Assembly: GCA_028724905.1 (NCBI GenBank) | Contig: JAQYTG010000017.1 | Coordinates: forward strand, 26,963-90,962 | Direction: 5' to 3' | Length of the DNA stretch: 64,000 bases | From: Actinomycetaceae bacterium | GTDB taxonomy: Bacteria; Actinomycetota; Actinomycetes; Actinomycetales; Actinomycetaceae | Shown: positions 1 to 64,000 of the stretch, in pieces | Layout of the letters: each line of letters starts with the position of its first letter | How positions within the stretch are numbered: the stretch's first letter is position 1 | Notes under the pieces: generated by a model | Seen by the model: only the letters and a program-made list of their open reading frames with translations | Told to the model about the DNA's origin: nothing | Database searches by the model: none | Translations under genes and position numbers: made by a program

Positions 1-28
1 AGTGCTCTACCAACTGAGCTAAAGAGGC
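1..28 (-). tRNA. 5' part of a tRNA truncated by the window edge (probably tRNA-Thr)
   Basis: The reverse complement reads GCCTCTT-TA-GCTC-AGTTGGTA-GAGC-ACT: acceptor 5' strand, TA, and a perfect D-arm. The anticodon is outside the window, so the isotype is a guess from similarity to actinobacterial tRNA-Thr. Confidence 0.8.
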
Positions 29-114
29 ATAGCAACCAAAGGCTGCTCGTCAATCATGCCAGAAACGCTGCATATACACCAATCAAGATAACGAAAGTAA
101 ACCGACGTCACTGA

Positions 115-1050
115 TTAACGCACTTTTCCGGTGGCCACTTTCTCAAGCCACGCCTCGAAAGCTGCGCTGTTGTTGCCGCCATACTCGGTGCTACCCACAA
201 TTCTCCCATTCAACGTGACGGTGGGCGTACCGCACTGATCACTCAGACACACCTTCTCATTGGCTAGGAACGCCTGGGTAGCCGATTCCGCCACTTTCCG
301 CCATTCGGCAGACGTCACCGCAGCCGGCAAGGAATTCACTACGTCGCTGGGCACTCCCACCCGTTTTGCAAATTCAGCTAAATCGCGTGGCTGCACCGGA
401 TCCGTAGCTTTGCAATAGCCCTTGATGGTCTGCCCAGCTTGAGTTTTCTCTGGAATCTGTGCATACACACCATCTTTGGCATTCATAACCTGCTCGTGGA
501 AAGCCGCAAATTGTTCAGGAGCATACGTGGCGATATAAAAGTCTGCCGTCGTTGCCCAGACGGACTGAGGCTCACAGCCAACCGGATCCGTGGCAAGCGG
601 ATAGAACGTGAACTGTACAGTTCCGGCTTTCATGTATTTATTCACTGCAGGATCAACGGCGCTTTCCAGTTGCATACAATGCGGACAGGTGGCATTGGAA
701 TATATATCCACCTGTGGTAACGAGCTATCCCGCGCTGCGGCAGCGCCGTTTGTATCTACCGTAATACCAAAATCATCTCCCACGTTCGCAAGTACCGCCG
801 GTTTCGCCGCGGCACGATACGATCCAGGATCGCCATTTTTGGCAGCATTGCTCGCTGCAATAATTTTCACCACGGCAAAAACCACCACTGCGAGCACTAC
901 CACGCAGGCCACGATCATCAACACCCTATTGCGCAGCCGCCGCTTAGCCTCCTGCTCGCGTAGAATGCGCGCTTTCTCTTGCCGCTGCTCTGCACGCTGC
1001 ACTTTCGTGAGCTTCGCGCCGTTCATTCCTGGTGTCTGCTTAGGTGTCAT
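115..1050 (-). CDS. Membrane-anchored DsbA/MdbA-like thiol-disulfide oxidoreductase
   Basis: Basic N-terminus plus one TM helix, a CPHC active site (NATCPHC) and a cis-Pro loop (GTPTV). Confidence 0.85.
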   Translation of the reverse strand: MTPKQTPGMNGAKLTKVQRAEQRQEKARILREQEAKRRLRNRVLMIVACVVVLAVVVFAVVKIIAASNAAKNGDPGSYRAAAKPAVLANVGDDFGITVDTNGAAAARDSSLPQVDIYSNATCPHCMQLESAVDPAVNKYMKAGTVQFTFYPLATDPVGCEPQSVWATTADFYIATYAPEQFAAFHEQVMNAKDGVYAQIPEKTQAGQTIKGYCKATDPVQPRDLAEFAKRVGVPSDVVNSLPAAVTSAEWRKVAESATQAFLANEKVCLSDQCGTPTVTLNGRIVGSTEYGGNNSAAFEAWLEKVATGKVR

Positions 1051-1120
1051 ATCTTCTGCCTATCCTCTGTATCTCCTGCGCTGATCGCCGTCGTCTGCCT
1101 CTGCTCTCTCTGCGCTAATC

Positions 1121-3079
1121 CTAATAAATCAGGAAAGTAAATGCGCTATCGAGGGGAGAGAAACTCACGACACCCGTCTGCACCGCCTCCTGGAACAACA
1201 CCCACGCACCTCCCACACACAGCGCAGCCACAGCAATCCATAGCCAGCGCACGCCAGCGCGCTCAGCCGCCCCTCCGGCGAGATATCTCACTCCTAGGCG
1301 AGCTCGTCGCGTAGACGGAAAAAGCCAAATAAGAGCACACAGCCCTGCCACTATTGCCGTGACGCCGGTGGGGCTCACTCCCAGAAAAGCGCCCGTGCCG
1401 TCCGCCATAAGGAGCCCTTGCCTGGTACCGAAACGTGCGTTCCATTGAGCGGCAAGCCACAAAGCACCATAGGTGGTAGCGGTGACGGCAGCAACGAGCA
1501 CCCCTGTGCGCGCGAAAGCAGCTAATGCCGTCACCGGCAAACGCACAATGGCGATAGTGGAATCACCAACTCTGGGCATACCGGCTTTCAGACGCCGTTC
1601 GCGCACCACCTGCAGAGAGGTACCGACGATATCGAGCATCCACACGCTCACCCCAAAGGCGCACAGCACTACCACTGGCCACTTTCCTCCTGCCAGCGCG
1701 AGTGCACACCACATGAGCACCACAAAAGCGTGCACCGGACGGGGGGAGCGTGCCCATTTTGGCGCGGCTTCTTCCCTGTATTCTTTCCCATATTCTCCAG
1801 GGGAAAGATCATCTCTTCCGGTCTCTGCCCCCGAGTATAGCCCCTCCGTCACCTGAGCAGACCCCACACCGCCGCCCACACGTGCCCCTGATATCTGCAT
1901 CGGCATCGTGATCTGCTGCGTGGGCAACGGTTGAGGAGTAGCAGGCGAGAGAAGCATCGTGCCGTCAGCAGCTTCTGCGTAGAACCGCACTGGCATTCCC
2001 GAGTGAGACGGAGGAAACGTCAGCTCTGTGGGTTCACCCGCATCAGCAGAGAGAATCGCCGTGGCGTCTGGGGAGGTGTCTGCAAACTCCTGACGGCTCT
2101 CAACACCGCCAGCCTCACTGCGTCCATTCTGCCCGTTATATCCATCCTGACCGCTGTATCCATCTTGTGCGGCGTGCTCACGGCTCCGCTCGCGGCGGTC
2201 AATCTCGCGCGCATAAGCCTCCGCACCAGCCGCATCCACGGCAAGCGTGGGAGCGAGCGCTGCTCCGTCCGCGCGCGCAGCGACGGGTAGCAGCTCCGCT
2301 TGAGCGGGATCTTCAATGACGCCGAGCAGCTGCTCGAAGCTGATTCGATGCTCTAAATCTCGCGCCAGAGCCAGTTCAAATGCGTGCGTCAGTGGAGGAT
2401 CCAGATCCGGCAGCGTCGGCGCTTGGCGCAAAACGCGCGCCATCACCGCCGGAGCATTCCCCTCCCCAAACGGAGGCTCACCCGTAGCCGCAAACGCCAG
2501 CACTGCCGCGAGCGCCCACCAGTCGGCCTGGGCATCAGGCTGCGCTCCACCCAATACTCGCGGATCGCAATATCCTGGGGTGAGGGCAAGCATTCCTTGC
2601 TGTGTGAGCCGTGCATCGTTTTGAGCCTGGGCAATGCCAAAATCAATAAGCACTGGATGTCCCTCGTGGATCATCACGTTTGACGGCTTAAGATCCCTGT
2701 GTAGCACTCCCACGGCGTGAACTGAGCGCAGTGCCCGCCCCAACTGCTGGCCGAGGTAGAGCAGATCAGTTTCGGTGTAAATCCCGTTTTCCAGCACTTC
2801 TTTTTCCAGCGTGAGGCCTTGAACTAGCTCCGTGACGAGGAACGGCTCGGTGGCGTCAATCTCGGCATCAATCACCTGTGCCACGTACGGGCTACGCACC
2901 TTGCGCAGGACGGCCACTTCACGGTGCAGCCGCAAACGAGATGTCTCATCGGCAGCAAGCGAGGGGTGCAGCAGTTTGAGCGCCACATGGTCTCCGCCGC
3001 CGTTCACCGCTTCATACACTGTACTCATACCGCCATAGCCAATCTGCCGTATCAGTTCATATCCGCCGATATTACGCAA
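1121..3079 (-). CDS. Hanks-type Ser/Thr protein kinase with C-terminal membrane domain
   Basis: IGYGGMSTVY, VALK, HRDLKPSNV and IDFG motifs. Low-complexity linker followed by several TM segments. TTG start with a GGAGG SD. Confidence 0.92.
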   Translation of the reverse strand: MRNIGGYELIRQIGYGGMSTVYEAVNGGGDHVALKLLHPSLAADETSRLRLHREVAVLRKVRSPYVAQVIDAEIDATEPFLVTELVQGLTLEKEVLENGIYTETDLLYLGQQLGRALRSVHAVGVLHRDLKPSNVMIHEGHPVLIDFGIAQAQNDARLTQQGMLALTPGYCDPRVLGGAQPDAQADWWALAAVLAFAATGEPPFGEGNAPAVMARVLRQAPTLPDLDPPLTHAFELALARDLEHRISFEQLLGVIEDPAQAELLPVAARADGAALAPTLAVDAAGAEAYAREIDRRERSREHAAQDGYSGQDGYNGQNGRSEAGGVESRQEFADTSPDATAILSADAGEPTELTFPPSHSGMPVRFYAEAADGTMLLSPATPQPLPTQQITMPMQISGARVGGGVGSAQVTEGLYSGAETGRDDLSPGEYGKEYREEAAPKWARSPRPVHAFVVLMWCALALAGGKWPVVVLCAFGVSVWMLDIVGTSLQVVRERRLKAGMPRVGDSTIAIVRLPVTALAAFARTGVLVAAVTATTYGALWLAAQWNARFGTRQGLLMADGTGAFLGVSPTGVTAIVAGLCALIWLFPSTRRARLGVRYLAGGAAERAGVRWLWIAVAALCVGGAWVLFQEAVQTGVVSFSPLDSAFTFLIY

Positions 3080-3513
3080 TGCACTGCACCTCCTCTCGTT
3101 TCCCCCAAGCTCTCCCCATATCTCCCTAAGCTATCTCGTTTCCCAAGCTATCTTGGGTATTGGCTCTGAGCTTTCACACCCTGCTTTTCCTCGGCTGCGT
3201 CCTCGTACGCACACTACCTCGCACCCTACCTCAAACGGACTGCGCCGCCCAGATCACCACCGCCCCAGATCACTATACGTATCCCAAGAACCTAGTGCTG
3301 GTGCTGATAGCTCTCGGAAGCACATCCCGTCACGCACAAAAAACTTTCAAGAAATTGGGGCGAAAGCCTTTATCTTTTGCGGTGTGGTCGAGTACACTTA
3401 TCTGCAGCGCCACACAGAGGGTACAAGAGTGTGCGCTAGAACTGAATAATTTGCCTGATGGCAACTTTCACTCGGATCGTCCGGCACGTACCTGCCGGTG
3501 GAAGGAATGAGTA

Positions 3514-4638
3514 ATGGCTACTGTTACATTTGATCACGCAACTCGCGTATATCCTGGAGCTACCACCCCCGCTGTCGATCAGCTCAATCTCGAAATTGCA
3601 GACGGCGAATTTCTAGTGCTCGTCGGCCCATCCGGCTGCGGCAAATCGACTTCTCTGCGTATGCTCGCTGGCCTAGAGGACGTCAATGCTGGCCATATTT
3701 TCATTGGCGACCGCGACGTGACCGACGTTTCCCCGAAAGACCGCGATATCGCTATGGTCTTCCAGAACTACGCTCTCTATCCCCACATGACGGTGGCCGA
3801 CAACATGGGCTTCGCCCTCAAAATTGCTGGTGTCGATAAGGCTCAGATCCGCGCCCGCGTGGAGAAAGCTGCCGAGACTCTCGGCCTCACGGAATATCTC
3901 GATCGCAAGCCGAAAGCTCTTTCCGGTGGTCAGCGTCAGCGCGTGGCTATGGGGCGCGCTATCGTGCGCCAGCCACAGGTATTCCTCATGGATGAGCCGC
4001 TCTCGAACTTGGATGCGAAACTCCGCGTACAGACCCGCACTCAGATCGCTTCGCTGCAGCGCGACCTCGGCGTCACCACTCTCTACGTGACCCACGATCA
4101 GACTGAAGCACTGACGATGGGCGATCGGATCGCCGTGCTCAGCGCAGGCATCCTCCAGCAGGTAGCTAGCCCAGATGAGATGTTTACCAGACCGGCAAAC
4201 GTCTTCGTGGCTGGCTTCATCGGCTCGCCAGCTATGAACCTGGGCACCTGGCGGGTGGAAAACGGCGTGGCTAAGTTCGGCAAGGCACAGATCGCGCTGC
4301 CGCCAGCTGCTGCAGCTGAGGGCAACAAAGACGGCAAGATCGTTGTTGGTATGCGTCCTGAAGCATTCCAGCCGCTCTCCGCCTCTGCTGGAGAAGATAC
4401 GATCCCTGTGGACATCTCGTTCGTTGAGCACCTCGGCTCTGATGCCTACATTTACGGATCCGTGGCTGGCTCGGATCAGGAGACTGAGCTCTTTGGCTCT
4501 GGCGACAATTCCAGCACCATCACGGTGCGCGTGACTCCAGAGCACGTGCCCGCCGCTGGCGCCGCTATCACTCTTGCTCCGCGCCGCGATCATCTGCACT
4601 TCTTCTCTGCAGTTTCCGGCGAGCGCATCGGCGACTGA
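3514..4638 (+). CDS. msmK: Sugar ABC transporter ATP-binding protein (MsmK/MsiK/UgpC type), orphan
   Basis: GPSGCGKS Walker A, LSGGQRQR signature, FLMDEPLSNLD Walker B/D-loop and C-terminal TOBE region. No permease genes are adjacent. Confidence 0.92.
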   Translation: MATVTFDHATRVYPGATTPAVDQLNLEIADGEFLVLVGPSGCGKSTSLRMLAGLEDVNAGHIFIGDRDVTDVSPKDRDIAMVFQNYALYPHMTVADNMGFALKIAGVDKAQIRARVEKAAETLGLTEYLDRKPKALSGGQRQRVAMGRAIVRQPQVFLMDEPLSNLDAKLRVQTRTQIASLQRDLGVTTLYVTHDQTEALTMGDRIAVLSAGILQQVASPDEMFTRPANVFVAGFIGSPAMNLGTWRVENGVAKFGKAQIALPPAAAAEGNKDGKIVVGMRPEAFQPLSASAGEDTIPVDISFVEHLGSDAYIYGSVAGSDQETELFGSGDNSSTITVRVTPEHVPAAGAAITLAPRRDHLHFFSAVSGERIGD

Positions 4639-4779
4639 CATCACGGCTGCACATCTTCCTCGTGTCGGCGCAGCTCTTAGATCGGCATCAGCTTTTCAGA
4701 CGCGCGCTGACACGTGCAGCCGACAGTAGGCTGCCGTCATAGGCTGTGCAGTCCAGACATTCAACCAGACATTCACATA

Positions 4780-4820
4780 GGGCTGTTGGGTAGCAGATAC
4801 AGGTTGCTGCCCAACAGCCC
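4780..4820. terminator. Stem-loop between msmK and DUF4032 gene
   Basis: gggctgttgggtagca (4780-4795) pairs with tgctgcccaacagccc (4805-4820), including one G-U pair. There is no U-tract. Confidence 0.5.
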
Positions 4821-4965
4821 GCGGCATAAGCCGACACACAATATACGCGGGTACTTCCAACGAAATTGATAGAACGCTCCGCCGTGAGCGTTCACGTAGA
4901 TGCTCCGCCGTAAGCCTCCCCGTGAACCTTCCCCGTAGACGCTCCGCCGTATCAATACACGATCA

Positions 4966-6360
4966 ATGGATGAAACTATGATCGCTACCGGATCGGCGCA
5001 TGGAAACATCGCACAAGAAAGCACAGAAGCAGACATGATAACGCAGCCAACTTTGCAAATCTCATCCGTTGAACAACAATCTGAGCTGTTTGATCTGCCC
5101 TGGCATCTCCCGCTCGTCGAATGGCCTGACGACATTCTCGTCTCGCTGCCGCGCGGTATTTCACGGCACGTGGTGCGCTTTGTGAAACTCAGTGGCCATA
5201 TTCTTGCCGTCAAGGAGATCACGGATGAGGTGGCTCGCCGCGAATACGATGCGCTGCACAGTCTCACCCGTGAAGAAGCTCCCTGCGTGGAGCCGGTGGG
5301 AGTGGTCTCTGGGCGCGTTGATACTGCCGGAAATCCGCTGCCAAGCGCGCTCATCACCAGGCATCTTGCTTTTGCACTTCCCTACCGCATCCTGTTTGGA
5401 CAAGCATCCGTACGCCCTGAAACGGCCAACCGTCTGATCGGGGCGCTAGCCGTGCTGATGGTTCGTCTGCATCTGCTTGGCTTCTATTGGGGAGACGTTT
5501 CGCTATCGAATACTCTCTTCAGGCGTGACGCCGAAGAGTTCGCTGCCTACCTCGTGGACGCCGAAACGGGAGAGTTTTATCCAACTCTCTCGGATAAACG
5601 CCGTCTGTACGATATTGAAATCGCAAGCGTCAATATCGTCGGCGAATTAATGGATTTACAAGCAGGCAATGTACTCTCGGACGATTTTGATGCTATTTAC
5701 ATCGGCAAACGTTTCGAGCAACGCTACAATTCTCTGTGGGATGAGCTCACCGGCGAAGAGACGTTTTCAGCGAACGACCGTTGGCGTATCGACAAGCGTG
5801 TTCGCCGTCTCAATGATCTCGGTTTCGACGTCGGCGAGTTGCAGATGAATAGTACCGAGAATGGCACCTCTATCTCGATCAAACCTCGCATTGTGGATGC
5901 CGGGCATTACTCACGCAAAATTATGCAGCTCACTGGTATGGACGTGCAGGAAAATCAGGCGCGCCGGATGCTGAACTCCATTGAGCAGTACCGCATGATC
6001 AACAATCTTGGCTCCGTGCCGATGAGCCTGGTAGCTCACAGCTGGATGACTGATATTTTTGAGCCGGTCGTGCGTGCTATCCCCACTGAGTTACGCGCCA
6101 AGCTCGAACCAGCTCAGGTATTTCACGAACTTCTTGACCACCGCTGGTTTATAGCAGAACAGGCAGGCCACGATATTTCCCTGGACGATGCCGTGGCATC
6201 GTATGTAGAAAAGGTGCTCAAGCACCGCCCAGACGAATCGCATCTGATTATGCCAGGGTTGAGCGAGACTGGAGAGTTCACTGCCGTCAAAGAACAACAA
6301 AACTTCGCCCAGAATTACCGCGAGGACTTTGACGACGAATGGTCTGGCTATCTGGCCTGA
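4966..6360 (+). CDS. DUF4032 domain protein, protein-kinase-like fold (Kdo/WaaP-like)
   Basis: LPRGISRHVVRF, AVKE, WGDVSLSNTLF (catalytic-loop-like), LVDAE and C-terminal QVFHELLDHRWF match this actinobacterial family. The true start may be at ~5035. Confidence 0.8.
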   Translation: MDETMIATGSAHGNIAQESTEADMITQPTLQISSVEQQSELFDLPWHLPLVEWPDDILVSLPRGISRHVVRFVKLSGHILAVKEITDEVARREYDALHSLTREEAPCVEPVGVVSGRVDTAGNPLPSALITRHLAFALPYRILFGQASVRPETANRLIGALAVLMVRLHLLGFYWGDVSLSNTLFRRDAEEFAAYLVDAETGEFYPTLSDKRRLYDIEIASVNIVGELMDLQAGNVLSDDFDAIYIGKRFEQRYNSLWDELTGEETFSANDRWRIDKRVRRLNDLGFDVGELQMNSTENGTSISIKPRIVDAGHYSRKIMQLTGMDVQENQARRMLNSIEQYRMINNLGSVPMSLVAHSWMTDIFEPVVRAIPTELRAKLEPAQVFHELLDHRWFIAEQAGHDISLDDAVASYVEKVLKHRPDESHLIMPGLSETGEFTAVKEQQNFAQNYREDFDDEWSGYLA

Positions 6361-6495
6361 ATCTTATCGTGGGCACAGGCTGAATGAGCTCTACGTCTGC
6401 TTGCGCGTCACTCTGCTCGCAGGTTGATGTGGCATCTTGATGCATATCCTGATGCCGCATCGGTCAGTTTTGCCACCACGCAGGGAGGGTGATAG

Positions 6496-6741
6496 TTGGC
6501 GATAGCTAACGTGGCTGACGATACACCACCCCGACAACTGGAACCGCTCACCGATACCGCACCCGAGGCGGCAAAACTAGCAGCTATCGCCTCTGAGCTA
6601 TACCGCCTGTGGAGTATCCACCACGAGCGACTGTGGCAAACCCCAACCATACCCCTAAGCTATACCCTCGCTGAGCAGCGGCATCATCCTAATAGAAAAT
6701 TAGCTGACCGGCGGGATTACCTCGAGTGGGGGGCACATTAG
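6496..6741 (+). CDS. Candidate small hypothetical protein (81 aa)
   Basis: GGAGG (6484-6488) lies 7 nt before a TTG start, and the ORF fills the gap between DUF4032 and the asd 3' end. No family was recognised. Confidence 0.35.
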   Translation: MAIANVADDTPPRQLEPLTDTAPEAAKLAAIASELYRLWSIHHERLWQTPTIPLSYTLAEQRHHPNRKLADRRDYLEWGAH

Positions 6742-6793
6742 CCAGCCGGTGACACCCCGCCCCGAGGGAAAATTACTGGACGACGGCATCGCC

Positions 6794-9141
<2,348 letters not shown>

Positions 9142-9519
9142 GTGGTCTCCTTTGGCTGGAGGATAAACTACTTGCCAGTGTACGATAACGGCGCAATCCT
9201 CAGAAATTTTGCGATCTGCCACACACTATCGAGCGGCCTCTGAGCCGTATTGTGAGACGGCTCGCCATGCACGACGCTCAACAGCTGCTTGCGGCGGGTG
9301 TTTGCGGCAGCACTTACGGCGGAGCTTGCGGGCGCGATTACGGCAACACACTTCCCGCGGTGATTATGGCGTACTTACGGCAGATGGCTCCGGTGACGAT
9401 TGATGGATCAACCGATCCTTTTGCGGATGAGATTGCAGCCGCGATTACGGCAGCTCTTGCGGGCAGCTCTTACAGCGTTCAGCACTTACGGCTGCTATTA
9501 CGTACAGGCGATGTGCGGG

Positions 9520-9600
9520 TTTGAGGTATGGGTTTGAGGTATGGGTTTGAGATGCGAGTTTGAAATACGAGCTTGAGGTATAGATGTGAGATGCGAGTGA
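9520..9600. repeat. Degenerate ~13-bp tandem repeat (gtttgaggtatgg-like)
   Basis: gtttgaggtatgg x2, then gtttgagatgcga, gtttgaaatacga and gcttgaggtata. Confidence 0.75.
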
Positions 9601-9847
9601 TGTGCGCGAGCGCAGCTGGCGTGGAGGTGATACGGCGGCATCGCTGGAAAAAGTGACGGCAGTGGGGGATCCAGAAAGCGACTCTTATGGGCGGTAGGGG
9701 GCACCTACGGCGTGACCAATGGCGATGCAGCGGGCACACGCAACCTGCGCGTGTGCCCGTCATGCTGATGTAGCTTGAGTGTGCCCGTGCAGTTAGCGCG
9801 TTAGTTTTTATACCCGAATACATAGCACAATGCCCGCGCATCCTTCT

Positions 9848-9965
9848 ATATCGTTTAGTTGAGACCCGTCCACCCTGGGTAAGGCAGCGGACCGCCGTGC
9901 GATCACGACCCATCCCTCATATCTTTTAGTTGAGCCATATCGTTTAGTTGAGCCGCGTCCGCCCC
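9848..9965. repeat. Degenerate copies of the recR 3' end
   Basis: catatc(g/t)tttagttgagc occurs in tandem at 9918-9935 and 9936-9953 (the second contains the recR stop). A longer degenerate copy lies at 9848-9875. Confidence 0.85.
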
Positions 9966-10549
9966 TCAAGAGCGCGTGACAGGGTGATCTCATCCGCATA
10001 CTCCAGGTCTCCTCCCACGGGTAGACCTGAGGCGAGACGCGAAACCGTCACGCCCAAGGAAGCTAGATTGAGAGCCAAATAGGTGGCTGTCGCTTCACCC
10101 TCGATATTTGGATCTGTGGCGATGATGACTTCATTTACCTCGCCGCTGCGCAAACGGGCATACAGCTCACGGATTCGCAGCTGGTCTGGGCCAATTCCGC
10201 CGATTGGGTCAATCGCCCCACCCAGCACGTGATAGCGCCCGCGAAATTCGTGCGTGCGTTCAATAGCCACGATATCTTTACTCTCCTCCACCACGCAGAT
10301 CACAGCATCGGTGCGCCTCGGGTCCGAGCAAATACTACATATCTCCTGTTCTGTGACGTTCCCACAGATCGAGCAGAACCGCACCTTTTCCTTGACAGCT
10401 TCCAGAGCTTCCACGAGGGAGTGCACGTCAGCCTCATCTGCCTCCAGTAAATAAAACGCTATCCGCTGGGCACTTTTTGGCCCTACACCCGGCAGTCGCC
10501 CTAGCTCGTCAATGAGATCTTGAACGGCTCCTTCATATACACCAGCCAT
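9944..10549 (-). CDS. recR: Recombination protein RecR
   Basis: [11 protein letters not shown] HhH, CSICGN..CSIC zinc finger, Toprim domain and GDLEYAD. Confidence 0.97.
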
Positions 10550-10648
10550 TTGTCGTCACCTCTCTCATTCATGTCTCATCATTGCGCAGTTAGGTTCGTT
10601 GCGCAGTTAGATTTGCGTCCTCTCGCTAACAGCGTTTGTCTCGCCACC

Positions 10649-13600
10649 TCATCTGCCCGCCGCAGCGCCAGCATCATGAACAATCTCGGTGACGTCGCTG
10701 CCAGGGAAGACTTTAAGCACCACGTTGAGCCCCACGAGCGAGCTTTGAGATATCTCGGGATCGTCGGGGGAAACTTCATCCCACGGATTCTCATACTGCT
10801 GCTCTTCGCTCTCCTCAGGCTGCGCAGTGTCGACGACGGCTGCTGCACTTGCCGCCGCTTTGGCCGTCAGCTTTCCTAGGGCGTGCGAGCTAGAGAGCGC
10901 TGCACCAGACCCACCGTCTGCCGCATAGCGCTGAGCTAGCGACGGCGGTAAATGCTCCGGAGGCGGAGCTGGCATATCCTGGGCAGCATCTTCCTCAGGA
11001 GCAGCCGGATACGACGCAGACACGGCCACTATTGCCGTCGGTTCGTTTCCCTGCGCCCGCGTGACGCCAGAGCGCGCAGTGGGTGGTTGAGATTCTGGTG
11101 GCTCGGTGGCCGATGCGATGGCCGACTCGGTGGCCGCTTCTGTGGATGATGCGGCTAGTTCGGCGGGTGGTGCAGCCAATTGGATGGCCGATTTAGCCGG
11201 TTCGGTGGCTGATCTGGCCAGCTCAACTATCCTAGCGCCTGGCTCGACGGCTGGATTCTCGGGCAGTTCATCGGTTGCAGCAGTTAGACTCTCAGCTAGC
11301 TCGGCTAGCTCAACGTCCGGCTCATCAAGTGGGCTTTCAATCGTATCCCCGCCAGAATCCAATAACTGAGCGAGCACGCCAGCAGGGTCTGGCTCGTCCC
11401 CGTCGTCATTCAAACCATAGACCGGATCGAGTTCGGGAGCTTCATCGACCTCCAGCATATCGTCGTCTAGCACATCCGCCTCATCTGCTGATGCAGGCGC
11501 TGCTGGAGTGGCTCGTACCGGCGTGGACTCTGCCGGCCTGGATTTTGCTAGCGTAGACCCTGCCGGCACGGAGTCTACCAGCGAGAAATCTGCCCGCGCG
11601 GCAGGCGGCTCCGTTTCTGCTAGCTCAGGTTCTGCTAGGTCGGATTCAGCTAGGTCGGGTTCGGTTAGATCAGGGCGCGGCGGCGTAGCGTGTGCTGGCA
11701 ACGCCGGCTCTGGCTGTGCGGAGATGGTGTGCGTCTGCTGAGTCTCAAAGCTACGGCGTGACGGCGCTGGCTTGGCTTGAGCAGCAGTTCCCCTATCTCG
11801 CTTATCACCTTTTGGGTGGACATCAGCGGTGGGAGTACCCACATATCCTTCTACACGCAAAGATGTGTGCACCGTCTGCTCAAGGGAATGGACGAGGGCA
11901 GCTTGCGCACGCTTATTGCGGTTGAATCCGGCAGCCGTGCCCTCGTCGGTAAAGCCTACAGACAGCAAATCTCCCTCCAGAGCCAACGGACCAGTGGCGT
12001 GTTTGAGCATATTGCCCACAATCTTTGATTCAGCACTGGCCGTCGCCACGATGTGTGCCCACGATGATTGAACGAGCTCCCACGGGTTTGGGTTGGCTCG
12101 GCTGCTTTGGCTAAAGCTCTCTTGCCGAGCTTGGCCAGCCGTCTCCCCCGAAGCAGCGTTGGCAGCGCTCTTACGCTGATTGCCGCCAGCGCTCTCCTCC
12201 TTAGCCTGGCCAGCAGTATCAGGCCGCAGTTGGCCATCAGACCCCTGCCCAATACGGCCAGCTCTCTCGCGCTGACTGCTGGAATTTTCTGGCCGCACAG
12301 CTGCGTTCTCCGGTGCGTTCTCTGGCCGCAAATTTTTTGGCTGCACAGCTGCGTTCTCCGGCGCTTGTTCCGGCGTCTTGCCTGCAGCTTTCCCAGCATT
12401 GTTCCCAGAATTGCCCCGAGCAACATTCCTCACTGGATTCCCAGCAGCATTCCCCGCTGCTCCCGAATGATCGGGCACTAGCGCGGGCAGCGCCGAAGAA
12501 TCTGGCGCTACCGCCGCACTTCCAGCCTCAACCAAACCCTCAGCAGCTGGCACGGCTGACGAAACAGCAGAAACAGGCGGGGCGGACGGCAGCTCGGGCG
12601 CAAAACTCGGCATCGGCTGCCGCCTCGGATCGGCCAAAGCTGGCTGTGGCGGCGCCGGTGCAGCTCCCCCGCGGGAAAGCTCAGCCCCAGCAGACCGCCC
12701 TGCCCCCAGAGCGCCCGTATGCCCGATTCCCGCAGGCCAGCTCGGCTCAGATGCCGCAGCGTCATAAGCAGCGCCCGAGCCGCCGCCTACTCTCGCGGAA
12801 TCACTCGGCTGCGCCGAGTTTGCCCCAGCTGGCTCAGATGCCACAACTAACCGCGCACACAGCAATTCCAGCTGCATTCTCGGAGCGGTAGCCCCCACCA
12901 TCGCCGTCAATGCCTCATTGACTAAATCAGCGGCTCTCGAAGCCCGCGCTGCTCCGAGCTCATCTGCCTGGCTCACCATCAGCGCATACTGATCGTCCGG
13001 CACTGAGAGGAAGACGTCTTTCACGGAATCTCCGGCGAGCGCAATAATCACCACATCGCGCAACCGCTGCAAGAGATCTTCCACGAAGCGGCGCGGATCA
13101 TGGCCGCTTTTGACTACTTCATCCACCACGGTGAAAAGTGCAGCCCCATCGTGAGCCGCTATTGCCGTCACGGCTTGATCAAGCAGATGTGCCGACGTAT
13201 AGCCCAGCAGTGCCACTGCCCGATCATAATCGAGCTCGCTGCTTTGCGAACCGCCAATAATCTGATCGAGCACCGAGAGCGTATCGCGTACAGAGCCGGT
13301 GCCCGCGCGCACCACTAGGGAGAGCACATCTCGCCCTGCTTGCATCCCCTCACTACGGCACACCTGCGTCAAGTAATCCTCCAGGACGGCAGGGGGCACG
13401 AGCCGAAATGGATAGTGGTGAGTGCGAGAGCGGATGGTGTCGATTACTTTCTCCGGCTCAGTGGTGGCAAAGATAAACTTCACGTGCGGCGGCGGCTCTT
13501 CCACCAGCTTGAGTAAAGCATTGAAACCTTGATTGCTCACCATATGCGCTTCGTCAATAATGTAAATCTTGAAGCGATCTCGCACCGGCGCAAAACTCGC

Positions 13601-13933
13601 CTGTTCGCGCAATTCGCGGGCATCGTCCACGCCCCCGTGTGAGGCTGCATCTAGCTCCACTACATCCAATGATCCCGAGCCATCACGCGATAGTTCTCGG
13701 CAGGAATCGCACTCTCCACAGGGCGTATCTGTGGGGTACTCAGCACAGTTCAAACAGCGCGCCAGAATACGTGCCGACGTCGTTTTCCCGCATCCGCGCG
13801 GACCAGAAAAAAGGTAGGCATGATTTGTGTTGCCTGCAGCGAGCGCAGCCATCAGCGGTTTAATCACGTGCTCCTGGCCAATCACCTCTTGAAAGGTTTC
13901 AGGCCGGTAGCGGCGGTAGAGAGCTTTAGTCAC
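10649..13933 (-). CDS. dnaX: DNA polymerase III subunit gamma/tau with very long low-complexity linkers
   Basis: LYRRYRP, GPRGCGKT, CxxC cluster, IIDEAHM, FIFATTE and TIRSRT. Conserved actinobacterial C-terminal WDEVSPDD motif. Confidence 0.95.
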   Translation of the reverse strand: MTKALYRRYRPETFQEVIGQEHVIKPLMAALAAGNTNHAYLFSGPRGCGKTTSARILARCLNCAEYPTDTPCGECDSCRELSRDGSGSLDVVELDAASHGGVDDARELREQASFAPVRDRFKIYIIDEAHMVSNQGFNALLKLVEEPPPHVKFIFATTEPEKVIDTIRSRTHHYPFRLVPPAVLEDYLTQVCRSEGMQAGRDVLSLVVRAGTGSVRDTLSVLDQIIGGSQSSELDYDRAVALLGYTSAHLLDQAVTAIAAHDGAALFTVVDEVVKSGHDPRRFVEDLLQRLRDVVIIALAGDSVKDVFLSVPDDQYALMVSQADELGAARASRAADLVNEALTAMVGATAPRMQLELLCARLVVASEPAGANSAQPSDSARVGGGSGAAYDAAASEPSWPAGIGHTGALGAGRSAGAELSRGGAAPAPPQPALADPRRQPMPSFAPELPSAPPVSAVSSAVPAAEGLVEAGSAAVAPDSSALPALVPDHSGAAGNAAGNPVRNVARGNSGNNAGKAAGKTPEQAPENAAVQPKNLRPENAPENAAVRPENSSSQRERAGRIGQGSDGQLRPDTAGQAKEESAGGNQRKSAANAASGETAGQARQESFSQSSRANPNPWELVQSSWAHIVATASAESKIVGNMLKHATGPLALEGDLLSVGFTDEGTAAGFNRNKRAQAALVHSLEQTVHTSLRVEGYVGTPTADVHPKGDKRDRGTAAQAKPAPSRRSFETQQTHTISAQPEPALPAHATPPRPDLTEPDLAESDLAEPELAETEPPAARADFSLVDSVPAGSTLAKSRPAESTPVRATPAAPASADEADVLDDDMLEVDEAPELDPVYGLNDDGDEPDPAGVLAQLLDSGGDTIESPLDEPDVELAELAESLTAATDELPENPAVEPGARIVELARSATEPAKSAIQLAAPPAELAASSTEAATESAIASATEPPESQPPTARSGVTRAQGNEPTAIVAVSASYPAAPEEDAAQDMPAPPPEHLPPSLAQRYAADGGSGAALSSSHALGKLTAKAAASAAAVVDTAQPEESEEQQYENPWDEVSPDDPEISQSSLVGLNVVLKVFPGSDVTEIVHDAGAAAGR

Positions 13934-14228
13934 GCTCTCTATCTTACGCTGTGGCTACCGAAAAATTTCACGCGAAAAATCTGCCGTTAAGGCCGGTTGA
14001 TACATTGGTTGATACAATTGGCCAGACCGATAATATCAACCTGATAGCGACCCTCCCGCTCTCCGGCTGTTCTCCGGCTTTTCTTCAACTTTTCTCGGGC
14101 CAGTCTCTGAGCGTTCTTTGGCTCTTCTCTGGTTTTATGGCCACTCTCTAGCCATTCCTCGCCGTGCGCGGCGCCGTGAGATACTGCGCTCGCGCAGAAA
14201 CGCACGAAACGCTGGCAGCCACGCCATC

Positions 14229-15038
14229 TCAGCGCTGAAGAACGGCGAGCAGCTCCTCCACCGTGGGCTGCCCAGGAGCCGAGCCAGCGCCCACCGTGGC
14301 AAAAGTAGCCACTGAGCCGTATCTAGTACCCTCGAAACGCGATCGTTTCCCAGCATTTCCCATCGCAATAGCCATCACTGCCCGCCCAGAACTGCGCGCC
14401 ACGCGAGCGCACACATCCAGCAAAGCCTGCACATCGGCGTCATCGTGAGGCATGACGGCGAGCTTCGCCACCACCCCTGGAAGCTCCAACATATCCTCAT
14501 AGACAATCTGCATAATCTCAGGATCGGGAGTCTCGAACCAATCGTGATGCGAAATGACGACAGTACATCCCAATTCCTGAGCACGCGCAGCCAATGCGGG
14601 CGTCCCTTCAAACCAGTGTTCTAGATCAATAGCAATACGCTCAGGCGGCACGTCAATATGCACCAAAGTATCGAGCATTTCCGCCAGCAAAAGCCGGTAT
14701 CTTCCCGCAGTGAGTCTGGCTTCCCCGCCCTGCCCATTTGTGCGGATAGTGAGCAGTAGCGGCACCTGCGTCGCCGCCACAATCGGAGCCACCACTTCTC
14801 TGCCGAGCGGAGCAAAAGATAGCTGTTCGTGGGTGGCCAGCATAAAATCACTGCGCCACTCCAGAATATCTGCGCCAGCATCCTCAGCCAGCTTTGCTTC
14901 TTCTACAAGCATTTGAGCCGTTGTACCCGTCAGCGGCACAATCACCGACGGCCGATCCCGTAGCCGTTCACCATCTGCACCATACGCTGGCGCGAAGACC
15001 TCAGCTGCCGTGCGGGCGCGGCATAGTTTCTCACTCAC
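14229..15038 (-). CDS. aroD: Type I 3-dehydroquinate dehydratase
   Basis: EWRSDF, TIRTNGQGG, SHHDWFETP, KLAVMP (Schiff-base Lys), MG..G..SR and SAPGQ. A GTG start at 15038 overlaps the upstream gene end. Confidence 0.88.
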   Translation of the reverse strand: MSEKLCRARTAAEVFAPAYGADGERLRDRPSVIVPLTGTTAQMLVEEAKLAEDAGADILEWRSDFMLATHEQLSFAPLGREVVAPIVAATQVPLLLTIRTNGQGGEARLTAGRYRLLLAEMLDTLVHIDVPPERIAIDLEHWFEGTPALAARAQELGCTVVISHHDWFETPDPEIMQIVYEDMLELPGVVAKLAVMPHDDADVQALLDVCARVARSSGRAVMAIAMGNAGKRSRFEGTRYGSVATFATVGAGSAPGQPTVEELLAVLQR

Positions 15039-16143
15039 TGTGCACCCACTCTTCATACGCAGCAATCAGACGTTGCTGCGCGTGCGGCTCCGCCACCGTG
15101 ACCCGCACGCCGTCACCAGCAAAAGCACGCACCACCAACCCGTGCCGCAGACACATATCGGCGAAATTCTCCGAGCGCTTCCCCAGATCAAACCAGATGA
15201 AGTTGGCTTGAGATGCCGGCCCTTGCCAACCCAATTCTCGCAGCGCTAGCTGCAGAGCCTCGCGCTCATCGACGACTGCACGCACCCGCTCATCCACCGT
15301 CGAACGCTCCCGAAGCGCCGCCAACGCCGCCACCTGCGCGAGAGTATTGACGCCAAAAGGAGTATTCGCTGCCGTCAATGCTGCAATCACGCTCGGCTCA
15401 GCTATAGCGTACCCGCAGCGCAAACCAGCCAAGCCATAGGCTTTAGAGAAAGTACGCAACGAGATCACATTTGGATACTCGTCGATGAGTTCCAGGGCGC
15501 GCACGGGATCATCCATCCTCACGAAATCCACATACGCCTCATCTACGATCACCAGAATGTTAGAGGGCACCTGAGCAACGAAATCCCGCAGCTCACGATG
15601 CGTGAGCGCACTACCGCTGGGATTGTTGGGGGTGCACACCATCACTGCGCGGGTTTTATCGGTGACGGCGGCAAGCATCCCATCGAGATCGCAGTTGCCA
15701 TCCGCCCGCAAGGGCACTGCTACCGGCCTTGCCCCACTCATTTGAATAGCGATGGGATAGGCCTCGAAAGAACGCCACGGCATCACCACGTCTGCTCCCT
15801 CGCCAGCCACTCCCGCAATAATTTTTTCGATGAGAGCCACCGAACCATTACCCACGCACACCTGCCTCGCCGACACCCCATGATAAGCAGCTATAGCATC
15901 AGTGAGATCCACATTGCCCATATCTGGATAGCGGTTGAGATCGCGCAGATGCTCTTCCAGCGCTTGCGTGACGGCAGGCAGCGTCGGGAATGGGATCTCG
16001 TTGCTCGCCACTTTGATGACGTCGGGATTCGGGCTAGCTTTCCCCGCCACATAAGCTGGCAAACTCATAATATAGGGGTGGAAAAACTGCTCTGCTCCAG
16101 CACCAGTGTTCGCTGTTGAACCCGTTGTATGCATCATGTCCAC
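15031..16143 (-). CDS. hisC: Histidinol-phosphate/aromatic amino acid aminotransferase (HisC/Pat)
   Basis: ASNE, NRYPD, CTPNNPSG, VDEAY and RTFSKAYGLAGLR (PLP Lys). It may be the Pat paralogue. Confidence 0.88.
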   Translation of the reverse strand: MDMMHTTGSTANTGAGAEQFFHPYIMSLPAYVAGKASPNPDVIKVASNEIPFPTLPAVTQALEEHLRDLNRYPDMGNVDLTDAIAAYHGVSARQVCVGNGSVALIEKIIAGVAGEGADVVMPWRSFEAYPIAIQMSGARPVAVPLRADGNCDLDGMLAAVTDKTRAVMVCTPNNPSGSALTHRELRDFVAQVPSNILVIVDEAYVDFVRMDDPVRALELIDEYPNVISLRTFSKAYGLAGLRCGYAIAEPSVIAALTAANTPFGVNTLAQVAALAALRERSTVDERVRAVVDEREALQLALRELGWQGPASQANFIWFDLGKRSENFADMCLRHGLVVRAFAGDGVRVTVAEPHAQQRLIAAYEEWVHSE

Positions 16144-16363
16144 CCTCTACTGCCGCTGCGGCGGTCAAAGCGTTACCGTACGCTACTATTATGCCCCCTG
16201 AGAGGAATTTCTAAATCGGGAAGCGGCATCTTGAGAAAATTGGTCTGAGCGATAGTATCGTCCGTTTTGATCTTCTAGCATCGTCTTTTGATCGAGAACT
16301 CTCACGGCGCGGATAGCATAGCAGTGGTGTAGGATACAGACAAACATACTTTTGGAGGTCACT

Positions 16364-16657
16364 ATGAAACTTCTACGTACAGCACTAGTACTCGGCACTG
16401 GATACGTACTCGGGGCGCGCGCTGGCCGCGAACGCTACGAGCAGATCATGGCTGGCGCGAACAAACTCTGGGAATCTAGCCCCTTCAAGCAGGGGCGCGA
16501 AAAGGCGAAAGATGCCGCCGCCTCCACCTTTGAGCAGGCAAAACAAGCGGCCACCGAGAAAGCCAAAGAAGCGGCTCACGCCGTGAAAACCAAAGTGGCT
16601 AACGGGGGCGATGCTCTGGACGACTCTGTCATCGTGGTCGAACCCATCGACGGCTAA
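16364..16657 (+). CDS. Small membrane-anchored YtxH-like protein
   Basis: GYVLGARAGRERYEQI motif followed by an amphipathic Ala/Lys/Glu helix. GGAGG SD before ATG 16364. Confidence 0.8.
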   Translation: MKLLRTALVLGTGYVLGARAGRERYEQIMAGANKLWESSPFKQGREKAKDAAASTFEQAKQAATEKAKEAAHAVKTKVANGGDALDDSVIVVEPIDG

Positions 16658-16715
16658 CACCTATCGGCAGCCCTTGAGAGTGCGAGCTACCGCCGCCTAG
16701 TTCTCCCACTGTGCA

Positions 16716-16764
16716 GCTCAAACAATTGTGTAGCTCTCCCAACGCGCAGCACAATTGTTTGAGC
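16716..16764. terminator. Inverted repeat between convergent genes
   Basis: Perfect 15-bp arms gctcaaacaattgtg / cacaattgtttgagc with a 19-nt loop. Confidence 0.6.
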
Positions 16765-16927
16765 AATGGAGTCGTCGCAGGTAGGGCTGATATTGTCAGC
16801 TACGCTTATCGCTGTGGGGATAGTGGTCATCGCTCAGCTACTTTTACCCCTTGGGGTTGCGCATGATCAGCCAGCGGCCTCGCACCTATTGAGCTTCTAC
16901 TGACGAAGCCCTCGCTGACTGCACCCC

Positions 16928-18037
16928 CTACTGACGGAGCACGGCACGCAACTTTTTGAGGAGAGCAAAGCCATCAGGGGCACGAACAACGGGAGTTCCG
17001 TGCCGTTCAGTGTCGCTATCTTTGCGAGTCGTCTCCACTGGATCGACGGTGCCGTGGGAGAGAACTTGCTCGATAGGATTCAGCTCTCGCAGCATAATCG
17101 CACGCACCCGCGAAGGATGCTCACGGGCAAGATCGTCGTAGATAATCGGATCGTGCTGCCCGTCGTCACCCACTAATATCCACTTGATATTGGGGAACAT
17201 AATCAAGAGATTGCGGAGCTGCGTCTTTTTGTGAGCCTCGCTGTTGCGGAAGAGTCCGGTGGGAGTAGGCCCCCAATCCGTCATTAGCAGCGGCCCAATT
17301 GGAAAACCATATCTTTGCAGGAACGTCAAGATCGTGCCATAGGTGTTCCAGGCACCGCTAGAGAGGTAGAAAACGGGAGCGTTAGGGGAATTTGCCAGCA
17401 GCTGTTGATACATCTGCGCCATCCCTGGCACTGGTTGGCGCGCATTCGTGTGCACCACCAACGCATTCCACGCCGCGATGAAAGCTCGCGGCATCCAGGT
17501 GACTACCACAGTGTCGTCAATATCGGAGACCAGCCCGCGGCGCACGTGCGGAGAAACGATCATCACCGGCGCTTTTACTGCTTCTCCCGCCGCCGGAATC
17601 AGCTCCACATCGTGCCAACCAGGCTCCAAGCCATGATCTTCTACCAACAGATCGAGATACCCACCGCGGTCTGTGCGCGTGTGAATTTCTCGATCACCAA
17701 TGCGCACCGTGATAGGCAAAAACCCCACTTGAGTGGTGAAAAATTGGCGCCAACCGCGCTGCGCTTCAGCCCCTTTATCAGCCATTTTCTGGGCAAAATC
17801 CCCCACTACCGAGGTAGCCAGCGAATGCATAGTGCCAGGGCGGAATGCCAGATCAGAGTTCGCAGCATTATCGCGCGGATCAGCCATAATGGCGCGCGCC
17901 ATCACCTTGACGGCTCGGGTGGAGCCATAGCCCATATATGGGATGAGATGCGGCAGCCATCCCTGTTTGCGCCGCCGCTCAATCCCTCTGCGGTTTGCGC
18001 CATCGTCTAAAGCGCGCGCAAAATCAGCAAGTGCCAT
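16928..18037 (-). CDS. App1/DUF2183 family phosphatidate phosphatase-like protein
   Basis: VSDIDDT (HAD DxD), YLSSGAWN, TDWGP and LVGDDGQHD. Confidence 0.85.
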   Translation of the reverse strand: MALADFARALDDGANRRGIERRRKQGWLPHLIPYMGYGSTRAVKVMARAIMADPRDNAANSDLAFRPGTMHSLATSVVGDFAQKMADKGAEAQRGWRQFFTTQVGFLPITVRIGDREIHTRTDRGGYLDLLVEDHGLEPGWHDVELIPAAGEAVKAPVMIVSPHVRRGLVSDIDDTVVVTWMPRAFIAAWNALVVHTNARQPVPGMAQMYQQLLANSPNAPVFYLSSGAWNTYGTILTFLQRYGFPIGPLLMTDWGPTPTGLFRNSEAHKKTQLRNLLIMFPNIKWILVGDDGQHDPIIYDDLAREHPSRVRAIMLRELNPIEQVLSHGTVDPVETTRKDSDTERHGTPVVRAPDGFALLKKLRAVLRQ

Positions 18038-18122
18038 AGTACTCCGTCACGCCACCGTCACCCGCACAGCAGATATCAGCAGCCATAGGTGCTCGTCCAC
18101 GCATAGCTTCTCGCCTGCCAGC

Positions 18123-19802
18123 TCATAGCCCAAGAGCTGCATTGACGACGACTTTGGCCTCTTCTTGCACCCGCGCCAGATGTTCAACCCCTTTGAACGA
18201 CTCTGCATAGATCTTGTACACGTCTTCGGTGCCACTCGGACGCGCCGCAAACCATGCATTGTCCGTCGTCACTTTCAGACCTCCAATTGGGGCATCGTTA
18301 CCTGGAGCATTCACCAAACGTGCCGTGATCGGCTCACCGGCAAGTTCCGTGGCTGTGACGTCACTCGGAGAGAGCGCCGCCAGCTTCGCTTTCTGCTCTT
18401 TTGTAGCTGGAGCATCAATGCGCGCATAGGCACTCGCGCCATATTTCTCCACTAGTTCGCGGTGTAATTGACTCGGAGTTTTCCCAGTGACGGCAGTGAT
18501 TTCCGAAGCGAGCAGGTTCATAATAAGACCGTCTTTATCCGTCGTCCACACCGTGCCGTTGGTGCGCAAGAAACTCGCCCCCGCACTCTCCTCGCCACCG
18601 AAGCCAGCAGTGCCTGCGAGTAGACCAGGCACGAACCACTTAAAGCCGACGGGCACTTCCACCAGTTCCTTGCCCATACCAGCCACCACGCGGTCGATGA
18701 GCGAGGAGGAAACCAGCGTCTTACCCACTGAATTTGTGTGCCAGTGAGGGCGATGAGTGAAGAGATAGCTAATGGCCACAGCGAGATAGTGATTCGGATT
18801 CATCAAACCACCATCTGGCGTCACGATCCCATGACGATCCGAATCTGCATCGTTGCCGGTGGCAATATCGAATGGCGTACTCCCATCTGGAGCCGGCGCC
18901 ATTCGGGAACGCAAACTCGCCATCGCATACGGGGACGAACAGTCCATGCGAATTTTGCCGTCCCAATCCAGCGTCATAAACGCCCAAGCGGGATCTACCT
19001 CTTTATTGACGACGGTGAGATCGAGGCCGTAGCGTTGGCCGATCTCGCCCCAGTATTCCACGCTCGCGCCGCCCATCGGGTCTGCCCCAATGCGCACGCC
19101 AGCAGCGCGAATAGCATCAAAATCAATGACCGAAGAGAGGTCTTCTACATACGCTGAGAGGTAGTCGTGCCGACGAGTGGTCGGCGCTGCCAACGCCTGC
19201 TCATACGACACCCGCTTCACGTTTTTCCACCCGTCACGCAAAATCTCATTCGCGCGGGCAGCGATCACCTTGGTGGCATCAGTATCAGCAGGCCCGCCGT
19301 GAGGAGGATTGTATTTGAAGCCGCCATCACGCGGAGGATTGTGGCTCGGAGTGATGACGATGCCATCGGCCAAACCAGGCCCGCTAGTGCGAACTCCCGC
19401 TTGGGTGCCAGCGCCATTCGCCGTCAAAATCGCCAGCGATACTGCGGGGGTGGGAGTCCACGAATCGCGCGCGTCAATGCGCACCTCTACATCGTTTGCA
19501 GCCAGCACTTCGAGTGCCGTCCTCTGCGCCGGCTCAGAGAGAGCGTGCGTATCGCGGCCGATATAGAGCGGCCCATCCACTCCTTGCGAGCGCCGATACT
19601 CCACGATTGCCTGAGTGATCGCCACGATGTGTGCCTCGTTGAAAGCCGCATCGAAAGCGCTTCCACGGTGGCCAGAAGTGCCAAAAGCCACCATCTGATT
19701 GGGGTCTTCCGGATTAGGCTCGCGGCTGTAGTAAGCGTCGAGCAAATCGTTGACGTCAATGAGATCTTCCGCTTGGGCGGGAGTGCCAGCTCGTTCATTC
19801 AT
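18123..19802 (-). CDS. pgm: Phosphoglucomutase
   Basis: [29 protein letters not shown] and RPSGTE. Confidence 0.97.
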
Positions 19803-20001
19803 GCTCTCATCATCTCACCTTTTTATCGACGAACACGAGTTTTTTGTGTGAGCAAATGCCACACACCACAAAATACTCTACTCCTGTGGCCGTGGCAGCT
19901 GGCGGGACGGCAGCCAGCACGGTGGCAGCTAGTACGGGTGGGCTTGCTTCACTTTCCGGTGACGGCGGTAGCCAGCGTAGCAAGCCAAGCCCCTTAATAA
20001 G

Positions 20002-22908
20002 CTAAGCCGCTGTGCGTAAGCGCAGAGAGTTACCTACCACGATCACGGAGCTACTCGCCATCGCCGCTGCCGCCAAACCTGGAGCTATCACCCCAGCGAG
20101 CGCCAGTGGGATAGCGATGAGGTTGTAGCCGAAAGCCCACGCCAAGTTCTCTTTGATAATTCGCAGCGTGCGCGCCGAAATCCTCAAGGCTGCAGGAATG
20201 AGCCGCAGATCTGAATTCATAATCGTAATATCAGCTGCCGCTTTAGCCACGTCGGTGCCAGCTCCCATAGCCACGGAGAGATCGGCCGCGGCGAGAGCCG
20301 CAGCGTCGTTGACGCCATCTCCAGCCATCAGCACTCGCTCTGCGCGCTCTTGCGCCTCGCGCACGGCAGCTACTTTGCCGTCGGGCAAAATCCCGCCGCG
20401 GGCGTTAATTCCTAGCTGCCGAGCGACGGCCTGGGCAGCTGCGTGGGAATCTCCGGAGATCATCGTGGGGCTCACGCCCAGCTTTTTGAGCTCCTGCATG
20501 GCCTGCGCTGCCTCCGGCCGAATGACGTCCGCCACGCTGATCACGCCCAGCACGCTACCGCCCACGGCCACCACCACGGCGCTCGCCCTGCTCTCCTGGG
20601 CGTGAGCCACCGCGCTCTGCGCCGCACTGGCGTCTATGCCAAGCTCGGCAATCCACTGAGCAGTCCCCACGTACACTGTGTGTTCGCGGATCGGAGGCAT
20701 TGCCGCCATCGGCACGGCTGTAGATTCAGGCGCAGCTGCATCCCGAGCATCCGCCCGAACGCCCTCAGTCTGCGCATCCCCAGCCCAAGCATCCACCTGA
20801 GCGCCTGCCCGAGCGCCAGAACCAGCGCCATCCTGAACTGCAGCTCCAGCGTCAGCCTCAGTATCAAAACCAGCTCCAGAACCAGCTCTTGCCCCAGCGT
20901 CAGCCTCTTCCAGCGCATCCGGCGCGGCAGTTCGCTTGGCAAGCTCCGCCTCAAAGTCGGGGAGCACCAGCACGCTCCCCTGGACGCCTTTCCCCGCCAC
21001 AGCTCGAAAATTCCGCACCGGCAATGCGGCGATGCCTCGCTCCTTCGCCAGAGCCACAACTGCTTGAGCTATCGGATGCTCAGAGCGAGCTTCCAATGCC
21101 AGCGCATATCGCAGCAGCTTATTTTCAGCATTTCTATTGTCCTCAGCATTCCTATTTTCCGTTGCGTGCGCGGCCTGCTTTTCCTCAACATTCACAGCCT
21201 GCATTCCCTCAGGGCACACAGCCTCTGTGGCACACATGGCCTCCCCTACCTGCGTAACTTCCTTCGCGCGTGCAGTCGGCGTTTCCTCTTCCTTCTCTGC
21301 GCACACAGCTGTCTGAGCCTGAGCCTGATCTGCGCTCGGGCTGATCAGACTGATCGAGCACACACGCATGGCACCTTCGGTGAGCGTGCCCGTCTTATCG
21401 AGCAGCGCTATAGAAACTCCACTTGCTCTCTCCAGCACGTCTGGCCCCGCAATCAGAATTCCTCGCCTGCTCGCAGCCCCCGAACCCACCAGCAAAGCGG
21501 TGGGTGTGGCCAGCCCAAGTGCGCAGGGGCAGGCCACTACCAGCACCGTGATGGCACTGGTGAGCGCCATCTCCAGAGGCTGCCCCACAGCCAACCGTAC
21601 TAGCAGATCCAGAGCCGCAATGATCAGCACCGCCGGCACAAACACTGCCGATATTTTGTCGGCAAGACGCTGCACTGGTGCTTTGCCAGTCTGCGCCTCA
21701 GTGAGCAGTCTACCCATCTGGGCAAGGGTAGTTTCTTCACCCACGCGCGTCGCTCGCACCGTGAGCTGACCATAGGTGTTGAGTGTGGCACCGGTGACGG
21801 CACTACCTGCCGTCACGTCCACTGGTACCGACTCTCCCGTGAGCAGCGAGGCATCAACGGCGGATTCTCCTGCGAGCACCACCCCATCTGTGGCGATTTT
21901 CTCTCCTGGTTTCACTAAGAAGACGTCGCCCACACGTAGATCGTCTGCCGGAATCACGGCGTCACCCTCTGTACCGCCGGCAGTGCCGTCACCGCGGGTG
22001 AGCAGGTGCACATTGCGCACCCCTAGTTCCAGCAGCTCTTGCAGAGCATTGCCAGCGCTGCGGCGTGAACGCGCCTCCAGCCAACGGCCAAGCAGTAAGA
22101 ACGTGACGATCATCGCCGCAGATTCAAAATAGACGTGTGGCGCAGCGCCGTGCTGGCCTAAGCTGTGCACCCCACTCATGTGCATCACGTATCCAATGTG
22201 CCCCGCTTCCGTGAAGAACAGAGCCCACAAGCTCCAGACCATTGAGGCGATGACGCCGAGGGATACCAGGGTGTCCATCGTGGAGCTGCCGTGGCGCCCT
22301 GCCCGAAAAGCTGCGCGGTGAAATGGCCAGCCACCGTACACTGCTACGATCAGCGCCGCCAGCGCCACCACCCACTGCCAGCCGCGAAATTGCAGCGGCG
22401 TCACCATCGAGATTCCCACCACGGGAACGCAGAGCACCAGAGATACCCAGAAGCGCCGCCGCAGATCGGCTACCCGTGCCGCCCTAGCCACCTTAGCTCG
22501 ATCCTCGACAGCGCGAGCCGCCTCGGTAGCGCAGGGCGCCGAACGAGTGCCATCTACAGCAATATCCACTCGCCGCAAAAAATCTGCTCCGTAGCCAGCT
22601 TTCTCAACCACTGCGATCAACTCATCATTGGTGATGCCACCCGCCTCAGGAGCTAGCTGCACATGAGCCTTTTCAGTAGCTAGGTTGACGACGGCGGTGA
22701 CGCCAGGCACTTTGTTGAGCTTCTTTTCCACTCGCGCCACGCACGATGCGCACGTCATGCCAGAAATAGCTAGATCGACCTCAGCTACACACTCGGATGC
22801 GGCTGGAGCTTGTGGCGCAGCTGAATTATTCAATGTATCCAATGGTGTATCCAATCCAGAACGCCTCTCCTCTCGTACACTCTCGTGCTCGCCATCTTTT
22901 GTACGCAA
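20002..22908 (-). CDS. copA: Copper-translocating P1B-1 ATPase with large cytoplasmic insertions
   Basis: GMTCASC metal-binding domain, TGES, CPC, DKTGT, HP, GDGVND, YN and MxxSS. Confidence 0.93.
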   Translation of the reverse strand: MRTKDGEHESVREERRSGLDTPLDTLNNSAAPQAPAASECVAEVDLAISGMTCASCVARVEKKLNKVPGVTAVVNLATEKAHVQLAPEAGGITNDELIAVVEKAGYGADFLRRVDIAVDGTRSAPCATEAARAVEDRAKVARAARVADLRRRFWVSLVLCVPVVGISMVTPLQFRGWQWVVALAALIVAVYGGWPFHRAAFRAGRHGSSTMDTLVSLGVIASMVWSLWALFFTEAGHIGYVMHMSGVHSLGQHGAAPHVYFESAAMIVTFLLLGRWLEARSRRSAGNALQELLELGVRNVHLLTRGDGTAGGTEGDAVIPADDLRVGDVFLVKPGEKIATDGVVLAGESAVDASLLTGESVPVDVTAGSAVTGATLNTYGQLTVRATRVGEETTLAQMGRLLTEAQTGKAPVQRLADKISAVFVPAVLIIAALDLLVRLAVGQPLEMALTSAITVLVVACPCALGLATPTALLVGSGAASRRGILIAGPDVLERASGVSIALLDKTGTLTEGAMRVCSISLISPSADQAQAQTAVCAEKEEETPTARAKEVTQVGEAMCATEAVCPEGMQAVNVEEKQAAHATENRNAEDNRNAENKLLRYALALEARSEHPIAQAVVALAKERGIAALPVRNFRAVAGKGVQGSVLVLPDFEAELAKRTAAPDALEEADAGARAGSGAGFDTEADAGAAVQDGAGSGARAGAQVDAWAGDAQTEGVRADARDAAAPESTAVPMAAMPPIREHTVYVGTAQWIAELGIDASAAQSAVAHAQESRASAVVVAVGGSVLGVISVADVIRPEAAQAMQELKKLGVSPTMISGDSHAAAQAVARQLGINARGGILPDGKVAAVREAQERAERVLMAGDGVNDAAALAAADLSVAMGAGTDVAKAAADITIMNSDLRLIPAALRISARTLRIIKENLAWAFGYNLIAIPLALAGVIAPGLAAAAMASSSVIVVGNSLRLRTAA

Positions 22909-23074
22909 TGCGCAGGCTTATGCGTGCCATCCCCCATGCGACCTATCTCTCATACGTGCCAGTCATGCTGCACGATGCGCCTTATGCACGCCAGTCATGC
23001 CGCGCGCTTTATAAGCCTTATGGGTATGAGGAACCCTATGCTGCAACCCTCTACTCACCGCGCAGCAGTGCATT

Positions 23075-23308
23075 TCAACGAGTGATGCTCTCCACCGTAT
23101 ATCCGCCGGCCTCATCCACGGCCTCACGCAGCGCGGCGTCACTCACATCGCCGTCGAGTTCCACACGTACGATGCTCTGCGCACCTGGCTTGAGTTCAAC
23201 GTCCACGCTGCTCACTCCATCGAGCGCTGTGAGCTCTTGTTTCACGTGCATTTCGCAATGCATACACGTCATACCACTGACTTTGAGTTCCACGTTGTTA
23301 TCTGCCAT
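23075..23308 (-). CDS. copZ: Copper chaperone (HMA domain)
   Basis: GMTCMHC in a single HMA domain upstream of copA. ATG at 23308. Confidence 0.9.
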   Translation of the reverse strand: MADNNVELKVSGMTCMHCEMHVKQELTALDGVSSVDVELKPGAQSIVRVELDGDVSDAALREAVDEAGGYTVESITR

Positions 23309-23835
23309 GAGATCCCCTCTCGCATTCTGGTATCGCTCCGCGCGTTCGTAGCGCACTGCGTCGCGTTCTGCAACTGCGTGACGGCAACGGCTGCGTTACA
23401 CCGCATTTCTGACGGCGATGCGCTGCGTATTGCCGCCTTCGCCCGCCTGCAAGCCGATTTCTGCATACCACTGCAAGCAGCGGCAAACCGGTTTATTGCC
23501 GGCTCTCACATCGCTTCGGCCAGCTTTGTACGCTCAACGCCACGGTCTTTACGGTCTTTCTCCATTCAGCGCCACGGCGCTAGCGTACTGGCGTCGCTAC
23601 CAATGCCGGCATCTTTTACACTCACTTTCTCATTCCTCTGCCGACGCGCATCTACCGGTCATACCAGTTATACCGGCTACACCGGCATTGCCACGCACTC
23701 CCCACGGAACTTTTCGCTCCCCACGGAGCTTTTATGTACTCGTGCGAACGCACACCTCCCCACAGGTATTCCGCTGCCCCTATCAGCACGTGTACCCCTA
23801 CCCGCACGCGCAGCACATCGGTATGCTAGCAAGCG

Positions 23836-24729
23836 ATGGATACACACTCACGCACTGGCGATTCACCGAGCCACCGCCGTCACCACTGGCGCCTTCCGCT
23901 ATCTCGCCTGGCCATTTTCCCGCAGCAATTAGCCAGATTCACCTGGATTCAGCTGCAGTGCTGCCTCTTTCCTGGTTTAATTTTCTTCGGCCTGGTCGCC
24001 GCACATTTCATCTGGGGGCGCTTCAGCCCACCGATCGCACGCTACGATGCACTGCTGATCTACGTGGTGATTGTGCAGATCGCTTTCGTCGTGTTCAAAC
24101 TTGAGACGTGGCGTGAACTGCTGGTGATCTGCGCTTTCCACCTCATCGGGCTGGCACTCGAAATTTTCAAGACCCACATGGGCTCGTGGAGCTATCCCGA
24201 TCCAGGAGTGGTAAAACTCCTCGGCGTCCCGATTTTCAGCGGCTTTATGTATGCCTCAGTCGGCTCGTACATCTGCCAAGCGTTCCGGCGCTTTGATCTG
24301 CGCATCAACCGCTTTCACTGGCTCGCCGTTTCGCTCCTGGCAGTGGCGGCATACGCAAATTTCTACACCCATCATTGGATTCCCGATATGCGTTGGTGGA
24401 TCGCAGTAGGGTTCGTGATCGCGCTGTGGCCTAGCCGAATTTTCTTCACCGTCGGCCGCGAGCGCTACTGGATGCCTGCTGCCGTCAGCTTCGTTTTGAT
24501 TGGAGCATTTCTCTGGCTGGCAGAAAATGGTGCTACATTCTTAGGCGCATGGGCATACCCAGGGCAGGAAAACGGATGGGAGATGGTACACGTGGGCAAA
24601 CTCGGCTCATGGAGCTTACTCATCTCGCTCAGTTTTGTGCTGGTGGCGGCAGTGAAGGTGTGGGAGGGACGTTTCTATAGCGACGCCCACGGACGCGTGA
24701 GCACCGACGACTCCGCAAAACATACGTGA
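23836..24729 (+). CDS. DUF817 family membrane protein
   Basis: RYDALL, FHLIGLALEIFK, SGFMYASVGSY, AENxATFLGAWxYP and KLGSWSLL. The true start is probably downstream of 23836. Confidence 0.85.
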   Translation: MDTHSRTGDSPSHRRHHWRLPLSRLAIFPQQLARFTWIQLQCCLFPGLIFFGLVAAHFIWGRFSPPIARYDALLIYVVIVQIAFVVFKLETWRELLVICAFHLIGLALEIFKTHMGSWSYPDPGVVKLLGVPIFSGFMYASVGSYICQAFRRFDLRINRFHWLAVSLLAVAAYANFYTHHWIPDMRWWIAVGFVIALWPSRIFFTVGRERYWMPAAVSFVLIGAFLWLAENGATFLGAWAYPGQENGWEMVHVGKLGSWSLLISLSFVLVAAVKVWEGRFYSDAHGRVSTDDSAKHT

Positions 24730-25029
24730 CGCCAGTGCCCACTTTCTTTTACCCGCATCTATAATTCTGCAGCTAACAGTTTTGTGCTGGCAGTTTTCTT
24801 GCGAGATAGCGTTGAGCACGAGAGAGCAGAACTTCACAGCTGGATCTGCAAAGCTGCACCTGTGCTAAGGCACAACCAAATAGCCGCATAGATACCATAG
24901 ATACCAGTGTCGATACGCCACACAAACTGCCCTGCGAGCTAGTGACTCCAGCAGCTAACTGGTGGGCTGCTCCCGCTTAGCTGCCAGCCACTTATCCGCC
25001 CATGGGCAGCTTGCCGATGAGCTAGCCCA

Positions 25030-25875
25030 TTATCTCAGTGAATACCGTTTACGCAGAGTTTGCACCGTGACGATTGCCATCGCCACGAGCAAGATGAGCA
25101 TGGTGATCAGCATTCCCACTGGGAAAGTGTCTTGATATTCGAGCGTGCCAATACTCACTGGTACAAAGCCAATATCCACGCCGACGCCTTGCACATCGAC
25201 ACCTTCGGGAAACTTGATGCGCAACCCCAGCGGAAGGAGAAGCCCAGCCAGCGATATCAGATTGCGGGCAGCCCACGCCAGCGCCATCATCAGCACGATA
25301 CCGCCGTAGGAGCCGAATTTTGCAAGCCGCTCACTTCGCCCGAGAGTGACGGCAAAAGCTCCTTCCACCGCGAGAGAGAGTACTTCAAACAGTGCGAATG
25401 CGCATAGCAGCGCTACTAGACCTGGATGATCGGCCATAAATTCACCGATCATATCTGGCCCGTGCTGCCAGATCCGCTGGCTCATAGGATACTCACTGCG
25501 CCCATTAATTTCAGCGAATATAGAAAAGCACGCCACTATCGCCACCATCACGCTCACAAACATAGACACAACTGCCCACACCAGTTTCACCGCGTAGTGC
25601 CACCCCAGAGATACTGGCGTACTCACCGTAAAAGCTGCCAGCGAGCCGTGCATAGATCGGAAATAACTCACCAGTAGCACTACACACGTCAGCACCGCCC
25701 CAGCGCCTGCGCAGAGCACCACCAGTACCTGCGCACCTATAATCACGCCCGCATTCCAACTCGGCGGAAGATAGCCCAAAGCAGTGCCAAGTACTAGACA
25801 AGCCACCTGCGCCAGCACAATTCCCATCACAGCGCGTCCATTGAGACGCCATTCGTGTTTTATAAGCATAGCCAT
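25030..25875 (-). CDS. ABC-2-type transporter permease
   Basis: Six hydrophobic segments and an LIKHEW start. Coupled to the ATPase by a TGATG overlap. Confidence 0.8.
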   Translation of the reverse strand: MAMLIKHEWRLNGRAVMGIVLAQVACLVLGTALGYLPPSWNAGVIIGAQVLVVLCAGAGAVLTCVVLLVSYFRSMHGSLAAFTVSTPVSLGWHYAVKLVWAVVSMFVSVMVAIVACFSIFAEINGRSEYPMSQRIWQHGPDMIGEFMADHPGLVALLCAFALFEVLSLAVEGAFAVTLGRSERLAKFGSYGGIVLMMALAWAARNLISLAGLLLPLGLRIKFPEGVDVQGVGVDIGFVPVSIGTLEYQDTFPVGMLITMLILLVAMAIVTVQTLRKRYSLR

Positions 25876-26582
25876 CACTTCCCCTCCCATCGGTACATCT
25901 GCCTGAAGAGCCCATCGAGGCTCACACCGTATTCACTGCGCAGTTCGTCTGCATCGCCAGCGAGCCGAACCGTACCCGCGTGCATAAAGACGGCATGGCT
26001 CACGATCGCCTCGATATCCTGAATCAGATGGGTGGATATCAGCATCGTGGAATGTTCAGGCAGATCGGCGAGAATACCGTGCAAAATCTGATCACGAGCC
26101 GCAGGATCCACGCCCGAGAGCGGCTCATCGAAGAAGTAGAAATCTGCTTCCCGAGCTATTGCCATTGCAATTTGCAGCTTTTCACGCTGCCCTTTAGAGA
26201 GCCGTGCCGCTGGCCGATCCAGAGGTACCTGGAAATAATGCAGCTTCTCCACAGCACGATCTATGTTGAAATCTGCGAAAAAATCCGCGTACATCTGAGC
26301 TACTTGCCGGCCATTGAGCCGCGCTGGAGAAGCGCTAGCATCTGGCAAAAAACTCGTATGTGCTTTCGTAGGCAATCCTGGCCGCTGCCCGTTGAGAGCT
26401 ACCTCCCCTTCATAATCCAGCATCACGCCGGAGAGAATTTTGAGCAGCGTGGTTTTCCCAGAGCCATTTTCTCCCATCAGACCAACGATCTGCCCCGCCG
26501 GAATGTCGAGGTCTACGTCGTTAATTGCGCGCACGTTTCCAAAACTCTTGGTCAGGTGCGCAACGTGAATCTCATTACTCAT
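25875..26582 (-). CDS. ABC transporter ATP-binding protein (YtrB-like)
   Basis: GENGSGKTT, LSKGQ, FFFDEP and ISTH. TGATG overlap with gntR. Confidence 0.92.
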   Translation of the reverse strand: MSNEIHVAHLTKSFGNVRAINDVDLDIPAGQIVGLMGENGSGKTTLLKILSGVMLDYEGEVALNGQRPGLPTKAHTSFLPDASASPARLNGRQVAQMYADFFADFNIDRAVEKLHYFQVPLDRPAARLSKGQREKLQIAMAIAREADFYFFDEPLSGVDPAARDQILHGILADLPEHSTMLISTHLIQDIEAIVSHAVFMHAGTVRLAGDADELRSEYGVSLDGLFRQMYRWEGK

Positions 26583-26974
26583 CAGTCCTCCCCTTTCTCT
26601 GAGGTGAGAGTCCACTCTTGTTGAATGAATCGTTGTGCCCGTTCACGGCTCACTCCGAGGCTGCGCATACGCGCCACAAATTCCCGTGCGTACACGGCGG
26701 CAAGCTCGGCGAGCGTAGCTGCAATGAGGTCACTATCGCGAGTCACAAAACGCCCTGCTGTGCTCTGCGCAACGAGTAACCCCCGCTCGTGTAGCGCCGT
26801 AAGCGCTTTTTGCACTGTGGCTGGATTGACGCCGACGTCTACAGCGAGCGCGCGCACACTCGGCACGCGACTTCCAGGCTCCCATTCTCCGATAGCGATC
26901 AATCGTGAAAACTCGTCCACAAGCTGATCGCCCAGCGGTTTATTGGGATCGAGTTGATGTGCGATCGGAGCCAT
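26582..26974 (-). CDS. GntR-family regulator, YtrA subfamily
   Basis: wHTH PSVRALA..VNPATVQKA..L plus a short C-terminal helix (130 aa). It heads an ABC operon; SD AAGGAGG. Confidence 0.9.
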   Translation of the reverse strand: MAPIAHQLDPNKPLGDQLVDEFSRLIAIGEWEPGSRVPSVRALAVDVGVNPATVQKALTALHERGLLVAQSTAGRFVTRDSDLIAATLAELAAVYAREFVARMRSLGVSRERAQRFIQQEWTLTSEKGED

Positions 26975-27326
26975 CAACACCTCCTTTGTGCTTGTATACA
27001 CCCAACTTGTATGCACCCAGATACTGCCGTACTTCCATGTATGTGCTCATGCAGCGCCGACCACCGCTACGGCAATGCCGTCACAGCCACCACCGTGTCG
27101 GCAGCGAGCAATGAGTGCACCGCGTAAGCAGCTAATAATGCCGCAAAGCAGCACGTAGCAGTAGGAAGCAACCACCAACAACACGCAAGGCAGTTGGCAG
27201 TATCAGGCAGTAGCTGGCTCTACCATGTGAGAGCCGACACCTACCGTTTTAGATGAGGATAGCGGTGACGCCAGAAGCGATTCCCACTGCGCCCACCCAA
27301 GGCAAGTGCCGTATGTCAGTTCGAAC

Positions 27327-27369
27327 TGTATTAGTACAGTAACACAAATTGTATTAGTGGAGCAATACA
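27327..27369. promoter_or_regulatory. Two tandem YtrA-type operators overlapping a candidate promoter of the gntR-ABC operon
   Basis: TGTATTAGTACAGTAACACA (27327-27346) and TGTATTAGTGGAGCAATACA (27350-27369), both of the TGTA-N12-(T/C)ACA form. On the minus strand, TTGCTC-N18-TACTGT with an extended TGn -10. Confidence 0.7.
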
Positions 27370-27443
27370 GATGCGAAAAGAGCGGTAATCTGGGAATCAC
27401 GCCGCCAACCAGCAGCAAGCAGGAAGTTCAGAGGCTACCGGAA

Positions 27444-28136
27444 TCAGCTTCGACGGTTTCGCTGCACTCGCCTTACAATCCACACAACGCACACGATGAG
27501 CACTAAGGCAATGAAAATCTTCGAGAAGAGCGAGCCATACTGCTCTACAATGTGCCAGTTCTCTCCGAGCACATATCCGGCACTCACAAGAATGACGTTC
27601 CAAATCAAAGAGCCTGCTGCCGTATAGAGGATGAACTGCCACAGATGCATTTTCACCACGCCAGCAGGCAAGGAAATCAAGCAGCGAAAGACGGGAAGCA
27701 TCCGCCCGAAAAACACCGTAGGTTTCGAGTGTTTATCGAAAAAAGCCTCAGTTTTGTTGATGTCTTCTATATCGAGCAGCGGCACTTTTGCCATCCAGCG
27801 GCGGGTGCGCTCTCGGCCAAACTTGTACGCCAAACCATAGAGCACCAGCGAGCCACACACCGCCCCTATCGTGGCCGTCACAACCGCAGCAATCACGCCA
27901 AATCCCGTGCCTCGGCTGGCCGTAAAGCCAGCAAGCGGCAGCACGATCTCACTGGGCACAAAAGGCAAAATGTTCTCAAGCGTCGTCAAGAAAAGAACCG
28001 CGCCTAAGCCCAGCGTATCCATGATGTTCACCACCCAGTCGGTAAAACTGGTGAGCAAACTACCTGATGTAGCCCCCGCATCAGATCCCGCCGCGGAGCT
28101 GGCGGCAAACATAACTGGCATCAAAACTGCAAACAT
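27444..28136 (-). CDS. dedA: DedA family membrane protein
   Basis: LEN..PFVPSEIVLPLAG, FFGRMLPVFR..ISLPAG and F..YTAAGS. Confidence 0.92.
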   Translation of the reverse strand: MFAVLMPVMFAASSAAGSDAGATSGSLLTSFTDWVVNIMDTLGLGAVLFLTTLENILPFVPSEIVLPLAGFTASRGTGFGVIAAVVTATIGAVCGSLVLYGLAYKFGRERTRRWMAKVPLLDIEDINKTEAFFDKHSKPTVFFGRMLPVFRCLISLPAGVVKMHLWQFILYTAAGSLIWNVILVSAGYVLGENWHIVEQYGSLFSKIFIALVLIVCVVWIVRRVQRNRRS

Positions 28137-28350
28137 AGCCCTATTCAACCTGAGATCACTGAAAATTAACTGAATACACCAGAAATAGGCAAAGAAGTGC
28201 TGCCTTTCATACAGCTTTCATATCGCATAGCATAGCCCTCATGTTCACGTCGCAGATCGCAGAACCCTCACGCGCACTACATTGCCCTCACGTGCACACA
28301 CGGCACCCGCAGATGCCCGTTGCCTAGAGATCCTCAACGTCTAGCGAGCC

Positions 28351-29793
28351 TCAACGCAGAAACTCCACAAGCTGCTGCGCCAAACCGGTGTAGCTAGCTG
28401 GCGTCAAACGCAACAAACGCTCTTCCAGTTCAGCAGGCATATTCAGTCCTTGAATAAACTCGCGCATCTGCTGCGCCGTGACGGCGTGCCCGCGCGTAAG
28501 TTCCTTGAGCCGCTCATACGGATCACCCATCCCTTGAGCACCGGCAATAGCCTCTGCCCGCATCGCCTGTTGAATAGGCTCCCCAAGCACTTCCCACGCA
28601 GCATCGAGGTCTTCAGCTAGACGCACGGAATTGACATCCAGCCCCGCCACGCCTCGGCGCAAGTTGCTGATCGCCAGCAGCGAATGGCCAAAGGCAACGC
28701 CGATATTTCGCTGAGTGGTGGAATCCGTGAGATCGCGCTGCATCCTTGACGTCACCAACGTGGCAGAGAGCGTATCAAAGAGAGCACAGGAGATTTCGAT
28801 ATTCGCCTCCGCATTCTCAAACCGAATCGGATTCACTTTGTGCGGCATAGTAGAGCTACCCGTGGAGCCTTGTGCTGCGAGATTCTGATGGAAATAGCCC
28901 TTGGAAATATACGTCCAGAAATCGGTGGCGAGGTTGTGAGCGATGCGGTTGAAGTGCGCCACCGCACCGAAAAGTTCAGCATCCCAATCATGCGATTCAA
29001 TCTGGGTGGTGAGCGGATTCCACTCCAGGCCGAGGCTGCGCACAAAATCGCGCGAGAGACTGATCCAATCCGCGCTCGGCACGGCCACTGAATGCGCCCC
29101 ATACGTGCCCGTAGCACCGTTGATTTTTCCGAGATATTCTTGCTCCCTCACCCGCCGCAGCTGCCGGTCGAGCCGCCACGCAAAGACGGCCACCTCTTTG
29201 CCGAGCGTGGTAGGCGTGGCGTGCTGGCCATGAGTGTGCGAGAGCATCGGCTCTCCCGCATACTCGCGAGCCAAATCTGAAAGCTGATCAACGAAAGCCT
29301 GCGCTGCAGGCAGCCACACATTCTCCACGCCGTCACGAATCACCAGCGCATAGGCAAGATTGTTGATATCTTCGCTAGTGCAGAAAATATGCACAATCTC
29401 GTGGAGTTGCGTGAGTGCCGTCTCTTCGCCCAGCAGCTCACCATCCACAATCGCATTCGGCGCGGCATCGAGACGGCGCTTGAGGTAGTATTCCACGGCC
29501 TTCACATCGTGCTTGGTCTGAGCCTCAATCTGCGCCAGCTCAGCTATATCCGCTGAACCAAAGTTTTCCGGCAGCAAGCGCAGATACGTTTTCTCTCGCT
29601 GCGTGAGAGCGGGCGCACCCGCAAGCACCTGCCGCTCTAACAAAAAGATCAGCCACTCCACTTCCACCTTGACGCGCGCTCTATTGAGAGCAGCCTCAGA
29701 GAAGTAGTCTACGAGCGAGGCAGTCTCCGCGCGGTAGCGGCCATCGAGTGGCCCAAGGGCAATAGCGGGTTGGATATCAGCGAGTTTTTGCAT
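28351..29793 (-). CDS. purB: Adenylosuccinate lyase
   Basis: HDVKAVEY, CTSEDINN, THGQHATPTT, GSSTMPHKVNP and SRMQRDLTDST. Confidence 0.97.
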   Translation of the reverse strand: MQKLADIQPAIALGPLDGRYRAETASLVDYFSEAALNRARVKVEVEWLIFLLERQVLAGAPALTQREKTYLRLLPENFGSADIAELAQIEAQTKHDVKAVEYYLKRRLDAAPNAIVDGELLGEETALTQLHEIVHIFCTSEDINNLAYALVIRDGVENVWLPAAQAFVDQLSDLAREYAGEPMLSHTHGQHATPTTLGKEVAVFAWRLDRQLRRVREQEYLGKINGATGTYGAHSVAVPSADWISLSRDFVRSLGLEWNPLTTQIESHDWDAELFGAVAHFNRIAHNLATDFWTYISKGYFHQNLAAQGSTGSSTMPHKVNPIRFENAEANIEISCALFDTLSATLVTSRMQRDLTDSTTQRNIGVAFGHSLLAISNLRRGVAGLDVNSVRLAEDLDAAWEVLGEPIQQAMRAEAIAGAQGMGDPYERLKELTRGHAVTAQQMREFIQGLNMPAELEERLLRLTPASYTGLAQQLVEFLR

Positions 29794-30330
29794 AGCCCCT
29801 ATTGTTTCACGCCGGAGCGCACATCGAATCAGTGTTCACTCTTTGAACGGAGACGTCTCATTTTCCAGACGATCCAAAGCGATACGGCGTCTACTTAGGC
29901 AGCTCCGCGCCTTGCGGGCAATCCGCTACGCCGCTCGCTATTCCCCTGGGCTGCTCTCCTGGGCTGCTCATCTGCACGCATCTGTGAACTCTTCTTCTGA
30001 GTGAACTCTTCTTCTAGCTCCGCGCTCACAATGCGAACTTGAGGCAGCGCCTCTCCCCCTCTAGTTTCCTACCTGCACTCCTCTCCTCTCCTGGTTTCCT
30101 ATCTACACCCCGCTCTGACCTCCTCCCCCGAACTCCGCTTCGCTCGTTCACCCGCCGTCACCACATACACGTCACCACATATATCTGGCCCTGCCTGCTC
30201 TGGCTTCCCCGCCCGTTCCAACGGCTCCTCCGCCTGCTTGGGTATCCTCTGCCTACTTCTGCCTTTCCTGCTTTCAAGCGTTGGCACTCGCTGCACGGCT
30301 TTATTGTGCGAGCATTGCTTGCGGTGGTCT

Positions 30331-31668
30331 ATGATCGAAGCGATGGACGCTGCCACACCCCTCGCGCTTGCGTGCGACTATTTCCGCACAGATATCTGCC
30401 ATTCATGCGGATGGCTCTCCTCCTCGTATCCAGAGCAGATCGCTACTAAGAATCACCGAGCCTATGAACTCCTGCAGCCGTTTGCGGCAGAAATCGGCAT
30501 CGAGTGGCACAAGCCCTACGAATCGTTGCCTGAAAGTTTCCGCAACAAGGTGAAGCTCGTCGTCACTGGATCCACAAAGCACCCCAATTTTGGAATTCTC
30601 ACCAACCCGCGCACTGGAGCCGGAGCCGACCTCCGCAGCTGCCCCCTGCCTACCCTCGGCATTCGCGAAGCCATCCGCCCACTCGCCGATTTTACGGCTC
30701 ATATTGGACTGCCGCCGTACAATATGCACACCGACCGAGGGGTATTGAAATACCTGATTATTGTGGAATCTCCGCTGGGAGAGCTGATGGTGCGCTTCGT
30801 CGTGCGCCGCCGCGGCGTGCAGGGAGCAATTTTTAAGCACATCGACGAACTTTACGAGGCTCTGCCCATGCTGCGAGTGTGCTCCATCAATGTGCAGCCC
30901 GAGCATAAAGCCATCATCGCGGGGGCTGAGGAAATCCTGGTGAGTGACGACGCCGTGCTTCCGATGCAGCTCGAATTGGGCGGCAACGTGGGCACCTACG
31001 GGCAGATGCTAACTTTAGGCCTGACGCCAGGGGCGTTTTTCCAAACGAACACAGGAGCGGCGCAGACGCTGTACCTGCGCGCTCAGGAGTGGCTCGGGGC
31101 GGCAGCGGACGTTGAAGCGGACGAGACTGCAGCTGGGGCTGTAGAGGTTACGGCGAAGGTAGCAGAGGCAGGGGCAGCTGATGAAACGTCAGCAGTCGCG
31201 AAGCGCAAGAATTGCCCAGATCGGCGCACGGCGTGGGATTTGTATTGCGGGGTGGGCGGCTTTGGGTTGGCGTTGGCCAGTCAAGGCGGATGGAGCGTCA
31301 CCGGCGTGGAAACGGAAGAGTCTGCCGTCACCGCAGCTCGCTGGGCTACCCGCGAAAACAAGCTCAATGATGCCGCACAATTCGTCGTGGCGGATGCTCT
31401 CACGTGGGCTAAGGAACGCACAGCTGCCGGCGACGCGCTCCCCGATGCTGTGATCGTCAATCCGCCCAGGCGCGGAGTCGGCACTGATATGGCCACCTGG
31501 CTTGAGCAATCCGGCGTACCCTGCGTGCTGTATTCTTCGTGCAACGTGGAATCGCTGGCTCACGATCTGGCTGCTATGCCCTCCTACCGAATCACTCGGG
31601 CACAGGTGGTGGATATGTTCCCGCATACGAGTCACTTTGAAGTGATCGCTTTGCTGGTGCGGAAGTGA
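30331..31668 (+). CDS. 23S rRNA (uracil-5)-methyltransferase, RlmC/RlmD (TrmA) family
   Basis: C-x7-C-x2-C Fe-S motif, FFQTNT, DLYCGVGGFG, VNPPRRG, YSSCN and DMFPHTSHFE. The start is uncertain (30331 or 30343). Confidence 0.9.
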   Translation: MIEAMDAATPLALACDYFRTDICHSCGWLSSSYPEQIATKNHRAYELLQPFAAEIGIEWHKPYESLPESFRNKVKLVVTGSTKHPNFGILTNPRTGAGADLRSCPLPTLGIREAIRPLADFTAHIGLPPYNMHTDRGVLKYLIIVESPLGELMVRFVVRRRGVQGAIFKHIDELYEALPMLRVCSINVQPEHKAIIAGAEEILVSDDAVLPMQLELGGNVGTYGQMLTLGLTPGAFFQTNTGAAQTLYLRAQEWLGAAADVEADETAAGAVEVTAKVAEAGAADETSAVAKRKNCPDRRTAWDLYCGVGGFGLALASQGGWSVTGVETEESAVTAARWATRENKLNDAAQFVVADALTWAKERTAAGDALPDAVIVNPPRRGVGTDMATWLEQSGVPCVLYSSCNVESLAHDLAAMPSYRITRAQVVDMFPHTSHFEVIALLVRK

Positions 31669-31859
31669 GCGGAGGTAAGCGAGGTAACGTGAACTTCCGC
31701 GAATACCTCGCACGCCATCAACACTGAGCTTGCCCGCAATCCTCTCATAGACACTGCGAACTGTCATTTTGTGAGCGTATTCAGGAGACATCCTGGTGCA
31801 CCAAACAGCCCTGCGTTTCGCGGCGCACCTCACGGCATATTCCTACGCCGAAGCACGCC

Positions 31860-33170
31860 TCACCTGCACGTGTACTGCTCAGGGTCAATATCCCACCGCC
31901 CGTCGCGCGGCCAACGCGCCACTAGATGCGGCAAGCGGTTTTCACGCTCAATCCCTAAACGCATTCCGCTGTGAGCCATGAAATAGGCAAGCACTCCCAC
32001 CACGCACAAACCAGTTGCCCCAGCCCCCACTAAGAGACTCGCTCGCGGGCCGAAAACGTCGCCAACCCAGCCGATGATCGGAGCACCAAGGGGTGTGCCT
32101 CCCATGTTGATCGCCATATAAATACTCATCACGCGCCCGCGAAATTCAGGATCTGCGCTGAGCTGAATAGCGGCATTCGCAGATGTGAGCACCGTGAGAG
32201 CGGTAAAACCAGCGGGCACCAAAAATAGCGCAAATACCCAGTAGTTCGGCGAAAGGGCAAGAGCAATCATGGAAGCGGAAAACACCGCGAGCGCCATAAG
32301 AATTGTGCGCAGCCGAGGGACGCTCCTGCGCGCCGCCATCAGGGCAGCCCCGAGTGTCCCCACTGCCTGGATCGTGCCCAGCAAACCATATTCGCCAGAT
32401 CCACGTCCGAACACTTCGGTAGACATCGTGGCATTAAAAATCTGGAAATTCAGCCCGAATGTGCCCAGCATAAACACCACTACCAGTAGCACAACGATAT
32501 CGGGGTGGTTCGCCACGTATTTGATGCCGTCACGCGCAGCACCTTTGCGAGCCACGTGCGGAGCAGGAAAGAGCTCTGACGATTTCATGGCTAGCAGTGC
32601 CACCAACATAGCGATGAAAGTCAGTGCGTTAATTAAAAGAGCTGGGGCTACGTCGTCACGAAAAGCAGCAATCAAGAAGCCAGCCACGCCAGGGCCAACG
32701 AGCCGCGCCCCGTTAAACGACATCGCGTTTAATCCCACGGCATTCGTAATGTGGCTCGAACCCACCATTTCTGAGACAAACGCCTGGCGGGCGGGAGCAT
32801 CGAAAGCCTGCACAAGCCCCTGGAGTGCCGCCAGCACATACATATACCACAGCTGCATGGCACCGCTCACGAGCACGCCCCACATGACCAGCGCCATCAG
32901 AGCCTGCGCAGCTTGAGTGACGAGCAAGAGCTTACGTTTTGAAAAGCGATCTGCCACGGCTCCTGCATAGGGGGAAAGGATCGGGATAGCGAGAAATTGT
33001 AGTGCCGTGACGACACCCAGCGTGGAACTTGAACCCGCCGTCAGCTGCGTGAGCACCAACCAATCTTGGGCGATGCGCTGAATCCACGTGCCAGTATTAG
33101 AGAGCAGGCCACCGATAAAGAAGTATCGGAAGTTGCGAATAGTGAGTGACGCAAATGTGCGAGATGCCAT
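31860..33170 (-). CDS. MFS transporter
   Basis: Twelve hydrophobic segments with GAVADRFSKRK, PARQAFVSE and RGRVMS motifs. Confidence 0.92.
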   Translation of the reverse strand: MASRTFASLTIRNFRYFFIGGLLSNTGTWIQRIAQDWLVLTQLTAGSSSTLGVVTALQFLAIPILSPYAGAVADRFSKRKLLLVTQAAQALMALVMWGVLVSGAMQLWYMYVLAALQGLVQAFDAPARQAFVSEMVGSSHITNAVGLNAMSFNGARLVGPGVAGFLIAAFRDDVAPALLINALTFIAMLVALLAMKSSELFPAPHVARKGAARDGIKYVANHPDIVVLLVVVFMLGTFGLNFQIFNATMSTEVFGRGSGEYGLLGTIQAVGTLGAALMAARRSVPRLRTILMALAVFSASMIALALSPNYWVFALFLVPAGFTALTVLTSANAAIQLSADPEFRGRVMSIYMAINMGGTPLGAPIIGWVGDVFGPRASLLVGAGATGLCVVGVLAYFMAHSGMRLGIERENRLPHLVARWPRDGRWDIDPEQYTCR

Positions 33171-33243
33171 ATCCTATACCCTCTTTTGCTCAGATACTCT
33201 CTTGCCGCGGAATACCTCTTTCCTAGCTACTAGCACTACCTAA

Positions 33244-33738
33244 CTACTCGTAGTACACTCCCGCCAAATCCACAAGCAACATTGCCCCCAGAGCGGAACT
33301 GATATTTTGCAGCTGCTCCACGTCTACCCGATCAAAATTTTGAGCCACCGTGAGTTCCTCCTCCTGATCGCTCTCATCTGCTGGGGCGCTTAATCTCTGC
33401 GGCAGTATCAAAATCTGCCCGCAGCTGGGCGCTAAAAGCTCCCCCTCTGCGCGCACCGCAAGAGCGCTAATTTCGGCAGCGTAGGCTTCTTCTTGTGCCA
33501 TCTGCACTGCCAAATCCGCTTTGAGCATCCGAGCAGTGTGGCGCAAGAGCCGCATTCCGCGGATAGAATCTCCCGATCCAATCTCCGTAATAGCTCGCTC
33601 CAGCAGCGGATAAGCTGCCTGGCGGGCAGCTCGCTCAATGAGTTCAGACTGCGTCCCCAGCAACTGCTCATTTTTACGAGGAGTGTGCCGCCCATGATCT
33701 GCCAAACGCTGAGCATCCCGCGGAGTGGTCTGCCCCAT
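33244..33738 (-). CDS. Hypothetical protein
   Basis: Clean ORF with protein-like composition occupying the gap upstream of the MFS gene. No family was recognised; start placed at ATG 33738. Confidence 0.5.
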   Translation of the reverse strand: MGQTTPRDAQRLADHGRHTPRKNEQLLGTQSELIERAARQAAYPLLERAITEIGSGDSIRGMRLLRHTARMLKADLAVQMAQEEAYAAEISALAVRAEGELLAPSCGQILILPQRLSAPADESDQEEELTVAQNFDRVDVEQLQNISSALGAMLLVDLAGVYYE

Positions 33739-34181
33739 ACTCTCTAAATACTCAGCTTCTGCCGTCTCACGGTCGCTCAACGTCGAACGCAAAGGCAACG
33801 CCTTAATGGCAAAGTGAGCATAAACATCACAGCGATCACTGGTAGGCTACCCACAAACACCCAGTGCAAGCGGTCTGCAAGGCCAGCACGCACGGCCACA
33901 GCGTTGGCCTCCCACAGCGGCTAACCTGCCATCAGCTAAGCCAACCGCCAACCCGCCGGTCAGCCAAAACGCCAGACAGCCAGGCAAAGAGCGGCAACTG
34001 GTCATCACGCTGGCCCCAATACTGACGAGGCGCTCACGACCGACGCGCCACCCACTCACCACCAAGTGGGCGGCGTCCTTAGCTCGTTCTGTCGATGCTT
34101 TTGCCTGCACCCACCCGATGCGCTACCCACTCCGTCTGGGTGGACGCCACTCACACGGGCGCCCACCCAGACGGCAGGAAC

Positions 34182-34403
34182 TTATTTCTTTTTAGGCATC
34201 TTCCTCTTCGGATCAGAAAAGGCTGCATTGTAGACAAACAAGGCCGTCAAAAGCAGAACTACTCCAACGAGCATAATGATGAGCCCGCTCATCTTCCCCT
34301 CTTGAAACCATCCGAGGAATACACATACCATGCCGAGCACGAAGAAACACAGAATCAAAATGATCCGTAGCCCCGTATTTCGCTTCATAAAGTCATTCAT
34401 CAT
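34182..34403 (-). CDS. Small two-TM membrane protein at the end of the sugar ABC operon (DUF6903-like)
   Basis: 73 aa, two TM helices and a basic tail. It abuts the permease stop. Confidence 0.75.
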   Translation of the reverse strand: MMNDFMKRNTGLRIILILCFFVLGMVCVFLGWFQEGKMSGLIIMLVGVVLLLTALFVYNAAFSDPKRKMPKKK

Positions 34404-35273
34404 TTAGCCTTTCAACCCGCCAAGAGTCATGCCTTGAGTGAGTTTCTTCTGCACGATCATGTACAGGATCAGAGTTGGGAGCATCACCAGCACCAGACCA
34501 GCATACAAACGCCCAAACTCCGCTTTCGCCTGCTGCGCCTGCGTGAGCTCCAGCAAACCAACTGGCAAAGTCTTCGAGCCGTTGGGATCCGTGAGTAACG
34601 TCATCGCGATAATGTATTCGTTCCAGAACGATAGGAAATTGAAGAGAATAATCGTAATGATCGCAGGCTTTGCCATTGGGAACATGATCTGAACCATTGT
34701 GCGGAAATATCCTGCACCGTCGATATATGCCGCTTCTTCAAAATCATGCGGAAGAGTCTGGAAATATCCACTCAGAAGGTAAATAGTGAACGGCAATGCG
34801 TTCGAGGCATACACCAGCGACACGATGAAAGGATTATTCAAGAAAAATCCAGATAATCCGAGCGACCTCAAGAATTTGTCTCCATCGACCAGCATCAAGA
34901 AGATCGGCACCACGATATAGCTGGCGTTAATAAAGAGGCCGGCCATGAATGCAGTGTTGAGGAATTTTCTGCCGATAAAGTTGAAGCGAGACAATACGTA
35001 TGATGCCGGCAACGCGATCGCAAGTAGCAAAAGTAATGCGACGCCGGTCACGAGCACCGACGTAAGCATATAATCACCCATGCGGGCTTTCGTCCAGGCA
35101 TCAATGAAATTCTGGAAGTAGATCGTCTCTGGAAGCGTCCAGGGGTTTCCGTATAGCTCTTTATTCTGTTTCACGGAGGCGATGAAAACCCACGCCACCG
35201 GCACAATGATAGAGATGGCTAGCGCAATCAGAGCCACGTAAACGAATACTCGATATAGCTTAAAAGTTTTCAT
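34404..35273 (-). CDS. Carbohydrate ABC transporter permease (MalG-like)
   Basis: EAA motif EEAAYIDGAG and FLSFWNEY. Confidence 0.93.
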   Translation of the reverse strand: MKTFKLYRVFVYVALIALAISIIVPVAWVFIASVKQNKELYGNPWTLPETIYFQNFIDAWTKARMGDYMLTSVLVTGVALLLLLAIALPASYVLSRFNFIGRKFLNTAFMAGLFINASYIVVPIFLMLVDGDKFLRSLGLSGFFLNNPFIVSLVYASNALPFTIYLLSGYFQTLPHDFEEAAYIDGAGYFRTMVQIMFPMAKPAIITIILFNFLSFWNEYIIAMTLLTDPNGSKTLPVGLLELTQAQQAKAEFGRLYAGLVLVMLPTLILYMIVQKKLTQGMTLGGLKG

Positions 35274-35283
35274 AGCTTGACCC

Positions 35284-36261
35284 CTAGAATTCGAGTACTT
35301 CACGCTCAGTCACCTTATTGACAGCTGCAGCAAGGAGGAAAGAGAACAAGAAGACAACAACGCCGATCGCCATACCATACCCGTACACAGCATTTGTGTA
35401 TGCCTGCGTGTACATATACGTAAGCACTACCTCAGATTTCCCATTAGGACCACCGCTCGTCATCGCCGTCACGAACAAGAAAGCCATGTTGATAGTCGAA
35501 ATGATGAAGAATGTAAGAGTTGTACGAATGTTCGTCCAGATCAATGGGATAGTAACGGTGAAGAACTGTTTAAACTGTGACGCACCGTCCAAGGAGGCAC
35601 TTTCGTACAGGCTCTCAGGAACACTGGCGATAGATGCCATATACATCACCATGTAGTAGCCGATCGCTTGCCATACCATAGCAACGACAAGGGAGAGCAT
35701 CACCAGCTTCTCACCTTTCCATAGAATGCGGATGTTCTCAGCAGAGAATATGGATAGGAACGAATTGAGCAAGCCATTATCGGGTAGATAAATCGCCGAG
35801 AAAATTGCTGAAATAACGACGATTGACAAAATGTTTGGAATGTAAAAAATTACTCGGAAGAAATTCTCGCCCTTTACTTTGTCTCTTGCCAGGATGGATG
35901 CAAAGACTAGCGACAAAGCAAACGTAATAATCGTGACGACAACGACCAAAAGTATGGTGTTTTGGAACGCTTTGATGAATCCTGTATCGTGCGACAGTTT
36001 TTCGAAGTTGCTCAATCCCACGAAGGTTTTTTCATCAGAGTATGCCGACCCGCGGAATAAGGACATCCAAAAAACTTGAAGGGTGGGAAAGACCATGAAG
36101 ATAAGGAAAAGAACTGTGGCCGGTGTGATACACAGGGCGATAAACAAATTGCGAGAAGAATGGCCACGATAGCGTTTTTTAGCTGAATTTTTCGCCGGTT
36201 TTTTAGCTGAATTTTTAGCCTGTTGATCATCAAGGACGGCTAAGGCTGCGTGCTCCGCCAT
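35284..36261 (-). CDS. Carbohydrate ABC transporter permease (MalF-like)
   Basis: EAA motif YESASLDGAS, VGLSNF and FFRVIFYIPN. Confidence 0.93.
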   Translation of the reverse strand: MAEHAALAVLDDQQAKNSAKKPAKNSAKKRYRGHSSRNLFIALCITPATVLFLIFMVFPTLQVFWMSLFRGSAYSDEKTFVGLSNFEKLSHDTGFIKAFQNTILLVVVVTIITFALSLVFASILARDKVKGENFFRVIFYIPNILSIVVISAIFSAIYLPDNGLLNSFLSIFSAENIRILWKGEKLVMLSLVVAMVWQAIGYYMVMYMASIASVPESLYESASLDGASQFKQFFTVTIPLIWTNIRTTLTFFIISTINMAFLFVTAMTSGGPNGKSEVVLTYMYTQAYTNAVYGYGMAIGVVVFLFSFLLAAAVNKVTEREVLEF

Positions 36262-36301
36262 CAATACCCCCTTTAACGAGTGCTAGTAGTGCGGTGTTAG
36301 A

Positions 36302-36342
36302 CGAGAGGGGCACAGCACGGCATTCCGGCTGTGCCCCTCTCG
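36302..36342. terminator. Intercistronic stem-loop after the binding-protein gene
   Basis: Perfect 15-bp arms cgagaggggcacagc / gctgtgcccctctcg. This is the typical position for an mRNA-stabilising or attenuating hairpin. Confidence 0.7.
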
Positions 36343-36374
36343 ATTCGTTACCCTAAATCTGGGGAATGAATGTC

Positions 36375-37724
36375 TTACTTATTGAGGAGTGGGCGCACCT
36401 TATCATTGAGTTCTTTAATGCCCTGAACCCACTGATCCTGCGTCATCGTTCCAGCCACCAAGCTGTCGATTGGCTTGAAGAAGACATCTTTCCACTCAGT
36501 GCCTTCAAGCTGGAAGTTGGTGTTCATAGCACCCACGGCAGCTTTTGCACCGTTCTCATAGATGCCGTACACAGCCTTCTTGTCCTCTGGCATGAACTTG
36601 GTAGCGTTCACGATTGGCTGGAAAGCAGGGCTGCTGGTTGAAGCAAATGCCTCAGCAGCTTTGTCGCTGTAGAGGAATGCCACGAACTGCTTAGCCTCAG
36701 CCTGATTGGCAGCCTTGGCAGGCACCCAAGCCTGCTCGAAGAAGGTGGTGGAGTAACGATCGCCGCCAGCCTTGAATGCTGGAAGAGCAATGCTGCCCCA
36801 CTGGAAGCCTTCTGCGCGAGGAGCATCAGCCATTTCACCAACGACCCAATCTCCGTTAGGCATGAAGATGGCTTTGTCGTCGAGGACGAGCTGCTGGTTC
36901 TTGGTGAAGTCAGTTGCGTTTGCCTGAGCAGGAACAACGGGATCGGTGTAGGTGGCGATCTTCGCAATCACATCAAAGATCTGCTTAGCCTCAGGAGTAT
37001 CCCACACACCTTCTTCCCAGTTAGTAGCAGACTTGAAGAAGTCCTCGCCACCAGCCTGGTAGAGCATAGCGTAGAAGAAAGCGTCGAAATATCCGGCTGT
37101 TGGATAGGAGAAGAGGTAAATACCCTCAGCCTTGGCTTTATCGCCAAGTGCCCACATCTCATCCCACGTGGTGGGAACTTCCCAGCCCTTGCTCTTGAGC
37201 AAATTTGCGTCATAGTACAGGCCGCATGGGGTGTAGAACATAGGAGCAAGATACATCTTGCCGTCACCATACGGATCGGTATTTGCGCTGTTCAAAATGC
37301 CAGGAATGAGTTTCTCCTGAACGGTCACATCCTCACCAGGAACCTTAGAAGCGAGTACGTCGCTCAAATCGGTGAGTGCCTTATCTTTCACCATCGTTTC
37401 CGTCAGCCCTTTTTCACGGCCAAGTGCCATGTGGACAACGTCTGGGAAGCTACCAGATTGCATCTGCGAACCCAAAGTATCTTCTAGGTTCTTTGCAGTC
37501 TGAAGCTCTACTTTAATGCCAGTTTCTTCTTCGAAAGCCTTAGCGACGGCTTTCCAGCCATCAGTGCCATAAGCAGTTTCAACTGCAGCTACCTTGATGG
37601 TCTTATTGGTGGCTGCCCCCCCCTGGTTGGGCTTGGGGGATTCGGCCGACGGCGAAGAACCGCACGCGCCCAAGCCAAGCGCAGCAGCGCAGAGCACAGC
37701 CGCAACTTTCGCAATTCTCTTCAT
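36375..37724 (-). CDS. Carbohydrate ABC transporter substrate-binding lipoprotein (CPR0540/TIGR03850-like)
   Basis: Lipobox LGAC, YG..GW..VAKAF, PYGDGKMYLAPMFYTPCGLYY, VPTTWDEM and FMPNGDW. Subfamily assigned from recall. Confidence 0.88.
   Translation of the reverse strand: MKRIAKVAAVLCAAALGLGACGSSPSAESPKPNQGGAATNKTIKVAAVETAYGTDGWKAVAKAFEEETGIKVELQTAKNLEDTLGSQMQSGSFPDVVHMALGREKGLTETMVKDKALTDLSDVLASKVPGEDVTVQEKLIPGILNSANTDPYGDGKMYLAPMFYTPCGLYYDANLLKSKGWEVPTTWDEMWALGDKAKAEGIYLFSYPTAGYFDAFFYAMLYQAGGEDFFKSATNWEEGVWDTPEAKQIFDVIAKIATYTDPVVPAQANATDFTKNQQLVLDDKAIFMPNGDWVVGEMADAPRAEGFQWGSIALPAFKAGGDRYSTTFFEQAWVPAKAANQAEAKQFVAFLYSDKAAEAFASTSSPAFQPIVNATKFMPEDKKAVYGIYENGAKAAVGAMNTNFQLEGTEWKDVFFKPIDSLVAGTMTQDQWVQGIKELNDKVRPLLNK
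37607..37685. repeat. 79-bp direct repeat, copy 1 (lipobox region of the SBP gene)
   Basis: Identical to 40875-40953 and includes a C8 tract. Confidence 0.95.
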
Positions 37725-38007
37725 AAATCTCTCCCTTTCAGAGTGTGAAGCAAATCAATGAAAATCATCTTCGATAAAACTTTGCTTCTGATGGCAGAAT
37801 ACTACTGATTTCTGCTGAGGAAAACTGAAAAAAGTCCATAATGAATGGATTGTTATCTTGTTGTGACCAATGCTTATGCGTCGTGATTGGCAAACTCCAA
37901 AATAATCAACAAAATGATTGATTTTCTGCAGTGACGCGCAGAGAAGCTCATATACCGTACCACACAAGCGATCTTTACCGCGCATATTCAAACGCCAGCC
38001 CTTTTAC

Positions 38008-38077
38008 TTTTTCACCGCGACGCACTGGTAGTGACGGCACACATTTTTCACCGCGACGCACTGGTAGTGACGGCACA
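38008..38077. repeat. 36-bp-period tandem duplication next to the GH95 stop
   Basis: tttttcaccgcgacgcactggtagtgacggcaca at 38008-38041 and 38044-38077. Its core resembles the gene's last codons (ccggtagtaacggcaca). Confidence 0.9.
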
Positions 38078-38087
38078 GCAGTAGTGG

Positions 38088-40733
38088 CTACACGCCGGTA
38101 GTAACGGCACACTGGTAGCGATGGCCAGGAACCGTTGAGAAGACGTTGAGCACATGATCAATATGTTCCACCTCAACGCTCAGATGCGTGCAGCAATCCG
38201 TCACCGAAGCAATCACCCCAGAGTTCAAACGCAGAGCAGCTGTTCCTCCCTGCGCAGCGATGATATCTAGCCGCGATATTTCCCCGTCTTCCCACTCCAT
38301 CGCCAGCGTAAACCCTCCGCGGGCGGCGAGGCCTTTCACAGCTCCATGCTTTGCCCACACTGCAGGTAATGCTGGCAGACAGTGAATGTAGTAGGGATAC
38401 GTTTTTCCGCCCGCCGATTCATACGTGGCGTTAGATTGCACAAGCAGCTCACATATACCAGCAGTTAGCCCAAAATTTCCATCTATCTGGAAAGGAGGGT
38501 GCCGATCAAAGAGATTCGGATAGATCCCTTGCGCGCAAAAAGCCTCAAGACACTCATAGGCATTGTCTCCGTAGCCCGTTCGCGCCCAAGAATTGAGTCT
38601 TTGCGCCAGCCCCCATCCGGTCGCGTTGTTTCCCCGCATATTTAGGCTCTGCACAGCTGCAGCCATATACTGCGGGCGATCAATCGTTATAAAATTTCCT
38701 GGATAAAGACCCAGCAGGTGTGAGAGATGCCGGTGCTGCAGCTGATAATGCTCAATTTCAGAACCGTCACGGTAGCAGCCGAGGGCACCCTCGTCATACC
38801 ATTCCTTAATCTGCCCGGAATCGCCCACGTCCACGGGATGCAACAGCTCCACAGCTCCACGCAATGAACGATTCGCCTGAGGGTCGGCAAATTCTCCATC
38901 TCTGTCCCATAGGCGCACCCAATGCGAGGACACGCACCCCTCAGCTGAACCCAGCAGATCGTCGTCAGCTCCAAGCCGTTCAGTAGCCTCAATGGTATCC
39001 GTGAATAGCTGCCATATCAGCACTTGTTCATAGGTATTGCCATCTGTAGCAACCGGCCCGTGTTCGGGCGAATATGCAGGTGCACACACCAACCGAGTTG
39101 TTCCATAAGCGTCCGTGGCAGGATGGAGTATCTTCTCAAGATAGAGAACGCACGATTCTCGAAGAAGTGGATACACCCGCTCTCGGAGCAGATCCTCATC
39201 CCCCACAAACAGGTAGTAGTCGTAGAGCTGATGCAGTATCCACGGAATTACAGCTGGGCTCCACCCCCACGAAAATACTGCACCTGGAGTCGTCCAGCCG
39301 AAAGGAGTATTTTCGGTGTGTACCATATAGCCGCTGCCCTTGCTACCATCAGTACCCGCATACACACGTGCAGTGATTCGTCCAGGTTCCACCAGGTTTT
39401 CCACGAAAGCAATCAGCGGCTCCATGCACTCCCACAGTTGGGTGCTGGCCGTATGCCAGTAATTCATTTGAAGATTCACGTTCAGGTGATAGTCAGATCG
39501 CCAGATATTCTCGCCGTTGGTATCCTGAGCTCCGAATGCCCACACACCTTGCAAATTCGCTGGCAGTAAACTATCGCCCCTCGAACTCGCCACCAGCAGA
39601 TAGCGGCCATAAGCAAAGAGCAGCATATAAAGATACCGATATTGCTCCGGAGAAGCTACTCCTTGAGCGCATTTCGATACCAATACGTCGGTAGCATCTG
39701 CTCCATCCTGCCCATATAGTTGCAACTCAGTATCGCCGAGCACTCTGCTCATGTCGGCAAGGTGATCACTACGCACCGCTGCGTACCCTCGACGCGCAGC
39801 CATCGCCGTCACGCCCTCAGCTCGTCGGCACACATCCCCCAGCTTCTCGCCCGTACGGTACACAGGAAAGTTGGCAGCGTAATCAGTTGCTAGATGTATA
39901 TAGATCGTGACGGCGTTCGCATCCGTGATACGCAAACGGCCAGTAGGCACCTGCGGATCTGCATCTTGCGAATCTGCGTCTAAAAACTTGCATGAGGCAT
40001 GGCCGGCTTCGATGCGCATATCTGCAACGTAGTGCAGCCCGTTGTTGTGCAGTTGCCCGCCCAAACTGAGATGCCCATCTGAAAGCTCCACCGCAACCCT
40101 CTCGTGGTTGAGTTCAGAGTTGTGGGCAGAACGCAGATCGACGTCCACCGCAAAAGTTCCGTGATCCACCTCAAGGCGCACCACGAGCACGTCGTCGGGG
40201 TGAGAGACAAAATAGCTGCGGGAAAAGCGCTGATGGCGAAGACGATACGTCACGTTTACGATACCGGAGGCAAGATCTAATGAGCGGTGATAATCATCCA
40301 CATCAGCAGAAGTAAGATCTGGAAAATGCAGCCACAAATCGCCAAAACGCTGATAGCCTCCATACTCATCTTCCCTATTGAGCCCACCCAAAAGCCCTGA
40401 AGCAGCGAGGTTTTGAGCTTCTTCAATACGGCCTGCTTCACATAAACTCTGCACCTGCCGGAGAGTGGCGCCAAACTGCCCGTGATCTTCTGAATTGCCT
40501 CCGGAGTATGTACTGGTGGAGCCTGGCCCTCCCGTCCACAACGTTTTCTCATTGAGCACAATACGCTCATTGCGCAGTTCACCGTATACCGTGGCACCCA
40601 TATCGCCGTTGCCAATGGGCAATGTGGTCTGCTGCCAACGATTTCCCTCCACACCCTGTTCGCTGGCATCTGCCAGATCGTCTCGATACAGAAGGGGAGT
40701 TAAAGAAGCGGGTTGATCATAGCGACATTTCAT
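38088..40733 (-). CDS. Glycoside hydrolase family 95 (1,2-alpha-L-fucosidase-like), no signal peptide
   Basis: LPIGNGDMGA, YGRYLLVASSR, PANLQGVW, DYHLNVNLQMNYW, SPEHGP, HRHLSHL and HPPFQIDGNFG. Confidence 0.92.
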   Translation of the reverse strand: MKCRYDQPASLTPLLYRDDLADASEQGVEGNRWQQTTLPIGNGDMGATVYGELRNERIVLNEKTLWTGGPGSTSTYSGGNSEDHGQFGATLRQVQSLCEAGRIEEAQNLAASGLLGGLNREDEYGGYQRFGDLWLHFPDLTSADVDDYHRSLDLASGIVNVTYRLRHQRFSRSYFVSHPDDVLVVRLEVDHGTFAVDVDLRSAHNSELNHERVAVELSDGHLSLGGQLHNNGLHYVADMRIEAGHASCKFLDADSQDADPQVPTGRLRITDANAVTIYIHLATDYAANFPVYRTGEKLGDVCRRAEGVTAMAARRGYAAVRSDHLADMSRVLGDTELQLYGQDGADATDVLVSKCAQGVASPEQYRYLYMLLFAYGRYLLVASSRGDSLLPANLQGVWAFGAQDTNGENIWRSDYHLNVNLQMNYWHTASTQLWECMEPLIAFVENLVEPGRITARVYAGTDGSKGSGYMVHTENTPFGWTTPGAVFSWGWSPAVIPWILHQLYDYYLFVGDEDLLRERVYPLLRESCVLYLEKILHPATDAYGTTRLVCAPAYSPEHGPVATDGNTYEQVLIWQLFTDTIEATERLGADDDLLGSAEGCVSSHWVRLWDRDGEFADPQANRSLRGAVELLHPVDVGDSGQIKEWYDEGALGCYRDGSEIEHYQLQHRHLSHLLGLYPGNFITIDRPQYMAAAVQSLNMRGNNATGWGLAQRLNSWARTGYGDNAYECLEAFCAQGIYPNLFDRHPPFQIDGNFGLTAGICELLVQSNATYESAGGKTYPYYIHCLPALPAVWAKHGAVKGLAARGGFTLAMEWEDGEISRLDIIAAQGGTAALRLNSGVIASVTDCCTHLSVEVEHIDHVLNVFSTVPGHRYQCAVTTGV

Positions 40734-40874
40734 CGCGGCAATTCTAGCGAAAAATAACCGCCACCACTCGGAATTGCCACGTTACGCAATCAACACGAAA
40801 AAGAGGGGGTTCTCAGACCCTCAGCCCGTCTAGCCCACTCTGATGCTGTCTCGTGGTTAGGGCTGTTCGTGCCG

Positions 40875-40953
40875 TGGTGGCTGCCCCCCCCTGGTTGGGC
40901 TTGGGGGATTCGGCCGACGGCGAAGAACCGCACGCGCCCAAGCCAAGCGCAGC
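40875..40953. repeat. 79-bp direct repeat, copy 2 (non-coding, upstream of GH95)
   Basis: Identical to 37607-37685. Similarity continues degenerately for ~13 bp (ggccgtagagcac vs agcgcagagcac). Confidence 0.95.
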
Positions 40954-40982
40954 GGCCGTAGAGCACGAAGACGAAGAAAAAG

Positions 40983-41018
40983 AGGGGGATCCCTACTCGT
41001 ATGAGTAGGGATCCCCCT
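40983..41018 (-). terminator. Intrinsic terminator of the surface-protein gene
   Basis: Perfect 16-bp stem agggggatccctactc / gagtagggatccccct with a GTAT loop. It is followed by CTTTTTCTTC on the minus strand. Confidence 0.85.
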
Positions 41019-41044
41019 TCTTCTTCAATGTTTGTGATAACGAC

Positions 41045-41214
41045 CCTCACCACACCAACCAAGCCCTAGCAAGCTAGCTGCCTGGTTAGCAAGCCGACAA
41101 GCTAGGTGGCTAGTTAGTTGCCTGGTTGGCAAGCTCGTAGCTAGCTGCCTGGCTGCCTGGCTGGCTGCTTAAGTGGCTAGCTAACAAGCTAGAGCTGGCT
41201 GGTTGGTTAGGTGG
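41045..41214. repeat. Low-complexity gcta/gctg/gtta-type tract
   Basis: Degenerate 4-nt-based repeats such as caagctagctgcctggttagcaagc and gctgcctggctgcctggctggctgc. Confidence 0.7.
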
Positions 41215-44200
41215 TCACTCGGTGCGGCGCCGGCGAGCAGCGACCAGCACACCACCAGCAGCCACCACCAACACTGACACACCCAGCAGACCAGCTAACA
41301 CCGAACCAGTCTCAGGCATCCGCTCCGGACTAGCCGGCTCACCAGCCCCACCGAAATCATCAGTCACAGCAGGATCCGTCACCGGCTCACCCTTCTGGCC
41401 TGGATCAGCCACGGTCTTACCCGTACCAGGATCCACCATCGTGTTCACCTCATCACCATCCTGGCGACCATCACCATCCGTATCAGCCCGATTCGGATTC
41501 GTCGGCTTACCTGAAACAGAATTACCCCGACCCGTCACCTCATCAGCATCGTTAATACCATCACCATCAGTATCAGGATCATTCGGATTCGTATTACCAG
41601 GCTTCCCGCTTGGATCATACTTATCACCCTGGAACGGATTCTTATCACCGTTCACCTCATCACCATCAGACAAGCCATCACCATCAGAATCAGGATTCAA
41701 CGGATCAGTCGGATCCAGATTCCCATCCTTATCCTTGTGATTCACCTCGTCACCATCAGACAGACCATCACCATCAGTATCAGCCGAATTCGGATCCGTC
41801 ACCGGCTCATCCTTCTGGTCAGGATCAGCCACAGTCTTGCCGTTCTCATCCACCTTAGTGCCGATCTCGTCACCATCGGTCACGCCGTCACCATCAGTAT
41901 CAGGATTCGTCGGATCGGTCGGAGCACCAGGCTTACCAGAATCCTCAGTCAGATTCCCGTCCTCATCGAACGGATTCTTCTCACCCGTGAGCTCGTCACC
42001 ATCGTTAATACCATCTTTATCGGTATCAGCATCAGCAGGATTGGTACGAGGCTCGTCCTTCTGGTCAGGATCAGGCACAGTCTTACCCGTATCCGGATCC
42101 ACCGTGGTGTTCGTCTCGTCCCCATCCTTCAGGCCATCACCATCAGTGTCAGGATTCTTCGGATCGGTCGGATCACCACCCTCATAACCATTGACCTCGT
42201 CACCATCATTGATGCCATCACCATCAGTATCAGGATTCGTCGGATCAGTGTCGTGATCCTTCTCATCCCCATCCTTCAGGCCATCACCATCAGTATCAGG
42301 ATTCTTCGGATCAGTACCATCTTGGTTCTCCTGATCATCATCGACCTTATCATTATCATCATCAGGATCAGTCACATCAGGATCACCATCACCATCAGTG
42401 TCCAACTGGAAGTGAGCATTCACCTCATCAATACCACCATTATTCGGATAGGTGACCACCACCGGCACATCAAACTCCTCGGCCGTATTAGCAGTCGGCT
42501 GATCAGGAGCGCTCACCGTAATCTCACCAGTATTAGGATCAATCGTCACGGTATAACCAGCAGGAGCCGTCCAACCATTCTTCAGAGCAAACGTCGTGCC
42601 CTCAGGAGCAGTCGCCTTAGCACCATCCTTGTCCGTGAACGAAGGATCCACAGTAGCAGGAGTACCAGGCACCACCAGAGTATTCGGATACGCCGGCTCC
42701 AACAACTGCGCCACCGAGCAACCATTCTCGTCCACCGTCACCCCAGCAGGAGTATCAGCACAATCATCCTGATCGTCCGGCACACCATCACCATCACCAT
42801 CATCAGGCGAAGTAGGCTGGGTCACCGTAATATCACCAGGCTCAGACGTCACACTCTTCGGAGTATCCGACCCATCATCCACAGGATCATAGGACACACT
42901 CACCGTGTAAGTGCCGTCAATCGGAGCCGTCGGCGTCCCAGAAATCACACACCCACCCCGAGCAGCGTCATACGTAATCACCAGACCATCAGCCAAACCA
43001 GTAGCCGAGCACTGCAAATCCGTAGCCTTACCAGGATTCTCCACCGGAATCACAACCTCCGTGATAGGCGTACCCACCACACCAGTAATCCCAGGCAACG
43101 GATCACCATTATTCACACTCGGAGCCACCGAGCAACCATTCTCGTCCACCTGAGCTCCAGCAGGAGTACCAGCACAATCATCCTGATCGTCCGGCACGCC
43201 ATCACCATCACCATCATCAGGCGAAACCTGGGCATACTGAGCCGTGATCGTGGTCGCCTGAGCAAACGTACCCGTCAGGTTCTTATCCCAGCCAGTGAAC
43301 CGCCACCCATCAGCAGCAGTCACATCAGGAGCCGTCAAAGTCACCTCCACAGCAGGATTCACCTTCACGACCGTCACCGCACCATCAGCAAACGAACCAT
43401 GCTCACCAGCAGCAAACGTCACATCCACATAATTATCCGGCACAACCGGAGGATTATCAGGATCAGTCACCGGCACCACATCAGCCACAAACGTCACCGA
43501 CACATCCGGCGCATCCGTCGAATCATCACGATACGTCACCGTCATCGGCACCGTCGTCTCACCCACAGTCTTGGCAGGCAGACCATTCGTCGGCACAATA
43601 CTCGTAATACGAGGATCAGTCGCCGGCACAGCCTCATCATCAGCCGTATCCTCAGTACCCTTCGTATCCGTCACACTCACAGCACCCTTCAAAGCCGCCG
43701 TCAAATCCTCATCAGACACCGACACCGGCACCACAACAGAACCACCAACAGCATCCAGAGAATCCGTCAGATCAGGATCGGCTGGTGGAGTCGTGTTAGC
43801 TACTGTGAACGTGGCCGTGGCCTTTTTCGTCACGCTAGTTACTTCTGGGTTTCCACCCATGGGGTTGAACTTCATCAGCACGGGGATATCAAAGGACTGC
43901 CCTTGCTGTGCCTCGGTTGGAGTGAACGTGACGACACCAGTATCAGGATTCACCGATACCTGATCAGCAGTGACGCCATCAGGGAGGGTGCCGAGCTCAA
44001 ACGTTGCAGCTGCAGGCTTCTGCTCAGTAGTACCAGCAGTCTTTGGATTGTCGAAAATAGGATTGCTCGTAGCTGCTTGACCCACAGTCGCATCCGCATC
44101 CTCATAATCCAAGTACGTGGGATCAGCCAGGAAAGCATCAGCGAGTAATGCGTCATCAAGATTATTAGCAGCAGAAGCAGCAGGGAACACTGCCGACGTG

Positions 44201-45762
44201 AAAATGGCAGGGGTCGCTAGATCCTCAGGAATCGGGAGATCACACGACGTCAGGCTACCCGTTGCGCTGGTATCCATCGGAGTGCACCTAGCACCATCTA
44301 CTGGCTGCCCATCCTTAAACCACTGAATCGTGTAAGAACTGAGAGGCACAAGACCACGGGTTTCCGACACTGCCGGATCATCACCAGGAGCAGCAGGATT
44401 AGTGTTCACGTCATAATTAGTCACATTATGGTTCGGTGACGTTGCCAGCAGCGCAAAATCCTGAGCCGAGATGTTGTCCGATGCCAATTCGATACCGCCG
44501 TTTTTACTGGGCGACTGGAACATATTGATCGGGAACGCCTTCATCCAGACGTCTTGCTTACCATCAACAACCGGATACGCATACATATACTCGGTATTGA
44601 CGTGACGCTCACCTACAGAGCCCCACTTGGTGACGCTACTGTGAGCACCGTCGTCATCTGCGACCGCGCCCCAGGTCTTACCCGCAGGGACACCTTTATC
44701 ATTCTGGTATCCACGCCCCCACAAGCCTTGGAACGGAATATAGTAGTTAGTGTCAGCTTTCACCGTGCCTACCACGGTCTCAGCAATGTGCGAACCCACA
44801 CCATGCTGTTCCTGATAGGTCTTAACGATCTGCTCCTGTGCTTCTTTGAAAGCCTGCACGGTATAACCACGGTGATCGTTTTCCCACTGCTTGAAAGCGC
44901 GAGCCACCTCATCATTCACATACGAAGCAACAATTTTTACGTTCGTGGCAGCCTTGTCGCCATTCGAAGACTGGTATTCATACAAACCAGCAGGAGAACC
45001 AGCACCTTCAGCCTGTTCCCACCATGCTTTACCTCTGAAAGTGCCAGAATTGCCTGAATCATTCCAAATACCATCGGAACCAGGAGCGGCCGTCCATTCA
45101 GCTTCCGGCTTGGCAAGCCAGCCAACAGCATTAGGCCTTTCCGAGAAAGCTATCTGAGCACCAACAATGCGCTCAATCCCGACGGTGAAATCCCAGGACT
45201 CATTTGCACGCTCGAGACGGCCGTGGAACGTACCACTAAACTTGTCGCCACCCTTGACGACCATAAGATTTTCATCAGGACTCTCAGCCCACGTACGCAC
45301 CCGCGTCTTAGAACCATTAATGCCCGCCAAACGGAACTTGTGCTCTACGCCCAGCGGATCAACGAGCGGCTTCGAAAGATCGAAAGCAAACTTACCTTCG
45401 GTATTGGTAGTCGTGTAGTAGATAGGCGACACGTAACCAGAGCCATCAATCCACTGCAAGAACACCTTGACATTCTGCATCATATCTTCAGGCTTAACAC
45501 CTGAAGCCGCCATATCACCATTACGGGCAAAAAAGACTTGACCGTTGTAGCTAAACTTCTGAAAAGGATCAACAACGCCCGTAGCCTCAATAGCCGTCGC
45601 CTCAGTAGAGCCAGGCGCTTCCTCAGCCACAGCGATGGGCGCTGGCGTGAGTGCTAACGTGCCTGCGGCTAGGCCTGTGACGCCTAGAGCAAGAGCAGCA
45701 AGCGCAGACGTAGCTTTACGCCACCGCGTGCCTCCCCCCGCGCTTAATTTCTTAGTTTCCAT
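41215..45762 (-). CDS. Sortase-anchored surface protein (1515 aa) with Ig-like/Rib-like modules and many Ca-binding DxDGDG (thrombospondin type 3-like) repeats
   Basis: Signal peptide, Ig-like beta repeats (VVTYP motif), about 12 DTDGDG motifs, and MPETG sorting motif plus TM and RRRR tail. Confidence 0.92.
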   Translation of the reverse strand: METKKLSAGGGTRWRKATSALAALALGVTGLAAGTLALTPAPIAVAEEAPGSTEATAIEATGVVDPFQKFSYNGQVFFARNGDMAASGVKPEDMMQNVKVFLQWIDGSGYVSPIYYTTTNTEGKFAFDLSKPLVDPLGVEHKFRLAGINGSKTRVRTWAESPDENLMVVKGGDKFSGTFHGRLERANESWDFTVGIERIVGAQIAFSERPNAVGWLAKPEAEWTAAPGSDGIWNDSGNSGTFRGKAWWEQAEGAGSPAGLYEYQSSNGDKAATNVKIVASYVNDEVARAFKQWENDHRGYTVQAFKEAQEQIVKTYQEQHGVGSHIAETVVGTVKADTNYYIPFQGLWGRGYQNDKGVPAGKTWGAVADDDGAHSSVTKWGSVGERHVNTEYMYAYPVVDGKQDVWMKAFPINMFQSPSKNGGIELASDNISAQDFALLATSPNHNVTNYDVNTNPAAPGDDPAVSETRGLVPLSSYTIQWFKDGQPVDGARCTPMDTSATGSLTSCDLPIPEDLATPAIFTSAVFPAASAANNLDDALLADAFLADPTYLDYEDADATVGQAATSNPIFDNPKTAGTTEQKPAAATFELGTLPDGVTADQVSVNPDTGVVTFTPTEAQQGQSFDIPVLMKFNPMGGNPEVTSVTKKATATFTVANTTPPADPDLTDSLDAVGGSVVVPVSVSDEDLTAALKGAVSVTDTKGTEDTADDEAVPATDPRITSIVPTNGLPAKTVGETTVPMTVTYRDDSTDAPDVSVTFVADVVPVTDPDNPPVVPDNYVDVTFAAGEHGSFADGAVTVVKVNPAVEVTLTAPDVTAADGWRFTGWDKNLTGTFAQATTITAQYAQVSPDDGDGDGVPDDQDDCAGTPAGAQVDENGCSVAPSVNNGDPLPGITGVVGTPITEVVIPVENPGKATDLQCSATGLADGLVITYDAARGGCVISGTPTAPIDGTYTVSVSYDPVDDGSDTPKSVTSEPGDITVTQPTSPDDGDGDGVPDDQDDCADTPAGVTVDENGCSVAQLLEPAYPNTLVVPGTPATVDPSFTDKDGAKATAPEGTTFALKNGWTAPAGYTVTIDPNTGEITVSAPDQPTANTAEEFDVPVVVTYPNNGGIDEVNAHFQLDTDGDGDPDVTDPDDDNDKVDDDQENQDGTDPKNPDTDGDGLKDGDEKDHDTDPTNPDTDGDGINDGDEVNGYEGGDPTDPKNPDTDGDGLKDGDETNTTVDPDTGKTVPDPDQKDEPRTNPADADTDKDGINDGDELTGEKNPFDEDGNLTEDSGKPGAPTDPTNPDTDGDGVTDGDEIGTKVDENGKTVADPDQKDEPVTDPNSADTDGDGLSDGDEVNHKDKDGNLDPTDPLNPDSDGDGLSDGDEVNGDKNPFQGDKYDPSGKPGNTNPNDPDTDGDGINDADEVTGRGNSVSGKPTNPNRADTDGDGRQDGDEVNTMVDPGTGKTVADPGQKGEPVTDPAVTDDFGGAGEPASPERMPETGSVLAGLLGVSVLVVAAGGVLVAARRRRTE

Positions 45763-45914
45763 TTAGTATTCCCCTTAAAAAAAACGGAGTAACTATACAA
45801 CCGCCCCTAGAGGGCTGACACCATCCATACCCACACACCCAGCACACCACACAACACAACCTTGCACGATCGCCAGACACGAGCACGAAAACGGGCATAT
45901 ACAATGCCCCTCCG

Positions 45915-45924
45915 CCCCCCCCCC
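45915..45924 (-). repeat. G10 homopolymer upstream of the surface-protein gene
   Basis: Ten consecutive C on the plus strand, ~150 bp upstream of the ATG. Confidence 0.9.
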
Positions 45925-46049
45925 GAAGACGCGATAGTTCAAGCATAGTAATAAATGGAGAAAAACAAAACCAATTCCAGAAAATCACCACACATACGTG
46001 ACAGACCCAACTTTCCCACCCACAAACACAACCAGCCGCACGCCGTCAC

Positions 46050-46259
46050 GCCCAACGAATAGCCCCTCCCACAAACTTCGCCACTATAACCAGCCTCTTG
46101 CGCGGCGGCTCATCCTTCAAGATCGGCATCACTATACGTCGTGCCGTTTGCTGCCGTCTACGTCATTCCTCTAGACCTGCTTCGTCGTTTCTCTAGACCT
46201 ATTTCCTTGAGCGTCTTACGAGTGGCTCCCATTGCATTTCCTGATTCTTGACGGCAAGA
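46050..46259 (-). pseudogene. Remnant of a toxin / ribbon-helix-helix antitoxin gene pair
   Basis: One minus-strand frame reads ...GNAMGATRKTLKEIGLEKRRSRSRG-MT*TAANGTTYSDADLEG*AAAQEAGYSGEVCGRGYSLG. The stops are TAG (46158-46160) and TGA (46110-46112), where Tyr and Trp would fit. Resemblance to actinobacterial toxin C-termini and RHH antitoxin N-termini is from recall, not from a search. Confidence 0.55.
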
Positions 46260-46260
46260 A

Positions 46261-46487
46261 AGCAGGACGTGTAAAAAATTTGCGATTTTTTTTACACGTT
46301 AAAGTGATATGTAAAAACTCTTTACACATAAATATGGAGACCGGAGTGGTTCTGGACAGCCGTGAGTAATTCCAAACAGCCGTGAGTAATTCCAAACTAC
46401 CTTGAGTAATTCCAAACTACCTTGAGTAATTCCGAGCAGCCTTGGACGCAGCATCAGCTACCCACAAATTCGGCGATTTTCGATCTC
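46261..46487. repeat. Long direct repeat, copy 1 (227 bp; palindromes plus four 20-bp units)
   Basis: Matches 47699-47944. Arms acgtgtaaaaaa (46267-46278) / ttttttacacgt (46288-46299); 20-bp units at 46357-46436. Confidence 0.97.
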
Positions 46488-46590
46488 GAAGCCCGTCTAC
46501 GTGGTACGTGGTTGATAACTACATCAGCTTAAAAACTCTCCCCCGAGTGGCTAACTGACAGCATCGCCCCAACTCTAGTGCTTTGATCAC

Positions 46591-56105: not shown

Positions 56106-56472
56106 CAAAATCCTCCGCCAGCGCACGCAACGCCTGCGCTATTCGCGCTCCACCCTCGGGATACTTTCCGCGGCGCAACTTATCTGAAGCGTGGTCTAAA
56201 ATTTTGATCAGATCCTCCACCAGCGGCACCAACTCCGCCGGTTTACGCCGATTGGCCTCCGCTAAGCTCTTTTCTTTGTGCAGCACCGATACTTGCAACG
56301 CCGCAGGGCCGCGCCGAGTATCCCCTACGCCGTACTCCACCTTTGTGCCCGAGTGCAACCGCACCCCAATCGGCACCGAACTCGCCGGTAGGTACACCTC
56401 TTTACCGTCGTCACCGACAATAAAGCCGAAGCCTTTTTCGGCGTCAAAGAATTTTACTCTTCCGCTTGGCAC
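56098..56472 (-). CDS. Cold-shock domain protein with C-terminal extension
   Basis: MPSGRVKFFDAEKGFGFI (RNP1) and EVYL (RNP2-like). GTG start at 56472 after AAGGAGG. Confidence 0.9.
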   Translation of the reverse strand: MPSGRVKFFDAEKGFGFIVGDDGKEVYLPASSVPIGVRLHSGTKVEYGVGDTRRGPAALQVSVLHKEKSLAEANRRKPAELVPLVEDLIKILDHASDKLRRGKYPEGGARIAQALRALAEDFDV

Positions 56473-57030
56473 CCTAGCCTCCTTTTCCCGCTCACCATGC
56501 CACTCACCATGCCGATCTGTATGCCGCTCACCATGCTGGTGAGTACGCCGGCGGGTGCGTCGGTGAGTACGCCGGCGACCACCGCATATAGCCGCCACAT
56601 TCCCATCTAGATGAAACCTCTAGATGAGGTGTACGCAGACGCCGAGGCACATACAGACACCGCGAACGGATAGATTTTGACACGTCAATAAGTTTTACCT
56701 GCCCCCATTATGGCATTCTTAGCGCAATTGCCCTAGTGAGAAAGAACGCTAACAGCACAATCCGCCGCGGCGCTCGCTCGCAGCGTAAATTTATTCAAAT
56801 TTTCCCCTACCGCCTTGATATGCTTGTGGGTATCGAAAAGATCAGCCAAGGCCGAACATCCAGAGGATTCCTGCGGAGGTTCCTACAGGGAATTTCTGTG
56901 GACGTTTCCCGCTAGAATCTTGCGAATCTCTCGTGTCTTGCGCGGAGACGTTCACTAGAGACATGAGAAACCTCCCGCTAGAGACATTCGCTCAAGCTGG
57001 AGACGTTCGCCAAAAATTTCGCAACCAGAG

Positions 57031-58911
57031 GTGAGCATGAAGCTACTTCAAAAATTTGCAGCGCTACTGTTCGTGGCAGTGGTAACGGCAGCGGCAGTGG
57101 TGGGCACACCCACTGTGGCTCACGCCGAGGAACCGATGGAGCTCACGAGTAACTTTGAGGATCATGCCGACGTCGTGAAAGACGATGCCGCCACCCTCGC
57201 TGCCGTGGAAGAAGTGCCTGGAAAAGACCTCTGGGTAGTGATGGTGAATAATTTCAGTGGCACAGAAGCACACGCCTGGGCTAAACGCACCACCCAGCTC
57301 TCGGGCTTGCAAAAGTACGACGGCTTGGTGGCCATCTCCGTTGAGGGGAGCGAAATCGGGTATGAGGCCGGTGGTACCGGCATCACCAAGAACCTGCTGG
57401 AAAAGGCTCTATCGGATAAGAGAGTCGCTGATGCTTTCCGCGCCGGCGATTGGGATAAGGGAGTGCGGCAGATCGCCAGTAACGTCAAGACGCTGCTGCA
57501 AGGCGGCTCTATCGAGAGCAAAGCCCCGCTCTATGTGCTGTTCGTGCTCGCCCTCGCTGTGGGCGTGGTACTCATCGTGATCGTCAGGCGAAACGCCAAG
57601 CGCAAAGCCCAAGCAGATGCCGAAAGTCTGCGTAAATTGGCAACCCGTGCTAGTTCAGAGCTAGTGCAGGTGGATGACGCCGTGCGCTCCGCGAGCGCCG
57701 AGCTAGAGTTTGCCCGTGCGGAGTTTGGTTTGCAAGCCACTCAGGAATTTGCCGCGAGCCTGGAGCAGGCTAAAGAGAATATGCAGCGAGCATTTTCTTT
57801 GCGTACCCTGCTCGGAGATGAACATCCGGAAACGCCCGCCCAGCAGCGGCAGATGAACACCCAAATTTTGCAGCTGGCAGATTCCACCCGCAAAGAGCTG
57901 CAGGCTCAGGAAAAAGGGTTCAGCGAACTGCGTAATCTGGCAGCGCGGGTGGAGGAGAAAGTAGCTCAGCTTGAAACCCGCCGGAGCGAAATTGCCCATC
58001 AGCTCCCACTCGCGCAGGCGAAGCTCGACAATCTTGCGCTGAGCTACCCCACGTCGATGTTTCACAGCCTCAACAGCTACCCTGAACAGGTCGAAAAGCT
58101 ACTAGAGGGGGTGCAGACATCTCTGACGCAAGCTCGCGAACAGATCGCACGCAACGATAGAAACTCAGCTGTGGGATACGCCAAACTCGCTGAGGGGACG
58201 CTCGACAACGCTGCCCGCATGGTGGCTCGCATTGACTCTGCTCCACAGCTTATTGAGCAGGCTCAGGCCCAACTCACAGCTAATATACAATCGCTGAGCT
58301 CCGATGTAGCAGACGCCCAGCGCCTCGGTGCAGGTGATCATGCCATAGCGAGCGCCCAACGAGCAGCCCAAGAGGCGCTCGAAGCTGCCCGCAGCAGTGC
58401 TGGCCAAGATCTCCTAGCCTTAAATGAGCGCCTGGAGAGCGCTGAGGCGAATCTCGATAGGGCGCTGACAGGCGTGCGCGAGCAAGAGCAGGTGGCCATC
58501 AAGCAGGCGCAGGCTATCAATGCGGCCAAAGCTAGCGCCCAAGCGCGAATTGACGAAGCTGAGGGCTTTATCAACAGCTACCGCTCTGGAATCGGGCCAG
58601 ATGCACGCACCTATCTCGCTCGCGCACGTACACAGTTTGCGCAAGCTCTCAGCGCTCCGCCCCCGCAGCAAGAGCAGCTCTTCCGCAGCGCAGCCACGCT
58701 GGCCAAACAAGCGCTGACGGCTGCCGAGAAGTCCATTGAGCGAGATCACCGCGGCCAATCGGGAGATTCGGGCATGGGAAGTTTTCTCGCTGGGATGGTG
58801 ATTTCCTCAGTGCTCAATGGGACGAACCGAGGATCTGGCGGAGGCTTTAGCGGTGGGAGTTTCGGCGGAGGCTTTGGGGGCGGATCCGGAGGAGGAAGGA
58901 TCGGCTTCTGA
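57031..58911 (+). CDS. TPM-domain membrane protein with long coiled coil and Gly-rich tail
   Basis: Signal peptide, TPM (DUF477)-like domain, one TM helix, heptad-rich helical region and GGGFGGGSGGG tail. Confidence 0.85.
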   Translation: MSMKLLQKFAALLFVAVVTAAAVVGTPTVAHAEEPMELTSNFEDHADVVKDDAATLAAVEEVPGKDLWVVMVNNFSGTEAHAWAKRTTQLSGLQKYDGLVAISVEGSEIGYEAGGTGITKNLLEKALSDKRVADAFRAGDWDKGVRQIASNVKTLLQGGSIESKAPLYVLFVLALAVGVVLIVIVRRNAKRKAQADAESLRKLATRASSELVQVDDAVRSASAELEFARAEFGLQATQEFAASLEQAKENMQRAFSLRTLLGDEHPETPAQQRQMNTQILQLADSTRKELQAQEKGFSELRNLAARVEEKVAQLETRRSEIAHQLPLAQAKLDNLALSYPTSMFHSLNSYPEQVEKLLEGVQTSLTQAREQIARNDRNSAVGYAKLAEGTLDNAARMVARIDSAPQLIEQAQAQLTANIQSLSSDVADAQRLGAGDHAIASAQRAAQEALEAARSSAGQDLLALNERLESAEANLDRALTGVREQEQVAIKQAQAINAAKASAQARIDEAEGFINSYRSGIGPDARTYLARARTQFAQALSAPPPQQEQLFRSAATLAKQALTAAEKSIERDHRGQSGDSGMGSFLAGMVISSVLNGTNRGSGGGFSGGSFGGGFGGGSGGGRIGF

Positions 58912-59050
58912 GATTCCAGCTTTAGCCAAGATCTACATCGGGGCAAGGAGCAATAAAACAATAAAATTGGGCAGTAATAAAATGTCAATAGATCAGAGAT
59001 TTTCTTCTACTATTAGAGAAAAGAACTTCAACGAAGAAAGGTTCACACCG

Positions 59051-59806
59051 ATGGCAGAAAAGCAATCAATTTTGGGGCGTATTACGCAGCTTGCCAAAGC
59101 AAATATCAATGCGCTGCTCGACAAAGCTGAAGACCCACAAAAAATGCTCGATCAAATGGTTCGCGACTACACCAATTCCATTGCCGAAGCTGAAGACGCC
59201 GTCACCGTCACCATTGGCAATCTGCGGCTCGCTGAGGCCGACTACAACGAAGATCTGCAAGCCGCTAAAGAGTGGGGGCAGAAAGCCGCTGCTGCCGTAG
59301 CCAAGGCTAAAGAGCTCACCGCCAGTGGCAATGCAGAAGCAGCTGAGCGCTTCAACAATCTTGCAAAAGTCGCTCTTGAGCGCCAGATTCAGGCTGAGAA
59401 AGAGGTAAAAGAGGCTGAGCCGATTATCACCTCGCAGCGGGAAGTGGTCACCAAACTTAAGGATGGCCTCAACGTGATGCGCGGCAAGCTCTCCGATCTC
59501 AAGACGAAGCGAGATCAGCTCGTGGCGCGTCAAAAGAGCGCCGAAGCGCAAAACCAAGTGCAGGATGCCATCTCCGCTATTAACGTGCTCGATCCCACCT
59601 CTGAACTCGGGCGCTTTGAAGACAAAGTACGCCGCACCGAAGCTCTCGCCGCTGGCAAAGCCGAAGTGGCGGCAAGCTCGCTTGAGGATCAATTCGATCA
59701 ACTCATGGCCGGCGAAGACACCACCGAAATCGAGGCGCGGCTCGCCGCCTTGCAAGCTGGCGAAGCTCCCGCCCAGATTGAGGGCAAAGACTTTACGGCG
59801 TACTAG
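59051..59806 (+). CDS. pspA: PspA/IM30 family protein
   Basis: SILGRITQLAKANINALLDKAEDPQKMLDQMVRDY, FEDKVRR, LEDQF and IEARLAAL. ATG at 59051. Confidence 0.93.
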   Translation: MAEKQSILGRITQLAKANINALLDKAEDPQKMLDQMVRDYTNSIAEAEDAVTVTIGNLRLAEADYNEDLQAAKEWGQKAAAAVAKAKELTASGNAEAAERFNNLAKVALERQIQAEKEVKEAEPIITSQREVVTKLKDGLNVMRGKLSDLKTKRDQLVARQKSAEAQNQVQDAISAINVLDPTSELGRFEDKVRRTEALAAGKAEVAASSLEDQFDQLMAGEDTTEIEARLAALQAGEAPAQIEGKDFTAY

Positions 59807-60353
59807 ATTCTACGGCGTGCTACATCGCTTTAGCTGCGAAGTCGCAATCTCATCGCATGGCTGCGGCGTGCGGGCGCTGGCTGAGCAGAGCGTTGTCGGG
59901 AGGCTAGCCCTACGGGGTGTTGTCGGCCAGATTGGTCTTGCAGGGCGATCCTAGCTGGATTAGGTGGCTGACGGCACCCGCGGGGCGAGAGCCAAGGCGA
60001 TGGGCGGGCAGGGGCGGATGAGGCAAGCAGGGCGATATGGCCGGCTAGGCCGATCCGCTCTGTTCGGATGAACTGCTTCTATTCGGGTGGGGGGATACAG
60101 TTGTGGCGGCAGTGCGGCCGCGCATACCCCTGTCCCAACCGCCGTCACGCCACCGTCACATTGCCACAACTGCCGTCACACCGCCCCTACCAGGATCTCC
60201 CCGCGGCACAGCTAGCTCCACCCGCCATAGTCACCGACCTAATCACCAGACATAGCCGCCTTACTGGAGCCACTGGAATCACCACAGCCACTAACCCAGC
60301 TCTATATAGCTGCCGTCACGCCGCCCCCACCAGGATCGCTCCTGTACGAATTT

Positions 60354-60371
60354 TCACAGCAAATTCTCAGG
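60354..60371 (+). promoter_or_regulatory. PhoP-like direct-repeat box upstream of the response regulator
   Basis: TCACAGC-AAAT-TCTCAGG (11-bp period), 23 nt before ATG 60394. Confidence 0.55.
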
Positions 60372-60384
60372 CGAACACCTCACA

Positions 60385-61134
60385 ATGGAGACTATGGCCG
60401 AACAGAAAGCATCAGAAGCCCGTCTACTCGTCGTCGATGACGAGCCCAATATCCGCGAACTCCTCTCTGTTTCCTTGCGTTTTGCTGGGTTCACCGTGGA
60501 GGCGGCAGCAGATGGCCGCCAGGCGCTCAAGATCGAAGATAATTTCAATGCCGATCTCGTTATCCTCGATATTATGTTGCCCGATATGGATGGCTTTGAA
60601 GTGCTACGGCATCTGCGCGAACACGAACCAGATCTTCCGGTGCTGTTCCTCACCGCTAAAGACGACGTCCACGATAAAATCCAAGGCCTGACGATTGGCG
60701 CAGACGACTACATCACGAAGCCTTTCTCCCTCGAAGAACTCATCGCTCGGGTGCGAGCAATTCTGCGGCGCACTCGCCCAATGCAGGAGGAAAGCTCCAT
60801 TATCCGCTACCACGATCTAGAACTAGACGAAGACTCCTACGAAGTGCGACGAGCAGGCCACCAGATTGAGCTCTCTCCCACCGAATTTAAGCTGCTGCGT
60901 TATCTCATGCTCAACGCCGAGCGTGTCGTATCAAAAATTCAAATTCTCGACCACGTATGGGATTACAACTGGCACGGAGATACCGCCATCGTAGAATCCT
61001 ATATATCCTATCTGCGGCGCAAAGTCGATTCTCCCGAAGGGCTCGGCATCACAGATCCGCAGGAGGCGAGCACGATTGAGCCGCTTATCCACACGAAGCG
61101 CGGTATCGGGTATATGCTGCGTCTACAGAAGTAG
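60385..61134 (+). CDS. OmpR-family response regulator (mycobacterial PhoP/TcrX-like)
   Basis: LLVVDDEPNIRELLSVSLRF, LDIMLPDMDG, GADDYITKPF and ILDHVW..VESYISYLRRK. Confidence 0.93.
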   Translation: METMAEQKASEARLLVVDDEPNIRELLSVSLRFAGFTVEAAADGRQALKIEDNFNADLVILDIMLPDMDGFEVLRHLREHEPDLPVLFLTAKDDVHDKIQGLTIGADDYITKPFSLEELIARVRAILRRTRPMQEESSIIRYHDLELDEDSYEVRRAGHQIELSPTEFKLLRYLMLNAERVVSKIQILDHVWDYNWHGDTAIVESYISYLRRKVDSPEGLGITDPQEASTIEPLIHTKRGIGYMLRLQK

Positions 61135-61210
61135 CAACCACAGTGGCTGCCCGCTAAGTCTGCTAAGTTCTCTAAGTATCGAGCAATAAGTATCGAGAAA
61201 CAGAGCCGCG

Positions 61211-62737
61211 ATGAAGTTCAGCAAACAAAAGACGCCGACGCGCATCCCCGTACCAGCTACCGAGCCTGCACCTGTGGATGCAGAGCCGAAGCAAAAGCTA
61301 CGCGGATCGCTATCGTTCAGGATCATGCTCGCTTTCGCAGCGCTGCTATCCGTCGTGCTGACGGCAGTGATCTTCCTTATCGGCCTCACGCTGCGGCTTT
61401 ACCTCACGGATGAAGTCGATCGCTCGCTTATTTCCTCAGGGAGAATTATCGCCAGCCAGACGCTCGATAAGCTCATCAACGATTCTGAGGTACAAGTGAT
61501 TCCCTCAGACTTTTATCTGTACATTGATCTTGATTATCGCGCTCCTATCGAAACGATTCACTCACAAGTAGAAGCAGTCTATGGCCAACCGATGAATCCA
61601 GCAGCCATGCTGCACACTAAAGCCGCGAATACCGGCGTCCCCTTTAATATGCAGGGCACAAAAGACGGCGTGCTCTGGCGAGGAATCATCGTTCCGTTGA
61701 AATCCGATACCTCCGGAGAACCTGCCGGCAACGTGCTGATAGCCCTGCCGCTTTTCTCCGTGATGCAAGCCGTCAGCAGCCTTGTGCAAGTGATGATTGC
61801 ACTGTCGATTCTGATCGTGCTGATCGGAGCTTTCCTTTCGTACATCATGGTGCAGCGCGCTTTACGCGGAGTGCGTGCTATTGAGCGCGTCACCCACCAG
61901 GTAGCGGCCGGCAATATCTCCAGCCGCGTGCCCGATATTCCGCCGAGTACCGAAGTAGGAGCCCTGGCCGACTCTATCAACGCCATGTTGGCCAACATTG
62001 AATACGCTTTTGGGGTGCAGCAGGCCTCTGAGCAGCGAATGCGTCAATTCGTCTCCGACGCCTCGCACGAGCTGCGCACCCCGCTGGCCACCGTGCGCGG
62101 CTATGCGGAGCTTTACCGCATGGGTGGCGTGCCCGCCGATCAGATGGATCACGCCTTTGAGCGCATCGAGTCGGAAGCAAACCGTATGGGAAACCTCGTA
62201 GAAGATCTGCTCAAACTCGCACGCCTCGATGAGGGGCGTGGCCTGACCTATACCGAAGTGGATCTCACCAGCGCCGCATTCAACGCCGTGGATGATTTCC
62301 ACGCCCGTGCACCCGAGCGCCAAGCTGCCGTCATTGGCTTGGATGGAAATGCCCCGACGCCGGTTATGGTGATGGCAGATTCTGATAAAGTGGCGCAGGT
62401 GCTGGCAAACTTGCTGGCGAACGTACTCACGCACACCCCAGCCGATGCAGCCGTGGAAGTGGCCGTCGGTTTCAATCCGCAGGCGCCAACAGAGGCCATT
62501 GTGGAAGTGCGCGATCACGGCCCAGGCATCAAAGACGCCGACCGTCAGCACATCTTTGAGCGCTTCTATCGCACAGATTCTTCGCGCTCACGCAACACCG
62601 GCGGCACTGGCCTTGGCCTTTCCATCGTCGCCGCCACCCTCGCAGCTCACGGGGGCACCGCCCGAGTGAAACCCACACCAGGTGGCGGCCTCACCGTAAT
62701 TCTCACGTTCCCTCACGCAATCGCCACCCGCGCATGA
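61211..62737 (+). CDS. Sensor histidine kinase (PhoR-like, HAMP)
   Basis: Two TM helices, HAMP, FVSDASHELRTPL H-box, N-box, DHGPGI, IFERFYR and GTGLGL. Confidence 0.95.
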   Translation: MKFSKQKTPTRIPVPATEPAPVDAEPKQKLRGSLSFRIMLAFAALLSVVLTAVIFLIGLTLRLYLTDEVDRSLISSGRIIASQTLDKLINDSEVQVIPSDFYLYIDLDYRAPIETIHSQVEAVYGQPMNPAAMLHTKAANTGVPFNMQGTKDGVLWRGIIVPLKSDTSGEPAGNVLIALPLFSVMQAVSSLVQVMIALSILIVLIGAFLSYIMVQRALRGVRAIERVTHQVAAGNISSRVPDIPPSTEVGALADSINAMLANIEYAFGVQQASEQRMRQFVSDASHELRTPLATVRGYAELYRMGGVPADQMDHAFERIESEANRMGNLVEDLLKLARLDEGRGLTYTEVDLTSAAFNAVDDFHARAPERQAAVIGLDGNAPTPVMVMADSDKVAQVLANLLANVLTHTPADAAVEVAVGFNPQAPTEAIVEVRDHGPGIKDADRQHIFERFYRTDSSRSRNTGGTGLGLSIVAATLAAHGGTARVKPTPGGGLTVILTFPHAIATRA

Positions 62738-63144
62738 CAGCCCGTGCCAGAACTAACTGCGCCAGAAGAAGCGTTCCCGCTGAACCAAACGCTGAACAAG
62801 CATTCCCACCGAATTGCGCACCGAGCCGTGCCGAACCAAACTTATCCGCGCCTTAGCCGCGCCCCGAACCAAACTTAACCTCGTGCACATACTTATCCGC
62901 GTGAACCTACTTAACCGAGTGCCAACCGAACTTAACCACGCATAGCGGTCGCCGATCCTTCCATGCTTACAGCTCCCACGTGCCCCGCAGCCCGCCGTCA
63001 CCGCCATCACTGAGCGTCACCGGCATCACTTGTAACGTCACTGTGATCGCCACCGTCTTGGGGACTTCCACCACGCCTTTGCGGCGTGGGCACCGATGCC
63101 ACTGGCGTCACCGTGCTCTCCGCCCTCACCGCGCGTCACCGCCG

Positions 63145-63849
63145 TCACACATTTTTCGGCCAAGCCGTCTGCTGCTCCAGCATGGCCTGAATATGCCCTT
63201 TCACCCGCCCCATAAATGCTTCGGCATCTTCACCATCATTCGCCCGCATGGGCTTTCCGATATAGAGTTCTACCGGCTTGTGATCAAGCGTTGGCCAGGA
63301 ACTCCCCACCGGCATTGCCTCATGCCCTCCATGCATAGCAAGCGGCACAATCGGCACATTCAATTTAATCGACAGCGCGGCCGCTCCCGATTTGAACGTC
63401 CCCATTTCTCCGGTACGCGAGCGCGTGCCCTCTGGAAAAATCAGGATCGGTATTCCAGCGCGCAGCAGGCGTGACGTCATGTGTGCGGCGCGCCCTGGAT
63501 GCGGACTCGGTTTGCCCTTGCGCTCCACTGGATAGGTGTTGAAGAAAAGCGATGTGAGCTTAGAAATGCCCCGCTTGCGATAGAAATAATCGGCCGCTGC
63601 CCCAGTGGCAAGTTTCGCCGTCATGTGATCTGGCAGCAGCGAAAACACCATCGGCGCATCCAAGTGGGAGGAGTGATTTCCCACCACTATGTAGGCACCA
63701 TCCAGATCTTGCACATTTTCTTGCCCCTCCACATACGGTTTGACCACGGCTTTCACTACTGGGCGCGTAATAGCTTTACGAACAACAGAGCGCAGCTTAG
63801 CTTTCTTTTCGGAGTGGTAAGGATCAAGAGAATGGAGGCTTTCCGCCAT
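63145..63849 (-). CDS. plsC: Lysophospholipid acyltransferase (PlsC family)
   Basis: NHSSHLD (HX4D) and FPEGTRS motifs. Confidence 0.9.
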   Translation of the reverse strand: MAESLHSLDPYHSEKKAKLRSVVRKAITRPVVKAVVKPYVEGQENVQDLDGAYIVVGNHSSHLDAPMVFSLLPDHMTAKLATGAAADYFYRKRGISKLTSLFFNTYPVERKGKPSPHPGRAAHMTSRLLRAGIPILIFPEGTRSRTGEMGTFKSGAAALSIKLNVPIVPLAMHGGHEAMPVGSSWPTLDHKPVELYIGKPMRANDGEDAEAFMGRVKGHIQAMLEQQTAWPKNV

Positions 63850-64000
63850 TAGCGCCTACCTTTATTGAGTTTCACCACTGCTGCTTTGACGGCATCTTGA
63901 GGAGCGTGGACGGCAAGCCAGGAGATCACTTTGAAGCGTTTTGACGGCGTCACGCTCGTCTTACCACGCGCAGCAGCTTCGAGAGTTTCAGCTACCACTC
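63849..64000 (-). CDS. 3' end of a probable short-chain dehydrogenase (partial)
   Basis: Open frame VVAETLEAAARGKTSVTPSKRFKVISWLAVHAP...KGRR*, with TAATG coupling to plsC. It resembles SDR C-termini; catalytic motifs are outside the window. Confidence 0.55.
   Translation of the reverse strand, partial: VVAETLEAAARGKTSVTPSKRFKVISWLAVHAPQDAVKAAVVKLNKGRR

What the first reader, a model, noticed from the sequence alone, without database searches (positions are those of the whole stretch)
34182..40733. LNB/GNB-type (CPR0540-like) ABC importer paired with a cytoplasmic GH95 fucosidase instead of a GH112 phosphorylase
Seen: the gene order is GH95 (no signal peptide), SBP, two permeases and a small membrane protein, with no phosphorylase, kinase or regulator in the window. 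Known: the CPR0540/TIGR03850 SBP family usually co-occurs with galacto-/lacto-N-biose phosphorylases, and GH95 enzymes cleave alpha-1,2-fucose (or alpha-L-galactose). Inference: the locus imports intact fucosylated type-1 or core-1 H-antigen trisaccharides from mucosa and removes the fucose inside the cell. It was probably acquired from Firmicutes-like donors.
Basis: partly seen in the sequence, partly recalled or inferred. Interest (0 to 1): 0.55.

Follow-up and report, generated by a model that had tools for sequence, protein, structure and literature searches.

The report
Host-sugar importer beside internal fucosidase
An Arcanobacterium-like bacterium has an importer for the host-glycan disaccharides GNB and LNB sitting directly behind a fucose-removing enzyme that stays inside the cell; this is a rearranged gene layout of a pathway already described in gut Bifidobacterium and Roseburia, not a new kind of system.

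Summary
On the minus strand lie a signal-less AfcA-type GH95 (38088-40733), a TIGR03850 lipoprotein SBP (36375-37724), two permeases and a DUF6903 mini-protein (34182-34403). No phosphorylase, kinase or sugar regulator was found among the window ORFs scanned.

- The SBP's closest solved relative is Blon_0883 (BiGFL-BP), which binds GNB, LNB, H1 and Lewis-a. All six disaccharide-contacting residues are conserved. The three fucose-pocket residues are not; they match the GH112-linked homologues.
- GH112 is not missing. It sits on another contig in a GNB/LNB/GalNAc locus. In the sister species that locus still carries this transporter cassette.
- An 82-nt, 99%-identical copy of the SBP signal region flanks GH95, marking a recent rearrangement.
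- The transporter clade is nested in Bacillota, but it is shared with two sister species. GH95 is Actinomycetaceae-type, the only signal-less copy found in the genus, and sits on a long branch.
- Of about 100 TIGR03850 loci sampled, 82 carry GH112 and none carries a cytoplasmic GH95.

Most likely the locus imports GNB/LNB, possibly also H-type trisaccharides, removes fucose inside the cell, and passes the product to GH112. Interest is low to moderate.

The parts
40875..40956 (-). Relic copy of the SBP lipoprotein-signal and linker codons (AAALGLGACGSSPSAESPKPNQGGAAT). It has no start codon and ends in a stop before GH95. It is one arm of an 82-nt direct repeat.
   Evidence: the repeat finder family D11, 99% identity, spacing 3268 nt. 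Alignment, translation. Also found as a 48-aa SBP-like hit.
40741..40746 (-). TAGAAT hexamer 7 nt upstream of the GH95 ATG, with no Shine-Dalgarno sequence. Candidate -10 box of a leaderless GH95 transcript (inference only).
   Evidence: Read directly from the sequence. The sigma-70 consensus scan did not call it.
38088..40733 (-). Cytoplasmic AfcA-type GH95 1,2-alpha-L-fucosidase, 881 aa. Carries H416, N418, N420, E557 and D751, equivalent to AfcA H419, N421, N423, E566 and D766.
   Evidence: Pfam. PDB 2EAB at 741 bits, with alignment. Residue positions. No signal peptide.
37725..38087 (-). AT-rich (43% GC) GH95-SBP spacer. It holds two perfect 34-nt tandem repeats (38008-38077) and the SBP ribosome-binding site (AGGGAG). 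No terminator-like structure was found, so read-through from GH95 is plausible.
   Evidence: Sequence, repeats D14, fold z-score -0.08 for 37990-38090, GC content.
36375..37724 (-). Lipoprotein substrate-binding protein of the TIGR03850 / BiGFL-BP family. Contains the second arm of the 82-nt repeat at 37607-37688.
   Evidence: TIGR03850 at 605 bits. PDB 9H0N at E 2e-120. Binding-site columns.
36302..36342 (-). GC-rich hairpin between the SBP and permease genes. Likely an intercistronic stabiliser or attenuator.
   Evidence: Self inverted match. Fold of -45 kcal/mol, z-score -6.2.
35284..36264 (-). ABC permease 1 (UgpA/MalF-like)
   Evidence: Pfam BPD_transp_1, NCBIfam. 79% identical to the permease of sister species G006.
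34404..35303 (-). ABC permease 2 (MalG/UgpE-like)
   Evidence: Pfam BPD_transp_1. 84% identical to the G006 permease.
34182..34403 (-). DUF6903 small membrane protein, 73 aa, two hydrophobic helices. Also present at the end of the cassette in G006 and in one Lachnospiraceae locus.
   Evidence: Pfam PF21844, E 7.5e-11. tblastn hits in L002 and L021.
34132..34174 (-). Strong hairpin just after the DUF6903 stop codon. Likely the operon terminator (no T-tract).
   Evidence: Sequence. Fold of -44 kcal/mol, z-score -5.85.
3514..4638 (+). The only MalK/MsiK-type ATPase found in the genome. Probable energiser of this and the other sugar ABC importers, acting in trans.
   Evidence: PF17912 search of the own genome gave a single hit. 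Pfam ABC_tran, OB_MalK and TOBE_2.

Best explanation
The locus is a CUT1-type ABC importer specific for Gal-beta-1,3-HexNAc disaccharides: galacto-N-biose (GNB) from mucin core 1 and lacto-N-biose (LNB) from type-1 chains. Its parts are a lipoprotein SBP, two permeases and a DUF6903 mini-protein. The ATPase is supplied in trans by the single MsiK-like protein at 3514-4638.

A recent rearrangement has placed the importer directly downstream of a cytoplasmic AfcA-type GH95 1,2-alpha-L-fucosidase.

Proposed flow:
1. Secreted GH101, GH20, GH29 and GH95 enzymes, encoded elsewhere in the genome, trim host glycans outside the cell.
2. The SBP captures GNB or LNB, and probably also the alpha-1,2-fucosylated H type 1 and type 3 trisaccharides.
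3. Inside the cell GH95 removes the fucose. No FucI or FucU was found, so the fucose is probably not catabolised.
4. GH112, on another contig, phosphorolyses the disaccharide to Gal-1-P plus GlcNAc or GalNAc, which enter the UDP-sugar pyrophosphorylase, ROK, AgaS and tagatose route encoded around GH112.

What is shown and what is inferred:
- Shown by sequence: family memberships, conserved catalytic and disaccharide-binding residues, absence of an export signal, presence of GH112 elsewhere, and the repeat scar.
- Inferred: uptake of fucosylated ligands, co-transcription of GH95 with the importer, and use of MsiK.

My sub-confidences are about 0.85 that the importer takes GNB/LNB, about 0.8 that GH95 is an active cytoplasmic alpha-1,2-fucosidase, and about 0.5 that the two are coupled through imported fucosylated trisaccharides.
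For: - TIGR03850 scores 605 bits against a cut-off of 299.
- The best PDB hit is 9H0N/Blon_0883 at E 2e-120. That protein binds GNB, LNB, H1 and Lewis-a, and its knockout impairs uptake.
- The equivalents of T205, Y208, D210, W290, E294 and E327 are all conserved (T209, Y212, D214, W293, E297, E330). Five of them are invariant or nearly so (75-76 of 76) across the homologues checked; T205 is T in 72 of 76 Firmicutes rows and V in the Blon_0883-like group.
- GH95 scores 741 bits against AfcA, with the His, Asn-x-Asn, Glu and Asp active-site residues intact.
- There is no signal peptide. No terminator-like fold lies between GH95 and the SBP, whereas strong hairpins follow the SBP and the DUF6903 gene.
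- GH112 (950 bits) is present with a full downstream pathway.
- The sister-species locus L002 carries GH112-SBP-permease-permease-DUF6903 at the site where this genome lacks the cassette.
- Secreted GH101, GH29, GH20 and a second GH95 are present.
- A single MsiK-like ATPase is present.
- The same logic has been shown experimentally in R. inulinivorans: an ABC importer with intracellular GH95, GH29 and GH112.
Against: - The fucose cavity of BiGFL-BP (F44, S100, T101) is replaced by V48, R103 and E104. These are exactly the residues of the GH112-linked Firmicutes and Arcanobacterium homologues. A conserved Arg could even block the O2 substituent of Gal.
- The 82-nt scar shows the juxtaposition is recent, so it could be incidental.
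- The only two GH95 genes found beside related cassettes (L034 and L122) are secreted enzymes. That fits defucosylation outside the cell followed by import of the plain disaccharide.
- The genome already has a secreted GH95.
- No fucose catabolism genes were found.
- No operator shared with the GH112 locus was found.
- GH95 sits on a very long branch (0.99).
Confidence: 0.55

Rival explanations
1. The importer takes only unsubstituted GNB and LNB, like its GH112-linked relatives. The adjacency to GH95 is a by-product of the rearrangement. The cytoplasmic GH95 acts on alpha-1,2-fucosylated sugars, such as 2'-fucosyllactose, brought in by one of the other sugar ABC systems in the genome.
For: - The side-pocket residues are identical to those of the GH112-linked homologues.
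- The recent 82-nt scar flanks GH95.
- GH95 appears to have its own promoter-like element.
- Eight to nine other family-1 SBPs exist in the genome, one of them next to GH101.
- In bifidobacteria, cytoplasmic GH95 is typically paired with fucosyllactose importers. The 49%-identical metagenome loci L110, L119 and L123 have only a distant permease nearby.
Against: - No terminator-like fold lies between GH95 and the SBP.
- The rearrangement has been kept with all five ORFs intact.
- Blon_0883 shows this fold can accept an alpha-1,2-fucose.
- No fucosyllactose-type importer was identified here, although I did not search for one specifically.
Confidence: 0.3
2. The GH95 is a decaying remnant of a secreted AfcA-like enzyme that lost its signal peptide and anchoring domains. 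It no longer has a physiological role, and the locus is simply a relocated GNB/LNB importer.
For: - All of its closest relatives for which I read the N-terminus have a signal peptide, and nearly all relatives are much longer multidomain proteins.
- It has the longest terminal branch in the tree (0.99 against a median of 0.21) and an odd amino-acid composition.
Against: - The 881-codon frame is intact. All five active-site residues and all three Pfam domains score strongly.
- About one substitution per site without a single stop codon or frameshift argues for purifying selection.
Confidence: 0.08
3. The SBP has drifted to a different ligand, for example chitobiose or another HexNAc-containing disaccharide, as in NgcE. 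The system would then be unrelated to GNB and LNB.
For: - There is a secondary hit to TIGR03851 (NgcE) at 179 bits.
- The SBP is only about 70% identical to its nearest relatives.
- Position S92 is unusual; it is D or E in nearly all homologues.
Against: - The NgcE score is far below its cut-off of 399, while TIGR03850 is twice its cut-off.
- All six Gal/HexNAc-contacting residues of BiGFL-BP are conserved.
Confidence: 0.05

Closest known systems
BiGFL-BP (Blon_0883) ABC importer of Bifidobacterium longum subsp. infantis; PDB 9H0N, 9H0O, 9H0P; bioRxiv 10.1101/2025.02.07.637197
   Same: - Same SBP family: phmmer E 2e-120 over residues 19-441.
- The equivalents of the Gal and HexNAc contact residues T205, Y208, D210, W290, E294 and E327 are conserved.
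- Both are lipoprotein SBPs with two permeases.
- In both, the imported sugar is defucosylated in the cytoplasm and then cleaved by GH112 encoded elsewhere.
   Different: - About 44-47% identity only; the window SBP belongs to the Firmicutes-type branch.
- The fucose-pocket residues F44, S100 and T101 are V, R and E here.
- From my own knowledge, not checked here: the Blon_0883 locus carries nagA and nagB rather than a GH95.
Roseburia inulinivorans HMO/mucin locus: RiLea/bBP ABC importer with RiFuc95, RiFuc29, RiGLnbp112 and GH136 (PMC7335108)
   Same: An ABC importer of (fucosylated) LNB and GNB is coupled to a signal-less GH95, and GH112 finishes the pathway.
   Different: - In Roseburia, GH112, GH29, GH136, a sensor kinase and a regulator are all in the same locus. 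Here only GH95 is, and GH112 is on another contig.
- I could not test whether RiLea/bBP is a TIGR03850 member. None of 20 Lachnospiraceae TIGR03850 loci sampled had a GH95.
Canonical TIGR03850 (CPR_0540-type) SBP-permease-permease-GH112 clusters of Clostridia, Paenibacillus, Cutibacterium and Arcanobacterium
   Same: - The SBP scores above the equivalog cut-off, and the permeases are 60-84% identical.
- The same small DUF6903 gene ends the cassette in L002 and L021.
   Different: - GH112 is missing from the locus and a GH95 occupies the upstream position that GH112 holds in sister species G006.
- This is the only cytoplasmic GH95 partner among about 100 loci sampled.
AfcA, the 1,2-alpha-L-fucosidase of Bifidobacterium bifidum (GH95 founding member, PDB 2EAB)
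   Same: The catalytic domain aligns over residues 5-843 at 741 bits. The Asn-x-Asn, Glu and Asp catalytic residues and the fucose-type His are conserved.
   Different: AfcA and all close Actinomycetaceae relatives are secreted, multidomain, cell-anchored proteins of 1160-1540 aa. This one is 881 aa with no signal peptide and no accessory domains.

Membership tests
TIGR03850 (bind_CPR_0540) carbohydrate ABC substrate-binding protein | Full-length HMM score above the curated equivalog cut-off (299 bits) | tested here: met
   605.4 bits, covering residues 2-444 against profile positions 1-436 of 437.
TIGR03850 (bind_CPR_0540) carbohydrate ABC substrate-binding protein | Genomic linkage to a GH112 galacto-/lacto-N-biose phosphorylase (TIGR02336) | tested here: not met
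   No GH112 was found in the locus or among the window ORFs scanned, and the own-genome search gave a single GH112 hit, on contig C1. Linkage is seen in 65 of 80 and 17 of 20 related loci. Co-occurrence in the same genome is met; adjacency is not.
BiGFL-BP-like GNB/LNB binders | Conserved Gal and HexNAc contact residues (T205, Y208, D210, W290, E294, E327 of Blon_0883) | tested here: met
   T209, Y212, D214, W293, E297 and E330; six of six conserved.
BiGFL-BP-like GNB/LNB binders | Fucose-accommodating side cavity lined by F44, S100 and T101 | tested here: not met
   V48, R103 and E104, the same as in GH112-linked Firmicutes homologues. Whether a cavity still exists cannot be judged from sequence alone.
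CUT1-type binding-protein-dependent ABC importer | Lipoprotein or secreted SBP, plus two BPD_transp_1 permeases, plus a MalK/MsiK-type ATPase | tested here: met
   Lipobox LGLGAC. Two permeases. A single MsiK-like ATPase at window 3514-4638. Whether this ATPase actually pairs with the permeases cannot be tested here.
GH95 1,2-alpha-L-fucosidase (AfcA type) | GH95 N-terminal, catalytic and C-terminal domains | tested here: met
   PF14498 at 166 bits, PF22124 at 390 bits, PF21307 at 63 bits.
GH95 1,2-alpha-L-fucosidase (AfcA type) | Inverting catalytic machinery: general acid Glu566, and Asn421/Asn423 activated by Asp766 (AfcA numbering, from my knowledge of Nagae et al. 2007) | tested here: met
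   E557, N418, N420 and D751 align to these positions.
GH95 1,2-alpha-L-fucosidase (AfcA type) | His at the AfcA His419 position. From memory of Rogowski et al. 2015 (not checked here), this marks the fucosidase type, while alpha-L-galactosidase members have Thr. | tested here: met
   H416.
GH95 1,2-alpha-L-fucosidase (AfcA type) | Hydrolysis of Fuc-alpha-1,2-Gal linkages | not testable with these tools
   Needs an enzyme assay.
GNB/LNB pathway (GH112-based, as in Bifidobacterium lnpABCD) | GH112 phosphorylase plus enzymes that process Gal-1-P and HexNAc, present in the genome | tested here: met
   GH112 at 950 bits, flanked by a UDP-sugar pyrophosphorylase, a ROK kinase, a SIS (AgaS-like) protein, a class II aldolase, a PfkB kinase, an amidohydrolase and two DeoR regulators.

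The most novel reading that the evidence does not exclude
This locus could be a snapshot of a bacterium switching strategy for fucosylated host glycans. In this reading, a member of the otherwise secreted Actinomycetaceae AfcA clade lost its signal peptide and anchoring domains. It evolved quickly as a cytoplasmic enzyme. A duplication-associated rearrangement, marked by the 82-nt scar, then wired it to a GNB/LNB importer that had been pulled out of the GH112 operon. The result would be a dedicated module for importing H-antigen trisaccharides and defucosylating them inside the cell, running alongside the ancestral outside-the-cell (B. bifidum-like) route in the same genome.
Probability: 0.3. 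Interest if true: 0.5.

Novelty: new variant of a known kind. Interest (0 to 1): 0.3.

Why it matters
If the coupling is real, the BiGFL-BP/TIGR03850 importer family would reach fucosylated host glycans outside infant-gut bifidobacteria, in an animal-associated Actinomycetaceae lineage.

It would also be a clean natural example of operon rewiring. The transporter cassette was removed from its phosphorylase operon and joined to a newly cytoplasmic fucosidase, and the recombination scar is still visible.

Practically, the SBP is a ready test of whether the Firmicutes-type pocket (Val, Arg, Glu) tolerates alpha-1,2-fucose. That would tell us how to read the hundreds of GH112-linked homologues in gut Clostridia.

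If the coupling is not real, this is an ordinary GNB/LNB importer in an unusual place.

Tried and rejected
- **Independent assemblies.** I could not confirm the arrangement in other assemblies.
- **Recent horizontal transfer by composition.** Rejected. The low GC of the permeases reflects amino-acid make-up. GC3 of the SBP and permeases (0.54-0.61) is in the range of the native genes checked (0.49-0.64).
- **GH95 as a recent copy of the genome's own secreted GH95.** Rejected. They are only 47% identical and lie in different subclades.
- **GH95 from Firmicutes.** Rejected.
- **Relic signal peptide fused to GH95.** Rejected. The relic has no start codon and ends in a stop 80 nt before the GH95 ATG.
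- **Shared operator.** I searched the locus and the GH112-locus promoters for shared 10-mers and 7-nt-arm palindromes and found nothing convincing. The palindrome conserved upstream of the SBP in G006 and G012 is absent here.
- **Closer GH95 relatives or the same gene pair in metagenomes.** The best match is 49% identical. The only neighbouring GH112 (L122) goes with a membrane-anchored GH95.
- **Lachnospiraceae survey for a Roseburia-like TIGR03850 plus GH95 locus.** 0 of 20 loci had a GH95.
- **Neighbours of the TIGR03850 loci that lack GH112.** No fucosidases among them.
- **Remnants of the cassette at the own GH112 locus.** None detectable in the 340-bp spacer.
- **Structure prediction.** Not run, because the tools return no coordinates for a cavity analysis.

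Full report
**1. What is there**

The minus strand between 34182 and 40733 carries five intact genes.
- An 881-aa GH95 (38088-40733) has the three GH95 Pfam domains.
- A 449-aa substrate-binding protein (SBP, 36375-37724) scores 605 bits on TIGR03850, whose cut-off is 299.
- Two BPD_transp_1 permeases lie at 35284-36264 and 34404-35303.
- A 73-aa protein with two predicted membrane helices (34182-34403) is a DUF6903 member.

The SBP begins with a lipoprotein signal (…LGLGAC). GH95 has only 16 in-frame codons above its ATG. Its N-terminus is hydrophilic and aligns to the AfcA catalytic domain from residue 5. It therefore cannot carry a classical export signal.

The neighbours are unrelated to sugar use: adenylosuccinate lyase, an RlmC-like methyltransferase, an MFS exporter, a 1515-aa surface protein and a Fic protein. 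The window ORFs I scanned include no phosphorylase, sugar kinase or sugar regulator; the remaining ORFs were not scanned.

**2. The transporter**

The SBP's only close solved relative is PDB 9H0N/9H0O/9H0P (E 2e-120). This is Blon_0883, or BiGFL-BP, of B. longum subsp. infantis. According to the paper, that protein binds GNB and LNB best and binds the H type 1 and Lewis-a trisaccharides about four-fold more weakly. It does not bind lactose or fucosyllactoses. Its gene disruption impairs Lewis-a and H1 uptake.

I mapped its published contact residues onto the window protein.
- The residues that hold Gal and GlcNAc/GalNAc are all conserved. T205, Y208, D210, W290, E294 and E327 correspond to T209, Y212, D214, W293, E297 and E330. 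Five of them are invariant or nearly so (75-76 of 76) in the homologues aligned; T205 is T in 72 of 76 Firmicutes rows and V in the Blon_0883-like group.
- The three residues that form the fucose pocket (F44, S100, T101) are V48, R103 and E104 here.
- That Val/Ile/Leu-Arg-Glu combination is the norm in the Firmicutes-type, GH112-linked homologues. Arg occurs in 68 of 76 and Glu in 43 of 76.
- The only unusual residue is S92, which is Asp or Glu almost everywhere else.
- The paper's 'Q89' does not match residue 89 of the deposited chain, which is Asn. Gln is at position 98. I treated this as ambiguous.

The sequence therefore strongly supports a Gal-beta-1,3-HexNAc importer. It neither supports nor excludes tolerance of an alpha-1,2-fucose.

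No ATPase is encoded in the locus. The genome has a single MalK/MsiK-type ATPase, and it lies in the same window at 3514-4638.

RNA folding gave three results:
- a strong hairpin follows the SBP gene (z-score -6.2);
- another follows the DUF6903 gene (z-score -5.85);
- no significant structure lies between GH95 and the SBP (z-score -0.08).

**3. The fucosidase**

GH95 scores 741 bits against the B. bifidum AfcA catalytic domain. It keeps H416, N418, N420, E557 and D751, which align to AfcA H419, N421, N423, E566 and D766.

Its nearest relatives anywhere are at most 53% identical. Nearly all are 1160-1540-aa multidomain proteins of Schaalia, Arcanobacterium and Trueperella, and every one whose N-terminus I read has a signal peptide. 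In a tree it falls inside this Actinomycetaceae clade, apart from the Firmicutes and Microbacterium clade. Its terminal branch is very long: 0.99 against a median of 0.21.

It is the only signal-less GH95 found in the 16 genomes of the genus that I searched. The same genome also has a secreted 1428-aa paralogue at 47% identity. An intact 881-codon frame after that much divergence argues for a functional enzyme that has changed compartment, not a pseudogene.

A TAGAAT hexamer lies 7 nt before the ATG and there is no Shine-Dalgarno sequence. This suggests a leaderless transcript. It is an inference only.

**4. GH112 is not missing; it has been separated from the transporter**

The genome is 2.06 Mb in 23 contigs and 92.6% complete. 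Its nearest named relative is an Arcanobacterium MAG.

GH112 is encoded on contig C1 (950 bits). It lies among a UDP-sugar pyrophosphorylase, two DeoR regulators, an AgaS-like SIS protein, a class II aldolase, a PfkB kinase, a ROK kinase and an amidohydrolase.

The sister species (G006, locus L002) has the same locus gene for gene, with orthologues 82-94% identical. There, GH112 is followed by SBP-permease-permease-DUF6903. In this genome those four genes are absent from that site, and only an unrelated 340-bp spacer remains.

The window's cassette is the only TIGR03850 copy in the genome. It is more diverged from the G006 cassette than the flanking orthologues are: SBP 71%, permeases 79% and 84%, DUF6903 61%. 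In the SBP tree the window protein and the G006/G012 pair sit on similar branch lengths from their common node (0.37 against about 0.3). This is not simply acceleration on one side. I cannot tell relocation with divergence apart from replacement by a related copy.

**5. A recombination scar**

An 82-nt stretch of the SBP gene (37607-37688, the codons for AAALGLGACGSSPSAESPKPNQGGAAT) is repeated at 99% identity at 40875-40956. That second copy lies between the terminator of the surface-protein gene and GH95. It has no start codon and runs into a stop.

The two arms bracket GH95, the 363-bp spacer, and the SBP's own ribosome-binding site and first 12 codons. The closest relatives of the SBP are only about 70% identical, so a 99% repeat must have arisen recently in this lineage.

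In G006 the two flanks of the roughly 7-kb island (about 33.9-41.0 kb) lie 51 kb apart. The region is therefore a rearrangement point, not a simple insertion site.

I found it independently.

**6. How unusual the pairing is**

- Among 80 related loci, mostly Clostridia and Paenibacillus, 65 have GH112 beside the cassette. About half of the remaining 15 are cut by contig ends.
- Among 20 further Lachnospiraceae loci, 17 have GH112.
- A GH95 is nearby in only one of these 100 loci (L034), and that protein has a signal peptide.
- Searching the other way, from GH95 in metagenomes, gave one contig with permease-GH112-GH95 (L122). Again the GH95 is membrane-anchored.

A cytoplasmic GH95 next to this importer was not seen anywhere else.

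**7. Origin**

The clade formed by the window, G006 and G012 SBPs is nested several nodes deep inside Bacillota sequences. The tree was rooted with the Blon_0883-like actinomycete group, and SH-aLRT support is 99-100. A Cutibacterium protein at 68% identity suggests the clade is wider among Actinobacteria.

An old transfer of the transporter from Firmicutes is therefore supported, but not a recent one (GC3). It is not supported for GH95.

**8. Physiological context**

- The genome encodes a secreted GH101 endo-alpha-GalNAc-ase, which releases GNB (1714 aa).
- It also has a cluster of very large (1100-1460-aa) GH20 (BbhI-like), GH29, GH20 and GH95 enzymes; a signal peptide was read only for the GH95. 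This is a B. bifidum-like toolkit for working outside the cell.
- FucI and FucU were not found, with the caveat that the genome is 92.6% complete.

Fucose is therefore probably a blocking group to be removed, not a nutrient.

**9. Best reading and comparison with what is known**

The scheme of importing (fucosylated) LNB or GNB, defucosylating it with an intracellular GH95, and phosphorolysing it with GH112 is established for R. inulinivorans (PMC7335108) and for B. infantis. This locus is a differently wired version of it.
- The importer is a bona fide TIGR03850/BiGFL-BP family member.
- GH95 is a bona fide AfcA-type enzyme.
- GH112 acts from another locus.

The step that would make the locus interesting is uptake of H-type trisaccharides. 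That step is plausible but unproven, and the pocket residues argue mildly against any special adaptation.

I put the full coupled model at 0.55. The alternative, a plain GNB/LNB importer with incidental adjacency, is at 0.30. Decay of GH95 or a changed ligand share the remainder.

It is a new variant of a known kind, of low to moderate interest.

Noticed in passing
window 38008-38077 (and 38078-38110): Two perfect 34-nt tandem repeats lie directly after the GH95 stop codon. A third, degenerate copy forms the last codons and the stop of GH95: HRYQCAVTTGV*, compared with RHYQCVAVKN and RHYQCVAVKK when read through. The fold of this region is no more stable than shuffled sequence.
   Followed up: partly
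window 36174-36221: An in-frame 24-nt tandem duplication (92% identity) lies near the 5' end of permease 1, in its non-conserved N-terminal extension.
   Followed up: no
L109 (own genome contig C19:56000-75000), ORFs at 2610-7754 and 7901-14342: A secreted GH101 (1714 aa) is followed by a second sugar ABC system (632-aa SBP, two permeases), a LacI regulator and a DUF624 protein. This SBP is not a GL-BP or BiGFL-BP relative; its best PDB hit is a 'maltose-binding protein' at 107 bits. It may be another route for GH101 products.
   Followed up: partly
L088 and own genome contig C7:22-43 kb: A cluster of very large (1100-1460-aa) host-glycan hydrolases, presumably secreted: GH20 (1444-aa frame), GH29 (1460-aa frame), a BbhI-like GH20 with CBM32 (1101 aa), and an AfcA-like GH95 with a signal peptide (at least 1418 aa, cut by the contig end).
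   Followed up: partly
L002:7528-7964 and L101 (upstream of the SBP in sister species G006 and G012): A conserved 34-nt perfect palindrome, ATCGGAACTCGTCAAAATTTTGACGAGTTCCGAT, lies upstream of the SBP in G006, with a close variant in G012. It looks like an operator and is absent from the window's SBP upstream region.
   Followed up: partly
L101 (G012:C37): In G012 the orthologous cassette sits next to a GH112 that is only 52% identical to this genome's GH112. The cassette has therefore changed phosphorylase partner or locus more than once in the genus.
   Followed up: no
L103-L108 (G001, G002, G003, G008, G011, G016): Other species of the genus and family carry a different, Blon_0883-like branch of the SBP family, 44% identical to the window SBP. 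It keeps F and G at the F44 and G47 positions but has Q and K at S100 and T101.
   Followed up: partly
window 40983-41018: A perfect 16-bp GC-rich hairpin followed by a T-tract: the intrinsic terminator of the 1515-aa surface-protein gene. It directly abuts the SBP relic.
   Followed up: yes
own genome (whole): No FucI (TIGR01089) or FucU/RbsD (PF05025) was detected, despite two GH95 genes and one GH29. Released fucose is probably not catabolised by the classical route. The genome is 92.6% complete, and the non-phosphorylative route was not searched.
   Followed up: partly
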